DNA of 64,000 bases. It comes from Gemmatimonadota bacterium (GTDB lineage: Bacteria; Gemmatimonadota; Gemmatimonadetes; Gemmatimonadales; Gemmatimonadaceae). The notes beneath the pieces are model-generated. The model was not told where the DNA came from, did not search any database, and saw only the letters and a program-made list of their open reading frames with translations. The stretch lies in the NCBI GenBank assembly GCA_040389905.1, contig JAZJZK010000005.1, forward strand, positions 224,001 to 288,000. The letters are read 5' to 3'. This document shows positions 1 through 64,000 of this stretch, in pieces (position 1 is the stretch's first letter; each line of letters begins with the position of its first letter). Both the position numbers and the translations under genes were made by a program.

Positions 1-1188
1 CTTGAGCGAACCGTGAGGAACGGGTGGCATGCCAAGCGTCGGCGTGAGCAACACGTCGACCGACTGAAAGAATTGTCCCATCGCGCGCGCGGTGCGCTGG
101 ATGTAGCGAACTGCCGACGTGAACTCTCCTGCGGTGATCGAGCGGCCGAGCAGCGAAAGCGCCCACGTCGTGTACTCGACATCCTCTCGCCGCACGCGCC
201 GCCCCAGACGATGCTCTGCATCCTCGAGATCAGCGACGAGTTCGCCGCACACGACGGTCATGAAGGCGAAGTTGAATGTCTCGCGGTCGATGACGGGCGT
301 CTTCTCGACCAGTTCGTGGCCGAGTGATTCGAGCAGCGTCGCCGCATCGCGCATCGCCGCCGAGCAGTCCGGATGTATGTCGTGTCCGAGCAGCGGCGCG
401 TCCGTGAATGCAATGCGAAGCTTGCCGGGCGGAGTCGAGACTTCGTCGAGAAAGGGACGAACGCGCGCCGGAGCAGCGTATGGTGCCCCGATCTCGTCGC
501 CCTGCAATGCATCGAGCATGGCCGCTGAGTCACGCACGGAGCGCGTCAGTACGCCTTCGGTCACGGCGCCTCCCCAGATCTCGCCGTCGTCGGGCCCCGT
601 CGGGACGTAGCCGCGCGTTGGCTTGAAGCCGAAGATGCCGCAGCACGAGGCCGGAATGCGAATGGAGCCACCGCCGTCGCCTCCGCCCGCCATCGGCACC
701 ATGCCACTCGCCACCGCGGCGCCAGATCCGCCGCTCGATCCTCCGGTCGTGCGTTCGACATTCCACGGATTCCGCGTCGGCCCGAAGAGCTCCGGCTCGG
801 TAAACGGCGTGAGCCCGAATTCCGGCGTGTTCGTCTTACCAAGGACGATGACGCCTGAACGGCGGTAGCGCGCCATCACCTCGGAGTCGTGTGGCGGCAC
901 AAAGCCGCGATACAGCCGGCTTCCGCTCGCCATCGGCTCGCCGGCGTATGCTGTGAGGAGATCCTTGATGAGAAAGGGAACGCCAGCAAACGGTGCGTCG
1001 TCACGCGGTGTGTCCGCTGCGCGCCGCGCCGCATCGAACATGGGATGAATGACCGCGTTCAGCGCGGGGTTGAGTCGTTCGATGCGCGCAATGGCGACAT
1101 CCACCAACTCGCGCGAGGAGACTTGCCGCGTGCGAATGAGCTCGGCGAGCCCGAGGGCGTCGTATCGAATGAAGTCGGTGGAATTCAT
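1..1188 (-). CDS. Amidase signature family protein (partial, 3' end runs off the window start)
   Basis: Not in the ORF track. Manual translation from ATG at 1188 gives [47 protein letters not shown], and further on the amidase motifs [10 protein letters not shown] and [10 protein letters not shown]. Confidence 0.92.
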
Positions 1189-1327
1189 GGTACAGGAGTC
1201 AATGCGGTGGAATGATGCGAGCGCAAGCGATGACGCGCGAATCCGAAGCCAAACTACGTTGAAGGCATGCCAAGCGCAGCGGCCGACCTTCCAGTCACAA
1301 TGCGGCAAAACCGTCCGCTAGTGGACG

Positions 1328-1358
1328 ATGATAACATAGTTGCGTACGTTGTTATCAT
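1328..1358. promoter_or_regulatory. Inverted-repeat operator of the vapBC-type operon
   Basis: ATGATAACA-N13-TGTTATCAT is a perfect 9-bp inverted repeat overlapping the antitoxin ATG at 1357. Confidence 0.65.
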
Positions 1359-1581
1359 GATTCGGACGCAGATCAGCCTCACGCAGGCGGAGTACCGCGC
1401 TGCCAAGAAGGAAGCTCGCCGCCTGGGCGTGTCACTGGCCGAGCTGCTCCGCCGTTCGCTCCGAGGTCTCCTGCCGTCGGATGATGCGAGGCCGTGGATG
1501 CGATACGCCGGGATGATCGAGTCGGGAGATCCCGAGTCGTCCCAGCACATTGACGACGTCATCTATGGCCAGAAGGACTGA
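1357..1581 (+). CDS. vapB: Ribbon-helix-helix (CopG-like) antitoxin
   Basis: MIRTQISLTQAEYRAAKKEARRLGVSLAELLRR RHH pattern; acidic C-terminus HIDDVIYG; overlaps the PIN toxin gene. Confidence 0.85.
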   Translation: MIRTQISLTQAEYRAAKKEARRLGVSLAELLRRSLRGLLPSDDARPWMRYAGMIESGDPESSQHIDDVIYGQKD

Positions 1582-1978
1582 GGCATACGTCGACACATCG
1601 GCGCTGATTGCATTCTGCGATCGGTCCGATACGCACCACCCGCTTTTTCGACGACTCTTCGGCGATCCACCCGGGCTGGTGACTACGACACTTGTCATCG
1701 CCGAGGGGCACGGCTGGTTCCTGAAGCGGTACGATCGCACTCGCGCGCTCCAGTTCATGTCATTCGTCGAGGAACTCGCGCCACTTCGCGTTTTCCCAAC
1801 GGGAGCCGACGAGATAGCCGGAGGAGCGAGCATCCTGCGTCGTTTCGCCGATCAGAATCTCACATTGACGGATGCAGTTGGCCTTCATTTGATGAAAGTG
1901 AAGCGCACCCGGTCGTGCTGGTCAACGGACCGTCATTTGAGGCTGACGGGAGTGCCGCTGATCATCGATGACGTATGA
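1565..1978 (+). CDS. vapC: PIN-domain toxin
   Basis: YVDTSALIA, VIAEG, LTLTDAV and WSTDRH motifs carry the conserved PIN acidic residues; directly downstream of an RHH gene. Confidence 0.9.
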   Translation: MARRTEAYVDTSALIAFCDRSDTHHPLFRRLFGDPPGLVTTTLVIAEGHGWFLKRYDRTRALQFMSFVEELAPLRVFPTGADEIAGGASILRRFADQNLTLTDAVGLHLMKVKRTRSCWSTDRHLRLTGVPLIIDDV

Positions 1979-1992
1979 CGTGCCAAGCGGGT

Positions 1993-2898
1993 TTATCCGT
2001 TTCCCATGCCGACGATCCGTAGCGTTCCAGGCACGCAACTCACAGAGAGGACGTTGGAATCGTGACGGAGATACTCGCCATCGACGTCGTACGCCGGCGC
2101 TGACGAGAACCGCAACTCGAGTGATGCCGCATGCGCGGTGCGTACATCGGCTTCGGCACCATGTGTTCCGCGCACTGCCTTGCTGAAGAGATGCAGGCGG
2201 CGCGCTGACGAAGCGTCGTGAATGGCGACGACGTCGAGCAGCCCGTCCAGGAGCGATGCATCCGGCGCAATCTGAAACGAACCACCGAACCGCCGCCCGT
2301 TTGCCACGACGAGCAACAGATGTCGCCGGTTGCCGTGTGCGGTGCCATCCACGTTGACATCGACGTCGATACCTCGGTACCCCGTGAGCTCCCGCAACGC
2401 AGCGTAGAGATACAGTGCATCACCATTGAGCCACGGCGTGCGCGCGCACCGCTCGAGCACAGCCACGTCGAAACCGACGCCGAGCGCGTTCAGGAAGTAG
2501 CGATCCTCGACGCGCCCGACGTCGATACGTGTGTCGGGGCCATCGACCGAGAGCCGCGCGGTCGCCTCGATGTCTCGTGCGGGAACGCCGGCGGTCTTTG
2601 CAAAGTCGTTGCCCGTACCAGCGGCGATCAGCGCAAGACGGCAATCGGGATTTGTATGAAGGAGCGCATTGGCCACGTTGCTCCACGTTCCATCGCCGCC
2701 AACCGCGACGAGCGTCGTCGCGCCCCCATCGATGGCTCGGCGGGCGAGAAGTGATTCGTTCTCGTCTCGTGAGGTGAGCGAGATCCGCGAGATGCCGACC
2801 GCTCCGAAGGCCGCACGAACGCGTTCGAGAACGCGTGCGCCGCGTCCGCGGCCGGACGCCGGATTGACGATCACATGTACCTGCGATGCGCTGCTCAT
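1993..2898 (-). CDS. Diacylglycerol/lipid kinase family protein (YegS/DagK-like)
   Basis: VIVNPASGRG, VGGDGT, GTGNDFA, GFD, NGRRFGG and DGLLDV motifs. Start set at MSSASQV (2898). Confidence 0.92.
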   Translation of the reverse strand: MSSASQVHVIVNPASGRGRGARVLERVRAAFGAVGISRISLTSRDENESLLARRAIDGGATTLVAVGGDGTWSNVANALLHTNPDCRLALIAAGTGNDFAKTAGVPARDIEATARLSVDGPDTRIDVGRVEDRYFLNALGVGFDVAVLERCARTPWLNGDALYLYAALRELTGYRGIDVDVNVDGTAHGNRRHLLLVVANGRRFGGSFQIAPDASLLDGLLDVVAIHDASSARRLHLFSKAVRGTHGAEADVRTAHAASLELRFSSAPAYDVDGEYLRHDSNVLSVSCVPGTLRIVGMGNG

Positions 2899-3034
2899 GC
2901 GAACCAATGTGCCATACGGATGGTGGTCGCGCTGGTGGTGCGCATGTAAATGATGATCTGGACAGCAATACCCAGCGAGCACATCTTCTGGACCCACCCC
3001 GTCTATGTGAGATCACCCCGTCGTCGGCGCCACC

Positions 3035-6000
3035 ATGCTGATTGATCTCCGAATCGCCCGCCGGGCCCGCGTTGTCGCTGTGGTTTCCGCCGGCGTCGTT
3101 GCTGCATCGGCACTGCTTCCATCGCGCGGCTCGGCCCAGGGTGCGGTCGCGGTGAATGTATCGGATAGCGCGCAGATCTCGGTTGTCCGTAACAAGACGC
3201 TGCGAATCCCGATCGTCCTTGTGCCGACGGGCGGGATAGACATCGCGTCATTCCAGGGTGACATCACCTTTGGCACTGCGCGTCTACGGTTCGATTCCCT
3301 GACCACAGGACCCTTTGGCGTGCTCACGCCGAATACGTCGAACGCCGCCTCGGGCGCGTTGGTGCTCAACGCGACGCGCGCGAGCGGCCAGCCCGCCCGT
3401 GACACGATTGCGAATCTGTATTTCACCGCGGACAACGTGCTCACTGGCGCGTTGTCGTTCGCGCAGCTTGGCGGATCCCGCGTGAGCGCGAGGCCGACCG
3501 CGGCGACGAATGGCGCGGCAGCGAACATTCTGGCGAGTGTCTTCCCGCGACAACTCGATGTCTGTGTGGTTACCGGCGTCTGGGGCGATGTAAACGATGA
3601 TGGTGGAGTCAATGTCATCGATGCCCAGCAGATTGCTCGCTATTCCGTCGGCCTTTCGGTGTTGAATGATTCCGCGGTGATACAGCGCGGTGACGTGACG
3701 GCCAGCAACAGTGTCGATATCATCGATGCGCAGCAGATCGCCCGCTACTCGGTGGGCCTGTCCGCGGCGGCGCGTATCAATACGCCTGCATTTCTCCCCG
3801 CCGCTGTCGCGAGCATGACCGCGTCGCCCGGAGGCACGCAGAATGTGGCCGTCGGGGGAACGCTTCAGCTCACCGCCGATCCGACGAACGCTACTGGCGC
3901 GTCTGTCTCGGGATGTGCGCTCGTGTCCTGGTCCACGTCGGATGCGGGGAAGGCGACGGTGTCTGCGAGCGGTCTTGTAACGGGCGTGGGAAATGGAAGT
4001 GCCGTCATCACGGCGACCAGCGGAGCGAAGACGGCGACCGTCACCGTGAACGTAGGGCCGGTCAATGGGGGAACGGTGAGCGCGATCGAGTTCGTGAATG
4101 GCGCCAGTCAGTATGGCTATACGAATGCCACCGTTCCCGTTGAAATGCGCGCAGTGAATGCCACCGGTGGAACCGTGCCTGGTGCAACGATCACCCTCAG
4201 TCTCACGAGTGGACCCGGTACGCTGATCGGTCCCAGCGGAACAACCGCGACGGTGAACGTGGTCAGCGACGCCAATGGGCTCGCGACAGCGACGTTCTCG
4301 ACAACCACCGCCGGAGCGTCCGTCCTCAATGTCTCTGCGGCCGGCATCACCCCAGTGACGGCGTCGGTCACGGCGATCACCCGCTTCATCGGCCAGCACA
4401 TCTGCATGGGGAACTTCTGGTCGATTCGCTGCTGGGGCAACAATTCCCTCGGCCAGCTCGGGGACGGGACCACGAGCAATAGCCTTGTCCCCGTGAACGT
4501 GAATCTCTCGGGCATTGCGCTCGCACTTCCGCAGGCCAGTGTGACAGTCAGCCCGCAAGGGATCGGCGACCACACCTGCCTCCTCGACGACGCCGGCAAA
4601 GCGTATTGCTGGGGATCGAATACGGCTGGCCAACTGGGCGATGGCACGCAGGTGAACAGGAACAATCCGACAGCCGTGAACACCGCGCTTCGCTTCACCG
4701 CCATCGCGACTGGTAGCGAGCACACGTGTGCATTGACGAGTGGCGGCGAGATGTACTGTTGGGGTTCCAACTTCGTCGGACAGATCGGTGACGGGACCCG
4801 AGCGAATATCCGCCCTGCCCCGACGCGGGTAAGCGCGGCCGCCGGTGTCACGTTCGTGTCGATTGCGCTCGGAAGCCAGCACAGCTGCGCGATTGGCCAG
4901 AACGTCGTGACGTATTGCTGGGGCTCGAACGCGAGTGGCCAACTCGGTGACGGGACGTTGGTCGATCGCGCTGCGCCTACTGTCGTCACGGGTTCATTGG
5001 CGTTGACTACGGTGAGCGCTGGAGACACGCACACCTGCGGCTTGACGGCCGCAGGCGCGGCCTTCTGCTGGGGAGCGCGCGCCAATGGTGCGCTGGGCGA
5101 CGGAGGCAGCACCTCGCTCTCGCAGCCGACACCGGTTGCCGTCGCCAACAACCATGTGTTCCAGTCGATTCATGCGGGCTGGCTGTACACCTGCGGCGCG
5201 AAGGCCAACGGAGAAGTCTGGTGTTGGGGTGCGAACTTCTTCGGTCGCTTCGGCGATGGGACGACCACGGCGACTTACACCGTACCCACCTTTATTCCGT
5301 TCAACGGCCACGCCATTCGCGCGAGTGGTTGGAACAACACGCTGTCCGCGATTACAACCTGCGGCCTCGCGGCAGGCACGGAGCAGGTGTTGTGCTGGGG
5401 CCGGAATTCGCAGGGATTCGTCGGCGACGGAACCACCACCGATCGACTGCTTCCCACGGTCGTTGCGCAGGCTGGCGCAGCGGTCGGAGCGTTTGGAGCG
5501 CTGCGACCCGTCCTCCCCCTTGTGCCGCCGAGTGCCACGAAGGGATCCGCGGTTGCGGACAATCCGACGATTCTCCTGCGTGACCGGCTTGGAAACCCGA
5601 TCGCTGGAGCGACGATAGAGTTCTTCGTCACATCGGGCGGCGGCACCATCGCGAATGCCACAACGACGACGGATGGGTCCGGGCAGGCATCTGGTGGAAC
5701 ATGGACACTCGGGCCAAATGCGGGCATCAATCGGCTCACGGCGCGCGTCGCGATAACAGGGCCGAGCGGAGCGTCGGGCTATACGAGCTACGTCTTCGTG
5801 GCGTTCGGGACGAACGTGGCAGCGAACATCTCGATTTTTGCGGGCAACAACCAGGTGCAGCGGCAGAGCCTGACGTATCCTGGCGCGCTGACGGTGCTGG
5901 TTACGGATGCCGCTTCGGTGCCGATTCCGAATGTGCAGATCACCTTCGCCGTCGCATCCGGTGGAGGCTTCGTGAGCAATTCCGCCGGGGCCAGTTCCTC

Positions 6001-9000
6001 GTCTGCAACGTTGCTTACTGACGCCAATGGGTTGGCGCGGACGCTTGCGAGCGCACCCGGTGTGGCGCAGGCGCAGACGATCACGGCGACCGGAGCGGGA
6101 CTGTCGGCCGTCACCTTCAACCTGAGATCGGCGCCTCTCTTCAACAACGGCGTGCACTGTGAATTGACGTCCGCGGGGGCTGCCTACTGCTGGGGATCGA
6201 ACGATCACGGACAAGTCGGCGATGGTACAACGACGACGCCGCGAGTCTTGCCGACCGCCGTGACTGGCGGTGTGGCATTTACCTCGCTGGCCGATGGTGT
6301 CGGCGACCACATGTGCGGACTGACGGTGGCGGGTGTGGCGTGGTGTTGGGGATCGAATGCCTTCGGCCAGCTCGGTGACAACACGACGACAGACCGGCCG
6401 GCTCCGACCCAGGTCGGTGGTGGCCTCACCTTCACGAAACTGGTCATCAGCTTCACGAGCACCTGCGGCCGCACCTCGGCGGGTGCGCTGTACTGTTGGG
6501 GCGGGGCTGGCAACGGGATCTACGGAGACGGCGCGATCGGGATCGTTCGAATGTTGCCCACGGCCGCCACGGTCGGTGGCCTCGTGTTCAGCGATCTGGC
6601 GATGTACGGATCGGTGTCCGGGTCACACCTCTGCGGAATCGCCACTGGGGGCGCCGCGTACTGCTGGGGCTTGAACGACGCCGGCCAACTCGGGGACGGC
6701 TCCTTCACCAACCGCACTGCGCCAGCGGCTGTCGCCGGCGGACTCGCGTTCACGAAAATCTCGGCGGGAGACCGCCTTACGTGTGGACTCGTGAGCACAG
6801 GCCAGGTGCACTGCTGGGGTCTGGGCATTTCGGGCCAGATGGGGAACGGAACGACCTCGTCGTCCGCGATTCCGGTTACTGGCCCCACGAACTACAACTT
6901 CGTCGCATTCTCGACCTCGGGCGCCACATCGTGTGGCATCAACAACGTCGGTGCCGCGTATTGCTGGGGTGCCTTCGCGAGCGGGCAGGGTGGTGACGGC
7001 ACCACGGTGAACAAGAGCAGTCCGACGCGCGTGGAGGGAAGCATCGCGTTTGGTGCACTCCGCTTACGTGGCGCCACCTCGTGTGGCCGCGCCGCTGGCG
7101 GATCGGCGCACGTGTACTGCTGGGGTAACAACGTCAACGGCCAGGTTGGCGACAACAGCGTCGCGAATCGCACGACGCCCACGGCCACCACCTGGCCCGA
7201 GGGCGTGGCTGGTGCGGCGGTGTCGGTGGTGGTGAGTGCTGATAATCCGGCCGGTTATCCGGGATCGGCCGCATGGCCGGCACCCTCCGTTCTCGTGCGT
7301 GACTACGTGGGGAATCCAGTGAGTGGCGTGAGCGTCACCTTCACGGTGAAATCGGGTGGTGGAAGCGTGACCGGGTCTACAGCCGTCACCGACGCCAATG
7401 GAATCGCCACGGTCGGCAGTTGGATACTCGGTGGCGCCGCTTCGCAGACGCTTTCTGCCACCGCGGCCGGCCTGTCGGCCGCAATCTTCAGCGCAAACCC
7501 CATTGCGTTCTCCGAAACGACGATCGCATCGCTGTATCGCACCATCTGGGGCGCCACGGCGGGCTGCAACAACTGCATTAACACACAGGCGCACGCGATG
7601 GCGCTGGAGAACTACTCCGAGCTTTCGAATTTCTCGATGAAAGTGCGCTCGGTCATTCCACGCACGGCGATCGGGAACGATGCCATCGACTCTTCCGCCA
7701 CGGCGAACTATTCCACGTTCCGCGCCCTCGCCGACGTCGCGCGAGCGGCGGCGTACAGCATTCAGACGGTCAACAGCATTGCCGGCGCTGGTGGCGGCAC
7801 CAATACCGCGTTCGGCTCGAAGGCACAGGATGCGCGTGGCCGTGCCTTTGCGTTTTTCAACGCGGGATGGGCGCTCGGTAGTCTGGCCCTCGCGTTTGAC
7901 TCGTCGGCGATTGTTACGCCAGCCTCGCCGTCGGGCGTCAATCCGCCGCTCTCCGGGTATCGGGATGTCAGTGACGCCGCCATTCGAATGCTCGACTCCG
8001 CAATTGCATGGGCCACGAGTTCCGACATTACGAATGGCGCGAATGGATTCCCGCTTCCAAGTTCGTGGATCAATGGCAATCCCCTCTCCCAGGCGCAGTT
8101 CGTAGCACTGGTGCGCTCACACCGCGCTCGAATTCGCGCGGGTGTTTCACGTTCACCAGCAGAGCGAGCTGCGGTAAACTGGGGCGCAGTGGTCGCCGAC
8201 GCGCAGAACGGGATTGCGTCCGACTTCCAGCTTAGCCTGTCCGTGAGCGCGGGGTGGTCTGGTACGCTGGTCTTCGATACCCAGCAGATGTATTCGTCTG
8301 CGCAATGGCACCAGCTCAGCATGTTGATGTTCGGCATGGCCGATACGACCGGCGCGTACGCCAGCTACCTGGCGTCGCCACTCAGCACCCGCGACGGCAT
8401 GTTCCTGGTGCGGACGCCCGACCTGCGCTTCCCGCAGGGCGCATCGCGAGCCGCACAGCAGGCCGACACGCCGACGCCGCTGCCAGCAGGGCGCTACATC
8501 CGCAATCGCTCTGCGGGGGAGGACATCTTCAACAGCGCGAGCTACAGTAACTCGTTCTACGACTTCCGCAGGTGGCAGCCGATCTCCGGATCCGGCAACG
8601 GACAGTGGACGCAGATGTCCAAAGTCGAGAACGACATGCTCGCCGCCGAGGGGATGATCCGTACGGGCAACTATCCCGGCGCTGCCGTCTTGATCAATGC
8701 ATCGCGCTCGGCGCATGGGTTACCGGTGATCACGGCGTTCAATAACAGCTCACCGGTCCCCGGTGGCAACGCATGCGTTCCGAAGATCCCGCTCCCGCCC
8801 TCGTACAACACCGCCGGATGCGGCAACATGTTCGAGGCGCTCAAGTGGGAGAAGCGTATGGAGACGCTGTATTCGTGCTCTTTCATGTGCTGGTTCACGG
8901 ACAGCCGCGGCTGGGGTGATCTACCTGAGGGCACTCCCGTTCACTGGCCGGTACCGTATCAGGAATTGGACGCCCGCGGCAAGCCGCGCTATCAAATGGC

Positions 9001-9034
9001 TGGTTCGACGAACAAAGGGGCCTACGGTTGGTAG
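3035..9034 (+). CDS. Giant secreted protein A (1999 aa): signal peptide, cohesin-like domain, dockerin, Ig-like domains, two RCC1-repeat propellers, C-terminal RagB/SusD-like domain
   Basis: Signal peptide ending GSA|QG; duplicated GDVNDDGGVNVIDAQQIARYSVGL / GDVTASNSVDIIDAQQIARYSVGL; WSTSDAGKATVSASGLVTGV (Big_2-like); many CWGxNxxGQLGDGT repeats; C-terminal ALKWEKRMET...DSRGWGDLPEGTPVHWPVPYQE. Confidence 0.85.
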   Translation: MLIDLRIARRARVVAVVSAGVVAASALLPSRGSAQGAVAVNVSDSAQISVVRNKTLRIPIVLVPTGGIDIASFQGDITFGTARLRFDSLTTGPFGVLTPNTSNAASGALVLNATRASGQPARDTIANLYFTADNVLTGALSFAQLGGSRVSARPTAATNGAAANILASVFPRQLDVCVVTGVWGDVNDDGGVNVIDAQQIARYSVGLSVLNDSAVIQRGDVTASNSVDIIDAQQIARYSVGLSAAARINTPAFLPAAVASMTASPGGTQNVAVGGTLQLTADPTNATGASVSGCALVSWSTSDAGKATVSASGLVTGVGNGSAVITATSGAKTATVTVNVGPVNGGTVSAIEFVNGASQYGYTNATVPVEMRAVNATGGTVPGATITLSLTSGPGTLIGPSGTTATVNVVSDANGLATATFSTTTAGASVLNVSAAGITPVTASVTAITRFIGQHICMGNFWSIRCWGNNSLGQLGDGTTSNSLVPVNVNLSGIALALPQASVTVSPQGIGDHTCLLDDAGKAYCWGSNTAGQLGDGTQVNRNNPTAVNTALRFTAIATGSEHTCALTSGGEMYCWGSNFVGQIGDGTRANIRPAPTRVSAAAGVTFVSIALGSQHSCAIGQNVVTYCWGSNASGQLGDGTLVDRAAPTVVTGSLALTTVSAGDTHTCGLTAAGAAFCWGARANGALGDGGSTSLSQPTPVAVANNHVFQSIHAGWLYTCGAKANGEVWCWGANFFGRFGDGTTTATYTVPTFIPFNGHAIRASGWNNTLSAITTCGLAAGTEQVLCWGRNSQGFVGDGTTTDRLLPTVVAQAGAAVGAFGALRPVLPLVPPSATKGSAVADNPTILLRDRLGNPIAGATIEFFVTSGGGTIANATTTTDGSGQASGGTWTLGPNAGINRLTARVAITGPSGASGYTSYVFVAFGTNVAANISIFAGNNQVQRQSLTYPGALTVLVTDAASVPIPNVQITFAVASGGGFVSNSAGASSSSATLLTDANGLARTLASAPGVAQAQTITATGAGLSAVTFNLRSAPLFNNGVHCELTSAGAAYCWGSNDHGQVGDGTTTTPRVLPTAVTGGVAFTSLADGVGDHMCGLTVAGVAWCWGSNAFGQLGDNTTTDRPAPTQVGGGLTFTKLVISFTSTCGRTSAGALYCWGGAGNGIYGDGAIGIVRMLPTAATVGGLVFSDLAMYGSVSGSHLCGIATGGAAYCWGLNDAGQLGDGSFTNRTAPAAVAGGLAFTKISAGDRLTCGLVSTGQVHCWGLGISGQMGNGTTSSSAIPVTGPTNYNFVAFSTSGATSCGINNVGAAYCWGAFASGQGGDGTTVNKSSPTRVEGSIAFGALRLRGATSCGRAAGGSAHVYCWGNNVNGQVGDNSVANRTTPTATTWPEGVAGAAVSVVVSADNPAGYPGSAAWPAPSVLVRDYVGNPVSGVSVTFTVKSGGGSVTGSTAVTDANGIATVGSWILGGAASQTLSATAAGLSAAIFSANPIAFSETTIASLYRTIWGATAGCNNCINTQAHAMALENYSELSNFSMKVRSVIPRTAIGNDAIDSSATANYSTFRALADVARAAAYSIQTVNSIAGAGGGTNTAFGSKAQDARGRAFAFFNAGWALGSLALAFDSSAIVTPASPSGVNPPLSGYRDVSDAAIRMLDSAIAWATSSDITNGANGFPLPSSWINGNPLSQAQFVALVRSHRARIRAGVSRSPAERAAVNWGAVVADAQNGIASDFQLSLSVSAGWSGTLVFDTQQMYSSAQWHQLSMLMFGMADTTGAYASYLASPLSTRDGMFLVRTPDLRFPQGASRAAQQADTPTPLPAGRYIRNRSAGEDIFNSASYSNSFYDFRRWQPISGSGNGQWTQMSKVENDMLAAEGMIRTGNYPGAAVLINASRSAHGLPVITAFNNSSPVPGGNACVPKIPLPPSYNTAGCGNMFEALKWEKRMETLYSCSFMCWFTDSRGWGDLPEGTPVHWPVPYQELDARGKPRYQMAGSTNKGAYGW

Positions 9035-9124
9035 ACTGATGATCTGGACAGCAAAACCCTTTCGTCCCATCTTCTCGGCCCACCTTCCGTACGTGAGATC
9101 ATCATCGTTATCGGCACCCACAGG

Positions 9125-12100
9125 CTGATCGATCTCCGCATCGCACGCCGCGCATGTGTTGCCGTTGTCGCCTCCGCCGTCGCCGTCACGACGTCGGCCG
9201 TTCTGCCATCCAGCGCATCCGCACAAGGTTCGCTTGCGCTGAATGTTTCGGACAGCGTGCAGCTGTCCGTCGTTCGCGGCCGAACGCTTCGCATTCCGAT
9301 TCTCGTTGTCCCAGCGGGGGGCCTGAGTATTGCCGCGCTCCAGAGCGATGTCATCTTCGGCACGACGCGGCTGCACTTCGACTCACTGACGACCGGCCCG
9401 TTCGGTGTGCTGACGCCGAACACTTCGAACGCCGCATCGGGCGCCCTCGTTCTCAACGCTTCGCGTGGGAGCGGCCAGACGGCGCGCGACACGATCGCAA
9501 ACGTGTTCTTCACCGCTGCCAACGACCGCACGAACGCGCTGTCCTTTGAGAACCTCGGCGGTTCACGAATCAGCGCTGCGCCAACGTCCGCACAGAACGG
9601 AACCGCTGCGAGCATCCTTGCCAGCGTGGTTCCGCGGCAGCTCGATGTCTGCGTCGTGAGCGGAGCATGGGGCGACATGAACGATGATGGCGTCGTCAAT
9701 ATCATCGATGCGCAACAGATTGCCCGGTATTCCGTTGGCCTGTCGGTGGCGAACAATACCGCCGTGATCCAGCGCGGCGATGTAACGGCGGACGGCAACG
9801 TCAATATCATCGATGCACAGCAGATCGCGCGCTTTTCCGTTTCGCTGTCGGCGGTCGCGAGAATCGACACACCGGTGTTCATTCCCGCGGCGGTGGCGAG
9901 CATGACTGCGTCGCCTGGTGGCACGCAGACCGTCGCCGTAGGCGGAATGCAGCAGCTCACCGCAGATCCCAAGAATGCCGATGGCATGTCCGTCGCTGGA
10001 TGTGCACTGGTCGCGTGGTCCACCTCCAATCCCGGCACGGCAACGGTCTCCGCCAGTGGACTGGTGACGGGCATCGCCAACGGAAGCACCGTCATCACCG
10101 CCACGAGCGGTGGGCAGACAGCGAATGTCACCGTCAACGTCGCCCCCACAGGCGGTGGGAGCGTGACTGCAATCGAGTTCGTCGATGACGTAGACCAGTA
10201 CAGCTACACGACTGAAAGTGTCCCCTTTGAGGTGCGAGCCGTGAACGCCGTGGGAGGGACTGTGCCCGGCGCGACCATCACGGTCTCCGTGACGAGTGGA
10301 ACGGCAATACTGTATGGTCCGAGCGGAGTCGTGTCGACGCTGGACCTCGTCACCGACGCGAGTGGTTACGCCACCGCGCCCGTGTACGCCGGCTCTGCCG
10401 GAACGTCCGTCCTCAGCGTCTCTGCGCCGGGCGTCGCTCCCAGAACGGCGTCGCTCACCGCGATCACGCGCTTCCTCGGTCAACACGTCTGCATGGGGAA
10501 CTACTGGTCGATTCGCTGCTGGGGAAACAATTCGCTCGGACAACTCGGCAACGGGACGACGAGCACCAGTATCGACCCCGTGAACGTGAATCTCTCGGGC
10601 ATTGCGCTCGCGCTTCCGCAAACAAAGGTGAGCGTCAGTCAGCAGGGGATTGGCGATCACACGTGCCTGCTCGACGACGCGGGCCAGGCATATTGCTGGG
10701 GTTCGAACACGGCGGGCCAGCTTGGCGACGGCACCCGCGTGAACAAGAGCACTCCGACCGCAGTCAGCACCGCGCTGCGATTCACGACGATTGCGACCGG
10801 TAGCGAACACACCTGCGCGTTGACGAGCGGCGGGGAGATGTATTGCTGGGGTTTCAACTTCTATGGTCAGCTGGGGGACGGCACCAAAACGCGAATTCGC
10901 GTTCTGCCCACGCGCGTCAGCGCACCGGCGGGCGTGACGTTCGCTTCGATGACCGTAGGGACGGCGCACTCGTGCGCGATCGCGCAGACTGGTGCGCCGT
11001 ACTGCTGGGGCTCGAATGCGAGTGGCCAACTCGGCGATGGCACGCAGATCAACCGCGCGCTTCCGGTCGCGGTCACGGGGTCACTGTCACTCAGCTCGAT
11101 GACTGGCGGTGACTCCCACACCTGCGGATTGACCGCGGCTGGCGCGGCATGGTGTTGGGGCAACCGCGCGGCGGGCACGATGGGCGACGGGGGCGGGTCG
11201 GCGTTGTTCCAGCCAGTGCCCACTGCCGTCGCCAACGGTCATGTCTTCCAGTCCATTCACGCTGGTTATCTCTATACCTGTGGAGCGAAGGTCACAGGTT
11301 TGGTTTGGTGCTGGGGGGGCGGGAGCGGCTACGGTCGGTTTGGCGACGGGACGATCATAGCGAACTATGTCGTGCCGACGCTGATTGCATTCACCGGCAA
11401 CGCGATTCACGTGGGAGGATTCAATAGCGCGATTTCCGCCCTGGCCACCTGTGGGTTGACGGAGGTCACGCGGCAGGTGATGTGCTGGGGCAAGAACGAC
11501 CAGGGCTATCTCGGCAACGGGACGACGGATCATAGCACCCTCCCGACCGTCGTGCCGCAGGCCGGTGTCACGGCGGGAACGCCGGGCGCAGTGCAACCCG
11601 TTGTCCCTGTCGTCCCTGTTACGCCTCCGAGCGTCACCGCGGGTACCGCTGTACCACAGTCTCCAGCAATTCTGCTACGCGATCGACTGGGCAATCCGAT
11701 CGTGGGCGCAACGGTCGAGTTCCTGGTGACGGCGGGTGGCGGGTCCGTGGCGAACGCCTCGGCGGTGACGGACGGCGTCGGGCTGGCGAGCAGCGGCACT
11801 TGGACGCTTGGACCGACGCCAGGGTTCAATACCCTCACTGCGCGCGTCTCAGCATTGGCGCCAGGAGGGGCGACAGGTTACGCGCGCCACGTGTTCGCTG
11901 CATTCGGCACGAGCGCGCCCGCGACCATCACGATCGTTGCGGGAAACAATCAGGTGGCGCGCGCCACCCAGACCTATCCAGGCGCGCTGACCGTTCTCGT
12001 GACGGACGCAGCATCCGCGCCGATTCCGAACGTGCCCATCACGTTCGCCATCGGTTCAGTGAGCGGATTGAGCGGGTTGATTGTGTCGAGTCCGGTCCTG

Positions 12101-15100
12101 ACCGATGCTGGCGGTCGCGCGAGCACGTTTGCAAGCTCGGCTTCCTCTGCGCAGTCGTATACGATTACAGCGACGGGCGTCGGCCTCGGCACCGCTACTT
12201 TCACCATGCGTGCGGCGCCGCTCTTCAACAACGGTGTGAACTGCGAATTGACATCCAGTGGTGCGGCGTACTGCTGGGGCTCGAACGATCACGGGCAGGT
12301 CGGTGACGGCACGACGACCACGCCACGGACTTCGCCAACGGCCGTAAGCGGAGGCGTCACCTTCGCCTCGCTCGCAGATGGGTCGGGAGACCACACGTGT
12401 GGTCTTACAATCGCGGGCGCCGCCTGGTGCTGGGGATCGAATGCCTTCGGTCAGCTCGGGGACAACACCATCGTCGATCGGTCGGCTCCAATACTCGTCA
12501 GCGGCGGACTCTCGTTCACGAAGCTCGTCGTCAGCTTCACCAGCACCTGTGGCCGAACGTCCGCCGGCGCGCTCTATTGCTGGGGCAGCGCAGGGCACGG
12601 TATCTACGGCGACGGCGAGCTCGGCACGATTCGCATGACGCCCACGGCAGTAACAGCGGTCGGTCTCGTGTTCAGCGATTTAGCGATGTATGCATCCGCC
12701 TCCGGATCGCACCTCTGCGGATTGGCCGCCGCAGGCGCAGCGTACTGTTGGGGCCTGAACGATGCCGGCCAGCTTGGCGACGGCTCGTTCACGAACCGTC
12801 TCACGCCGACGGCCGTCTCTGGTGGTCTCGCGTTCACGAAAATCGTAGCGGGAGACCGCGTGACGTGCGGGCTCGCAACCTCCGGTCAGGCCTATTGTTG
12901 GGGATTCGGAGCCTCCGGGCAATTGGGCAACAACACAACATCCGTCTCCGCGACGCCTGTTACAGGGGCCACGAACTACAACTTCGTGGCGCTCTCGAGT
13001 TCCGGTGCGTCGGTCTGTGGCATCACGAGTGCTGGGGCGATGTACTGTTGGGGAGCGAACACCAACGGTCAGGTTGGCGACGGGACGCTGGTAAACCGAT
13101 TGCAGCCAACGCGCGTGGAAGGAGGTGTGGCTTTCGGCGCCGTTCGCGCGCGAGTCGCCACGACGTGTGGTCGCGCCGCGGGAGGTGTTGCGCCGGTGTA
13201 CTGCTGGGGCAACAACGTGAATGGTCAGGTCGGCGACTTTTCGGTGGTCTCTCGCGCGACTCCAGTCGTGGTCAGCTGGCCGGAAGGCAGCGCAGGAGTT
13301 CCCGTCTCGCTGGCGATACTCGCCGGGAATCAGTCGGGCTTCGCCGGCGGCGCGGCATCACCAGCACCCTCCGTCGTCGTGCGGGACTATGCGGGCAATC
13401 CGGTGAGCGGCGTGAGCGTGACCTTCACCGTGAGGTCTGGCGGCGGCAGCGTAACGGAGGCGACGGCGATTACCGGGGCGACTGGCTTGGCCACGGTCGG
13501 CAGCTGGGTCTTCGGTGCCGCTGGGCCGCAGACGCTTGCCGCAACAGCGCCGGGCTTGCCGACGGCAATTTTCAGTGCAAGCGCCGCAGCCTTCACCGAG
13601 TCGTCGATTTCATCACTGTACCGGACGGTTTGGGGAGCAACGGCAGGATGCACCGACTGCGTGAATGTCCAGGCGCACGCGCTCGCCGTCGAGAACTACT
13701 CGGCGCTCGCGAACTCCGCGATGAACATCCGCTCAGCCATTCCGCGCGTCGCCATTGGCAATGATCCATCCGAGCCCACAGCCGCGGCGAACTTCTCCAC
13801 CTTCTCCTCGCTCACTGCCGCCGCGCGGACGGCCGCCAATAGTATCCAGGCGTTGAACAGCCTTGCGGGTGCCGGAGGGGGCGCGTCTAACGCATTGGGC
13901 TCAAAGGCGCAGGATGCGCGCGCTCGTGCGTTCGCGTTCTTCAGTTCCGGGCTGGCGCTCGGCAATCTTGCGATTGCGTATGATTCCGCTGCGATCATTA
14001 CGTCGACGACGTCCTCGGCGACCAACCCGCCGTTGTCGGGATACTTCGCCGTCAGCGAGGCGGCGCTTCGCATGCTTGACTCAGCACTCGCGTGGGCAAC
14101 AAGCCCCGACATCACGAGCGGCGCGAATGGATTCCCACTGCCGAGCACGTGGATCAATGGGAATCCGTTGTCGCAAACGCAGTTCGTGGCACTCGTGCGC
14201 GCGCACAAGGCGCGGTTCCGCGCGGGTGTCGCTCGTTCGCCGGCGGAGCGCGCCGCGGTGAACTGGACGCAGGTGATCGCCGACGCGCAGAGCGGCATCA
14301 CGTCGAATTTCGCAGTGACCCTGAACTCGAGCGCTGGTTGGTCACACAGTTCGACGTTCGACGTCAACTTGGCGTACACGTCGGCAGCGTGGCATCAGTT
14401 GAGCATGTTGATGTTAGGCATGGCTGATACGAGCGGTGCGTATGCGAGCTTCATCGCGGCACCGTTGGCGACACGGGATGGGATGTTCCTCGTTCGTACG
14501 CCAGACTTGCGCTTCCCGCAAGGTGCGACGCGCGCCGAACAACAGGCCGACACACCGCCGCTTGTCCCGCTACCCGCGCAACGCTACATCCGGAATCGCG
14601 CGGAGGGCTCGGATGACTTCTCCGGGTTCGCATACGGCCGCTCCTTCTACGATTTCCGTCGATGGCAACTAGTCATTCTGCTGGGCGGAAGCGGACAGTG
14701 GATTCAGATGTCCAAAGTCGAAAACGACATGCTGGCGGCGGAAGGGATGATCCGAACGGGCAACTATGCCAGTGCTGCGTCCTTGATCAACGCGTCGCGC
14801 GCGGCGCATGGGTTGCCGGTGATTACGACGTTCAATAACACCTCACCAGTTCCAGGCGGCAACGCCTGCGTTCCGAAGATTCCCGTCGGACCGGCGTACA
14901 ACACCGTCGCCTGCGGAAACATGTTCGAAGCGCTCAAGTGGGAGAAGCGCATGGAGACGATGTACTCGTGTTCCTTCATGTGCTGGTTCACCGACAGCCG
15001 CGGCTGGGGCGATCTACCTGAGGGCACTCCCGTTCACTGGCCGGTACCGTATCAGGAATTGGACGCCCGCGGCAAGCCGCGTTATCAAATGGCTGGCTCT

Positions 15101-15127
15101 GCGAATAAGGGCGCCTACGGCTGGTAG
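9125..15127 (+). CDS. Giant secreted protein B, tandem paralogue of 3035..9034 (start uncertain)
   Basis: Colinear with protein A over its full length. The codon matching A's ATG is AGG (9122-9124). The homologous signal peptide is still in frame from CTG at 9125; the first GTG is at 9257. Confidence 0.8.
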   Translation: MIDLRIARRACVAVVASAVAVTTSAVLPSSASAQGSLALNVSDSVQLSVVRGRTLRIPILVVPAGGLSIAALQSDVIFGTTRLHFDSLTTGPFGVLTPNTSNAASGALVLNASRGSGQTARDTIANVFFTAANDRTNALSFENLGGSRISAAPTSAQNGTAASILASVVPRQLDVCVVSGAWGDMNDDGVVNIIDAQQIARYSVGLSVANNTAVIQRGDVTADGNVNIIDAQQIARFSVSLSAVARIDTPVFIPAAVASMTASPGGTQTVAVGGMQQLTADPKNADGMSVAGCALVAWSTSNPGTATVSASGLVTGIANGSTVITATSGGQTANVTVNVAPTGGGSVTAIEFVDDVDQYSYTTESVPFEVRAVNAVGGTVPGATITVSVTSGTAILYGPSGVVSTLDLVTDASGYATAPVYAGSAGTSVLSVSAPGVAPRTASLTAITRFLGQHVCMGNYWSIRCWGNNSLGQLGNGTTSTSIDPVNVNLSGIALALPQTKVSVSQQGIGDHTCLLDDAGQAYCWGSNTAGQLGDGTRVNKSTPTAVSTALRFTTIATGSEHTCALTSGGEMYCWGFNFYGQLGDGTKTRIRVLPTRVSAPAGVTFASMTVGTAHSCAIAQTGAPYCWGSNASGQLGDGTQINRALPVAVTGSLSLSSMTGGDSHTCGLTAAGAAWCWGNRAAGTMGDGGGSALFQPVPTAVANGHVFQSIHAGYLYTCGAKVTGLVWCWGGGSGYGRFGDGTIIANYVVPTLIAFTGNAIHVGGFNSAISALATCGLTEVTRQVMCWGKNDQGYLGNGTTDHSTLPTVVPQAGVTAGTPGAVQPVVPVVPVTPPSVTAGTAVPQSPAILLRDRLGNPIVGATVEFLVTAGGGSVANASAVTDGVGLASSGTWTLGPTPGFNTLTARVSALAPGGATGYARHVFAAFGTSAPATITIVAGNNQVARATQTYPGALTVLVTDAASAPIPNVPITFAIGSVSGLSGLIVSSPVLTDAGGRASTFASSASSAQSYTITATGVGLGTATFTMRAAPLFNNGVNCELTSSGAAYCWGSNDHGQVGDGTTTTPRTSPTAVSGGVTFASLADGSGDHTCGLTIAGAAWCWGSNAFGQLGDNTIVDRSAPILVSGGLSFTKLVVSFTSTCGRTSAGALYCWGSAGHGIYGDGELGTIRMTPTAVTAVGLVFSDLAMYASASGSHLCGLAAAGAAYCWGLNDAGQLGDGSFTNRLTPTAVSGGLAFTKIVAGDRVTCGLATSGQAYCWGFGASGQLGNNTTSVSATPVTGATNYNFVALSSSGASVCGITSAGAMYCWGANTNGQVGDGTLVNRLQPTRVEGGVAFGAVRARVATTCGRAAGGVAPVYCWGNNVNGQVGDFSVVSRATPVVVSWPEGSAGVPVSLAILAGNQSGFAGGAASPAPSVVVRDYAGNPVSGVSVTFTVRSGGGSVTEATAITGATGLATVGSWVFGAAGPQTLAATAPGLPTAIFSASAAAFTESSISSLYRTVWGATAGCTDCVNVQAHALAVENYSALANSAMNIRSAIPRVAIGNDPSEPTAAANFSTFSSLTAAARTAANSIQALNSLAGAGGGASNALGSKAQDARARAFAFFSSGLALGNLAIAYDSAAIITSTTSSATNPPLSGYFAVSEAALRMLDSALAWATSPDITSGANGFPLPSTWINGNPLSQTQFVALVRAHKARFRAGVARSPAERAAVNWTQVIADAQSGITSNFAVTLNSSAGWSHSSTFDVNLAYTSAAWHQLSMLMLGMADTSGAYASFIAAPLATRDGMFLVRTPDLRFPQGATRAEQQADTPPLVPLPAQRYIRNRAEGSDDFSGFAYGRSFYDFRRWQLVILLGGSGQWIQMSKVENDMLAAEGMIRTGNYASAASLINASRAAHGLPVITTFNNTSPVPGGNACVPKIPVGPAYNTVACGNMFEALKWEKRMETMYSCSFMCWFTDSRGWGDLPEGTPVHWPVPYQELDARGKPRYQMAGSANKGAYGW

Positions 15128-15134
15128 TTCGCGC

Positions 15135-16127
15135 TCACAGCACCCCGGCCTTCTTCATGACCGCGAGCGTGCTGTCGAGTGCGAGGCGCGCGCTTTCTTC
15201 TGGCGGCATGGTGTCCGGTATCCGCGGGCCGATGGTCTCCGGCGCTACGCCACCCTGGTAACCGATCGCTTTAAGGGCCTGAAAGAAACCGACAAGATCG
15301 ATAACGCCCTCGCCGGGTAGCCAGCGCATGTCGTCGCGCACGTCTTCGGGCGCCATCGGCCGTGCGTCGGATACGTGAACGTGCACGATGCGCGACGCCT
15401 TCGCGGCGCGGATGTCGGCGACAGTGCCGTCGGAGTGGTACCAGTGCCACGCGTCGAGCGTTACACCAACGTTGGTCCCCGACGCTTCGCAGAGCGCGTG
15501 TGTCTCGCCCAGCGTCCAAATGAAAGGCACCGCAGGATCGGGTGCAGCGCCCGGACGATTGCGGGGCATGCGGAATTGGAGCGGCCCGAGAAACTCGACG
15601 CCCAGCCGCACATCGTGAGGTGCGAGCACCTTCGACAGGGCAGACAAGCGACGCTGCACATGCGTCCAGTGCTCGGCCTTCGGCCGCCCGTTCAGCGTCG
15701 TGGGGCCCAACACGAGTTGGAACAGATCGCATCCGACCGCCCGGCAGAACTGCGCATCCTCCGCGAGCCTCGGTAATTGCGCGTCGAACGCCGCGTCATC
15801 AGCGCCCAGCGGCGCTTGCATCGGCAGGTTGACGGACGTCGGCACGATCGCGAGCTCGGCGAACAGCGCCCGAGTGGCCTCGAGGCCCGCGTTCCGCGCT
15901 GGTGAAAAGGACCAATCGATGCCCTTGTACCCGACGCGCGCTGCCAATCGCGCCTGTTCGGGCCAGCCGACATTCCGCGCGACGGCCCACGGCGGCAACG
16001 ACACGAACATTCCCGTTGGCGCGGTGAGTACGGGGTTCGGCGCCAGTTTCAGGTGCGGCAGGGTAAGCGCTGTGGCGCCGAGCATCGTGCGCGCGAGGAA
16101 TTCGCGTCGATCAATCGTGTTCGACAT
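15135..16127 (-). CDS. Sugar phosphate isomerase/epimerase (xylose-isomerase-like TIM barrel) with Tat signal
   Basis: N-terminal DRREFL twin-arginine motif; LGVEFLG, TLDAWHW, HVHVSDA, PGEGVIDL and APE metal-site motifs. Confidence 0.85.
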   Translation of the reverse strand: MSNTIDRREFLARTMLGATALTLPHLKLAPNPVLTAPTGMFVSLPPWAVARNVGWPEQARLAARVGYKGIDWSFSPARNAGLEATRALFAELAIVPTSVNLPMQAPLGADDAAFDAQLPRLAEDAQFCRAVGCDLFQLVLGPTTLNGRPKAEHWTHVQRRLSALSKVLAPHDVRLGVEFLGPLQFRMPRNRPGAAPDPAVPFIWTLGETHALCEASGTNVGVTLDAWHWYHSDGTVADIRAAKASRIVHVHVSDARPMAPEDVRDDMRWLPGEGVIDLVGFFQALKAIGYQGGVAPETIGPRIPDTMPPEESARLALDSTLAVMKKAGVL

Positions 16128-16220
16128 GGCTATTTCCACCGTTGGTGTGTACGAGTCCAGGCCAGCGATCCAACGAAAGAGTATTTCGCGGCGACGTGCT
16201 CAATGGGGTGGCAAGATGAG

Positions 16221-18620
16221 TCATGTCCGTAGGACCTCCGACGGCTCGATGGTGAGGAACTGCGCGAGTGGCGCGCTCACACCGACCGTCGCGCTCATCG
16301 CGACCGAGACAACGCAGAGCACAATGGACAACCCGAGTGGCGGCGAGGGTGTATTCCTAAAGACACCCCCCAACCTCATCAACACAAGCGCGAATGGAAG
16401 TCCTGCAGCGATGCCGACTCCGACAGCAATGGCGATCTTTCGCATTTCATGAAGTGCAACCTGCACATGAGATCCTCCGACGGCCAGCGAGATGGCAATT
16501 TCGCGTCGTCGATTGGAAATCACACTCAAGCTGGCGCTTGCGATACTCGTCAGGCATGCAACGAGCGAGACCATCGCGCACAACAGGAAGAAGCGCACGC
16601 CGGTTCGCAACGGCCGTAATCGCTCCTCGAAGTCACGTCGAACGGAACGGACAGACTGAACCTGCTCCGGCCCGGCCACCGTCCTGACGAGCTCTTGCAC
16701 ATCCCTCAGAACCTCTGCTGTGGGTCCAAGGGCTCGGAATACGATCCCGTTCGACGCGCGGCGCCCTGTGGAGAGCGGTTCATAGAGCATGATCGGGTTC
16801 TTCAGTCCGGATCCCGACAAGTCCGCATCGTCTACTGTGCCGATGATGGAGATGCATGACCCGTCGGGAACGCCGACTCTCACACACCCGCGCGCCAAGG
16901 CTCGTGGAAAAAATCTGCGCCTTGCGGACTCACTCAGGAGTGCCACATCAGCTCCCGCGCGCCACTGCGCGAAGCCACCGTCGCCAGTCCAGTGAACTGG
17001 AAGCTGCATCACACGAAAGAATGCCGAGTCGACTTGGTGGACTTCTGCTGGCGCGGATTCGGCCGTGGCGGCGGCAATGTAGAGCACTGCCATGCTAAAT
17101 GACCGCGCCGGAAGCGCAGAGACCTCGCTGACACCATCGACTCCCGGACGGCGCTTCAATTCCCTCGAGATATCAGCGAGGAGGCTGCCGCGCGGACTCA
17201 CAAGGTTGGACACCGGCGCAACGCTGTAAACGTGTGCGATGTCGTATCCCCATTCTATTCGACTGGCTGCCCGTAACCGCAGGCTGGAAAACGCCGTCGT
17301 CAGCACGAGCACCGTGACAAGCGAGACTTGGGTGGCGAGAAGGCCATAGGAGGTCCGTGACAGCGTGACCGAACCTAGTCGAGCGGCCTCGAGGACTTGG
17401 CGCAGCTGAACCCGTGATCCGAAGTGGAGGGCGGGCAGTATTGCACTGAGTAGGGCGGCGAGTATCACGACTGCCGTGAAGTAGTTCGTGGTGATCGCGC
17501 GTCCACCATCCCACAGACCAAAGGTGTCAATCGCGATTCTACCAAGGAAGAGTCGTTCAAGGCCTAGCCCCACGAGCGAGCCCATGGCAACGGCAACCAG
17601 CCCGGCGACGCTGGACGCCATCACAACTTGTGCTGGGGTTGCTCCGTGCACTTCGTGCAACAACCATTTGTGAGAGGACGCGAGTCGTTGCAACGCGAAG
17701 AGTTGCGTGGTGTTCGAAATGAGAAGGAGTGCCAGACAGATGGACGTCAGCACGGACATCAAGAGCAGACTCGCTTTCAGGTCGCGCTCAATCCCGAGTG
17801 ACATGTTGAGGGGACGAAATCGCAGGGACTTGATATCGAAATCGACCTCGTTCGACGCAAGGCGACTCTGGAGGACGTTGATGGTCCTTTGCGCGTCGCC
17901 GCCACCGGGATAGCGAGCGACGGTGCGAAGCCACTTTGCGTTGCCGGTTAGCCACACTGCGGGAATGCCGATGGCGTCCGCTGACTCGAGTGGAATGAAC
18001 AGGTCGGCAGGTTGCGCATTAATGCCTCGGAAGTCCCTGACCACGGCCTGCACAGTCCATGGTATTCCATTGACACGGACAATCGCGCCGAGCGCCGACT
18101 GGGGCGAGGGAAAGGTCCTTCGGACAAAGTGCTCCGAGACAATTATTGCACGGCGCTCGTTCCGCCACCGCATGGGACCCGCGAGGCTGGTACTTCCAAG
18201 GAGGCTCAAGAAACCCTCCGATACGACGGCAAGTTCCTCCTCCTCTGGACCCGCCGTGCCCACCGAGACGATGACGGACAGGGAGCCATAGGCTTCGACA
18301 CCAGTCAGGACGTCCACGGCCGCATGGCGCATGGCGTCGACTTCCACGCGGGAGAACGAAAGCGACGAGACTGGAAACGCTTCCCGCCCGTGAATTGCCG
18401 AAATTCGTTTCAGACTGCTCGCGTCCTTGACGCCAGGAATGTTCGGGTCGAACACGAGCATCGCCACGTCAGTCACCGCAGTGAACACTGCGATGCACAG
18501 CGCAGCGAAGAGGGCGACGTACGCGCCGAACAGCACGCCGCTATATCGGTCGGCGACCAGCGTTGGCCAATAGCCCAAAGCCCTACGAAACGTCATTCCG
18601 GCATCTCTTGCCAGCGACAC
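16221..18620 (-). CDS. ABC permease, duplicated MacB/FtsX (ADOP-like) family, divergent
   Basis: 799 aa with two MacB periplasmic halves (AIIVSEHF, ALLSESARRRFF, IIGTVDD), RRREIAISLAVGG and C-terminal IEPSEVLR. Confidence 0.8.
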   Translation of the reverse strand: MSLARDAGMTFRRALGYWPTLVADRYSGVLFGAYVALFAALCIAVFTAVTDVAMLVFDPNIPGVKDASSLKRISAIHGREAFPVSSLSFSRVEVDAMRHAAVDVLTGVEAYGSLSVIVSVGTAGPEEEELAVVSEGFLSLLGSTSLAGPMRWRNERRAIIVSEHFVRRTFPSPQSALGAIVRVNGIPWTVQAVVRDFRGINAQPADLFIPLESADAIGIPAVWLTGNAKWLRTVARYPGGGDAQRTINVLQSRLASNEVDFDIKSLRFRPLNMSLGIERDLKASLLLMSVLTSICLALLLISNTTQLFALQRLASSHKWLLHEVHGATPAQVVMASSVAGLVAVAMGSLVGLGLERLFLGRIAIDTFGLWDGGRAITTNYFTAVVILAALLSAILPALHFGSRVQLRQVLEAARLGSVTLSRTSYGLLATQVSLVTVLVLTTAFSSLRLRAASRIEWGYDIAHVYSVAPVSNLVSPRGSLLADISRELKRRPGVDGVSEVSALPARSFSMAVLYIAAATAESAPAEVHQVDSAFFRVMQLPVHWTGDGGFAQWRAGADVALLSESARRRFFPRALARGCVRVGVPDGSCISIIGTVDDADLSGSGLKNPIMLYEPLSTGRRASNGIVFRALGPTAEVLRDVQELVRTVAGPEQVQSVRSVRRDFEERLRPLRTGVRFFLLCAMVSLVACLTSIASASLSVISNRRREIAISLAVGGSHVQVALHEMRKIAIAVGVGIAAGLPFALVLMRLGGVFRNTPSPPLGLSIVLCVVSVAMSATVGVSAPLAQFLTIEPSEVLRT

Positions 18621-18644
18621 GAGGGCGAGCCAGCGGTCGCAGCT

Positions 18645-19658
18645 CTATCGTGTCGACGGATGAAGCTCGGAGATATAGCGCCCGTGAAGCACGAAGAGCC
18701 GCTTGCCCTTCGCGGCAATCCAGCGGGACACCCATGGCAATTCGTACGAGCCCACGTACTTACCGGAATGAATCGAATAGCGGTCGATGACACGCTTCGC
18801 CAGCGTGCGGTCCTTGCCGGCGTAGAGGACCACAACCTCGGTATCGCGCAATGCGATGGAGACCGCCGTCTGAACCGCGGCACCAAGGATCTCGTCTGTC
18901 TTCCTGGCCTGGGTGCGCCGAATCACATCGGGAAAGTTCGTCGATTCGATGAATCGTCCGCGAGTCAGAGCACCCGCGCTGGTGTCGAGTACGACAAAGC
19001 CGTCGCCAAAGGCAAAGCCAAAGACCCAATGCTCGAGCCTGTCGTCGGTCGCCGTCCATCCCTGTCTCATAAGAGGGCGCAGCGCCGAAAAATCGGCGGA
19101 GGGAAATGCGTTACGGGACAGCCGTTTTCCCTGATTGTCAAAAATCACGAGAGGCGCCGCGGAGTCGGTGGTCACCGCCGCAAAGCGATTGCCGGTGAGC
19201 GGAACAAACGCATCAATGTCATCGACCCCGAACGGTGAGATACTGCCACCGGTTCGGCCTCTGGGGTCAACGGTGATGAGGCGATTCGCGCCCACGAGCG
19301 CAACAAGTGTGTCGTGCCCCGTAGTCGTCAGACCAAGGAGCGGGCTCTCTTCTGCGGCGCCAATGTCCGTTCCCCACAGCCGCCGACCATTCTTGTCGAG
19401 GGAGGTAATCCGGGTCCTTCCTTCGAGAAACGCGAAACCCTGATCGGTAGCAACGAGATGTCTCATGGTGCGATAGGTGGTGTCCGATCCAGGAACCGCA
19501 ATCGAGTCGAACGTCGTGCCGCTGAATACTCGATGAGCGGAATCGCGCGTCGAAGTCTCGTGAGGGGCCCGTACCACGCTGACGCGTGCTGACTCGCGTT
19601 CGCACGAGACAACCGCCAGTCCACCTACAAAGAACAGCCTCAATATTCTAGGAGCCAT
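18645..19658 (-). CDS. Predicted lipoprotein, probable 6-bladed beta-propeller (TolB-like/BF3164-like)
   Basis: Lipobox-like LAVVS|C after MAPRILRLFF; propeller-type repeats (LVIFDNQGKRL, IDRYSIHSGKYVGSYELP). Confidence 0.6.
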   Translation of the reverse strand: MAPRILRLFFVGGLAVVSCERESARVSVVRAPHETSTRDSAHRVFSGTTFDSIAVPGSDTTYRTMRHLVATDQGFAFLEGRTRITSLDKNGRRLWGTDIGAAEESPLLGLTTTGHDTLVALVGANRLITVDPRGRTGGSISPFGVDDIDAFVPLTGNRFAAVTTDSAAPLVIFDNQGKRLSRNAFPSADFSALRPLMRQGWTATDDRLEHWVFGFAFGDGFVVLDTSAGALTRGRFIESTNFPDVIRRTQARKTDEILGAAVQTAVSIALRDTEVVVLYAGKDRTLAKRVIDRYSIHSGKYVGSYELPWVSRWIAAKGKRLFVLHGRYISELHPSTR

Positions 19659-19759
19659 GTGATCGCTTCCTCGGTTTGTCTGGCTAGCTAAGAGCGTACC
19701 GCATCGCATCCAGGCACACTCAACGCGAGGCATGTGGCATCCCAATATGCCTTCCTCCG

Positions 19760-20254
19760 TCACGGACCTTTTCTGGCACTCAGCGTCTCGATAAAGGAAT
19801 CTGCTGGCGTCTCACTTCCCGGGAGTATCGTCCGGAGAACCAGTCGCTCATCAAAGAGCAGCGTGACGGGAAGCGACGCAACGCCGAGGAGCGCGAGTGA
19901 GTGCCCCACCTTGCGCTCGGTCAGGGCTCGCACAGGGAAGTGGAAGCCGTAGGAGGCGATGATCTCGTCGGCCGGCACCTCCTCCCTTTCGCCGATGATA
20001 AGGATGCCTTGTACGTCGGCCCGTCTGCCTCTGCTGACGACGTTCCATCGATCAATAATCTCGAGTGCTCCTGGGCAATCACCGGCGCGAAAAAGAAAGA
20101 TGATATGCGGTCGCGATTCGGCCACGCCGGAAGAAGGCTGGGCGAGAAGGCTGGAAATCGGACGACCCAATCCGATCACCTGTTGGCGGAGGATAATGGC
20201 TTCCGCCAAAATGGCAATGACAGCAACAACGCCTACGGCCGTCGAAAGGCGCAT
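19760..20254 (-). CDS. Membrane-anchored thioredoxin-fold protein with degenerate CxxC (CPGA)
   Basis: N-terminal TM helix; IIFLFRAGDCPGALEIIDRWN; cis-Pro loop LGVASLPVTLLFD. The start could instead be 20311. Confidence 0.6.
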   Translation of the reverse strand: MRLSTAVGVVAVIAILAEAIILRQQVIGLGRPISSLLAQPSSGVAESRPHIIFLFRAGDCPGALEIIDRWNVVSRGRRADVQGILIIGEREEVPADEIIASYGFHFPVRALTERKVGHSLALLGVASLPVTLLFDERLVLRTILPGSETPADSFIETLSARKGP

Positions 20255-20443
20255 TAGGACAGCATCTTTCGCCGCTGAGCGCTGAGCGCCGGATCCGAGT
20301 ATCGACATCAACCACAGAACTGGTTAGCGTGCCCCGCTGGCAACAGGCGTACTCAACTGGTCGCCTTGCAAGCGCGACCGCATCCCGAGCAGGTGGTGCG
20401 TGCGGTCGCGCTTGCGAAGTGAGGGTTCCCCGAGCAGAGGAAG

Positions 20444-20668
20444 CTAGAACATGGTGTAGTAATCCGTAAACGTGACCCACTGATCACAGACGCCATTCGA
20501 CACGTGGCTGCAGTAAGTCGACGTCCTGCACTTCTTGAGGATACCGTCCGCACAGGAGTCCTCGGCCTTAAGGATGCTCCGCGACGAGAACGAAGGCACA
20601 GCCAGAACCGCTCCCGCCACCGTAAGGACTACGAAACTGAACTGCACCAGACGCTTAAGTTGCGTCAT
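20444..20668 (-). CDS. Small secreted 4-Cys peptide 2 (74 aa)
   Basis: MTQLKRLVQFSFVVLTVAGAVLA signal; core SCADGILKKCRTSTYCSHVSNGVCDQWVTFTDYYTMF; GAGG upstream; paralogue of the adjacent ORF. Confidence 0.85.
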   Translation of the reverse strand: MTQLKRLVQFSFVVLTVAGAVLAVPSFSSRSILKAEDSCADGILKKCRTSTYCSHVSNGVCDQWVTFTDYYTMF

Positions 20669-20744
20669 TGCCGACCTCGGGTAGATGATGGTACTCAATG
20701 CCACGGCCGTTCCACACACGTTGTGTGCGTCTCGCTGGCGCGGA

Positions 20745-20966
20745 CTAGAACATCGTGTAATAGAACGTGAGCGTGGTATAACCTTGGCAGACACCGTTGT
20801 ACCACTGAGCGCAGCTGGTCTGTTCACGGCACTTCTTCAGCAAGCCGTCAGCGCACGAGCTGTCAGCACGGAGCTCCTGCTTTTGAGATACAGCTGGCGC
20901 AATCGCGATCGCACTGATTGACGCGGCGAGCGCCAGCGTGATCGAAAGCCCCTGAATTTTAGTCAC
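20745..20966 (-). CDS. Small secreted 4-Cys peptide 1 (73 aa)
   Basis: AGGAGA RBS before the GTG; signal peptide; core SCADGLLKKCREQTSCAQWYNGVCQGYTTLTFYYTMF. Confidence 0.85.
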   Translation of the reverse strand: MTKIQGLSITLALAASISAIAIAPAVSQKQELRADSSCADGLLKKCREQTSCAQWYNGVCQGYTTLTFYYTMF

Positions 20967-21030
20967 TCTCGCTCTCTCCTGTTTAGAGTCAGTAAACGCG
21001 TCTTACCACCGGGCGCCTTTGGTAGCCGCG

Positions 21031-21060
21031 ATTGTAATGCCCCGGATCCACTTCTGTCAA
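21031..21060 (-). promoter_or_regulatory. Near-consensus sigma70 promoter for the peptide cassette
   Basis: The minus strand reads TTGACA-N18-TACAAT, ~65 nt upstream of the peptide 1 start. Confidence 0.65.
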
Positions 21061-21325
21061 GGAACCGTTTCTTCCCCCAAGTAAAATGTTAGAATGAGAT
21101 GACCGATCCTCCGAGAGCCGTCCCGCGTGTAGTTGATGCTCAAGCACTGGCGCCTCCAATCGCTCCCGGGATCCCAAAAACAGTCGCGATGGGCTCGGGC
21201 TCGAGCTCATAGATGGCGCAGGGGAACATTCTCCAATGGACTTGAGTTTCATCACCCTCAGGACTTACAATGGATCAGGAGGCCGCTAGGTCCCAACCTC
21301 ACGTGCCGATCACCGGAGAAGCAGT

Positions 21326-21574
21326 ATGTCTGACGGGCTAGTTCTTCTTATCGCATTCTGTGCGCTCGTAGCGCTGAATAGCATCGTCAAGGTAGTCGTG
21401 GCCATACTTTCTCAGCGACGTGACAAGGGCGTCGCCGTTCTCGAGGCGGAGATCAGGCGCTTGTCCGAGCGGGTGCGAGTGCTCGAGGAGTATCGAGAGG
21501 GTAGCGAGGCAGAAGTAGAGAAGTTGAACGATGCCAACGTGTTCCTGGAACGGCTACTGGCGAATCGTGACTAG
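21326..21574 (+). CDS. Small membrane-anchored coiled-coil protein (82 aa), hypothetical
   Basis: GGAG RBS; N-terminal TM helix followed by LEAEIRRLSERVRVLEE...NVFLERLL. Confidence 0.65.
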   Translation: MSDGLVLLIAFCALVALNSIVKVVVAILSQRRDKGVAVLEAEIRRLSERVRVLEEYREGSEAEVEKLNDANVFLERLLANRD

Positions 21575-21676
21575 TGTCCTGATTAGAAGGTTGCCAACGA
21601 GGACGCCGAGCCATTCTGGTTGGGCAAGGAACGGCTGTGGAAATCCCCCAAAGCGTCACGCGAGTCCGCCTACAAT

Positions 21677-21710
21677 ATCCCAACTCTGGACAAATCCCAA
21701 CTCTGGACAA
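21677..21710. repeat. Perfect 17-bp tandem duplication
   Basis: ATCCCAACTCTGGACAA x2. Confidence 0.9.
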
Positions 21711-22063
21711 CCGGCGCCCGCGCAAGTGGTGTGGGTCTCTGCTGAGGGCGCGCCAGTGAGTATTTCCTGGCCAAGGCCTTGCGGGAAGGTGATGGCGTTT
21801 CTAGAACGCAAGAACACTTTTGACCGCGCTTCACGGCGCCTGCTTAATGGAATATCCTGGAGTGTGCCACACCTTCCCAGGCTCTTTCAGCCGGGGCGGC
21901 ATTGCGCACAGAGTCGAGTACCGAGGTCGACGCGCATGTGATTTCTGCCGCCGGTGTCGCATTCCTCGGCTATCCGACGTAGTGATTCCACATTTCATCG
22001 AAACCCGCTGTCGTCGAGCGTTGCACCGTGCGTTCGTGAGGGCACGACCCTCACGAGCCCACC

Positions 22064-24247
22064 ATGAAACGCCTCGCCCTCGCGCTGTTCCTTCCCGTCG
22101 CGTCAATCGCCGCGCAGTCCCCCGCGCCGCTCGAACTGCCGCGCCTCACACGAGCCATCGCCGTGGACGGCGTGCCGACGTCTGAGGAATGGAAGGACAT
22201 CCCGACACTTCCACTCACGCTCTACGCGCCAGTGTTCAAGGGCACCCCAATGCAGCGCACGGAAATCCGCGTCGCCTACGATGACGAATACTTCTACGCC
22301 GCCGGCTGGTTCTACGACGACGACAAGGTCGGCGTGCGGGTGAACTCGCTCTACCGCGATCGTTGGAATGGCGACGATGCCTTCGCCATCTATATCGACG
22401 CCTACAACGACAAGCAGAACTCCAAGTGGTTCGGCACCACGCCGGGCGGCATTCGCTTCGACCAACTCGTGTCGGACGACGGCGCGACGCTCAACGGAAG
22501 TTGGGACACCTTCTGGACCGCGCAGACGACCGTCACCGATTCCGGATGGTTTGCCGAAGTGAAGATCCCCTTCTCGAGCCTCGGCTTCCGCGTCGACGCC
22601 GAGGGCAAGGTCGTCATGGGCCTCACGGTGACTCGGCTCGTGTCGCGCAGCGAAGAGCGCGTCACCTTTCCCGCCATCGATCCCAAGTTCGAATTCCGTC
22701 GTCCGTCCGTCGCGCAGGATGTGGTGCTCCGCAACGTCCGCTCGAAGAACCCACTCTACATCACGCCCTACGCGCTGAGCGGCACCGCGCGCAACATGAT
22801 TCGTCCCACAGGAGCGACCACCTTCTCGCCAGTCACCTCGCGCAGCAACGAAGTGGGCGCCGACGCGCGCTACGCACTCTCGAGCAACCTGACGCTGGAC
22901 CTCACGTACAACATGGATTTCGCGCAGGTCGAAGCGGACGACCAGCAGGTGAACCTCGATCGCTTTCCCCTGTTCTTTCCCGAGCGTCGCCGCTTCTTCC
23001 AGGAGAACAGCGGCATTTTCGACTACCAGTTCGGCGGTGGCTCGCGCCTCTTCCATTCGCGGCGCATCGGACTGACCCCTTCGTTCACTCCACTTCCGGT
23101 GCTCGGCGGCGCTCGACTCGGTGGACGCATGGGTGCCTGGGACGTGGGGCTGCTCGAGATGCAAACCGAGCGCGACGGCGTCTTTCCGTCGGAGAACTTC
23201 GGCGTGTTTCGCATGCGCCGCCCGGTATTGAATGCGAACTCCACCGCGGGCTTCATGGCGACGTCGTACGTCGGTGGCGGTCGCAAGAACTTTGGCCTCG
23301 GCACGGATGCATCGCTGCGGGTTCGGCCGGACGAATACCTCGTGCTCAAGTGGGCGGGGACGGTCGACAGCGGCGCCGTGAACCTCTGGAGTCGCAGCAT
23401 CGTCGACGCACGCTATGAGCGCCGAGTCGGCCGCGGGCTTCAGTACTCGTTCGCAACGACGCATTCAGGAAAGGAGTTCCGTCCGGAGCTCGGCTTCACG
23501 CAGCGCCGAGATTTCACGACCGCGAATTTCTACTCGAACTACTTCAACTTTGCGGAGGTCAGCTCCTCGATCCGGCGGTGGTACCCGGGAATCCTTGCGT
23601 TCTCGACCTTCCGGAATGCGGATCGCGTCGTCGAGTCCGGACAATATGCGCTCTGGCTGCAGTGGGACACGAAGGCGGGTGGTGGCGGCTGGATCGAACC
23701 GAAGCTCTTCCGCGAGAGCGTGGTTCAGCCGTTCACCATCGGCAACACGATCAAGATCCCCGCGGGGACGTACACGTTTTCCGATCTGCAGTTCGCCTTG
23801 AGCATGCCGGCCGGGGAGCGGCTGCGCACGACGATGGATCTGCGCGCCGGAACGTACTTCGACGGACGTCGCGCGCAGGCGATCATCAATCCCACCTGGA
23901 ACGTCTCGCCGCATCTGGAACTCGGCGCCGACTACCAACTCACGGCGCTCCGCTTCGCAAGCCGGTCGCAGACGGAGAACATCCAGGTCGCTCGCCTGCG
24001 CGTGCGCGCTGCGCTGGACGTCCGCATGTCGGGCAACGCGTTTCTCCAGTACAATTCCACCACGCGCAAGCTCGACGCGAACGTGCGCCTCCGATACGCA
24101 TTTGCCGAGGGCACCGATCTCTGGCTCGTCTACAACGAGGGATTGGACACGAATCGGTCGAGTGATCCGCTTGGTATCGTGCAGAATCAACCGTTCTCAC
24201 TCTCCCGCTCGTTCATCGTGAAATACTCGTACACATTCGGACTTTGA
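22064..24247 (+). CDS. DUF5916 / CBM9-like domain outer-membrane protein
   Basis: Signal peptide; TEIRVAYDDEYFY; WFAEVKIPFSSL; NMDFAQVEADDQQVNLDRFPLFFPERRRFFQEN; C-terminal VKYSYTF beta strand. Confidence 0.85.
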   Translation: MKRLALALFLPVASIAAQSPAPLELPRLTRAIAVDGVPTSEEWKDIPTLPLTLYAPVFKGTPMQRTEIRVAYDDEYFYAAGWFYDDDKVGVRVNSLYRDRWNGDDAFAIYIDAYNDKQNSKWFGTTPGGIRFDQLVSDDGATLNGSWDTFWTAQTTVTDSGWFAEVKIPFSSLGFRVDAEGKVVMGLTVTRLVSRSEERVTFPAIDPKFEFRRPSVAQDVVLRNVRSKNPLYITPYALSGTARNMIRPTGATTFSPVTSRSNEVGADARYALSSNLTLDLTYNMDFAQVEADDQQVNLDRFPLFFPERRRFFQENSGIFDYQFGGGSRLFHSRRIGLTPSFTPLPVLGGARLGGRMGAWDVGLLEMQTERDGVFPSENFGVFRMRRPVLNANSTAGFMATSYVGGGRKNFGLGTDASLRVRPDEYLVLKWAGTVDSGAVNLWSRSIVDARYERRVGRGLQYSFATTHSGKEFRPELGFTQRRDFTTANFYSNYFNFAEVSSSIRRWYPGILAFSTFRNADRVVESGQYALWLQWDTKAGGGGWIEPKLFRESVVQPFTIGNTIKIPAGTYTFSDLQFALSMPAGERLRTTMDLRAGTYFDGRRAQAIINPTWNVSPHLELGADYQLTALRFASRSQTENIQVARLRVRAALDVRMSGNAFLQYNSTTRKLDANVRLRYAFAEGTDLWLVYNEGLDTNRSSDPLGIVQNQPFSLSRSFIVKYSYTFGL

Positions 24248-24271
24248 TTCTCGAGCAGCAACGAGCCACTT

Positions 24272-24391
24272 TGTCATCCCGCACGAGCGCAGCGAGTGAC
24301 GGGATCTACCGTCCGTACCCCGAAGCTAGATCCTTCGCAGGGACAGCAGATCCCGTCACTCGCTCGCGGCGCTCACTCGTGCGGGATGACA
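24272..24391. repeat. REP-like palindromic element, family A
   Basis: TGTCATCCCGCACGAG...CTCGTGCGGGATGACA with inner GGGATCT/AGATCCC arms; similar copies at 31355 and 35421. Confidence 0.9.
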
Positions 24392-24440
24392 TTGGTGTTG
24401 CGCTAACCGGTTCTCACGGCAACCGAAGGGTCCGCGCGTT

Positions 24441-25547
24441 GTGAAACTTCGCATCGTGGTGGGCGTGTGCCTGGGCTGGATGCTCGCCGGCGTGCTTTGG
24501 GGCGCGCAGACGGCACTCGGCTCGACACTCTCCGGCATGGCGGTCATTCCGCTTGGTCAGGCAATCAGAGGTGCGCTTGGCCAGATGTTGCCGTGGATCC
24601 CCGTCACGCTCGCGGTGATCGCGCTCACCGTGCGCTTTCCGCTCACGCGTGCACGCTGGCGGCGGCATGTGGTCGTTCACGTCGTGAGCGCTCCGGTGCT
24701 CGCGTGGGTGGCGAATGTGCTGGTCGTGTTGGGCTTCTGGGCGAACATGGGCAAATTTCAGGGCTTCACCATGCTCGCGCGGCAAGGCGTGCTCTGGGCG
24801 ACCGTAAACTTTCACGTCGCACTACTCATCTACGCGGCGATTCTCGCCATCACGCAGGGTGTCCTCAACTATCAGCAGGGCCGAGCGCGCGAACTCGAGT
24901 TGGCGAAGGTGGAGGGGCAGCTGGCTCGCGCGCAGGTACAGGCACTCAACGCACAGATTCGTCCGCATTTCCTTTTCAACACGTTGCACAGCATCGGGCA
25001 GATGTGGCGGTCGGGGCGCAGCAACGAGGCGGACGCGATGCTCGATCATCTCGGCAGTCTCTTTCACAAGGTGCAGCGCTCGACCTCGCGAACCGAAGTG
25101 CCGCTCTCCGACGAACTCGATCTCGTGCGTGAGTACCTGGCAATAGAGCAGGCGCGCTTTCGCGACCGGATGCAGACCACGGTGTGCGCGCCACCAGAGA
25201 CGATGACGTGGCTGGTGCCGCCGCTGCTTCTCCAGCCGATCGTCGAGAATGCCGTTCGGCACGGACTCGCTGCCATCTCGACGGCGAGTCGGATCGACGT
25301 TACTGCCGCCATTCGCGCCGATCATCTCGAGCTCGAGGTCCGCGACGATGGACCGGGCGTGAATGCCACCTCAACGCAGCCGGGTTCCGGTACGGGACTG
25401 ACGAACACGCGCGAGCGGCTCGCCCAGTTGTATGGCACCGATGCCTCGTTGTCGATCGCGGACGCAGAGACGCGCGGCACGGTGGTGCGCATCAGCATTC
25501 CGCGCACGAGCACGCGGCGAACCGCGGATGCATATGGCGGCGACTGA
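24441..25547 (+). CDS. LytS/YehU-family sensor histidine kinase
   Basis: TM N-terminus; ALNAQIRPHFLFNTL, LQPIVENAVRHG, VRDDGPG and GTGLTNTRERL. Confidence 0.95.
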   Translation: MKLRIVVGVCLGWMLAGVLWGAQTALGSTLSGMAVIPLGQAIRGALGQMLPWIPVTLAVIALTVRFPLTRARWRRHVVVHVVSAPVLAWVANVLVVLGFWANMGKFQGFTMLARQGVLWATVNFHVALLIYAAILAITQGVLNYQQGRARELELAKVEGQLARAQVQALNAQIRPHFLFNTLHSIGQMWRSGRSNEADAMLDHLGSLFHKVQRSTSRTEVPLSDELDLVREYLAIEQARFRDRMQTTVCAPPETMTWLVPPLLLQPIVENAVRHGLAAISTASRIDVTAAIRADHLELEVRDDGPGVNATSTQPGSGTGLTNTRERLAQLYGTDASLSIADAETRGTVVRISIPRTSTRRTADAYGGD

Positions 25548-26370
25548 CGTCCTCCGCGCGGTGGTCGTCGATGATGAGCCCAATGCCCGAGAGGTGGTGC
25601 TCACGCTGCTCGCGTCGAGCAAATGGGTGCGCGTGATCGGCGAGGCGAGCAACGGCGCGGAAGCGGTTGATCTCATCCGTCGTGAGAAGCCAGACCTCGT
25701 CTTCCTCGACGTGCAGATGCCGGATCTCGATGGGTTCGGAGTGATCGAAGCCCTTGGTGACGAGGTTCCGCGCGGCATCGTGTTCGTCACCGCGCACGAT
25801 GAGCATGCCATCCGCGCGTTCGATCTGCACGCGCTCGACTATGTTCTGAAGCCATTCGGTCGCCCGCGATTCGAGGCGGCCGTCTCGCGTGCGATCGAAC
25901 GGCTGCAGGCGCTCGACGCGCTCTCGTTGCAGCGCACCCTCGCGAGCATGGCGGATGATCGTCGAGCGGTCGGGGAAGCGGCGGCAGAACTCTACCTCGG
26001 CGACTCGGCTCGCGTCGAAGTCCCGCCCACGAGGCTCAGGCGCATCGGTGTCCGCAACGGCTCGAAGATCACGGTTGTCGACATCGACGCAATCGATTGG
26101 GTGGAAGCGTCCGGGGATTACGCGCGGATTCATACCGGCAAGGCGCGGCACCTCGTGTTGCAACGAATGCATGCTTTGGAGCAGGCGCTCGACGACGGCG
26201 GCTTCGTGCGCATTCACCGGTCGATCATCGTGAATGTGGCGAGGATTCGCGAACTTCATCGGGAGCCGGACGGCGGAGGAAGCATCGTGCTGAGCGACGG
26301 TGTGCAGTTGCGCGTTGCGCGCGGGCGGTGGGAGGCGCTGCAGGAGGCGCTGGAGATCCGGGATTTCTAG
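25534..26370 (+). CDS. LytTR-family response regulator
   Basis: VVVDDEP, FLDVQMP, FVTAHD and DYVLKPF receiver motifs; FVRIHRSIIVN LytTR motif. Confidence 0.95.
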   Translation: MAATDVLRAVVVDDEPNAREVVLTLLASSKWVRVIGEASNGAEAVDLIRREKPDLVFLDVQMPDLDGFGVIEALGDEVPRGIVFVTAHDEHAIRAFDLHALDYVLKPFGRPRFEAAVSRAIERLQALDALSLQRTLASMADDRRAVGEAAAELYLGDSARVEVPPTRLRRIGVRNGSKITVVDIDAIDWVEASGDYARIHTGKARHLVLQRMHALEQALDDGGFVRIHRSIIVNVARIRELHREPDGGGSIVLSDGVQLRVARGRWEALQEALEIRDF

Positions 26371-26404
26371 CCTGTCTGTCGATGCGCCGCGGCCTGAACC
26401 GATC

Positions 26405-26601
26405 TTACCGCAGAGGACGCAAAGGAGCAGAGGAACGCAGAGGACTACGGAAGCGTTCTTGCTCGTTCTGTCGCCCTGAGCGAAGCGAAGGGCCTGCACG
26501 TGCTGTTACGGCGTGAGGTGCAGGCCCTTCGCTATGCTCAGGGCGACAAACGAGCGGTTTTTCCTCTGCGGCCCTCTGCTCCTCCGCGTCCTCTGCGGTG
26601 A
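26405..26601. repeat. Nested composite palindrome: family C outer arms around family B inner arms
   Basis: Outer ACCGCAGAGGACGC (26407-26420) / GCGTCCTCTGCGGT (26586-26599); inner TGTCGCCCTGAGCGAAGCGAAGGGCCTGCAC / GTGCAGGCCCTTCGCTATGCTCAGGGCGACA. Confidence 0.9.
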
Positions 26602-26679
26602 AAACGACGTGGCGCCTGACACCACTTCGAATCATGTTTGGCGATCCCCCGCCGCGCGCAGAGTGACTAGCATTCCAGT

Positions 26680-27678
26680 ATGACTTTACCAACGCGACTG
26701 TCCTACGGTTTCATCGTCCTGCTGCTCATCGCTGCCGACTACCTGCACATCGCCACCCCACTGGTGACCGTGCTGTTCTGCTATTTCGCGCTCGACAAGC
26801 TCGGCGTCGGCGACCGGAAGTGGCTCGGTGTGAGTGTGTTCCTTATCCTGCTCAGCGCTGCTGGAGTGGGCTTCTCGTTCTTCATCAAGCAGGCTCTCGT
26901 CGCGCTTCCGCGGATGGCGGAAACCACCATTCCCGTCGTCCTCGGTTGGGCGGAGAAGCAGGGCATCGAGCTGCCCTTTGCAGACTATCAGAGCCTGCGG
27001 TTGCTGGCGCTGAACGCGGTGAAGGGTGAGTTGGGCGGGCTGGGCAAGTACGCCGGCACCGCCGTGGTACAGACGGCCGCCGTCATCATCGGCATCGTGG
27101 TCGCGATCAGCCTCTTCCTGAATCCGAAATTCGACCTCGAAGCGAACCTGCCACACCACGACAACAATCTCTATACGTTGACCGGCGAGGAGGTGGGGCA
27201 GCGATTCCGGACACTCTACCGCAGCTTCGCTACCGTCATGGGTGCGCAGATCATTATCTCGGCGATCAACACGACGGTGACAGCCCTCTTTCTCTACCTG
27301 GCCGGCTTTCCCAATGCGCCGGTGATCATCGGCACCACGTTCCTTTGCGGATTGATCCCGATTATCGGAAACCTGATCAGCAATACCATCATCGTCGGCG
27401 TCGGATTCACGATCGCGCCGCAACTGGCGCTGATGGCGCTCATTTTTCTGATCGTCCTCCACAAGTTCGAATACTTTCTCAACAGCAAGATTGTCGGCGA
27501 TCGCATTCAGAACCCCATGTGGCTCACGCTGATCGGCCTCGTGATCGGGGAGAAGCTCATGGGGATTCCGGGGATGATCCTCGCGCCCGTCATGCTGCAC
27601 TACATCAAGGTGGAGGCGAAGGGAAACCAGCCGCTCATCGCGCTTCCCGACGACCCGCAGCCCTCGACCCTCGTTTGA
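26680..27678 (+). CDS. AI-2E family transporter
   Basis: Hydrophobic 332 aa; [20 protein letters not shown] and GIPGMILAP motifs. Confidence 0.88.
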
Positions 27679-27680
27679 CG

Positions 27681-28319
27681 ATGCAATTCCCCGACGCGGC
27701 GCGCGATCTCGCGGAGCTCGGACGCCGTTTTCATGGTCGCGGGTGGGCCCTGGGCACCAGCGGAAACTTCAGCGTCGTGGTGAGTCGCGATCCGCTCCGC
27801 CTCGCCATTTCGGCGAGCTCAATCGCGAAAGGAACGATGCGCGACGCGGACGTCCTGGAAGTCGACGACCGCGGTGTGCCGTCTGGCCCAGGTGCAGGCG
27901 CACCGTCGGCGGAAACACTCCTCCACGTGGAGATTGCCAGGCGCTGCAGTGCCGGCGCGGTGCTGCACACCCACTCCGTGTGGGCAACGATACTCTCGGG
28001 GTTGGCCGCGCATTCCGAGGGCATTGCGATCGAGGGATTCGAGATGCTCAAGGGGCTCGCCGGCGTGCGCACGCACGAACATCGCGAGTGGATTCCCGTC
28101 GTCGACAACGACCAGGACATGACGCGCCTCGCGCCGGTCGTCGGCGCAGTGCTGGAACGAAATCCAGGCGTCCACGCATTCCTCTTGAGGCGGCATGGGA
28201 TGTACACGTGGGGAGCAACGCTGGCGGAAGCGGAACGACACGTCGAGATTCTCGAATTCCTGCTCGAAGCGACTGGCCGTTCAATGATGCTCGGGTCAAG
28301 GGATCATGGAGGTGGGTGA
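27681..28319 (+). CDS. mtnB: Methylthioribulose-1-phosphate dehydratase
   Basis: [25 protein letters not shown] and RRHGMYTWG class II aldolase motifs; mtn context. Confidence 0.93.
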
Positions 28320-28894
28320 TGGCACAGGTGAAGATTCCGGCGGAGAACCGCACGATCACGGATGATGGCGCGGTGGGCCAATACCTGGCGTCGCAAGGCA
28401 TCGACTACGAACACCTCGGCTCCGTGCCGACCGCTGTTGGTGCGACGTCGGGGGAACTGCTCGCGGCCTATGCGCCGAAGATCGACGAACTGAAGGCGCG
28501 CGGGGGGTACATCACCGCGGACGTCATCGATGTCAAGGACGATACGCCGGGGTTGGACGCCATGCTGAAGCGCTTCAGCAGCGAGCACTGGCACGACGAG
28601 GATGAAGTTCGGTTGATCGTCGAGGGTCGAGGGATTTTTCACATCCACCCAACTGACGGTCCGGTGTTCGTGATCGAGGTTGCGGCGGGTGATTTGATTC
28701 GGGTTCCCAGGGGAACACATCACTGGTTCGATCTGTGTGGCGAGCGTCGCATTCGCGCCATTCGGCTCTTCCAGGATATCTCGGGATGGACGCCGCACTA
28801 TACCGAGAGTGGGGTCGACACGGGTTTCCAACCGTTGTGCTTCGGGCCGGCGTACATCCCTCAGGCGAGAGTGACGCCCAGTATCGACGTATGA
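28319..28894 (+). CDS. mtnD: Acireductone dioxygenase (cupin)
   Basis: [33 protein letters not shown] and [15 protein letters not shown]. Confidence 0.95.
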
Positions 28895-29655
28895 GTGCCG
28901 GCGTCACGTTATCGCCCTCGGTGCGAGGCATTGTTCTCGACATCGAGGGAACGACGACGCCGATTTCGTTCGTGCACGAGACGCTGTTTTCCTACGCGCG
29001 TGAGCATCTGCGTGAATTGTTGGCGGAGGCCGATCGTGACGACGTGCGCGTCGCGCTCGAGGGTCTTCGTCGCGAATGGGACGCAGATCCGGAGGTGCAG
29101 GCCCTTCGTTTCACCCAGGGCGACAGAACGAGCGGCTCCTTCGGCACGATGGCGTACCTCACCTGGCTCATGGACCGGGACAGGAAATCACCTGCGTTGA
29201 AGACCTTGCAAGGGCTGGTGTGGCAGCGCGGATACCAAGCCGGAACGCTCTCCAGCGAGGTCTATCCGGACGTCCCGCGCGCCTTCGCGCGGTGGCGGGC
29301 AGACGGACTGCGCATCGCCATCTATTCATCGGGAAGTGTGCTCGCTCAGCGCCTCCTCTTTGCGCACACGACCCATGGCGATCTGACCCCGTTCATCGAG
29401 CAGTATTTCGACACGGGGGTTGGCGCGAAGCAGTCGCAGGACAGCTATGTACGGATTGCCGAGGCGATGGAATGTGCGGGAGGCGAACTACTCTTCGTCT
29501 CTGACATCATCGGAGAGCTGCACGCCGCACGGGCAGCGGGGATCGACACGCTCCTTTGCGTCCGGGACGCGAGCGCCGATGTGATTGATTCGCGTCCCAA
29601 GACGATCGCCACCTTTGACGAGATAGCCGGACCGGGCACGACTCCGCAGAGATAG
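28891..29655 (+). CDS. mtnC: Enolase-phosphatase E1 (acireductone synthase)
   Basis: [43 protein letters not shown] and LFVSD. Confidence 0.95.
29091..29133 (+). repeat. Family B REP half-site inside mtnC, in frame
   Basis: GGAGGTGCAGGCCCTTCGTTTCACCCAGGGCGACAGAACGAGC matches the reverse complement of 51764-51806 at 39/43. Confidence 0.85.
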
Positions 29656-29686
29656 CCGAGCGCCGGCGTTCGTCCTATCTTCGCGC

Positions 29687-31333
29687 ATGAGCTCTCCCTC
29701 CATGGCACCCGCTAACGGCTCCGCGTCCGGTCCGGTTCCGTACCGGTGGGCAACCACCGGCGACATCAACGCCTTCTTCGGCTTGATGCTCGACAACGTG
29801 GTAAATCTCGCAGTTCTCGCCGGCATCCTCGTCGCCGCCTTCGGATTCCCCGCGCAGCTCGTCTACACGCGCATGTTTCCGGGCACCGCCTTCGGCGTGA
29901 TGTTCGGCGACATCGTCTATACCATCATGGCGATTCGCCTCGCGAAGCGGACGGGCCGGACCGACGTGACGGCGATGCCCCTCGGACTCGACGCCCCCTC
30001 GACGATCGGCATGGCGCTCACCGTGCTCGGACCCGCCTTCGTCGTCGCAAAGGGCCGGATGCCCGAGGCCGACGCCGCGATCCTCGCGTGGCAGGTGGGC
30101 ATGGCCGTGATGGTGCTGATGGGCGTCTTCAAGCTCATCATGTCCTTCATCGGTGATCGCATTCGTCGCGCGATCCCGGAAGCCGGATTGCTCGGCTCCA
30201 TCGGCGGCGTTGGCTTCGCACTTCTCGGTACGCTGCAACTCGGCGAGATCTATGGCGAGCCGATCGTCGGCATGATGGCGCTCGGCGTCATCCTCTACAC
30301 GCTCGTGGCAAAGATCAAGCTACCATTTCGAGCACCGGAGGTGCTCGTCAGCGTATTGATCGGCGCCATCCTCTACTACGCACTCGGTGCACTCGGCCTC
30401 TCGGTGCATCACGTGGCGACGCCGGTGGCGAGTTTCCCGCTCGGCTTTCCCACGCCCTCGCTGGGATTCCTGACAGGCATGCCGATCGCGGTGCGTGACT
30501 ATCTCCCGCTCGCGTTGCCCTTTGCGATTCTCACGGTCATCGGCGGCATCAACGTCACCGAGAGTGCACGCCTCGCCGGCGACGATTACAACACGCGCGA
30601 CATCCTGCTGACGGAAGCGATTGCCACGCTCATCGCCGGGGTGTGCGGTGGGGTCAGCCAGTCGACGCCGTACATCGGCCATCCCGCATACAAGGCAATG
30701 GGAGGGCGTGCGGGGTACACGCTCGCGACCGGGTTGTTCATCGGACTCGGTGGAATGCTTGGCTACATCGCCTTTATGGCGGATGCGATCCCGAAGCCTG
30801 CACTGGCGCCAATCCTGGTGTTCGTCGGGCTGGACATCGCGGACCAAGCCTACACCGCGACCCCTCGGCGCCACGCCGCTGCGGTGACGCTCGCTGTTCT
30901 TCCGTCAGTTGCGCAACTGGTGTTGATCTTTCTCTCGCAGGTGTACGGGGGCGCGCTGTTGGCGTCGGCGATCGATCCGGCAGGCACGATGAAGGCCACG
31001 GGATTGATGAACCCGGATTTCATCAAGACCTGCGGCGTGATGGTGCTGCTGGCGCACGGCTTCATTCTTACGGCGATGCTGTGGGGCGGGGCGGTGGCAT
31101 TCATGATCGACCGGCGGATTCAGGCGGCCGCCGTGACCCTCGCGGTGTGCGGGGCGCTGTCATTCTTCGGTGTGATCCACTCCGTTACTGCCACAGGAGG
31201 GATCTACCTGCCGTGGACGACAGGCTCGGCGCTGCCGTACCACTGGACGGTGGCGTATTTCGGGTTCGCCGTGATGATCTTGCTATTGTCGAAATCGAAG
31301 GAGTTCCGCGAGGCGCCTGCGTTCGCACAATGA
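29687..31333 (+). CDS. NCS2/AzgA-like nucleobase/nucleoside permease
   Basis: Multi-pass membrane protein; GDINAFFGLMLDN, TAMPLGLDAPS, NVTESARLAGDDY and TPYIGHPAYKAMGGRAGY. Confidence 0.8.
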   Translation: MSSPSMAPANGSASGPVPYRWATTGDINAFFGLMLDNVVNLAVLAGILVAAFGFPAQLVYTRMFPGTAFGVMFGDIVYTIMAIRLAKRTGRTDVTAMPLGLDAPSTIGMALTVLGPAFVVAKGRMPEADAAILAWQVGMAVMVLMGVFKLIMSFIGDRIRRAIPEAGLLGSIGGVGFALLGTLQLGEIYGEPIVGMMALGVILYTLVAKIKLPFRAPEVLVSVLIGAILYYALGALGLSVHHVATPVASFPLGFPTPSLGFLTGMPIAVRDYLPLALPFAILTVIGGINVTESARLAGDDYNTRDILLTEAIATLIAGVCGGVSQSTPYIGHPAYKAMGGRAGYTLATGLFIGLGGMLGYIAFMADAIPKPALAPILVFVGLDIADQAYTATPRRHAAAVTLAVLPSVAQLVLIFLSQVYGGALLASAIDPAGTMKATGLMNPDFIKTCGVMVLLAHGFILTAMLWGGAVAFMIDRRIQAAAVTLAVCGALSFFGVIHSVTATGGIYLPWTTGSALPYHWTVAYFGFAVMILLLSKSKEFREAPAFAQ

Positions 31334-31354
31334 GTGAGTTCCCATCCTGAAGCA

Positions 31355-31469
31355 TGTCATCCCGCACGAGCCGACGGCGAGTGTCGGGATCTACTCTCTG
31401 GGGAGAGGGGCCAGCTTATGGCGCAAGGACGATAGATCCCGACATGCGCTTCGCGCATGCGGGATGACA
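31355..31469. repeat. REP-like palindromic element, family A
   Basis: TGTCATCCCGCA...TGCGGGATGACA with inner TGTCGGGATCTA/TAGATCCCGACA; lies between convergent genes. Confidence 0.9.
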
Positions 31470-31501
31470 ACGAGTATCAGGACGAACACGACACGCCCGA
31501 G

Positions 31502-31846
31502 CTAGAGATCGAGCACGAGGCGGAGCCCGCGAGCGACGGCCGTCATCGTCGCGCCGTCCACTGCGCCGATTCGCTTGATCAACGCTCTACGGTCGACCGC
31601 GATTGGCTGCGAAACATTGACAACCGAGTCCTTCTCGAGCGCTGAGTCACGCGCACGGATCAGGACATTACCCGGCGCATCTGCTCGCTGGATGTTGGTG
31701 GTGAGCGGCACGATGACCGTGCTGGCGATTCTGCTGTGATTGAATCCGTCGCTCTGCACAACGAGCACCGGACGACGAAAGCCGGGCGCTGCGCCGACTG
31801 GAGCGTCGAGGTCCGCCCACCAAAGCTCGCCGCGGCGGATCACCAT
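31502..31846 (-). CDS. mazF: PemK/MazF family toxin
   Basis: IRRGELWWADL, GFRRPVLVVQSDGFN, VPLTT and LEKDSVVNVSQ. Confidence 0.92.
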   Translation of the reverse strand: MVIRRGELWWADLDAPVGAAPGFRRPVLVVQSDGFNHSRIASTVIVPLTTNIQRADAPGNVLIRARDSALEKDSVVNVSQPIAVDRRALIKRIGAVDGATMTAVARGLRLVLDL

Positions 31847-32076
31847 TCGTTCGTCGCGAGGGTCCGTCGAGCGGCCTCGACCAGAAAAGAGTCCGGGCGA
31901 CCATCCTCCACGGCGTAGACCGCATTCAACCGTTCGGTCACCTCCGCATGCCGGTGCTTTGCCACATACTCGGCCAGCGCTTCCGCGACGAGCCCACTGC
32001 GGCTCTTGCCAAGGCTCCTGGCGAGTGCTTCAGCCTCAGCGTATAGGTCATCAGGGAGGGAAATAGCTGTTTTCAT
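31840..32076 (-). CDS. RHH antitoxin
   Basis: MKTAISLPDDLY...GKSRSGLVAEAL...VTERLNAVY; overlaps the toxin start. Confidence 0.88.
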   Translation of the reverse strand: MKTAISLPDDLYAEAEALARSLGKSRSGLVAEALAEYVAKHRHAEVTERLNAVYAVEDGRPDSFLVEAARRTLATNEW

Positions 32077-32094
32077 ACCTGAAGTATACCAAAG

Positions 32095-35000
32095 TTATAC
32101 CAAGTGGTCCAGCGGCCACTCTCCCTGCTCCTGATCCAGTGACGTCGACACCCCAAGCGGAAACATTGGCGATCCCGGGGACCACAACTCGATGGTTTCC
32201 GCGTGCTCCTCGAAGTATCGGGCATCGGTCGTCACCCGTACCTCGGCAGCCATACCGGGCGCGATATACGCGTACTCTCTGTTCGACATCTCACGAACGC
32301 CGATCCCTGGTGGCCTCGCATCCTCGCGGCGAAGTACCGCGTCGAGCATCGCCAGGTTCAGCGCCGGCGCCGGTCGCGCAGGCATTTCAAGTGCATCATC
32401 CGTGAGGACATCGAGGTCGAGACCGGAGTGCTGCGCTTCCATCGCATCCACTTGGCTCGTCACGCTGGAGGCGAGCAGTGCACGAACTTCCTCGGTCGCG
32501 CGGCCTCCTCGAAGAACCGTGTCGGCGATCGTTCGCGGCAAGCTCGACAGGATCGGCTGAAGCCGTCCGACGACCGATTCGAACAGCTTGATGCGACTCC
32601 GGAGCGCCATGTAGACGTCTGCCTCGACCGTGTCCTGATAGTGCAGGTTCAGGACGCGGATTACTGGATACTTCTGTCCGAGCCTGTCAATGCGTCCGAT
32701 CCGTTGCTCGACGCGCATGGGGTTCCACGGCATGTCGTAATTCACCATTGCGCCGCAGAATTGGAAGTTGAGTCCTTCCGCGGCAGCATCGGTGCACAGG
32801 AGAAGATCCGCCTTGCCTTCGCGAAAGCGGCGCTTCACGTCGTCGCGGGACACCGAGAGCCAACGCCCATCCGTCGAGAGAATCTCCCCACCTCGCCCGG
32901 AGAAGCACATGATCGACCCAAGCTCCTGCGTTGCGAGATACTTGCGCAGGAAGTCCATGGTGTCGGTGAATTGCGTGAACACCATCGCTTGGGCGTAGCC
33001 ATCCTGGCGCATGCCTCGCAACACCTCGGCAAGCTTCAACGCCTTGGTGTCCACCGGCAGCGCCGCGACACGACGGAGCAATGCCTCGATGTCACCGCGT
33101 TCCTCCGTCTTCAGCGCCTCCTGCTCGAGTCGCGCCGCCTCATCGGCGTCCATGACCTCGTCCTGGGCTTCATCGTCAGACGCATTTTCCGCGGCAGACA
33201 TTGGCTTCTGAAGCGGAACGAGTCGATTTTCCAGAGTCTGTCCGAGCGCGCGAAAGCTGCTCGCCAGCCGCCGACGGTAGACCGTCATCACGAAGCCGAC
33301 CGCGTTCTTCGCAGTCGGCGACGCCTGGTTGTACGTCGTGGAGATGTAGTCCTCCACGGCCTCGTATGCCGAGCGCTCCGCGGGTGTGAGGTGGATGAAG
33401 ACGTCTCTGACGTCACGATCGGCAATCGGCGTGTCGATCTTGCCCGCCTTGTAGTATCTCCGCAGCAAGTCACGCGTATGACGCGAAACGAGATTCGACA
33501 CCGGCGTGGTGGAACGCATCAGCCGAAGCGCCGCTGCACGATTCTGCGCATCCAGCTGCAGCCGTGGAATACCGGATGCGTCACGAAGTGCAGCGAGAAT
33601 CTTGTTCGCACGCAGCTTGCTGGCGACGTCAAGCCTCGTCATCGTCGCCAGCGTTGTCTCACCATACGCACGCTCTGCTTCCCGGAACATCTCTGCCAGC
33701 TCGTCGAACTCGGTGACGGACGGAGCCGGCTTTCCGACCAGGTCGAAGAACCTCAAGAAAGCCGACTCACTCCACGCAGCGGGGAGGCCGAGCAGATCGA
33801 GAAGATCCCACATCTCGACAGGGTGCACCTGCATCGGCGTCGCGGTGAGCATGAGTAGACCCTTCGTTCTCTCGCGCAACCGGCGCATCAACCTCAGAAG
33901 CGCATTCGGCCCCTCCTCGGCTTGAGACCCTGCGCCCTTCCTACGTGCATGGTGTGCCTCGTCGAGAACGATCAGGTCCCAGGGCTCGGCGTCTTCACAC
34001 AACTCCTTCTCGCGATCGCGCCGTCGCATGAGATGGCTCGAGGCAATGACCACATCGTCCCTGTGCCAATCGGCGCGCGAAACCTGTTTCCGATCAGCGC
34101 CCTTCTTTCCCGGAGACGGATACCAGGTCAGGGCGCCTTCGTCATAGATTGGCCAGTTGAGATTGAACTTCTCGCGCAATTCCAGCTGCCACTGCCGCAT
34201 GACCGCCGCAGGCGTAAGGATCAGGATGCGACGTGCTCGCTTCGCGAGCCAGGCCTGCCGCACGAGCATTCCGGCCTGGATCGTCTTGCCGAGTCCTACT
34301 TCATCGGCGATGAGGAGCCGAGGTGCGTCGCTCGCGTAAAGACGTTCGAATGCGCGAATCTGGTGCGGCCAGGGTTGGACGCTGCACGTTGCCTCGCCGA
34401 CGAGCGAGCCGCCGTTCTCGAAGGTTGGCGCGCGCTCGATGTAACTCCAGACCTGTTGTCGCAGATCGAGTGGTGGCGGGCGGTCTGCTTGGGGCGGGCG
34501 TGGCTCGGTTGCCTCTGGTTGCGGGACCGGCAGAGGTGGAGTGTGAATCAGGCGTGCTGGCAAATCGGATTCCGGCATGAAGCGAAGGAGATCGGCCTTC
34601 GCCGCGGCGGGCACATCGATGGTGATGACGCGTTTCGCCTTGTCTGCCCAGATCTTCGCGAAGTCCTCTGCCTCTCGCGCCGCGTGATCTGCCGTGCCCG
34701 TCCAGCTCGAAAAAACGGCGAAGCTTTCCCAGTTTCTCTTCCAGCCAGAGTAGGTCTCGTTAATGGAGCCATTGAACGCGAGACGATTCCCATTGGAATC
34801 CTCGATGACTCCAGCCTTCTCGTGGAAAATTCCCTCAGCGCTCATGGGGACGCGGTTGGCGTCGCAGGGGATGGCGACTTTCACATCGAGAAATCCGTGC
34901 TGCACCATCCACGCGAGGAGCTCCAGCGCCTCCTTCGATGGATCGTCTGGCGGCACGAGTGGACGCTCCTTCATGTGGTGCTCGACCGCATCTCGCAACG

Positions 35001-35253
35001 ACATGCCGTGTGAGATCGCCTCGATCTCTGCTTGCGCCAAGGTGCAGCCGACAATGAGACGCATGCGTCCGTTGTTCCGTACGAGCCCTTCGATGCCGCG
35101 CATGGCGAGTCCAAGTGCCGGTGCGCCGAAGTATCCCGTCGATCGATCGTAACTGACCGCACATTCGAGGGCGGGCACGTAGAACAACTCGACGAGATCA
35201 CCGTCGTCTGGTGTGTACTTGAGCTGCCAGCTGCGCTCGGTGAGACTAGGCAT
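32095..35253 (-). CDS. PLD-nuclease plus SNF2 helicase fusion (restriction-like system)
   Basis: FHEKAGVIED and GSINET PLD motifs; LIADEVGLGKT, DEAHH, TATP and NYDMPWNPMRVEQRIGRIDR. Start set at MPSLTERSW. Confidence 0.92.
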   Translation of the reverse strand: MPSLTERSWQLKYTPDDGDLVELFYVPALECAVSYDRSTGYFGAPALGLAMRGIEGLVRNNGRMRLIVGCTLAQAEIEAISHGMSLRDAVEHHMKERPLVPPDDPSKEALELLAWMVQHGFLDVKVAIPCDANRVPMSAEGIFHEKAGVIEDSNGNRLAFNGSINETYSGWKRNWESFAVFSSWTGTADHAAREAEDFAKIWADKAKRVITIDVPAAAKADLLRFMPESDLPARLIHTPPLPVPQPEATEPRPPQADRPPPLDLRQQVWSYIERAPTFENGGSLVGEATCSVQPWPHQIRAFERLYASDAPRLLIADEVGLGKTIQAGMLVRQAWLAKRARRILILTPAAVMRQWQLELREKFNLNWPIYDEGALTWYPSPGKKGADRKQVSRADWHRDDVVIASSHLMRRRDREKELCEDAEPWDLIVLDEAHHARRKGAGSQAEEGPNALLRLMRRLRERTKGLLMLTATPMQVHPVEMWDLLDLLGLPAAWSESAFLRFFDLVGKPAPSVTEFDELAEMFREAERAYGETTLATMTRLDVASKLRANKILAALRDASGIPRLQLDAQNRAAALRLMRSTTPVSNLVSRHTRDLLRRYYKAGKIDTPIADRDVRDVFIHLTPAERSAYEAVEDYISTTYNQASPTAKNAVGFVMTVYRRRLASSFRALGQTLENRLVPLQKPMSAAENASDDEAQDEVMDADEAARLEQEALKTEERGDIEALLRRVAALPVDTKALKLAEVLRGMRQDGYAQAMVFTQFTDTMDFLRKYLATQELGSIMCFSGRGGEILSTDGRWLSVSRDDVKRRFREGKADLLLCTDAAAEGLNFQFCGAMVNYDMPWNPMRVEQRIGRIDRLGQKYPVIRVLNLHYQDTVEADVYMALRSRIKLFESVVGRLQPILSSLPRTIADTVLRGGRATEEVRALLASSVTSQVDAMEAQHSGLDLDVLTDDALEMPARPAPALNLAMLDAVLRREDARPPGIGVREMSNREYAYIAPGMAAEVRVTTDARYFEEHAETIELWSPGSPMFPLGVSTSLDQEQGEWPLDHLV

Positions 35254-35420
35254 CACACGCTCGGCGGCGAGCGACGCCACTAGTCGGGTCAAACGTTCGC
35301 CGCGGGCGCGCGGGCGAAGAGGGAGTCGCACGGGCATGCGACAACGTAGGCGTTGCCGAGCGCGGGAGCGTCATCATTGTATTGCCGAGCGTATCATTTG
35401 TTGAGCTAACCTCCACCGTT

Positions 35421-35542
35421 TGTCATCCCGCACGAGCGCCAGCGAGTGTCGGGATCTACCGTCCGTGCCCGGTAGCTGGCCATCCTCGCCGCGACAGTAG
35501 ATCCCGACACTCGCTCGCGTTGCTCGCTCATGCGGGATGACA
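35421..35542. repeat. REP-like palindromic element, family A
   Basis: TGTCATCCCGCA...TGCGGGATGACA; lies inside the defence operon, between the MTase and helicase genes. Confidence 0.9.
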
Positions 35543-35605
35543 TCCATGGCCACGCGCGCCAGAACTGGTCGTTCCAGGGCGGCACTAGCCCGGAGAATTT
35601 CCACT

Positions 35606-38563
35606 CTAGACCGTTGGCGCCTTGAAGAACTCGAGCTGCCGCGGCTCGTCCACCTCCGTGGCGTACGCGAGGCGCCGCAGGTTCTCCAGCACTTCGAAGT
35701 CCGTTCCGCTCGCGGCGAGATCGCCGTCCAGATCGAGTCCGCCGAAGGTGCGGCCAACCGGTAGCACTTCGAGCACCGCCTCGAATGAGGCAAAGAACTG
35801 TGGATTTCCTGCGACGCCGGCGTTTTCCAGCATCTCCCGTGCTGCGTCGAGCGTGCGCAGCCGCGCCATGTAGGCGGCGTGGTGAATCGTGTCGATCCAG
35901 GCGCGCGATCCGTCGGCGGGGCCGAGTGCGTGCTTGGCCGCGCGCGTGGATGAATCCCAGATGCGCACGTCGCTCCCTTTCTTTTCTGCGAGCCGACCGA
36001 TGATCTCCTTGTCGAGGTCGACGCCGACGGCGCGGGCGAGACGCAAGGCCTCGTCGTAGGGGAAGACAGGGGCCTTGAAGGCGTCCCACGCAAGCACGAA
36101 GAACGATGTCGCCGGGTCGAGCTCGACGCGCGTCTTCATATGCGTGAGCTGCTCGAGGCGCCACCGCTTCACTTCGCGACGCGCGGCGTTCAGCGCGTCC
36201 TCAGGTGTGACGGCGTAGGGGTCCCACGCTTCGTCGAACAGCTCCTTCTGCTTCTGGCGACGCTTGACTTCGGGTTGTGGTGCGGGCGTTCCGCGCTTGA
36301 GTGGCCACGCCTTGCTGAACTCCTCGAGCGCCGGGCCGAACGATGCGAGGTAAAGGTCGACGCCCCCGATTCCCGCCTTCTGGAATTCCTCGACTCGGGC
36401 GCGGACGGCTTTCGCAACCTTGGGTTCGACGTCCTCCCAGTACTGCACTTCGTCGCCGTGTTTGACGAGCGCACGTGGACGGCATGCGAGGAAGATGGTG
36501 CTGTTCGCGGCGGACTTGTTCTTGATGTGAAGTGAGTCCTCGGCTTCGGTGTTGATCGGCCAGCTTGCGCTGATCGTGAAGCCGGCCTGGATCAGTCCCG
36601 TGGTTAGCGCATCCCACGCACCGGTGGCCTTGTGGGTGAACATCAGGGTCATGATACCATCTGGCTTCAAAACGCGGCGGCACTCGCCGAAGATGGCGGC
36701 CATGCGGTCCTGGTAGTCACGAGCTGCAAGCTTCTTGGCACCCTTTTCACCCTGAAACTTGGCTGGATTGGCGACTGCTTCGTTCTCCTTGTCGGTCAGA
36801 GTCCTGGTAAACAGTTCAGGAAAAACGTGACCTGCTGTGCGCTTGAGCCAGACGTAGAAGAAGTCCGAGAGCTCGGCGTACATGACGTTGTCATAGTACG
36901 GGGGGTCCATGACGATGGCGTCGATGCTCTCATCAGCGATGTGCGGAAGGTTGTCGGCCGAGTAAGAGGAGATGGTGATTGGCGGTGGGACGAACGCGGG
37001 CACCTCGAACAGGCTCGCGACGGCGGAGTTCTTGCGAGCCGACTTCACATCGATGTCTGGACGCGTGAGGCCCACTAATTCCTCGATGCAGTTCGCTGTT
37101 TTCTCAATTGCCCAGTCGTAACCCAGACCAGCAATGAGCGGCGCCATTTCCGCATAAGACGACACGAACGCGAAATCGTGACGGTCGAATATTGAACGGA
37201 CTCGCTGAGTGACGGTGTCCCAACGACAGGACCGGCACCCGTAATTGAGCATCGTGTCCAAGGTAAGGGCGAGATATCCGAATGCGGCCTTCTCTACCCC
37301 TGTCAGTGGCCCGGTAGACTCTGCTTCAACCAGCAAGTCGCGATACACTTGCACCCCGGTAGTGTGGCCAAGGAGCTGCCGAGGCGAAAAGAGGTCACGC
37401 CACCGCGGCATGCCGTATTGAATAGGCCGATCATCGCTGCTTGCTGGAGGGAATGGCTCGCTGGGAACAAGGTCGAGTGCTTCCAACTCCGGCATCCTCT
37501 CCGCCAATGCCTCGCGAATCGCTACGAGGTCGCCTTCTTCAGGTCCCGGCGCGCGAAACCCACGCTCCCACTTTACCCTACTCTTGCCGCCCTTCGTCAC
37601 CGTGGCAAGGCGCTCTCTGTACACGATAGCGTACAGTTGCTCCCCAAGCCCTCCAAGCTGCGCCTGCCGTTTTACTTCATCGCCATCTATAACCCGCGCG
37701 CAATCCGGGAACGGGCAGGTAGCGTCTCCATTCGCAACAGTACCATCCGAGTGATGGTCCGCCGAATGAACAATCTCAAAATCGCAACGTCGGCCGGGCG
37801 AGGATGGACCGTCGCTCACGTTTGGATGGAGCCTCACGCCGATGCCATTCGGAGCGAGGCGCCAATTGGGCGAAAGTGGTATCAAACCAGTGCAATAAGG
37901 GCATGCAATTGTGCGCGCCCACAGGTATGCACTGTCGATTCGACCAGGCGCGCCAGGCTGCGGAAAGAGTGGCGACAATGGGGCGTCCATCCGAGCGCGC
38001 CATCTTGCTGCGAGCGCCACGTACCTCGTGTATACCGCGAGCCCATGCAGCTGTGGCCACTCAACGGTAGCGCGCTCAATTAGCGCGGCAACCGGATTCA
38101 AGTCGTTGCAAATCGTCCGCAATCCCAACCGGACGCATTCGAAAGGGATGCTGCCGCCGCCAGCTGTCGGATCTAGGACCGAAGGGTTGCGAATACCAGC
38201 CCGCTTGCCTTCGCTTGCGATCCACGCGTGATCGGCCGGGGAGGGCACATACGTGAATGCGCGTTTGTAGCCGTATGGATCAGCAACGCGTTCGTCGTCA
38301 CGCTTAGCGTCGTCCATCAAGCGCTTCGCTCGTAGCGGATCGCCGTGAATTCCCAGTACATGCATGTACTTAGCCCGATCGGCATCTGCGGAAAGAACCG
38401 ATGCCAACACCGCCGCCCGCGACGCCACCAATGGCCTCCGCGCCCACCACACATGCAGGTAGTACGTTGGCGGAAGCGCGGTCATCGACCGCCTCTCCCT
38501 CACACTCTCTTCACCAATCTCCGCAATGGGCAGCCACCGCTCGATCAACCGCGGTGTGCTCAT
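35606..38563 (-). CDS. DUF1156-containing adenine-specific DNA methyltransferase
   Basis: LHVWWARRPL (DUF1156); DPTAGGGSIP SAM motif; CPYC and CPFPDC Zn-ribbon motifs; catalytic DPPYYDN. Confidence 0.93.
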   Translation of the reverse strand: MSTPRLIERWLPIAEIGEESVRERRSMTALPPTYYLHVWWARRPLVASRAAVLASVLSADADRAKYMHVLGIHGDPLRAKRLMDDAKRDDERVADPYGYKRAFTYVPSPADHAWIASEGKRAGIRNPSVLDPTAGGGSIPFECVRLGLRTICNDLNPVAALIERATVEWPQLHGLAVYTRYVALAARWRARMDAPLSPLFPQPGAPGRIDSAYLWARTIACPYCTGLIPLSPNWRLAPNGIGVRLHPNVSDGPSSPGRRCDFEIVHSADHHSDGTVANGDATCPFPDCARVIDGDEVKRQAQLGGLGEQLYAIVYRERLATVTKGGKSRVKWERGFRAPGPEEGDLVAIREALAERMPELEALDLVPSEPFPPASSDDRPIQYGMPRWRDLFSPRQLLGHTTGVQVYRDLLVEAESTGPLTGVEKAAFGYLALTLDTMLNYGCRSCRWDTVTQRVRSIFDRHDFAFVSSYAEMAPLIAGLGYDWAIEKTANCIEELVGLTRPDIDVKSARKNSAVASLFEVPAFVPPPITISSYSADNLPHIADESIDAIVMDPPYYDNVMYAELSDFFYVWLKRTAGHVFPELFTRTLTDKENEAVANPAKFQGEKGAKKLAARDYQDRMAAIFGECRRVLKPDGIMTLMFTHKATGAWDALTTGLIQAGFTISASWPINTEAEDSLHIKNKSAANSTIFLACRPRALVKHGDEVQYWEDVEPKVAKAVRARVEEFQKAGIGGVDLYLASFGPALEEFSKAWPLKRGTPAPQPEVKRRQKQKELFDEAWDPYAVTPEDALNAARREVKRWRLEQLTHMKTRVELDPATSFFVLAWDAFKAPVFPYDEALRLARAVGVDLDKEIIGRLAEKKGSDVRIWDSSTRAAKHALGPADGSRAWIDTIHHAAYMARLRTLDAAREMLENAGVAGNPQFFASFEAVLEVLPVGRTFGGLDLDGDLAASGTDFEVLENLRRLAYATEVDEPRQLEFFKAPTV

Positions 38564-39075
38564 CGCGCTCCGTCAGTGCGTCGAGATGGGTCAGTGAGGA
38601 GCATCCGCAACGCGCTCAAGACCCGCCGCGGATTGACGCGGTGCATCGCCATGCCTAACCAATACGCCGCTTCCTCCTGGCCCATTGCCTCGATCCCTTC
38701 CGCCACACGAAGCATGTTCTCCCGGCTCCGCATCGGCGCCAGCGTGCGAAAGAGCAGGCCAAGCATCAGCGCGAGATGCTCGGTCACGGCATACGAGCTC
38801 GGCTCTCCCTGCAAGAGCCCCGGCGTCCGAAGTGACCGCAGCTTCACCCCAGCGTTCGTCAGGCGACGCAGAACTCTGTGATGCACGAGATCGAGATTCC
38901 GACCGCGCAGGCCCGCAACCCGCACGGCCGAGCGAATGTGCGGTGTGGCGGGCGACGGGAGCTGCCAGATCTCGAGCTCATCGTCGCCAACACTCCAATT
39001 GCGCGCGCGCAGCTCATACTGCGGCGCCGATGCCTGCGTTTCGACATCGTACATCTTCAGGATGCCGGGCTTCAT
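38560..39075 (-). CDS. Small accessory protein of the restriction-like system (in the DUF3780 position)
   Basis: 171 aa with 4-bp overlaps to both neighbours; C-terminal IEAMGQEEAAYWLGM helical motif. Confidence 0.7.
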   Translation of the reverse strand: MKPGILKMYDVETQASAPQYELRARNWSVGDDELEIWQLPSPATPHIRSAVRVAGLRGRNLDLVHHRVLRRLTNAGVKLRSLRTPGLLQGEPSSYAVTEHLALMLGLLFRTLAPMRSRENMLRVAEGIEAMGQEEAAYWLGMAMHRVNPRRVLSALRMLLTDPSRRTDGAR

Positions 39076-42000
39076 GACATACCTCCGGCCTTGGTTTCTG
39101 CGGTGGCTGTGACGTAGGCCGTCCCAGCCGCGTACTTGGTGAGGCGATCGGCGAGCCGTTCAGGCGCGTCACTCGTCGTGAGCAAGCCTCCCTCGAAGGC
39201 GAGCTCAAACTCGGCGTTCAAGTCCTTCTCGCTGGCGGCGCGCAATTGCGGCTCGAGGAACTCCTTGAGCACCTGCGCATCGGTCGACGGCCCCTCGAAC
39301 TGGAACTCGAGCGTTCCGCCGTCTGTGGTTTCGTAGGCGCCCTTGAGCGTCACCGTCTTCTTTGCGCCCTGCACTGAGCCAATGACGCCGAGCAGCTTGA
39401 AGGCATCGCCGGCGTCGAACATCCGGATGCGTACGAGATGAATGCGCTCGATCTTTCGCTTCCGGGATTTTTCCCACAGCTGTGCGAGCGCTTCCTTCAA
39501 CACGCCTTCCGCAACAAGGAGATCGGCAGACGGTGCCGGAGGTGGTGGCTGCGGGGGCTGCACGCCGCCCGATTCGGGACTCCCTCCGGAAGCTGGCGGA
39601 GCAACTACGGGATCCGGCTTTGGCACCGGTCGCGGCCAGATCTCGCGCTCCTTGGCGAACGCCATCGTGAATACCGTCGACTGTTCGTCGACCACGATGC
39701 TCGTCTGCGGATCTCCCTCTCCATACAGGAGATCGCCGCGGCGATAGATGTACTCACCCTGCTCGACACCACGCCGGATTCCCGCGATGAAGACGTCGTC
39801 GCCAACGAGCATTGGCAGCGCTGGATCTCGACGAAACTCCTCGCGCAGCGCACGCGTGCTGATTTCGCCCTTCTTCAGCGGCGTGCGGTCGCGTACGTAC
39901 GACGGTGAATCGGGTTCATCGCCGCTAGTTCGCAGCTTGTGGGTGTCGCGGAGGGCGCGCTCCACCTGTCGCTGTCCCGCACCGGGGCTGGCACTTGCCG
40001 ACGGGACGTCTATCGCCGTGTGGCCAAGATCACAGTCGGCAGTTACACGATCACCGCGCGTTGGATAGAACACGTGTCGGTAGCACTGCTGGATCGCGAC
40101 GGCCACTTCCTGTTCCGACTTGCTCTCCAACTCGCGCACCTTTGCCTGCTGATGCTCGGCCAGGTCGCCGATGCGCTCCGCTTTCTTCAGCTCCTGGAGT
40201 GCGAGGCGTCGCTGCATCTTGTGCGTCATCTCGCTCGTGCGCGCCTCGTCAGCGGCGAGAAACACGAGCGCATTCCTATTCAGGCGAAGCGCCTTGTCGT
40301 CTGCGCCTTTGTGCTTGAAGATGCGTTCGATGAGCTGCGGAACGGCGTCGATGACACCCTGAACAGGGACGGCGGTGTAGCCGAGCAGCACGAGGAGCGG
40401 CCGGTTGTCTCCAATCTCGTCGGGCACTTCGTACGGGCCGCCGGGAAACGCAAGGAGATCGAATTTCGCGTCACCGGTTCGCGAGAAGATCACCCGGATG
40501 CGATCGCGTAACTGTGCGCGAATTTCCTCGGTATCCACCTGCGCTTCCTGACGCCGGATGATCTGCGTGAGGTTGGCCTCGGCGAGAAATCGCAGTGGCG
40601 AGCCGGGGCGATCGTCGAGATATGCCGACTCACCCATGAACCGCTTGCGTGCGTCGTCCGCGAACGCGATGTCGATTGCGGGCCCGATCATCGAGAAGCG
40701 CAGATGCTCCGGCGAAATGCCGCGCAACTGATCGTTGAAGGCGAGCGTGTTCACGAAGATCGTGCGGGCCGCGTATGCCGTGTACGGCGGAAGACCCTTG
40801 TAGTGGTCCGCGTCGATTTGCTGCGCGAGGGACTTGCTCCCGCTATCACTCGCCACATCGCGCTTGATCGCCGGCACGTACTGTATCTGGCCGAGCCGGG
40901 TGATCAGTTCCTGCCTGATCGACTCGTGGCCTACATCTATATGATGGACGTGAATGGCGTATGCGTCGGCCGGACGCTCCTTCCACAAATGCGCCACCGT
41001 GCGGGCGAGGAGCCGGAGCATTCCGCGCACGCGCTGGAAGTTCGAGATCGTCGCCAACTTCTCGGTCAGCGTATCGAGCACTTCCGGATGCAGCGGGTAC
41101 GACGCGAAGAACAGCTCAACGGTTTCGGCGCGCCCAGCCTCCGGAGAAAGCGCGCTCTCGTTCTGCTTCCACAGCGTGCGGTACGCGTCGACGACTGATG
41201 CGATCTGCGACTCGTCGATCTTCGAGAAGAGGCGCCGCCTGAGAACGTGAGCGGTCTCGTCGTCTTCCGTCGGATTCAACAGCGTTGCCTTTCGCGCCGA
41301 GATGCTCTCGGCCTCCGCCATGCGTTCGGCGATGAACTCGTTCTCGTCGCTGTACGCGTCGGACGAGCGGCTGTCCTTGCCGATCGCGAGCGTGTAGACG
41401 AGCGCCGCGTTCGATGTCCCTTCGATCGCCTTGAAGAGCGACGTAAGGAATGCGGAGAGCTGATCCTGCGCGAGGGAAAGCTTTCGGACTTTCCGCAGAT
41501 AGACGGAGAGCTCGTCGAGGAGAATGAGCGTCGGTTCTCCGCCGAAGAGTTCGCGAAGCGTTTCGGCGCCTGGTGCAATGCGCTGTTCGTCGCTTGCCCG
41601 AACGCGCTCGTAGCCGGCCGTTCCCGCGAGTGAGTAGGCGATCTCGCCCCATGGCGTGAAGGCCTTGATGCCCTCGCCCATGGTTCTTCCGTTCAACGGA
41701 TCTGCGTTCTCGCCATCGAATGCCGCAATGCGAACCGGCGTCTGCGGGAGAAGAGCAGGGTCGATGAATTCGGCGATCGTCTTGACGTTGCCCGCTCCGC
41801 GAGCGGCATGCACGAGCGCGATGAGGCCATGCGTCTTACCACCGCCGAACTGTGTGTCGAGCCGGAAGATCGACGCCGCTTCGCCACCCGCGCCGCTTAA
41901 CCGTCGGCAGACGTTGGAGAGGAGGTTCTTCAGGCCTCGCGTGGGATAGGTATTGTCGAAGAACCGGTCTGCGTCGCGGTACTCCTCCGGCGCGTTTCCA

Positions 42001-42101
42001 CGAATGACTTGCGCGAGGTCAGCAGCGAAGTCGGACTCGCTGATCGTTCCAGCGAGCACATCGGCGCGGGGAACGCAAAGATCGAAGATTCGTGGCGCCA
42101 T
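39072..42101 (-). CDS. DUF499 AAA+ ATPase
   Basis: FAADL, FFDNTYPT, Walker A TQFGGGKTH, ILLDEL, VLRRRLF, YPLHPE and FQRVRGMLRLLA. Start set at MAPRIFDLC. Confidence 0.93.
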   Translation of the reverse strand: MAPRIFDLCVPRADVLAGTISESDFAADLAQVIRGNAPEEYRDADRFFDNTYPTRGLKNLLSNVCRRLSGAGGEAASIFRLDTQFGGGKTHGLIALVHAARGAGNVKTIAEFIDPALLPQTPVRIAAFDGENADPLNGRTMGEGIKAFTPWGEIAYSLAGTAGYERVRASDEQRIAPGAETLRELFGGEPTLILLDELSVYLRKVRKLSLAQDQLSAFLTSLFKAIEGTSNAALVYTLAIGKDSRSSDAYSDENEFIAERMAEAESISARKATLLNPTEDDETAHVLRRRLFSKIDESQIASVVDAYRTLWKQNESALSPEAGRAETVELFFASYPLHPEVLDTLTEKLATISNFQRVRGMLRLLARTVAHLWKERPADAYAIHVHHIDVGHESIRQELITRLGQIQYVPAIKRDVASDSGSKSLAQQIDADHYKGLPPYTAYAARTIFVNTLAFNDQLRGISPEHLRFSMIGPAIDIAFADDARKRFMGESAYLDDRPGSPLRFLAEANLTQIIRRQEAQVDTEEIRAQLRDRIRVIFSRTGDAKFDLLAFPGGPYEVPDEIGDNRPLLVLLGYTAVPVQGVIDAVPQLIERIFKHKGADDKALRLNRNALVFLAADEARTSEMTHKMQRRLALQELKKAERIGDLAEHQQAKVRELESKSEQEVAVAIQQCYRHVFYPTRGDRVTADCDLGHTAIDVPSASASPGAGQRQVERALRDTHKLRTSGDEPDSPSYVRDRTPLKKGEISTRALREEFRRDPALPMLVGDDVFIAGIRRGVEQGEYIYRRGDLLYGEGDPQTSIVVDEQSTVFTMAFAKEREIWPRPVPKPDPVVAPPASGGSPESGGVQPPQPPPPAPSADLLVAEGVLKEALAQLWEKSRKRKIERIHLVRIRMFDAGDAFKLLGVIGSVQGAKKTVTLKGAYETTDGGTLEFQFEGPSTDAQVLKEFLEPQLRAASEKDLNAEFELAFEGGLLTTSDAPERLADRLTKYAAGTAYVTATAETKAGGMS

Positions 42102-42111
42102 TGAGTAGTGG

Positions 42112-42150
42112 TTCCCCAGGTTGGGGAATACTACTCCCCAAGATGGGGAA
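42112..42150. promoter_or_regulatory. Tandem palindromic operators between the DUF499 gene and the XRE gene
   Basis: TTCCCCA-GGT-TGGGGAA (42112-42128) and TCCCCA-AGA-TGGGGA (42135-42149), centres 22 bp apart. Confidence 0.75.
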
Positions 42151-42177
42151 TGAGCAACGGCTTCGCATGATCTGCGG

Positions 42178-42447
42178 ATGCCCAAAGAGCGGAGGCCGAG
42201 CGCCGTCCACGAGCCGGACTATCAGTATCTCATTGGTCGAATGCGCGAGGCACGCGAGGCGGCCGGCTTGACGCAGGCACAGGTGGCCAAAGAGCTCGAT
42301 AGGCCCCTCTCGTTCGTGTCCAAGTGCGAGCTCGGTGAACGAAGGCTCGATCCGATCGACTTGCGAGACTTCGCCGAGATCTATGAAAAACCGCTGGAGT
42401 TTTTCTATCCCACCCGTCGCGGCTCGAGGAAACGAAGCTCCGGCTGA
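42178..42447 (+). CDS. XRE-family HTH regulator (controller-protein-like)
   Basis: MREAREAAGLTQAQVAKELDRPLSFVSKCELGERRLD. Confidence 0.9.
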   Translation: MPKERRPSAVHEPDYQYLIGRMREAREAAGLTQAQVAKELDRPLSFVSKCELGERRLDPIDLRDFAEIYEKPLEFFYPTRRGSRKRSSG

Positions 42448-42502
42448 GGGGCAAACGCGGGTTAGCCGCAATACTGCTCAGTTGGGCGCGGGCGAGCGTC
42501 GA

Positions 42503-42594
42503 TTGTCACCCTGAGCGAGCGAAGCGAGTCAAAGGGTCTGCACCTCGTATACAGGTGGCAAGTGCAGATCCCTCGACTTCGCTCGGGATGACAA
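42503..42594. repeat. REP-like palindrome, A/B-related
   Basis: TTGTCACCCTGAGCGA...GGGTCTGCAC / GTGCAGATCCC...TCGCTCGGGATGACAA. Confidence 0.85.
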
Positions 42595-42628
42595 CCCTAA
42601 CTGAAGTGCATTGGGGCTAGCCGTTGGC

Positions 42629-43162
42629 CTAGCCGAACACCCGCGCCACCTCGAACGTCAGCGGCGACGACACGCCTTTGGGATGCCAGGTCATCGTCTC
42701 GCGGCTGACCACATCGGCCCTTCCCGGCGCCACCGACGTGACGGTCCGGTTCGCTCCGTCCACCATCCAGTATTCGTCAATGCCCGCATCCATGTAGAGT
42801 TCACGCTTCTCGACGAGATCATGCCGTCGCGTGCTCTGCGAATGGACTTCGACGACGAGTATCGGAAGCGGTGCGGTGTCCCACGTCATATCGGGTGTCG
42901 ATGGCAGCTCCCTCACCGCCAGGTCGGGCTGGACTTGAGAATCGGCGTGACGCACGACTCCATTGCCGCTGTGGACATAGCCGAGGCCTTGCTCCTCGAC
43001 ATAGCGGTCGAGAATCCGATGGAGCCGAGCCACGATCGTCTCGTGCGCAAAAGCGGGAGGCGGGCTCACGAGCAACTCCCCGCGAACCACCTCGTACGTG
43101 TTGCCGTCGTCAGGAAGGCTGTCCAGGTCAGCGATCGTCCATCGCTTGGTGTCCGTGGCCAT
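42629..43162 (-). CDS. Uma2 (DUF820) family endonuclease
   Basis: LPDDGNTYEVVRGEL, QPDL, LVVEVHSQSTRRHDLVEKRELY and GIDEYWMVD. Confidence 0.9.
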   Translation of the reverse strand: MATDTKRWTIADLDSLPDDGNTYEVVRGELLVSPPPAFAHETIVARLHRILDRYVEEQGLGYVHSGNGVVRHADSQVQPDLAVRELPSTPDMTWDTAPLPILVVEVHSQSTRRHDLVEKRELYMDAGIDEYWMVDGANRTVTSVAPGRADVVSRETMTWHPKGVSSPLTFEVARVFG

Positions 43163-43340
43163 AAGCATTCGGCATCCGTCCCTGGATTTGTGTGAAGTGT
43201 AGACATGCGCCAAGGATCGCATGTCGGCACCGGCAACGCGTCACCGATTCACCGCACGATGAATCGAAATCACTCCGCCGAGCCTACCCTCGGCGCAGTG
43301 GCCGAGTCAAGCGTCTGACGTCGTGCTCGCACGGCGCGAA

Positions 43341-44864
43341 CTACGCGCGCGCGACCCGCAGCACCTCATCAAGCGTGGTGACGCCGGCGCGCACGAGCCG
43401 CAGTCCGTCGTCCTGAAGGGTCCGCATCCCTTTCTTGATCGCCAGCTCGCGCAGCTCCTCGGATCCACGTCGCCCCTGAACCTCGAGTCGCAGCTCGTTG
43501 TCCATCACGAGCAACTCGTGAACGCCGGTGCGGCCGCGATAGCCGGTGCCTCGGCAGTTGTCGCATCCCTCGCCGCGATACACCGTCGACAATCCCAGCG
43601 CTTCGATATTCAGTCGCCGCGCTGCGCCCTTGTCCGGATGCGTTTCGACTTTGCAGTTCGGACAGATCACACGCACCAGTCGCTGCGCGAGAACGGCATC
43701 CACTGTACTCGCGACGAGATAGGCCGCCACACCAAGGTCCAGCAGACGCGTGAGCGCCGTCGGAGCGTCGTTCGTGTGCAACGTCGACAGTACCAAATGG
43801 CCAGTCAGTGCCGCCTGCGTCGCAATCTGCGCCGTTTCAGGGTCGCGAATTTCACCGACGAGAATGATGTCTGGATCCTGACGGAGCAGCGATCGCAACG
43901 CACTCGCAAACGTCACACCCACCTTTTCGTTCACCGGCACCTGCGGCACACCCGGCAGCTCGTACTCGACCGGGTCCTCGACGGTGAGGATCTTCTCGCG
44001 ACCCGTCCGCAACATCTCGACGGCGGCGTACAGCGTCGTCGTCTTCCCGGAGCCCGTCGGCCCCGTTGCGAGCACGATGCCGTGCGGACGTTGAATCACT
44101 TCGCTGAACAACTCGAAGGTGTCGTCCGCCATCCCGAGCTCGGGGAGCGTGACTCGGCCGCGCTCCTTGTCGAGGAGACGAAGCACGACGCTCTCGCCAC
44201 GCAACGTGGGCACCGTCGAGACACGAACGTCCACCTGCCGGTTCAGCAGCCGAAGCCGGATGCGACCATCCTGCGGCAACCGGCGTTCGGCGATGTCGAG
44301 CTCCGCCATGATCTTGAGACGGCTCACGATCGCCGCGGTGAGATGCGGCGGTGGCGAGGGCGCTGGCTGCAGCACGCCATCGACGCGATACCGCACGCGC
44401 AGTCCGTCGGCGTAGCCTTCGAGGTGGACGTCCGACGCACGCGCATCCAGCGCCTCGATCAGTAGCAGGTTCACCAGCCGGACGACTGGCGCCTCGTTCG
44501 CGAGGTGCAGCAGGTCGTCGAGTGGGAGGTCGTCCCCTTCGAGCACGCGCGCTTCGCCACTCAAGCCAGCGATCAGGCCCTCGGCGGTAACGGCTTCCTG
44601 CGCATACACCCGGCGAATGGCCGTCCGAAGATCGTGCTCCGAGAAGCGTTCGATTGTGAGGTCTGCGTCGAACAACAGACGCAAGTCGTCGAGCGCCAAC
44701 TGGTCGGGCAGGTCACTCCACGTGCCCACCACGAGTGAGCCGTCCTCGAGCCGCATGGGCAGAACAGCATGCTGTTCGAGCCAGTCGGCGGTGAGCGCAC
44801 CAGTGAGCCGCTCGACTTCGAGCAGTTCGCTGGCGGAGTGTTCAGTCACGGGCGTCGCGGCCAC
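43341..44864 (-). CDS. gspE: Type II secretion ATPase
   Basis: ASDVHLE, DIAERRLPQDGR, TGPTGSGKTTT, LRQDPD, TLHTN and CPNC/CDNC. GTG start at 44864 inferred. Confidence 0.95.
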   Translation of the reverse strand: MAATPVTEHSASELLEVERLTGALTADWLEQHAVLPMRLEDGSLVVGTWSDLPDQLALDDLRLLFDADLTIERFSEHDLRTAIRRVYAQEAVTAEGLIAGLSGEARVLEGDDLPLDDLLHLANEAPVVRLVNLLLIEALDARASDVHLEGYADGLRVRYRVDGVLQPAPSPPPHLTAAIVSRLKIMAELDIAERRLPQDGRIRLRLLNRQVDVRVSTVPTLRGESVVLRLLDKERGRVTLPELGMADDTFELFSEVIQRPHGIVLATGPTGSGKTTTLYAAVEMLRTGREKILTVEDPVEYELPGVPQVPVNEKVGVTFASALRSLLRQDPDIILVGEIRDPETAQIATQAALTGHLVLSTLHTNDAPTALTRLLDLGVAAYLVASTVDAVLAQRLVRVICPNCKVETHPDKGAARRLNIEALGLSTVYRGEGCDNCRGTGYRGRTGVHELLVMDNELRLEVQGRRGSEELRELAIKKGMRTLQDDGLRLVRAGVTTLDEVLRVARA

Positions 44865-44865
44865 G

Positions 44866-46701
44866 TTAGATCCGTTCAGGCGACGGACGCCGGCGCGTCG
44901 TATCCGCCGGCGTACCGGCAGGAGGCACACGCGGCGCCGGTGCGGGCGCGGCGGGCGACTGTTGCTTCGGCAACGCCTTCATGGAGTCGACGGCCGTGGT
45001 AATCTGTGATTGCACGTCTGCCGGTTGGAGAATATCGCTGCCGTTGCGCACCGCTTCGCGCAGGCGATCGATGTCCTCGTCGCTCGAGACAATATGAGGC
45101 GTGAGGAAGAGGTAGAACTCACTCACCCCTTCATTCTTCGTCGTGTTGCGAAAGAGCCAGCCGATGAGCGGAATGCGGCTCAAGTACGGAATGCCGGATT
45201 GGGTATTGTTGCGCGTGTTGTCCGACAGCCCGCCGATCACCGTCGTCTGGCCATCGCGGATGAAGATCTGCGTCGTCGCTTCGCGGGTGTCGATGATCGG
45301 CGCATCCGACACCAGCGTCGCCGTGGCGCTGTTGTTCGTTTGCTTCACCGCGAGGTTCACGTATCCATCGGGATTGATCGTTGGGGTGATCGTCAGGGTC
45401 GTGCCAACGTCCTGATACTGCACGGTGCTGACGCGATTGGTCGGATCGTTGGGCACGGTCTGCGACGTCTGTACGAAGGGAACGCGCTGGCCGACGTTCA
45501 GGATGGCTTCCTTGTTGTTTTGCCCGATGATCAACGGCAGCGAGAGAATCTTCACATCGCCACGCGTCTGAAGCGCGCTCAACGCGACTGAATAGCTCAC
45601 CGCGCCCTTGCCACCCGTGAGCGCGAAGATGAAGTCGCGCGCGCTGGCCGCCGTCGGCATGAATGCGGTGTCGGCTCCCGCACCCACCTTGCTGGTTTGA
45701 CGCCCCGAGATGCCGAGGCTGAAGTCGTGCGTGCGCGATACCTGTGCGATGCTGACTTCGATCAGCACCTGCAACGGACGAAGGTCCACAGTGGCGAGGA
45801 GTTGCTGGATGAGCAACCAGTCATCACTCGTTGCGCGCACGAGCAGCGAATTGGTGGACTCCTCCGCGACGATGCGAATGTTCTGCGCATTCTGAAGTGC
45901 GCCACCTCCTCCGGCGCCGCCCTGGCCGAACAACGCTTGCTGCATCTGTTGCGCAATGTTCTGAAGTGCGTTGGCGGCTCCGCCGCCGCCGCCACCACCA
46001 CCACCTCCGGGACCACCTCCGCGGCCCGGAGTGATGTTGATCGTCTGCCCCGGCTGGCCACCGCGACCTGGGATCTGGATGGTCTGCTGCGGAAGAACCT
46101 GGAAGCCACCAGGGCCCTGGTTGAGAATCGTCTGTTGTGCGTTACCGGCGCCGGTCAGGAGATTCATCAGGACCGGACCAAGCTGCACCGCACTCGCATG
46201 CTTGAGTCGATACGTGAAGAGACGAAGCTGCGTCGCGTTGGCAGTTTGTTGCTGTTGCTGCAACTGCTGGGCATTCGTTGTCGCTGGCGTGCCTTCGATG
46301 CGAATCAATGACGGCCCTTCAGTCATTTTCAATGCATTCGATTCCGCCACGCCCCTCAGTACGTCAACGGCGCCGGTCTTCGAGATTGCCTGACCCATGC
46401 GGAGCGTGATGCGCTTCGAGGGAATGTTGTTGAGTGTCAGGTTCAACCCACCTGCCTCGGCGATCGCCGACAATACGACGCGAAGCTCCTGCTCCTGAAA
46501 ATCGAGCACGAAGCCGTCGGGCGTCTTGCGAACCATCGACGTATCCGTCTTCGGTGGAGGCGTCTGTTGCGGTAATGGCGCGCGCTGCTGTCGTCCACGC
46601 TGCGCGCCGAGTGGCAGCGCAATGAGCAAGGCGAACACGAAAGACTGGCTTGTCGTCCTGAGTGCAGCGAAGGACCTGCACTGTGACGTCGAGACGGACA
46701 T
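44866..46701 (-). CDS. gspD: Type II secretion secretin
   Basis: N-domains (LDFQEQELR, EESTNSLLV); QVLIEV; DVGTTLTITPTI; VIGGL; SGIPYLSRIPLIGWLF; FLTPHIV. TAATG coupling at 46701. Confidence 0.92.
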   Translation of the reverse strand: MSVSTSQCRSFAALRTTSQSFVFALLIALPLGAQRGRQQRAPLPQQTPPPKTDTSMVRKTPDGFVLDFQEQELRVVLSAIAEAGGLNLTLNNIPSKRITLRMGQAISKTGAVDVLRGVAESNALKMTEGPSLIRIEGTPATTNAQQLQQQQQTANATQLRLFTYRLKHASAVQLGPVLMNLLTGAGNAQQTILNQGPGGFQVLPQQTIQIPGRGGQPGQTINITPGRGGGPGGGGGGGGGGAANALQNIAQQMQQALFGQGGAGGGGALQNAQNIRIVAEESTNSLLVRATSDDWLLIQQLLATVDLRPLQVLIEVSIAQVSRTHDFSLGISGRQTSKVGAGADTAFMPTAASARDFIFALTGGKGAVSYSVALSALQTRGDVKILSLPLIIGQNNKEAILNVGQRVPFVQTSQTVPNDPTNRVSTVQYQDVGTTLTITPTINPDGYVNLAVKQTNNSATATLVSDAPIIDTREATTQIFIRDGQTTVIGGLSDNTRNNTQSGIPYLSRIPLIGWLFRNTTKNEGVSEFYLFLTPHIVSSDEDIDRLREAVRNGSDILQPADVQSQITTAVDSMKALPKQQSPAAPAPAPRVPPAGTPADTTRRRPSPERI

Positions 46702-47207
46702 TATGCCCCTGGCTTGAGAGCGGGAATATCGAGTCGCTTGCTGGCCGACGTGAACACAACGCGGCCACGCTCGATGGATTTGACGGTGTACACGCCGATC
46801 TTGTCGCCGACACGGACGATGACCGGTTGTGCGTCGCCAAGCTGGCAGGTGGCGAAGCTGTACCCTTCGCCGATGTACGCCGTTCCGAGGACGATGGGAA
46901 TGGGCGGTTCGACCTTCGGTTCGGCCGGTTCGGCATCTTCCTCGCCAGGCAAACGATACGGCCGGTCGGGCGCGGAACGATCGACCGCGAACAGATCGTT
47001 CTCGACCGCCAGTCCGAGGTCGGCAGGAGTCTTCGGTGTCACGGCGCTGATCGCGGTCGACGCGTCGAACGGAACCGCGTGAATCGGCTCCGGCGCGGCC
47101 GGATTGAAGACGCGAACCAGCGTCCAAATCGCGATAACGGCGCTTGCAGCAAGGAATGCAACCGACGCACGCACGCCTGGGCGAGTGAGCATGTCGCGCT
47201 CGATCAC
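46701..47207 (-). CDS. T2SS-associated membrane protein (GspC/GspN-like position)
   Basis: N-terminal TM; ENDLFAVDRSAP; VRVGDKIGVYTVKSIERGRVVF resembles the PilP/GspC HR fold; operon position. Confidence 0.6.
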   Translation of the reverse strand: MIERDMLTRPGVRASVAFLAASAVIAIWTLVRVFNPAAPEPIHAVPFDASTAISAVTPKTPADLGLAVENDLFAVDRSAPDRPYRLPGEEDAEPAEPKVEPPIPIVLGTAYIGEGYSFATCQLGDAQPVIVRVGDKIGVYTVKSIERGRVVFTSASKRLDIPALKPGA

Positions 47208-47821
47208 GGCGTCCTCGCTTTCGGCGCGCTCATGGGCAGCACGCTATCCAGGCCGATGGCAAACCCCGTGACGGTCGCCGAAACCGCGAGCGCCTCGGAG
47301 CTGTCCTGCGCCCCGACTCGCGTGACGCGCGAGATATCCAACCGGTCGATGCGGACGAACTTCGTTCCCAACTCCAGTTCGTGCAGCATGGCAAGGACGC
47401 CTCGCAGGTCCGACTCGGCGCGCATCTCCACGCGTAGTGCGCGCACGCCACCAGGCGCCTGGACGGCGGGGCGCGTCGCGGCATCCTGCAGCCACACGTG
47501 GCTCGTCCGCGCGACGTCGCCGAGGTATGACGCGAGCTCCGCGCTGGCCATGACGTCGTCGCGACCCTCGAACAACCGCGGCTTCATGACGCGCATCGCC
47601 GAATCGGCCGTCTGGCGAAGCTTCGGATTCTTGCGCGCGGCATCGATTGCGGCGCGTTCACGCGCGAGTGCTTCCCGCTCGATCGTCAACTGCTGACGCG
47701 CATCGGACAGTGCCGCGAGGTATGGCTTCACGCCCCACACGAAAAAGAGAGCGGGGATCACGACACTCAAGCCGAGCGTGATTGCGCGCCGGTCCTTTGC
47801 GCCCATTGTGGAGAGGCTCAT
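47204..47821 (-). CDS. gspM: Type II secretion protein M (PilO-like)
   Basis: KDRRAITLG plus TM, coiled coil and ferredoxin-like C-terminus (LAMLHELE...VRIDRLDI); operon position. Confidence 0.75.
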   Translation of the reverse strand: MSLSTMGAKDRRAITLGLSVVIPALFFVWGVKPYLAALSDARQQLTIEREALARERAAIDAARKNPKLRQTADSAMRVMKPRLFEGRDDVMASAELASYLGDVARTSHVWLQDAATRPAVQAPGGVRALRVEMRAESDLRGVLAMLHELELGTKFVRIDRLDISRVTRVGAQDSSEALAVSATVTGFAIGLDSVLPMSAPKARTP

Positions 47822-49236
47822 CGCGTCCCCCGTGCGGTCGTGGGCTTCGCCGTGGTGGGTTTTGCTGTCGCGGCAGGTGGCGTCGGCGGAGGACTCAGGT
47901 GTGCAGCGATCGTGAATCGCTGCGTGGCCTCGGCGCCGTTCGGCGCTTCGCGTCGCACAGGAGCAGCAGCGCGGATGTTCGTCAGTCCCGGCGTCTCCTC
48001 CAGATCGGTGAATACCTTTGCGGCGTGATCGGCAATGCCTTCGACGACGACAGAATCACCACGGCCGCGGAACGACGTGAGATAGGAGTCCACGTCGAGA
48101 TGGTCCGCGATGCGCACGAGCACCACTGTCCATTGTGGTGCCGCCCTTTCCGCCACGTTGAGCGCCGCGAGTTGCCGATATGCCGTCTCGACGGACGTTC
48201 GTCCGACCAGTGTCGTCGAGAGCTGCGGCCGCAGTGCTGCCCGTTCATTTGCCACGGCGTTCAACTGTCGCCGCACACCCCACAGCGCAAGGCCGGCCGA
48301 GAGAACAAGGAGTACAACGGCCGCCGCGCTCAGGTACAACGCCACGCGCTTTGCACTCTGTTGCTGTACCGCGCGATCGTCATCGGAGCGAAAGGCGAGA
48401 TCCGCGGCCGATGCCGCGAATGTCGCGGCGAGACGCTCTGGTTCGCCCGCTGCCTCGGCGAACGGGCCAGTCGGGCCATTCACCGTAACGCCCGCGCTGG
48501 AGAGTGCCCGTGTCAACTCGCGCCGCCCGTCGGAATGTCCGATTGCCGCCACGCGATGCACCGAAGCCGCACCGACTCGCTCCGCTGTCGCACCGATGGC
48601 CTCGGCGATTACCGAGGCGTCGGCGGCGCCCGCGCGAAATTTCCGCACCGAATGCAGCCGACCGTCGCGTAGCTGCACGAGTACCGTGCGGTCGGCGTGC
48701 GCGACGATGAGGTGCCCTGTCTTTTGACCCAGGGCAGGCCAGATCGATTTCGCTGCGCCGGCCCACGCACTCTCGGCAGGCACGATGGTATCGATCGTCA
48801 AGCCGGCATCACGCGCGGCCGCGTGAATGGCGAAGACCATGCGCTGCGATGCCGCTGCGGTGAGGACCGGTTCTCCAGCACTGCGTTTTCCCAGCGCCGC
48901 CACGCCGACCAACTGCGCGCCGCGCGCTCCAACGAAATACCGTTGTGCGCCTCGCGTGATGACCGCGCGTAGCTCGTCCTCCTTGAGTGCAGGAAGCTCG
49001 AGGGCGCGGACCTCGGCAAGCGGGGCGGCGAGCGCGACGGATAGCACGGCGCCAGCCGTTCCGGAGAGCCGTGCCATTTCGCGAAATGCCGAGACGAGCG
49101 ATGGCCATTGGTTCGCATCGTTCGAGAATGGATCGAGCGGCGCGCGCAACAGCACAACGCCGGAATCGGCGTTGACGGCCCACAGCTCACGGGCCGATGC
49201 GGACACACCAATGCGGCCAATCACCATTGCTTCCAC
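47818..49236 (-). CDS. gspL: Type II secretion protein L (PilM/PilN-like)
   Basis: Cytoplasmic actin-like N-terminus, TM, and PilN-like C-terminus (SYLTSF...VVVEG); lies between K and M. Confidence 0.75.
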   Translation of the reverse strand: MEAMVIGRIGVSASARELWAVNADSGVVLLRAPLDPFSNDANQWPSLVSAFREMARLSGTAGAVLSVALAAPLAEVRALELPALKEDELRAVITRGAQRYFVGARGAQLVGVAALGKRSAGEPVLTAAASQRMVFAIHAAARDAGLTIDTIVPAESAWAGAAKSIWPALGQKTGHLIVAHADRTVLVQLRDGRLHSVRKFRAGAADASVIAEAIGATAERVGAASVHRVAAIGHSDGRRELTRALSSAGVTVNGPTGPFAEAAGEPERLAATFAASAADLAFRSDDDRAVQQQSAKRVALYLSAAAVVLLVLSAGLALWGVRRQLNAVANERAALRPQLSTTLVGRTSVETAYRQLAALNVAERAAPQWTVVLVRIADHLDVDSYLTSFRGRGDSVVVEGIADHAAKVFTDLEETPGLTNIRAAAPVRREAPNGAEATQRFTIAAHLSPPPTPPAATAKPTTAKPTTARGTR

Positions 49237-50180
49237 TCGAGCGTGGCGAGCGTAGGAGCGGATCGTTCGATGATCGCCATCAACCTCGTTGGTTGGGCAT
49301 GCGGCGCGACGCGCGCGATGAGCGTCAATTCCACCTGCTGGGTGTTGACCGTGGTGCGCGTTGTGAGCCGCTGGGTCGTGGCCTGTACTTGAACCTGTGC
49401 CTGCGCGTTGAGTCCACGCGTGGCCGCCTGCATGACCTGCGCGACCGAGGTGATGCGTCGTCCCTGCGCACGCAGCGCGAGAATGTTCGCAAGGATTGCA
49501 TCCGTCATTCCGGGTAGCACCCGCAACACCGGTGTCGGTGCCGTATTCAGGTTGACCATTCCATCGCCGCGCACGGTGAGATAGGGACTCGCAAGCTCAT
49601 AGATCTCCGGTGTCATGTTCATCACCTGGAGCAGATCCTCGACTTCGCGGAATGGACCGTTCTGCGGCAGGGTGAGTTGACTGGCCTTCACGTACGCATC
49701 TGCTTCCGCGCCACGAAGCCGAGGCATTTCGTCGACATCGCGCCAATCCATGATCGATTGCGCGAGCCGGTCCGCCTTGTCGGCATCGTTGAGGAGAAAG
49801 CCAAAGAAGATGCGGAGCTCCGCCTCGTTGAGATTGTTGACATTGAGCTGGGTGCCGAGGTCGCGTGCCCGCACCTGGACAGCGATGCTGTCGATCGGAT
49901 AGTCGCCGGAGTAGAGACTGTCTACATCGAGCCACGGGTCCGAAGAGCGGAGAATCTGCACACCGCCACCCTGCGGCGCGATGCGCAACGCATAGTCGAG
50001 CTTCGCGAGGACGACCGCGAGCGCGCCGCCGGCCGCGGCGCGGGACTGTCCGCGCTCCGCGGTGTCGATGCCGAGCTGACGACGTTCCTTTGCTTCGATG
50101 CTGAACTCGAGTACGACGACGGCAATGGCGACGACGAGCCACAGCGCCGTGAGCAGCGCAACGCCTCGGCGGTTCTTCAT
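49221..50180 (-). CDS. gspK: Minor pseudopilin K
   Basis: MKNRRG|VALLTALW; LNVN; IMDWRD; NGPFREVEDLLQV; VNLNTAP. Confidence 0.92.
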   Translation of the reverse strand: MKNRRGVALLTALWLVVAIAVVVLEFSIEAKERRQLGIDTAERGQSRAAAGGALAVVLAKLDYALRIAPQGGGVQILRSSDPWLDVDSLYSGDYPIDSIAVQVRARDLGTQLNVNNLNEAELRIFFGFLLNDADKADRLAQSIMDWRDVDEMPRLRGAEADAYVKASQLTLPQNGPFREVEDLLQVMNMTPEIYELASPYLTVRGDGMVNLNTAPTPVLRVLPGMTDAILANILALRAQGRRITSVAQVMQAATRGLNAQAQVQVQATTQRLTTRTTVNTQQVELTLIARVAPHAQPTRLMAIIERSAPTLATLEWKQW

Positions 50181-50812
50181 TGCGCGCCGCCGAGCACGGG
50201 GAAGATCAGCGGGAGCTGAAGAATCGCGGGAACAGTCACGCCATCCGCAGGGAGCAGCGTCACACGCAGCGCGGTCACGGAGATCGTCGACGCTTCCGTC
50301 GATGGGAACCAGCGCTTGGTTCTCGCGTCGAGGAACTCGACCACGAGTGTGCCGATCGATGCATCGACCTCGCGGCGCTGAAGCGGAGTCTGATTCGTCG
50401 CGCGGTACTCCATCGTGAGCCCCGTCTCGGGCGTTTGCGTATCCCCGTCGACGAACAGCCGGATCTGAACCGTCGGCGCCATGGCGGGATTCGGCGCAGA
50501 TGTGGTGAACCGAATCTCGTCGCCAGCCGCGGCCGCCTCGCTCACACCGCCTGTCGAGGAAGACACCGGCGCGCCACGGAGCCCCCGAGGGCCACCACCC
50601 TGGCGAATCTGCACTGTGCCCGACGTCAGCCACAGACGAAGCGTTTCCCGTAGCGCGACCGCGCGTTCCATGGTGACCGTCGATTCCTTGATGACGCGAC
50701 GATGATCCATGATGGACCCGAATGTCGCTGTGCCCATCGCGGCCATCACGCCGGTGAGCACCAGCCCGACGATGAGCTCCATCAGGGTCATGCCCCGTCG
50801 AGCGCGCATCAT
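50177..50812 (-). CDS. gspJ: Minor pseudopilin J
   Basis: RARRG|MTLMELIVGL prepilin motif; position before gspK. Confidence 0.78.
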   Translation of the reverse strand: MMRARRGMTLMELIVGLVLTGVMAAMGTATFGSIMDHRRVIKESTVTMERAVALRETLRLWLTSGTVQIRQGGGPRGLRGAPVSSSTGGVSEAAAAGDEIRFTTSAPNPAMAPTVQIRLFVDGDTQTPETGLTMEYRATNQTPLQRREVDASIGTLVVEFLDARTKRWFPSTEASTISVTALRVTLLPADGVTVPAILQLPLIFPVLGGAQ

Positions 50813-51201
50813 CGGCGCCCCGTGGCTTGTGGCGGCCGGCGATACAGCGCGCTGTGCAGTGAATACGATCCTTCGGGCCAGGTGACCGTGACCTCCACGT
50901 CGTACACACCGCCGACTTCCGCGCGTGGTGCGGACTTCGTGGTCCACTTGTATTCGTCGAGTGGCTTGTCGAACACGCCGCGCGACACCGAGTCGGGCAG
51001 GTCCTGCAACTCCCGATCATTCATGAGCCCGAGGAAGTCGAGTCGTTGCGTGGCAAGCGCTTCGACTTCCAATGCCCGACGCGCACGTTCGGCCGTCTTC
51101 ATCTCCGCTGCCACGGCGGCGAGCGCACTCACCGATGTGACGCCGATGATTGCCAGGGCGGCAACCGCTTCGAAGAGGGTGATGCCGCGTCTAGCGCGCA
51201 T
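50809..51201 (-). CDS. gspI: Minor pseudopilin I
   Basis: MRARRG|ITLFEAVAAL prepilin motif; VEVTVTW. Confidence 0.8.
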   Translation of the reverse strand: MRARRGITLFEAVAALAIIGVTSVSALAAVAAEMKTAERARRALEVEALATQRLDFLGLMNDRELQDLPDSVSRGVFDKPLDEYKWTTKSAPRAEVGGVYDVEVTVTWPEGSYSLHSALYRRPPQATGRR

Positions 51202-51859
51202 CGGTCCTCGCAACGCCGCTCCAGGGATCGACCGCCACGAGGACGGTGGCGCCCAGACCACGAACGAGAACGGTATCGGCGAATGCGGCACCACTCGGGC
51301 GGAAGATGTAGGTCAGACGCTGTTGCTCGGTGACGAGCGTTTCCGTTGCATCGAGCTCGATCGTACCCTCGGCGAACTTTCCCGTGCCGGACACGCCGGA
51401 GGTGTCCGCGCGATAGCGACCGGTGAGCGGATCGATGCGCAGGCTCACCATGGCGTTCTTGTCGATCGCGGCCTTTCGCGCGTCACGCAGCAGGGCGAGC
51501 ATGCCCGCTGCTGCCTGCGGTTCCTTATTGGTGCCGAGGCGGGCCAGCGCGGGGACGACCAACGCGGCGGAGAGTGCCATGATCGCGAGCACGATGGCCA
51601 TCTCAAACAACGTGAAGGCGGGCCGTCCAAGTCTGGCACCGTACGACGTTCTCGCTGTCGGTGTCGTTTTTACCGCAGAGGACGCAGAGGCGCAGAGGTA
51701 CGCAGAGGAAAACCAGGAACTGCTTTTGCTTGTTTTGTCACCCCGAGACGAGGCACTGCTATTGCTCGTTTTGTCGCCCTGAGCGAAGCGAAGGGCCTGC
51801 ACCTCCGCAGTCCTCTGCGTTCCTCTGCTCCTCTGCGTCCTCTGCGGTAATTGACTCAT
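51191..51859 (-). CDS. gspH: Minor pseudopilin H with a repeat-expanded leader
   Basis: RPA|FTLFEMAIVLAI; LLRDARKAAI; FRPSG. The ATG overlaps the gspF stop (ATGA). Confidence 0.8.
   Translation of the reverse strand: MSQLPQRTQRSRGTQRTAEVQALRFAQGDKTSNSSASSRGDKTSKSSSWFSSAYLCASASSAVKTTPTARTSYGARLGRPAFTLFEMAIVLAIMALSAALVVPALARLGTNKEPQAAAGMLALLRDARKAAIDKNAMVSLRIDPLTGRYRADTSGVSGTGKFAEGTIELDATETLVTEQQRLTYIFRPSGAAFADTVLVRGLGATVLVAVDPWSGVARTDAR
51670..51850. repeat. Composite family C plus B palindrome inside the gspH leader
   Basis: TTACCGCAGAGGACGCAGAGG...CCTCTGCGTCCTCTGCGGTAA; homologous, in inverted orientation, to 26405-26601. Confidence 0.9.
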
Positions 51860-53061
51860 TTGAACGAATTTGCGTTGATGCCGTAAATCGCCTGCAACAA
51901 CGAGAGCGCGACGAACGCCACGATCGCACCGAACACCACGATCATCGCCGGCTCGGCGAGTGTGGCGAGCCGTTGTGTCGCCCGCTCCGTGCGCTCCTCG
52001 AAAATGTCGGCGGACTTCAACAGAAAGACGCGCAGCTCGCCCGCATCCTCACCCACGCCGATCAGTTGCGCGAGCAGCGGCGGAAAGATCGTGCTGTTTC
52101 CAACGGCGTTCCTGAGCGAGCTGCCTTCACGAACCGCACTGCGGATGCGAATCGCATCATCCCGGCCGATAGGGTCACCGATCGATTCGATCGTGTCGTC
52201 GAGTGCCGTCAGCAACGGAGCCCCGCCGCCGAGCAGCACGCCAACAAGGCGCGCAAAGCGGGCGGCGAGTGCGTAGCGGCGGAGCGTGCTCACGCCGGGA
52301 ACCGCGAGGAGCAGCGACGACCACACGCGCGCGCCCTCGGCGGTGTTCCGCATCCACGTGGCGGCGAGCACCATGCCGGCAGGTATCATCAGCAACACCG
52401 GCCAGAAGCGGTGCAGCAGCGCCGACAGGCCAATGAGAATCGACGTCGACGTCGGCAATTTGGCGCCGCTGCCCTCGAGGAGCGTCACGAAGCGCGGCAG
52501 CACGAAGAACATCAGCACGCTCACGGCCGCCGAGCCGGCGAAGGCGAGCAGAAAGGGATAGATCGACGCCGACATCACGCGCCCGCGGAGCTGTTCGTCA
52601 CGGTCGAGCTGGTCGGCGAGGCGAGCGAACGCGCTGTCGATGTCGCCGCTCCGCTCGCCGGCGCGGACGAGCCCAACGTAGAGCGGGGAAAAGAGCTGCG
52701 GATGCGCCGCGAGCGCAGTCGAGAGCGTGTCGCCTCGCTCCACGCGCGCGCGAACTTCGTCGAGTGCCGTGCGGACTTCTCCAGAGGCGACACCTGACGC
52801 GGCGCGCAATGCCTGCGCGAGTGGCATACCGACGGGTAACAGGGCGGCGAGCGCTCGCGTCACCTCGAGAACCTCTCGCCGCCGGCCGAACTTGAAGAAT
52901 CCGCCACTTCCCGCCGATTCGGCTTGAGACTCCGCCACATCGATGACCAGCAGTCCGCGATCCTCGAGCGCGCGAGAAAGAGCGCCGCCGCTGACGGCGT
53001 TCTCCTTCCCCCGCAGGCGCTTACCTGCGCGGTCAACGGCCTGATACGCGAATGTGGGCAT
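51856..53061 (-). CDS. gspF: Type II secretion inner-membrane platform protein
   Basis: MPTFAYQA, LVRAGERSG, SASIYP, VGEDAGEL and LAEPAMI. Confidence 0.95.
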   Translation of the reverse strand: MPTFAYQAVDRAGKRLRGKENAVSGGALSRALEDRGLLVIDVAESQAESAGSGGFFKFGRRREVLEVTRALAALLPVGMPLAQALRAASGVASGEVRTALDEVRARVERGDTLSTALAAHPQLFSPLYVGLVRAGERSGDIDSAFARLADQLDRDEQLRGRVMSASIYPFLLAFAGSAAVSVLMFFVLPRFVTLLEGSGAKLPTSTSILIGLSALLHRFWPVLLMIPAGMVLAATWMRNTAEGARVWSSLLLAVPGVSTLRRYALAARFARLVGVLLGGGAPLLTALDDTIESIGDPIGRDDAIRIRSAVREGSSLRNAVGNSTIFPPLLAQLIGVGEDAGELRVFLLKSADIFEERTERATQRLATLAEPAMIVVFGAIVAFVALSLLQAIYGINANSFK

Positions 53062-53082
53062 CGACGGGGAGCGGAAACCCGC

Positions 53083-53541
53083 CTATTTCCAGCTCGCGAT
53101 GTCGGCGTCTTCGCCTTCGCCACCTGGTTTGCCATCGGCGCCGTACGACACGAGGTCGTAACCCTGAAGATTCGCCTGACCGGGGAACAGGTAGAGGTAG
53201 GCGCGTCCCCAGGGGTCTACGGGCACCTCTTTCCGGAGGTACGGCGCCCGCCAGTTGGCCGGCGGATCGATACTCGGCTTCTCCCACAGGGCGCCAAGTC
53301 CTTGCTGCGTATTGGGATACGTACCGTTGTCGAGACGATAGGCGTCGAGTGCAGCACCCAACATTTCGATTTGAGACTTCGCGGTTGCCGACTTGGCGGC
53401 GCCCACGTGCTGGAAGATGTTCGGGGCCACGAGGGTGGCCAGAATGGCGATCACGACGATCACCACGAGGATCTCGATGAGCGTGAAACCGGAACGGCGG
53501 CTCGCGGACAGCGGCGAGCGAAAACGACGGAAGCGGGTCAT
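53083..53541 (-). CDS. gspG: Major pseudopilin
   Basis: SG|FTLIEILVV; ALDAYRLDNGTYP; VPVDPWG; SYGADGKPGGEGEDADI. Confidence 0.97.
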   Translation of the reverse strand: MTRFRRFRSPLSASRRSGFTLIEILVVIVVIAILATLVAPNIFQHVGAAKSATAKSQIEMLGAALDAYRLDNGTYPNTQQGLGALWEKPSIDPPANWRAPYLRKEVPVDPWGRAYLYLFPGQANLQGYDLVSYGADGKPGGEGEDADIASWK

Positions 53542-53639
53542 GGGAATCTTTGGGAGGAGTCCTGCACTAGGTATACACCGGCGGAGCGACTTTCGTTTAC
53601 TGACACTCTATCGGACGTTGCGGTTGACGCATTGTTTCT

Positions 53640-53769
53640 GCTCGTTTTGTCATCCTGAGCCCTTCGTCGCTTGCGCTCCTCGAGGGCAGGCTTCGCGAAG
53701 GACCTGCACCTGCAAAAAAAAGCGAACTGCACGTGCAGGCCTTTCGCTTCGCTGGGCGTCAAAACGAGC
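53640..53769. repeat. REP-like palindrome, family B
   Basis: GCTCGTTTTGTCATCCTGAGC...CGAAGGACCTGCAC / GTGCAGGCCTTTCGCTTCGCT...CAAAACGAGC. Confidence 0.8.
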
Positions 53770-53840
53770 GGCTTCTCAACAGCGACAGAAAGTCGTACGT
53801 TCTCCCCTATATGGCTGACGTCTCAGGGAAACGGAATGTT

Positions 53841-54449
53841 ATGAAACGATTGTCGCAGCGAGCAGCGGGTCTGGCGTTGGCGGTGTCTGTCGCCGGCGCG
53901 CCGACGGTGGGGGCGCAGGCGAAAGCAGGACCCACGCGGAGCGAAGCAGACGTCAATTTCATGCAGGGCATGATCCCGCACCATGCGCAAGCCGTGCTGA
54001 TTGCCGGTTGGGCCGCATCGCACGGTGCGCGCGACGACGTCCGCATTCTCTGTGAGCGCATCGTCGTCGGACAGAAGGACGAGATTGCGCTCATGCGCTA
54101 TTGGCTGAAGGAGAAGGGCGAAGACGTCCCCGCGCCCGACGCCACGCACATGAAAATGAAGATGAACGGCATGATCCACGACATGCTCATGCCCGGCATG
54201 CTCAACGAGGCGCAACTCGCGGAGCTGGACAAGGCGCGCGGCTCCGATTTCGACCGACTGTTCCTCACCGCGATGATCGCGCACCACGAGGGTGCCATCG
54301 CCATGGTCGACGAACTGCTCAACTCCAAGAACGCCGCGCAGGATGACATCGTCTACCGAATGTCGTCCGACGTCTACGCCGACCAGACGACGGAAATCGA
54401 ACGGATGACGAAGATGCTCGCGACCGTTCCTCCAGCAAAGACGCCCTGA
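53841..54449 (+). CDS. DUF305 domain protein (ferritin-like), secreted
   Basis: ADVNFMQGMIPHHAQA, MPGM, FDRLFLTAMIAHHEGA and DQTTEIERM; signal peptide. Confidence 0.92.
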   Translation: MKRLSQRAAGLALAVSVAGAPTVGAQAKAGPTRSEADVNFMQGMIPHHAQAVLIAGWAASHGARDDVRILCERIVVGQKDEIALMRYWLKEKGEDVPAPDATHMKMKMNGMIHDMLMPGMLNEAQLAELDKARGSDFDRLFLTAMIAHHEGAIAMVDELLNSKNAAQDDIVYRMSSDVYADQTTEIERMTKMLATVPPAKTP

Positions 54450-54500
54450 CGTATTGCACGAACGCTGTCTTCGATGGCTCCTCTTGAAATGGTCCCCTCC

Positions 54501-56405
54501 GTGAAACGTTCCTTCCTGTTTTCGAGCGCCCTCGCCGTTGCCGTGCTCGCCGCAGCCTGCGCGAAGATGTCATCCTCTTCGGCGCCGGACGAGTATCCGG
54601 CGCCTGATATGTCCATGTCGCCTCCGCGTCCCGATCCGCGAGTCGGACTCGCCCCCGGGACGATGGTGCGGTACTCGCTCGATTCCACCAAGCGCGTGAT
54701 CGCGACAAAGGCCGCGGAAGCAGGATGGAACATGCGGCTGCTGTCGAGCCGGACCCCAGCCGAGCCGTTCGTGGGCGTGACCCATTCCGACCTGGCATTC
54801 ATGGGCAAGTACGCCATCCAGGGCAACTACGACGGCTACCAAGTCTGGGACATCTCCAATCCGAGGGACCCCAAGATCTACGACGAATACGTCTGTCGCG
54901 GCTCGCAGAGTGACGTCTCCGTCTACAAGCACCTCATCTTCGTGTCCGGCGAAGCCACCAGCGGCCGGCTCGACTGCGGCAAGCAGGGGGTCGAGGATAG
55001 CGTCAGCAAGGAGCGGTTCCGCGGTATTCGCGTGTTCGACGCAACCGACCTGAAGCATCCGAAATACGTCGCGAGTGTGCAGACGTGCCGCGGGTCGCAC
55101 ACGCATACCGTCGTCGAAGACCCGAAGGACGCGGCGAACATCTACGTCTATGTGTCCGGTAGCTCCGGGGTACGGCCCTCGGCGGAGCTGCAAGGCTGCG
55201 TGGATGCGGCGCCGGACGTCGATCCCGCGGGCGAGCGATTCCGGATCGAAGTGGTGCAGATTCCGCTGGCACATCCGGAGCAGGCGCATGTGGTCAGCAA
55301 GCCTGGCATTCTGACGGCGCTTGGTGTGGCGCCTCGGAGCAACGCGCGCGCAGCGCAGGACTCGGCTGAACGAGCGAATGCTCCGCCTCGTGGTGGCGGC
55401 GCCGGTCGCGCTGGTGGAGCAGGTCGTGCCGGAGGAGCAGGTCGTGCCGGAGGAGCACCGCGTGCACCGAGTGGTCCGGTACAGTGTCACGACATCACGG
55501 TCTATCCAGCCATCGGGCTCGGTGGCGGTGCCTGTGGCGGTTACGGACTGTTGCTGGACATCAGTGACGTCGCGAACCCGAAGCGCATTTACGCGGCAGC
55601 CGATTCGAACATGCAGTTCTGGCATTCGGCGACGTTCAACAACGATGGCAGCAAGGTTCTCTTCAGCGACGAATGGGGCGGAGGATCGGCGCCCCGCTGC
55701 CGCGTGACGGATCATTACGAGTGGGGCTCCGACGCGCTCTTCACGATCAGCGCGGACAAAAAGCTCGATTTCAAGAGCTATTACAAAATGCCCGCGGCGC
55801 AGACGTCGTTCGAGAACTGCGTAGCCCACAACGGCTCGCTCATTCCGATTCCCGGTCGCGACGTGATGGTGCAGTCGTGGTATCAGGGCGGTTTGTCGAT
55901 CTTCGATTGGACGGACGCCTCGCACCCGAAGGAGATCGCGTTCTACGATCGCGGTCCGCTCGACACGCTGGGTGCCGGTGCCAATGGGGGATCGTGGTCC
56001 GCGTACTGGTACAACGGCGTCATCGTGAGCTCCGAGATCGGACGTGGCCTCGACATCTATGACATCGTGCCGAGTGCGTTCATCTCGAAGAACGAGCTCG
56101 AAGCAGCCAAGACCGTGCACTTCGACTACCTCAACGTGCAGGGGCAGCAGAAGATGGTGTGGCCGGCGAGCTTTGCGCTGTCGCGCGCGTACCTCGATCA
56201 GCTCGAACGGAATACGGGTTTGGCGGCGGAGAAGATCCAGGCGGATCGCGCTGACCTCGCCGCGGCCGAGAAGCTGTCAGGGCAGGCGCGAAAGGATGCG
56301 CTCGATGCGCTGTCGAAGCGCATGCATGGCGACGCACAGGGCGCGAAGGATGCGCCCAAGGCGCACAAGGTGGCGTTCTCCGTGGGGGATCTGGCGAAGA
56401 TCTGA
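54501..56405 (+). CDS. LVIVD-repeat-like lipoprotein
   Basis: LAAA|C lipobox; SDLAF, QSDVSVY, QTCRGSHTH, CHDITVYP, FSDEWGGG and ENCVAHNG. Commonly paired with DUF305. The start could instead be 54474. Confidence 0.8.
   Translation: MKRSFLFSSALAVAVLAAACAKMSSSSAPDEYPAPDMSMSPPRPDPRVGLAPGTMVRYSLDSTKRVIATKAAEAGWNMRLLSSRTPAEPFVGVTHSDLAFMGKYAIQGNYDGYQVWDISNPRDPKIYDEYVCRGSQSDVSVYKHLIFVSGEATSGRLDCGKQGVEDSVSKERFRGIRVFDATDLKHPKYVASVQTCRGSHTHTVVEDPKDAANIYVYVSGSSGVRPSAELQGCVDAAPDVDPAGERFRIEVVQIPLAHPEQAHVVSKPGILTALGVAPRSNARAAQDSAERANAPPRGGGAGRAGGAGRAGGAGRAGGAPRAPSGPVQCHDITVYPAIGLGGGACGGYGLLLDISDVANPKRIYAAADSNMQFWHSATFNNDGSKVLFSDEWGGGSAPRCRVTDHYEWGSDALFTISADKKLDFKSYYKMPAAQTSFENCVAHNGSLIPIPGRDVMVQSWYQGGLSIFDWTDASHPKEIAFYDRGPLDTLGAGANGGSWSAYWYNGVIVSSEIGRGLDIYDIVPSAFISKNELEAAKTVHFDYLNVQGQQKMVWPASFALSRAYLDQLERNTGLAAEKIQADRADLAAAEKLSGQARKDALDALSKRMHGDAQGAKDAPKAHKVAFSVGDLAKI
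55398..55457 (+). repeat. In-frame 18-bp tandem repeat encoding (GAGRAG)3
   Basis: GGAGCAGGTCGTGCCGGA x2 perfect, plus one degenerate copy. Confidence 0.85.
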
Positions 56406-56513
56406 TTTCGCTCGGGATGGACGCGTTGTAAGAGCGTTGAGGAACGGCGTTGTTCGACGCTCAACACGGATTGGACGGATCTTTCTGATTTTGTGGATTG
56501 ATTCATCAAAGGG

Positions 56514-56549
56514 GCAGGCCTGGCGATGCGCCGGGCCTGCTTTCTTCTT
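56514..56549 (+). terminator. Probable intrinsic terminator
   Basis: GCAGGCCTGGCG-ATG-CGCCGGGCCTGC stem followed by TTTCTTCTT. Confidence 0.6.
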
Positions 56550-56594
56550 ATCCATTGATTTGCGTCGCGCGCGCTTCCGTCCCATGATTCGGCC

Positions 56595-56750
56595 ATGCGG
56601 CACATCGAGGTTGGCAAGATCGCCGACCTCCTATTGCTCGATGCGAATCCGCTGGCCGACATTCGCAATACGCGCCGCATAGCGGTCGTGGTGGCGAACG
56701 GGCGGGTGTTTACCGCCAGCGAACGGCGGCGGTTGATGCCGCGGCGGTGA
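56595..56750 (+). pseudogene. C-terminal remnant of an amidohydrolase-family gene
   Basis: MRHIEVGKIADLLLLDANPLADIRNTRRIAVVVANGRVF is the typical amidohydrolase C-terminal motif; the rest of the gene is absent. Confidence 0.8.
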
Positions 56751-56789
56751 CGACTTCCAGTGCGGCCCTGAACTCGCGCTGACGAGCAT

Positions 56790-57125
56790 TCAATAAAGAC
56801 ACGCGTCGAGAATCGACATCACCTCGTCCAGCAACTCCGCCGGCGCCTTGCCCAATCGCTTGGCCTTCCGGGAGTTGAAGTCAATGGATTTTACCTGTTC
56901 AACCATCACGACGCCCGTGACGTCATGGCCATCTGGCACAGACACGTGAAACGGGTGAGCTCTCCGCGTGTTGGTGATCGGGCACGCGACACACAGACCC
57001 GTGTGCTTGTTGAACAGGTCATTGCTGATGACGAGCGCGGGCCGCCGACCACGTTGCTCGTGTCCTGCCTGCGGGTCAAAGGTGAGGTTGATGAACTCTC
57101 CCTTCTTCGGGATGTAGTCCGCCAT
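56790..57125 (-). CDS. mazF: PemK/MazF family toxin
   Basis: YIPKKGE, FDPQAGHEQRGRRPALVIS, CPIT and EQVKSIDF. Confidence 0.95.
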   Translation of the reverse strand: MADYIPKKGEFINLTFDPQAGHEQRGRRPALVISNDLFNKHTGLCVACPITNTRRAHPFHVSVPDGHDVTGVVMVEQVKSIDFNSRKAKRLGKAPAELLDEVMSILDACLY

Positions 57126-57374
57126 TTACCACACCTCCTGTCCCACCGGGTCGCCCCACTCGAGTTCCTCGGACCGGTATCCTTTCGGAATGCGGCGAAC
57201 GAGCTCGCTCAGATCGTGTCCGCCGCGGACACGCCGTACGGGCGTCACCTTGAGAGCACCGTCTTCCACGACGATATCGACGGAATCGCCGACATCGATG
57301 TCGGCGTCGGCCAGCAAGCTCTTGCTCAAGCGCAGTCCCTGGCTGTTGCCCCACTTCTGAACTTTGGTGATCAC
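57126..57374 (-). CDS. mazE: AbrB/MazE family antitoxin
   Basis: MITKVQKWGNSQGLRL...LEWGDPVGQEVW; GAGGGA RBS. Confidence 0.93.
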   Translation of the reverse strand: MITKVQKWGNSQGLRLSKSLLADADIDVGDSVDIVVEDGALKVTPVRRVRGGHDLSELVRRIPKGYRSEELEWGDPVGQEVW

Positions 57375-57384
57375 ACGGTCCCTC

Positions 57385-57410
57385 GCTATACAGGATATAC
57401 GAAGTATAGC
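57385..57410. promoter_or_regulatory. mazEF operator/promoter palindrome
   Basis: GCTATAC-N12-GTATAGC with an internal ATATAC; TATACT -10-like hexamer on the minus strand. Confidence 0.6.
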
Positions 57411-57442
57411 CGCGCATGCCTTTGGGCGACAGTCTACAACGT

Positions 57443-58117
57443 CTACCCAGACCGCGCGCCGGCAATGATCAACGCAAGGCCGCGACGAAATCGGAGATCT
57501 GCGGCGGCGGCTGGATTCGCGAACGCCCTGCGGAGGTGGCGCTCCGAAGCAGCGGCCAGTCGCGGCCACCGCTCGGGGTCCACCCACGTCGAGTCGGGCG
57601 GCGGGCCCTTGCCGCCTTTCGGGAACTGCGGCGACGCCTGATCGTCGAGCGCAACACCCATCGCGTAGGTGATGACGGTAACAGAAATCACCCACGCCGA
57701 GTCGGCGGTGAAGCCCGCACGCTCGAGCAGCTCGAGCGCCTTCTCGAACGCCGGCTTGACGGTGTCCGTACGAAACAACCGCGCACCCGCCACGACGCGC
57801 GCACCGTCGCGATGCGCAAGGAGCGCCTTCCGCGTGCCGATGGCAAGTGCGGTGAGCCACTCGTCCCAGGTTTCGTCAGCGCCCGACGCCGGCACATCAC
57901 CCATGGCGTCCGCGAGAATCGCCGTCGCCAACAGATCGATCAACTCCTGCTTGCTGCTGATGTACCAGTACATTCCCGGCGGATGCATACCAAGCTTCTG
58001 CGCCACCCCTCGCAGGCTGAGCTTGTCGATGCCTCCTTCTTCAAGCAGCTCGAGGCTCGCCTGAACGATCTCCGCGCGCCGCCGCTCCCGATTCTCGCCG
58101 GGCGCTCCCTTGCTCAC
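57443..58117 (-). CDS. TetR-family regulator (TetR_C-like)
   Basis: IVQASLELLEEGGIDKLSLRGVAQKLGMHPPGMYWY; LLAHRDGA; FRRGLALII. Confidence 0.93.
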   Translation of the reverse strand: MSKGAPGENRERRRAEIVQASLELLEEGGIDKLSLRGVAQKLGMHPPGMYWYISSKQELIDLLATAILADAMGDVPASGADETWDEWLTALAIGTRKALLAHRDGARVVAGARLFRTDTVKPAFEKALELLERAGFTADSAWVISVTVITYAMGVALDDQASPQFPKGGKGPPPDSTWVDPERWPRLAAASERHLRRAFANPAAAADLRFRRGLALIIAGARSG

Positions 58118-58121
58118 GGCC

Positions 58122-58177
58122 TTGACAATTGAACGGTGTTAAAGAACATTCGTCGCATGGATTTAACAGTGTTAAAT
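58122..58177. promoter_or_regulatory. Divergent promoter with two TetR operators
   Basis: TTGACA at 58122; perfect ATTTAACA-G-TGTTAAAT (58161-58177); imperfect ATTGAACG-G-TGTTAAAG (58128-58144). Confidence 0.8.
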
Positions 58178-58263
58178 ATTCCGACAATCTGTGTCGCGCA
58201 TCTCGGCGGGGCAAGCGTCCGACGATCGGCTGACATTCTCCCCCCGCTCGAGCGAATCAACGC

Positions 58264-59319
58264 ATGACAGCACGGAAACGACTCCTGGTGGCAGCAAGCG
58301 TCCTCGCCCTCATATCGCTCAGCTGGATGGCATGGTCGCGGACTCGGCCTACCGAAATCACCCTGATGGGGATTGTCGACGCCGATGAAGTCGTCGTGAC
58401 ACCACCTGTGCAGGCGCGGCTCGATTCCTTGTGGGTGGAGGAGGGAGCGGAAGTGAAGGCTGGCCAGCCGATCGCCACCCTGGATCGCGGCGAGCTCGCA
58501 GCACAGGCCGCGTCCGCCGGTGCGGCGACCGCCAACGTGCGTGCCCAATTGAGTGAAGCGTCGCTCGCCGCCCGCCAAACGGAGGGCGAAGTCGCGGGCG
58601 CGCTCGCCGCCGCAAAGGCTCGACTCGCCTCTGCGCGTGCTGACGTGAGCCGTCAAGAGGTCGATGTCGATCGTCTGCGGAACGACGCAAGCCGCGCTTC
58701 GGCGCTGGCGAAGACCGGCGGCATGTCTCCGGCGGACGTGGAGCGTGCCACCGCCGCGCTGCGTGTGCAGGACCAAATGGTGACGGCGGCGAGGGAAGCG
58801 CTCAAGGCCGCTGAGGCAGATGTCCGCCGAGCGGAGTCGAGCGCGCTTGCGGCGCCGGCGGCGAGGGGCAATGTGGTCGCCGCACAGGCTCGTCTGCGTG
58901 GCGCACAGGCCGATTCCGCATACGCGGGTGCGCGGCTCGCGTACACCGAACTTCGTGCGCCGGTGAATGGCATCGTGCAGGTGCTCGTTGCGCGCCGCGG
59001 CGAGCTCGTTGGTCCCGGCAAGGCCGTCGCCATCATCGTGCAACCCGATCACGAGTGGGTCCGCGTGTCTGCGCCCGAGAGTGACGCCGCTGCCGTCGCA
59101 GTCGGCGACTCGCTCGATGTCGTGTTCCCGTCGGGTGACCGAATCCGCGGGCGCGTGATCAGCAAGAGCGCCGAGGGCGAGTTTGCCACGCAGCGCGACG
59201 TGAGCGCGTCGAAGCGGGACATTCGCGCGGTCGCGTTCCGCGTCGCCATCCCGAATCCCAAGCACACGATCGTCGCGGGTATGTCGGCATCCGTTGTCTT
59301 GCCGACGAGACGCCAGTGA
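58264..59319 (+). CDS. HlyD-family periplasmic adaptor subunit
   Basis: VEEGAEVKAGQPIATLD, coiled coil, ELRAPVNG and AEGEFAT. Confidence 0.9.
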   Translation: MTARKRLLVAASVLALISLSWMAWSRTRPTEITLMGIVDADEVVVTPPVQARLDSLWVEEGAEVKAGQPIATLDRGELAAQAASAGAATANVRAQLSEASLAARQTEGEVAGALAAAKARLASARADVSRQEVDVDRLRNDASRASALAKTGGMSPADVERATAALRVQDQMVTAAREALKAAEADVRRAESSALAAPAARGNVVAAQARLRGAQADSAYAGARLAYTELRAPVNGIVQVLVARRGELVGPGKAVAIIVQPDHEWVRVSAPESDAAAVAVGDSLDVVFPSGDRIRGRVISKSAEGEFATQRDVSASKRDIRAVAFRVAIPNPKHTIVAGMSASVVLPTRRQ

Positions 59320-60314
59320 GCAGCACGGCGAGTCGGGTGCGATCGTCCGAGCCACCGGCGATCGTCGTCGAGCACGCAATCAAGCGTTACGGCGATCTCG
59401 TCGCCGTGAACGACGTCTCTTTCACCGTGGCCGCCGGCGAAACACTCGGCCTCCTCGGTCCGAATGGCGCGGGGAAGAGCACGTTGATCCGCATGATGAC
59501 CACCCTGGTGCCCATTACGAGCGGGCGCGTCATCGTCGGCGGACACGACGTGTCAAAACGTCCCGACGATGCTCGGCTCGCGATCGGCGTCATTCCGCAG
59601 GCGATGACGACGGATGTCGACCTCTCCGTCGAGGAAAACCTCAGCATCTACGCAAAGCTGTACGGCGTCCCCGCCGTCGAACGCAAGCGTGCGATCGCCG
59701 AGCTCCTCGAGCTGGTGCACCTCGCGGACCGGCGAACGTCGCTCGTGGGCACGCTCTCCGGCGGTATGCGTCGTCGCGTGGAGCTGGCGCGCGGACTCGT
59801 GCACAGCCCCGCGATCCTCTTCCTCGACGAACCGACCACGGGGCTCGATCCCGTCTCTCGCGCCGACGTGTGGGAGATGCTCACGCGGCTTCGCGAAGTG
59901 CGCCGGCTTACGGTACTCATCACGACGCACTACATGGACGAAGCGGATCGCCTCTGCGATCGGATTGCCATCGTCGACAAAGGGCGGCTCGTCGCGCTGG
60001 ACACGCCACGCGCACTCAAGGAAGCGGTGCCCGGCGCGAGCGCAATCGAAGCGCGCGTCGACGATGCGGGGCCCGACTGGGAGTCCGCCATCCGAAGCAT
60101 CGACGGCGTTGCCTCGGCGCACGCGCTTGGTGGGCATACGTGGCGTCTCGTGACTGACGACGCGGGACGTGCCGCGACCGGGCTGGTCTCACTCGCGCAG
60201 TCGCGTGGTCTCGCGCTGCAGTCGCTCACGGTGACGTCCACGACGCTCGACGACGTCTTTGCGCACTACGCCGGCCACTCGCTCGGCGACTCGGCGAAGG
60301 CAGGCGCATCATGA
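59316..60314 (+). CDS. ABC transporter ATP-binding protein
   Basis: GPNGAGKST, LSGGM, FLDEPTTGLD and TTHYMDEA. Confidence 0.95.
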   Translation: MSSTASRVRSSEPPAIVVEHAIKRYGDLVAVNDVSFTVAAGETLGLLGPNGAGKSTLIRMMTTLVPITSGRVIVGGHDVSKRPDDARLAIGVIPQAMTTDVDLSVEENLSIYAKLYGVPAVERKRAIAELLELVHLADRRTSLVGTLSGGMRRRVELARGLVHSPAILFLDEPTTGLDPVSRADVWEMLTRLREVRRLTVLITTHYMDEADRLCDRIAIVDKGRLVALDTPRALKEAVPGASAIEARVDDAGPDWESAIRSIDGVASAHALGGHTWRLVTDDAGRAATGLVSLAQSRGLALQSLTVTSTTLDDVFAHYAGHSLGDSAKAGAS

Positions 60315-61429
60315 ATCTCCAGCGTGTTTCTGCGATCGTCGAGCGGGAGCTCAGGAAATTCATGCGCACGCCGCTCATCCTGGTGATGGTGCTCCTCATG
60401 CCCCTGATGCAGCTCGTCGTACTCGGGAATGCCTTCGGCGGGCGAGCCACGCATCTCAAGCTCGCGGTCGTCGACGAGGACGGCGGCCCGGCGTCGCGGC
60501 GCGTGCGAGAGGCGCTGCATGCGCTGGAGAGCAACGGCGACATGCTCCGTCCCATCACGTACGCCACCGAGCAGGAGGCAGCTGCTGCGGTCCGTCGCGG
60601 CGACGTGCAGGGCGCATTGATCCTGCCGCTGCACTTCTCGCGACGCGTCTATGCCGGCGATCGGCCACGCGTAGGCCTGTTGCTCGACAACACCGACAAC
60701 GTGCTGAGCGCGACCATGCGCGGCTTGACCGCGGGCGCGATCCAGCGTGCCACGCGCGACGTGCCCGCGCCGCGCGTTGCATCCGCTGTCACACTCGATG
60801 CCGTCGAGCTGTATCCCTACGTGCCGTACATGCGCTACATGCTGCCTGGCGTCATCTCGCTAGGCCTGTTCATGTCCGCGATGATCGGGGGCGCGATTCT
60901 GTATCTCGACGACAAGCAGCGCGGCGTGCATGAGGGCTATCTCGTCACCCCGATTACGAAGCTCGAACTCGTACTCGCGCAGATCATCGCCGGCACCATC
61001 AAGGCGACCGCGGGAGGCATGCTCCTCGCACTCGTCGGCGCGCTCGCCGCGGGCGCGACCGCGATCTTCGAACCGGCGCGCCTCCTTGCGCTACTCGTGC
61101 TCGTCGCGCTCACGTCGGTGTCGTTCATGGCGATGACGTCGTGCATCGTGGCCCGCATGAACAGCCCCATCGCGCCGCGGGCCATCTTCGGAATGCTGAA
61201 CACGCTGTTGTATTTCCCCAGTGGCGCGGTCTACCCCACGCAGGGGCTTCCGACCTGGCTGCGCGTCGTGGCGATGGCGGATCCCTTCACATACGCGGTG
61301 CACGCCCTGCGAGTCTTGTTACTCAAAGGAGCAGCCGTTCCCGTGATGCTACCGGACCTGCTCTTTCTCTCGGCGTTTGCCGTCCTGATGTGCTCTGGTG
61401 CGGTGCTGCTCTTTCGGCGAACGCTCTGA
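60311..61429 (+). CDS. ABC-2 type permease
   Basis: ERELRKF, LAVVDED, YMLPG, YFPSGAVYP and DPFTYAVHALR. Confidence 0.92.
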   Translation: MNLQRVSAIVERELRKFMRTPLILVMVLLMPLMQLVVLGNAFGGRATHLKLAVVDEDGGPASRRVREALHALESNGDMLRPITYATEQEAAAAVRRGDVQGALILPLHFSRRVYAGDRPRVGLLLDNTDNVLSATMRGLTAGAIQRATRDVPAPRVASAVTLDAVELYPYVPYMRYMLPGVISLGLFMSAMIGGAILYLDDKQRGVHEGYLVTPITKLELVLAQIIAGTIKATAGGMLLALVGALAAGATAIFEPARLLALLVLVALTSVSFMAMTSCIVARMNSPIAPRAIFGMLNTLLYFPSGAVYPTQGLPTWLRVVAMADPFTYAVHALRVLLLKGAAVPVMLPDLLFLSAFAVLMCSGAVLLFRRTL

Positions 61430-61449
61430 CTTGGCACACTGACCTCATA

Positions 61450-61627
61450 GCGCCGGCACATTGAACGCGGATCGAGCGGATTTGAACTGAAGCAAAAAAT
61501 GATTTCTCAAGTGACGCGCGAGAGAAGCACCTCTCCCTGAGAGGCCTGAAGAAAAAAATGTTGTTGTTACGCTTTATCCCTTTTTTGTCTTTTCCATCCG
61601 CTCAATCCGCGTTCAATGTGCCGGCGC
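61450..61627. repeat. 32-bp inverted repeat pair around an AT-rich core (family D)
   Basis: GCGCCGGCACATTGAACGCGGATCGAGCGGAT (61450-61481) matches the reverse complement of 61596-61627 at 31/32. Confidence 0.85.
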
Positions 61628-61859
61628 AGCAGAGAAGACAAACACGTCTATCGGTTCGATAACGGGTTGCTGTCCCTCTGAGACAGCATAGCGCCTCACC
61701 GCCGCGTCCGGTGCCACAGCCCAAGTCGAGAATGCGCGTGATCGAGCGGCCTTCGACGTGTGCCGCGATCGTGCGCATCCAGAGATCGAGCACCTCCGGG
61801 CCATGATCGCGCGCGCGGTCGTAGCCCGTGGGGATGTCGGTGCGGTCGTAGTCGGTCAT
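61613..61859 (-). pseudogene. Class I SAM-dependent methyltransferase with an internal deletion
   Basis: MTDYDRT...ILDLGCGTGR motif I, then a jump to a different frame encoding a C-terminus-like AVRRYA...VIEPIDVFVF; far too short for an intact MTase. Confidence 0.75.
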
Positions 61860-61868
61860 GTGGAGAAC

Positions 61869-63371
61869 TTACCGACTGAGCGAAGGACACGTTCGCGCCC
61901 GGTCGAGCACCGGATCGCGACCCGCACCAACATCGGCTGCGGTGCGCCGCACCTCGATGTCGGGCAGGACACCGCGATTGTCCGACATGTCGCCGTTCGC
62001 GCGAACGAAGCGCGCCGAGGAGACGCTGACGAGGAAGCCGGTTTGTGGAGAGCGAAAGTAGTACACCTCGCCGAATCCATTTGGACGGCCGCCGGTTTCC
62101 TCACCAATCAGCGTCGCGAGATGATAGGTCTTGATCCCGTCCGCGAGATCGACCGCGCTCGAGAATGTAGCCGGTCCGATCAGCACGCACACAGGCCCAT
62201 CGAACCGGGGCGCGCGCGCTTCGTGCGATTCCGGTGGCTCGGGTAGGGTTACCATCGTGCCATCTGGTCCGGAGAAGAGCTTGCGCCCCATCGGATGGAT
62301 GCGTTCGATACCGATGCGATCGAAGGGCGGCCGAAGGCGTGACTTGAGGTAACCGCGATACTCAGCGCTCATCTTCCAGATCTTGGCCGCCGCGAATCGG
62401 TACGGCGCCGTCGTCACGTGCGAGAGCAGTTCATCGCCGAGTCGGCTGTCCCCGCCACCGTTGCGCCGGAGGTCGATCACGAGTGTGCGAGCGGAATCGG
62501 CGATGGCGCGTGAGAGCGCGCTTTCGAGGTCGGCGCGAAAGCGCTCGATGGTCCCGCTGAGCGAGAAGAGATCGAAGTACGCAGTGCGATCGTCGAGCAG
62601 GCGATAGGTAAAATTCGGAGACGCGACATCGGTCGGGGCGCGCACCGTCCCACGCCGAACGCGCACGCGAATGCTGTCGGGCTCCACGCCCTCGACGTTA
62701 ACGGTGCGCACCTCCGTGCTCCCTGCGCGTCGCAGGCCGACGACATATGGAGGCGTGATCCCGTTGTACCACAGCAGCGTGCCGAATTGGTCGGCCGCCA
62801 TTCGCGTGCGCCATTCGGTGCTCTCGCCGGATATCTCGCCGCGCATGACACGCAGGAGCGAGTCGGACGTCCGCCCGTTGATGCCGACGATCACGTCGCC
62901 GCGATGCACCAGGGAATCGCTCCGCCAGTAGCCGCTGACGGTGAGCTCGCCCAACGCACTGACCGTGACGGCTGCGGGAAACACCAGGCCACCGGCCGCT
63001 GCGTGTTGATCGACCTCTTCCCGAGGCGGCCAGATATTCGTATGACCGTCTCCGAGCGCCGACACGACGCGCGCATAGCTCGGCCACACGGCGGCGCGTT
63101 TGACGGAATCGGGAACGTCGGCGATCAGCGCGTTGCGAAGGTGTCGGACGGAGTCGCGCGACACGACGGAATAGGGATCGGGATGAATGCGCTCGATCAT
63201 CGACAGCACGCTATCGAGATCGGCGGCGATTGCATCGCGCGCAAATGCGGTCGTCACCGCACCTGGGGGTGTCACTGGTAGCCCCGCCGCAGGCCGGGTA
63301 ATGGCGCACCCGCTCAGGGAGAACAGCGTGGCTGGCGCGAATCGGAGCAAACGGATGGCGACATCTCGCAT
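61869..63371 (-). CDS. S41 family peptidase (lipoprotein)
   Basis: LSG|C lipobox; HPDPY; LGDGHT; PDZ-like GDVIVGING; LVIDLRRNGGG; TFSSA; LIGEETGG; GVLPD. Confidence 0.9.
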   Translation of the reverse strand: MRDVAIRLLRFAPATLFSLSGCAITRPAAGLPVTPPGAVTTAFARDAIAADLDSVLSMIERIHPDPYSVVSRDSVRHLRNALIADVPDSVKRAAVWPSYARVVSALGDGHTNIWPPREEVDQHAAAGGLVFPAAVTVSALGELTVSGYWRSDSLVHRGDVIVGINGRTSDSLLRVMRGEISGESTEWRTRMAADQFGTLLWYNGITPPYVVGLRRAGSTEVRTVNVEGVEPDSIRVRVRRGTVRAPTDVASPNFTYRLLDDRTAYFDLFSLSGTIERFRADLESALSRAIADSARTLVIDLRRNGGGDSRLGDELLSHVTTAPYRFAAAKIWKMSAEYRGYLKSRLRPPFDRIGIERIHPMGRKLFSGPDGTMVTLPEPPESHEARAPRFDGPVCVLIGPATFSSAVDLADGIKTYHLATLIGEETGGRPNGFGEVYYFRSPQTGFLVSVSSARFVRANGDMSDNRGVLPDIEVRRTAADVGAGRDPVLDRARTCPSLSR

Positions 63372-63524
63372 GATGCGTCACTCGGCGGGTGGAGAACCCG
63401 CAAATGCAACGTGAACAGGAATCCGATGGATGCTCGCTCGACAAACCGCCGCAGCGCGCGTAGCGTCCACCGTCACGGAAACAACGGAATTGTCGAACGC
63501 GATCCCCTCCCACGCGTCCTTCCC

Positions 63525-64000
63525 ATGCCCACACTACGCCGGTTTTTTCTCGCGACACTCTTCCTGCCGGCCGCGCTCTGTGCGCAGCGCGCATCGGAAA
63601 CAGCGTCCCACAAATCGACCATCGGAGCGCCGACCGCCTTATCACCCGCGGCCGCCGCTTTTGATCCCGTGCGACTCGCACGTCTCGATGCCTGGGTCCA
63701 ACGCCTGATCACGGAGCGACAGATTCCCGGCGCCGTCGTGATGCTCGTGCGCGACGGCCAGGTGGCATACCACAAAGCGTACGGTACCCGCGACCTTGGC
63801 ACGGGCGCTCCGCAGCGGACGAACGACATCTTTCGAATCGCGTCGCAGACCAAGGCGATCAAGTCGCTCGCGGTGATGATGCTCTGGGAGGAGGGAAAGT
63901 TCGGGCTCGATGACCCGATCGGCCGCTACATCCCCGCCTTCAAGACGCAGACGGTGATGACGAAGCTGAACCCCGCGGACTCGAGCTACGAGACGAAGCC
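63525..64000 (+). CDS. Serine hydrolase, beta-lactamase family (partial, runs off the window end)
   Basis: Not in the ORF track. Manual translation gives MPTLRRFF...IPGAVVMLVRDG...FRIASQTK (SxxK)...LDDPIGRYIP. Confidence 0.9.
   Translation, partial: MPTLRRFFLATLFLPAALCAQRASETASHKSTIGAPTALSPAAAAFDPVRLARLDAWVQRLITERQIPGAVVMLVRDGQVAYHKAYGTRDLGTGAPQRTNDIFRIASQTKAIKSLAVMMLWEEGKFGLDDPIGRYIPAFKTQTVMTKLNPADSSYETK

Follow-up and report, generated by a model that had tools for sequence, protein, structure and literature searches.

Tandem proteins of a Gemmatimonadota bacterium joining a cohesin-dockerin cassette to propellers and a SusD-fold head, probable cargo of predicted lipoprotein cohesin stalks

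Two tandem genes of a Gemmatimonadota bacterium, here called A and B, encode proteins of about 2000 aa in which a signal peptide, a cohesin-fold domain, a dockerin, Ig-like domains, two RCC1-like propellers and a SusD-fold domain follow one another. The genome holds a family of 13 such cassette proteins with a single dockerin code, as well as separate cohesin carriers with lipoprotein-like signals, and the SusD domain of A and B has lost about 44 residues at the point of fusion. We consider it probable that A and B are secreted cargo, their dockerins plugged into the cohesins of predicted lipoprotein stalks and their propellers and SusD head displayed at the cell surface as end-of-chain binders. 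No description of this system was found in the mostly open-access literature searched.

The window, that is the whole stretch of 64,000 nucleotides that was analysed, contains gene A at positions 3035 to 9034 of the + strand (1999 aa), as delimited from the ORF list, Pfam and AlphaFold2 models; all its parts lie on the same strand. The signal peptide (3035 to 3136), judged by eye, is predicted to be of the Sec/SPI type with cleavage between GSA and Q, and a Gln directly follows the cleavage site in all 13 cassette paralogues of the genome. It is followed by the cohesin-fold domain (3137 to 3574), which ends at a conserved cysteine, Cys143 (cohesin residues are counted from the first mature Gln), by a dockerin (3575 to 3790) and by a Big_2 domain with a second conserved cysteine (3791 to 4060, Pfam). 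After a first Big_1-like domain (4061 to 4381; Pfam E 4e-6, under the cut-off by itself) come a 7-blade RCC1-like propeller (4382 to 5470), a pair of Big_1-like domains (5471 to 6130, Pfam), a second 7-blade propeller (6131 to 7195) and a fourth Big_1 domain (7196 to 7510; 36.2 bits, over the Pfam cut-off). The propellers were recognised by Pfam and by 14 CWG blade motifs that fall into two blocks of seven. The remainder of the protein (7511 to 9031) is a SusD/RagB-fold domain without a lipoprotein N-terminus, assigned by fold comparison of its AlphaFold2 model. As families, Big_2, Big_1 (four stretches) and RCC1 all pass the Pfam cut-off in both A and B.

Gene B (9122 to 15127, + strand; about 2000 aa) repeats this architecture. 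Its cohesin-fold domain (9224 to 9661) is 74% identical to that of A, and is followed by a dockerin (9662 to 9877), by Big_2, Big_1, RCC1 (10469 to 11560), two Big_1, RCC1 (12215 to 13279) and Big_1 domains (together 9878 to 13594; Pfam, CWG motifs) and by a SusD/RagB-like domain (13595 to 15124) that is 75% identical to its counterpart. The first-pass annotation had described two tandem proteins of shared architecture, and Pfam, the fold models and an overall identity of 71% (1960 columns) bear this out; A and B are tandem paralogues. Their segments are under purifying selection, with dN/dS between the two proteins of 0.09 to 0.31 across 11 of 11 segments and 0.09 in the cohesin. About 90 nucleotides ahead of A (2945 to 3034, + strand) are visibly homologous, in a side-by-side comparison, to the sequence ahead of B, so the duplication took in the leader too.

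The region between the genes (9035 to 9121, + strand) is open and in frame from the TAG of A to the signal peptide of B. A signal peptide had been claimed for both proteins; this stands for A, and B also has one in frame, yet AGG (9122 to 9124) is found where A has ATG, and a standard start codon is absent ahead of it. CTG at 9125 is the sole candidate start of B within the NTG set of NCBI table 11, and the ORF list has B at 9257 to 15127 (1956 aa). The same letters occur in a public contig, which may derive from the same sample. It may be that B is not translated from its signal peptide. Read-through of the TAG from A into B was rejected, since the YGW/YGF at this point is also where SusD relatives that stand alone terminate; it is disfavoured too by in-frame stops in the region before A. 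A 105-base 'joint' in the contig comparison was an artefact, in which the second dockerin repeat had matched the first at the stretch edge. Promoter and terminator scans gave counts close to chance (3 against 1.8 and 11 against 7.4, respectively).

The cohesin family of Pfam (PF00963) gave no match to the cohesin of A or B, while its cut-off was passed by two paralogues and by four of four cohesins of the large carriers. The AlphaFold2 model of the N-terminal beta domain of A (pLDDT 94.4) matches cohesins with Z 16.0 and an rmsd of 2.0 over 131 residues (Foldseek E 1.4e-9), and rows 1 to 14 of its VIA-align comparison are all cohesins or cohesin-containing chains (Z 13.7 to 16.1). As modelled, the domain has the nine-stranded jelly-roll fold of cohesins; the earlier assignment of a cohesin thus holds, with a length of about 145 aa rather than 120.

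The duplicated motif behind it had been read as a dockerin, and this is confirmed in both proteins. Dockerin_1 scores are 26.2 bits in A and 32.3 bits in B against a Pfam cut-off of 22.9, and the excised dockerin of A reaches 36.6 bits with PF00404. Its two symmetric repeats carry the motif V/I-I-D-A-Q-Q-I-A-R, with Asp at positions 1 and 12 of both; position 5 of the second loop is Ser in A but Asp in 85 of 89 sequences. The model places helices at residues 160-170, 178-184 and 195-205 and superposes on 2ccl_B with Z 9.5 and an rmsd of 1.9 over 62 residues. A and B have a type I dockerin (PF00404) with two calcium loop-helix repeats, and the model of A has the dockerin fold.

Each chain carries both modules with the right folds, and the first-pass annotation had proposed head-to-head polymers (A-A, A-B), the cohesin of one chain taking the dockerin of the next. 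The residues of the putative binding face make this doubtful. An aromatic residue at 80 and Gly124 are predicted to face the dockerin, on the strength of strand alternation, type I numbering and a profile alignment with a cohesin of clostridia rather than of a complex. Among dockerin-free cohesins, 30 of 33 in large proteins and 18 of 20 in small ones have the two residues together; of 181 other cassette cohesins just 99 do, and 56 have neither (these counts of related sequences include non-independent kin). Both residues, and also Gly128, are absent from A (Thr, Thr and Ala) and B (Ser, Gln and Ala); the state with neither 80 nor 124 is found in only 1/33 and 0/20 of the free cohesins, and Gln or Thr at 124 would be expected to crowd the plateau. 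In favour of the polymer, Gln40, Thr64 and Asn66 are retained and, with the cohesin dN/dS of 0.09, suggest that the face of A and B may be changed rather than dead; moreover, four of the 13 paralogues of the genome, A and B not among them, have a putatively intact face (those at C22:80185 and C7:83980 are examples) and could extend chains. On balance we regard polymerisation of A and B as unlikely.

The altered residues belong together. Positions 80-124, 66-124 and 40-78 rank 2, 7 and 9 in covariation, and in cassettes with neither residue at 80 and 124 the frequency of Asn66 falls to 0.47 from 0.96 and that of Gln/Thr40 to 0.31 from 0.72. The same cassettes keep the cohesin core, and of the 16 positions of the dockerin code they retain 15.57 on average, against 15.67 in the others. 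This conservation is inflated by the gathering of relatives through a dockerin motif or cassette profile, a bias that does not touch the census of 13 genes in the genome itself. Judged from these alignments, the cohesin face decays as a unit and the dockerin does not.

It could also be supposed that each cohesin binds its own dockerin in cis and closes the N-terminus into a stable or autoinhibited cap, no lasting assembly being formed on anchors. The AlphaFold2 model of cohesin, dockerin and Big_2 (pTM 0.85) suggests a fixed arrangement, and all 13 dockerins over the Pfam cut-off in the genome lie directly behind a cohesin. However, the dockerin begins about 6 residues past the last cohesin strand and is flanked by the cysteine pair, which should bar it from the 8-3-6-5 face. 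Both cysteines are present in 71 of the 74 sequences that span the two positions, and a disulfide between Cys143 and the Big_2 cysteine, Cys260, is predicted. The dockerin code is unchanged where the face of its own cassette has decayed, and free cohesins with an intact face would be left without a partner. Covariation showed no clear pair linking the cohesin to the dockerin or to Big_2, the best such pair ranking 14 and the pairs being scattered, which is weak evidence at 183 sequences. We hold the closed unit to be distinctly unlikely, and favour docking in trans.

A and B have no cohesin-only gene as a neighbour, and we assume that their partner comes from another part of the genome. Six dockerin-free cohesins occur in four proteins: a 2695-aa carrier on contig C41 (779 to 8866) with three cohesins and a lipobox-like signal ending FSLVRC, a carrier of about 3900 aa on contig C13 (25988 to 37732) with one cohesin and a signal ending IGITC, and two small genes of C41. 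The two large carriers, predicted lipoproteins, are built of Ig repeats and, from their sequences, are the likely anchors. In related loci, a count by hand found a hydrophobic stretch ending in Cys in 15 of the 16 large frames that have cohesins only and an intact N-terminus, but in no more than 6 of the 43 that join cohesin and dockerin. In one of five related genomes checked, a cassette cohesin was the only one found.

The scan for further dockerin proteins that had been suggested for this genome yielded 11 beyond A and B, all of them members of the cassette family, in which the cassette is constant and the payload is swapped. Two of the 13 carry enzymes (a GH17 and an M8 peptidase), and among 47 relatives scanned RCC1 occurs in 15 and enzymes in four, including one GH10. 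The idea of a cellulosome-like scaffold displaying ligand-binding rather than enzymatic domains is thus upheld for most heads and fails for these two. The nearest clusters in the ESM Atlas (scores 0.86 to 0.93), which serve as leads only, come from other phyla and consist of Dockerin/Big_2 and Cohesin/Dockerin proteins.

The same assembly might reside in the periplasm, or its cargo might be released and work away from the cell. The route across the outer membrane is a supposition, the link of these genes to the type II secretion cluster 28 kb away is putative, and many diderm lipoproteins face the periplasm. A search for the T9SS tail (PF18962) gave no match, its controls being silent too. Nevertheless, anchors of 2695 and about 3900 aa with 2000-aa cargo would be long for the periplasm, and SusD, GH17, M8 peptidase and Ig stalk families are usually extracellular. 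We find a periplasmic or released assembly very unlikely, and favour display at the surface.

The C-terminal 507 aa of A matched nothing in Pfam, NCBIfam or a PDB sequence search, and a profile search reached only E 0.1. Given the blank sequence searches for this domain and for the cohesin, both are identified by fold comparison alone. The AlphaFold2 model (pLDDT 94.1) matches SusD/RagB with Z 24.2 and an rmsd of 3.1 over 380 residues; rows 1 to 40 of VIA-align are SusD/RagB lid or SusCD entries (Z 16.6 to 24.2) and the next row falls to Z 10.6. The closest relatives are lipoproteins of 540-570 aa. A lipobox-like Cys is present in 71 of 79 stand-alone relatives, and measured along these the fusion falls 44 residues (median) from the N-terminus, in agreement with the proposal that the C-terminus is a SusD without its lipoprotein N-terminus. 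SusD matches were found in 12 of 20 relatives, every one in frames of 667 aa or less, and SusD-type heads have been captured onto the cassette more than once. A search for the A/B architecture among 7992 longer-protein candidates gave four matches, namely A, B and two cassette-less lipoprotein-like proteins, a blank that is weak evidence.

A head of this kind might still serve a SusC as a tethered or second lid, for direct delivery of ligand. Most columns conserved in the SusD family are kept (114 of 127 in A, 120 of 127 in B), and the stand-alone subfamily nearest to A, 62% identical, is absent from the assembly (85% complete), where the nearest copy is 38% identical. The lipid anchor and the pivot segment are, however, missing from A and B; according to PMC7782687, it is on the lost N-terminal segment that the lid of a Bacteroides SusCD pivots on its SusC. 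None of the 34 main ORFs of the window that were scanned is a TonB-dependent receptor, as had been noted, and the orphan susC genes thought worth seeking were not found in the 85%-complete assembly, where each of the 12 SusC-like genes found is followed by a partner frame. The stand-alone SusD homologue on contig C12 lies directly behind a TIGR04056 SusC. A lid function for A and B seems to us highly improbable.

The reading of A and B as docked cargo would run as follows. The proteins would be exported by Sec and then cross the outer membrane, for which the type II system is a candidate, and the dockerin would bind in trans, in a predicted calcium-dependent manner; since its two repeats are symmetric, docking could occur in either orientation. 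The cassette's own cohesin, stapled by the disulfide to Big_2, would be a rigid pedestal, and would act as a socket solely in the four of 13 paralogues that keep the face. The SusD head would bind an external ligand, glycan or peptide, for capture or adhesion rather than as a transporter lid. More tentatively, some Gemmatimonadota may possess a cellulosome-like outer-membrane 'capture forest' of lipoprotein cohesin stalks, a universal dockerin code by which any cassette protein can dock, extenders with an intact socket as distinct from caps with a decayed one (A and B), and SusCD lids repeatedly reused as free ligand-binding heads at a distance from the cell, although we think this wider picture rather less likely than not to hold in full.

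If this is right, a bacterium with two membranes has turned cohesin-dockerin assembly into a general means of display, with lipoprotein anchors, extenders and caps. SusD lids would then also act without SusC, a point of interest for the question whether SusD alone binds ligand usefully. Intact and decayed cohesin faces within one genome offer a binding matrix of 13 dockerins with one code by 19 cohesins, and the predicted disulfide-stapled cassette could be of use in the design of synthetic cellulosomes and of surface display.

Among known systems, the cohesin fold is shared with Clostridium thermocellum OlpA and OlpC, C. acetobutylicum CohA2 and C. cellulolyticum CipC (PDB 3ul4, 4dh2, 6kgc, 2vn5; Z 14-16). 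Like the system proposed here, cellulosomal type I pairs combine a symmetric two-loop dockerin with a cell-anchored cohesin that receives dockerin cargo. The C41 carrier with three cohesins is a candidate multi-cohesin scaffoldin, its anchoring being predicted; the anchor here would be a lipoprotein with a long Ig stalk, whereas cellulosome anchors use SLH or sortase. Cellulosome cargo is dominated by dockerin-borne glycoside hydrolases, whereas the cargo here is mostly non-catalytic, with one recognition code across genomes, and glycoside hydrolases are not dominant (one GH17 in the 13 dockerin proteins of the genome). Cohesins outside cellulose breakdown include those of Clostridium perfringens glycoside hydrolases and of Archaeoglobus fulgidus (2xdh), which with Z 16.1 and an rmsd of 3.0 over 132 residues shares first place among the structural matches, and the modules described here resemble them in this respect. 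For Saccharophagus degradans, PMC2386152 gives unverified cohesin and dockerin candidates. None of these non-cellulosomal proteins is known to form an expanded family of constant cassette and swapped heads with dedicated lipoprotein anchors.

The adaptor scaffoldins of Ruminococcus flavefaciens (PMC4081043), namely ScaC, ScaF and, in each strain, 5-11 proteins like them, have one cohesin and one dockerin. They resemble A and B in a single cohesin followed by a dockerin, in several copies per genome and in standing beside multi-cohesin scaffolds, and differ in that the pair is approximately the whole protein in a monoderm cellulolytic system. The present cassette is N-terminal, includes Big_2 and the cysteine pair and precedes payloads of 450-2900 residues in a diderm, and the face of A and B looks decayed. 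The head has the full SusD fold of SusD/RagB lids (BT_2365, 3mcx; Bt1762) and differs from the lids of SusCD in having no lipobox, no N-terminal pivot and no adjacent susC, and in its fusion after about 1490 residues of cassette, Ig domains and propellers. In X-dockerin dyads of types II and III, a beta-sandwich directly before the dockerin gives structural support, the role that we suggest for the decayed cohesin; here the supporting module is itself a cohesin homologue, and about half of the family seem to have kept it in working order.

The adjoining genes A (3035-9034, + strand, 1999 aa) and B (+ strand, a long frame listed from a GTG at 9257 to 15127) encode proteins in which Dockerin_1, Big_2, four Big_1 stretches and RCC1 repeats all scored above the Pfam cut-off, as the first-pass annotation had proposed for the duplicated motif, the Ig-like domains and the propellers; A has 14 CWG motifs, as two blocks of seven. 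Pfam gave no match for the N-terminal beta domain or the last 507 residues, which had been read as a cohesin and as a SusD that lost its lipoprotein N-terminus. Residues 35-340 of A were modelled with AlphaFold2 from an 89-row alignment (pLDDT 94.4, pTM 0.85); the first 147 residues of the model matched cohesins (6kgc, Z 16.0, rmsd 2.0 over 131; 2xdh, Z 16.1, rmsd 3.0 over 132), model residues 147-209 a dockerin (Z 9.5, rmsd 1.9 over 62) and 223-306 Big_2 domains. For the C-terminal model (82-row alignment, pLDDT 94.1), SusD/RagB-type entries filled the first 40 rows of the fold comparison, with a best Z of 24.2 (rmsd 3.1 over 380), after which the score dropped to 10.6 in the next row. Among 7997 candidates scored, 2544 were sequence relatives of this domain; the best were ~553 aa long and 62% identical, one of them, from Gemmatimonas groenlandica, bearing the UniRef name RagB/SusD. 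The fusion removed a median of 44 residues from the SusD N-terminus, and the lost segment contains a lipobox-like Cys in 71/79 aligned stand-alone relatives. Fold, sequence and fusion-point evidence thus uphold the domain calls.

A scan of the whole genome (5.08 Mb, 66 contigs, 84.6% complete) for other dockerin proteins, as had been suggested, found 13 dockerins above the Pfam cut-off, all within 13 frames, A and B included, that all open with one shared signal-cohesin-dockerin cassette, in most cases including Big_2. Their payloads are RCC1 propellers (7), SusD-like domains (3), GH17 (1), an M8 peptidase (1) and Ig/repeat domains. Six more cohesins are carried by four dockerin-free proteins: a 2695-aa Ig-repeat protein on contig C41 (three cohesins, signal ending in Cys), a frame of 3915 codons on contig C13 (one), and two small C41 genes (the remainder). 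All 4/4 large-carrier cohesins exceeded the Pfam cut-off. Two very large Ig-repeat proteins encoded on contig C50 (15878-23983 and 27004-33948) have lipoprotein-like signals, and no cohesin or dockerin was detected in them.

A and B are 71% identical, and dN/dS between them was 0.09-0.31 in 11/11 segments, the signal peptide among them, indicating purifying selection on both over most of their divergence. The signal peptide of B is intact and in frame, with AGG at the codon corresponding to the ATG of A; an ATG, GTG or TTG lies 15-45 codons ahead of the predicted cleavage site in 12/13 paralogues, B being the sole exception. A public contig of depth 18, which may derive from the same sample, has identical letters here. 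A CTG at 9125 is a candidate start, and the 5' end of B may reflect either this start or recent start-codon loss. The two genes share a frame, with a single TAG and 29 open codons between them (9032-9127), and read-through from A into B seems unlikely.

A genome-collection scan returned 50 loci, most of them titled as Gemmatimonadota, and 205 representatives at E 1e-30 or better. Occurrence was patchy, with 5/150 genomes sampled across the phylum and 3/40 from the genus; the genus sample included an unpublished genome, G167, that gave no match. No genome but this one was found to have the complete A/B order including RCC1 and SusD, a weak negative. By hand count over these loci, excluding two frames cut at the 5' end and three genes of the small type read in long overlapping frames, and by a rule that gives false positives, a hydrophobic stretch ending in Cys was present in 15/16 large cohesin-only frames whose N-terminus is intact versus 6/43 cohesin-dockerin frames. 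At four loci (L022, L036, L037, L038) the gene order was anchor (a predicted lipoprotein carrier of free cohesins), small lipoprotein cohesin, small secreted cohesin, cassette. A conserved small single-cohesin gene pair, one lipoprotein-like and the other secreted (signature YQG, R-x-V-N, RFAGF), is found at these loci, at L030 and in this genome (L009:8939-10078, contig C41), and retains Phe80 and Gly124, numbered from the first mature Gln. Six cassette proteins (L013:9860-17086, P0006, P0012, P0020, P0024, P0029) have a second, dockerin-free cohesin downstream, a potential means of branching or lengthening an assembly.

Dockerins contact cohesins on the latter's 8-3-6-5 sheet, with specificity set by positions 10 and 11 in the two dockerin repeats (PMC8063739). 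Both repeats read [IV][IVL]DAQQxAR nearly throughout the family alignment, which implies one code and, from sequence, probably a dual binding mode. We compared 183 cassette cohesins, 33 free ones from large proteins and 20 small ones (2/55 free matches were dropped beforehand); relatives were selected by dockerin-containing queries, and kin within these counts are not independent. An aromatic residue at 80 (strand 6) and Gly124 (end of strand 8) occurred together in 30/33 large-protein and 18/20 small free cohesins; among 181 other cassette cohesins 99 kept both and 56 neither. A and B have neither, and retain Gln40, Thr64 and Asn66; within the genome, 4/13 cassettes have both and 9/13 neither. 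Cassettes lacking both residues have also lost Asn66, Gln/Thr40 and Gly128, with core, Cys143 and dockerin code unchanged. The 80-124 pair ranked second in covariation, 66-124 and 40-78 close behind. Both positions were tentatively placed on the interface by profile alignment to the CipC cohesin 2vn5 (E 1.7e-5), strand alternation and type I cohesin numbering. On our reading, the binding plateau has decayed as one unit in roughly a third of cassettes, while the plug would remain in use. Such decay argues against A and B as sockets, and the head-to-head A-A or A-B polymer that had been proposed appears unlikely. It also argues against obligate binding in cis, since the dockerin code is unchanged where the protein's own cohesin plateau has decayed; a closed cis unit seems less likely still.

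A, and B if translated, would probably be exported, folded with disulfides and docked by their dockerins onto cohesins borne by lipoprotein stalks or by paralogues whose face is intact, capping the chain and presenting predicted binding heads. BLIP-II, a secreted bacterial RCC1-like propeller, binds proteins. That the proteins are periplasmic or released we consider distinctly improbable. A type II secretion cluster (43341-53541, - strand; GspE, D (secretin), M, L-like, K, pseudopilin, F and G homologues) is a possible export route. Gln directly follows the predicted signal peptidase I site in 13/13 cassette genes, resembling the Q-rule of Bacteroidota, in which N-terminal Gln becomes pyroglutamate.

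Besides A and B, the paralogue at C57:9071 has a SusD-like payload, as do four cassette proteins found elsewhere (L043:9830, P0119, P0126, P0143). In a 32-row tree using 20/79 stand-alone relatives, A and B formed a clade with starred support nested among stand-alone lipoproteins, and C57:9071 grouped with the genome's other SusD (71% identical); the label 'fused' needed four changes, several fused rows being long branches. SusD was likely captured at least two separate times in this lineage. P0273 and P0274 (lipoprotein-like, ~1000 aa) carry a SusD-like domain ending a stalk, without the cassette, and are a second way to display a detached SusD. A same-strand frame of 447-703 codons follows each SusC-like gene (12/12; visible lipobox-like Cys in 10), so that no orphan susC is needed, and the search suggested for one found none among these 12 genes. 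That the fused SusD still serves a SusC is very improbable; Bt1762 of Bacteroides pivots on SusC through the stretch that follows its lipid anchor (PMC7782687).

Elsewhere in the window, consecutive DUF499 ATPase, DUF7680, DUF1156 methylase and SNF2 helicase-PLD genes (32095-42185, - strand) presumably resemble a 'restriction-like' anti-phage system. A 727-aa DUF5916 protein (22064-24247, + strand), possibly of the outer membrane, precedes a LytTR two-component pair, and 16221-22000 holds a MacB/FtsX-type gene, then unannotated ORFs, at lower GC (57-60%).

The A/B architecture is real, under selection and lineage-specific. A full-text search of freely accessible papers found nothing on Gemmatimonadota cohesin-dockerin proteins or SusD fusions to them, and the cohesin-dockerin assembly variant to which A and B belong is apparently undescribed. 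Among known systems, Ruminococcus has adaptors that combine one cohesin with one dockerin (PMC4081043), unverified candidate cohesin and dockerin modules have been reported in the Gram-negative Saccharophagus degradans (PMC2386152), and non-cellulosomal cohesin and dockerin proteins form a recognised broad class (PMC13487519).
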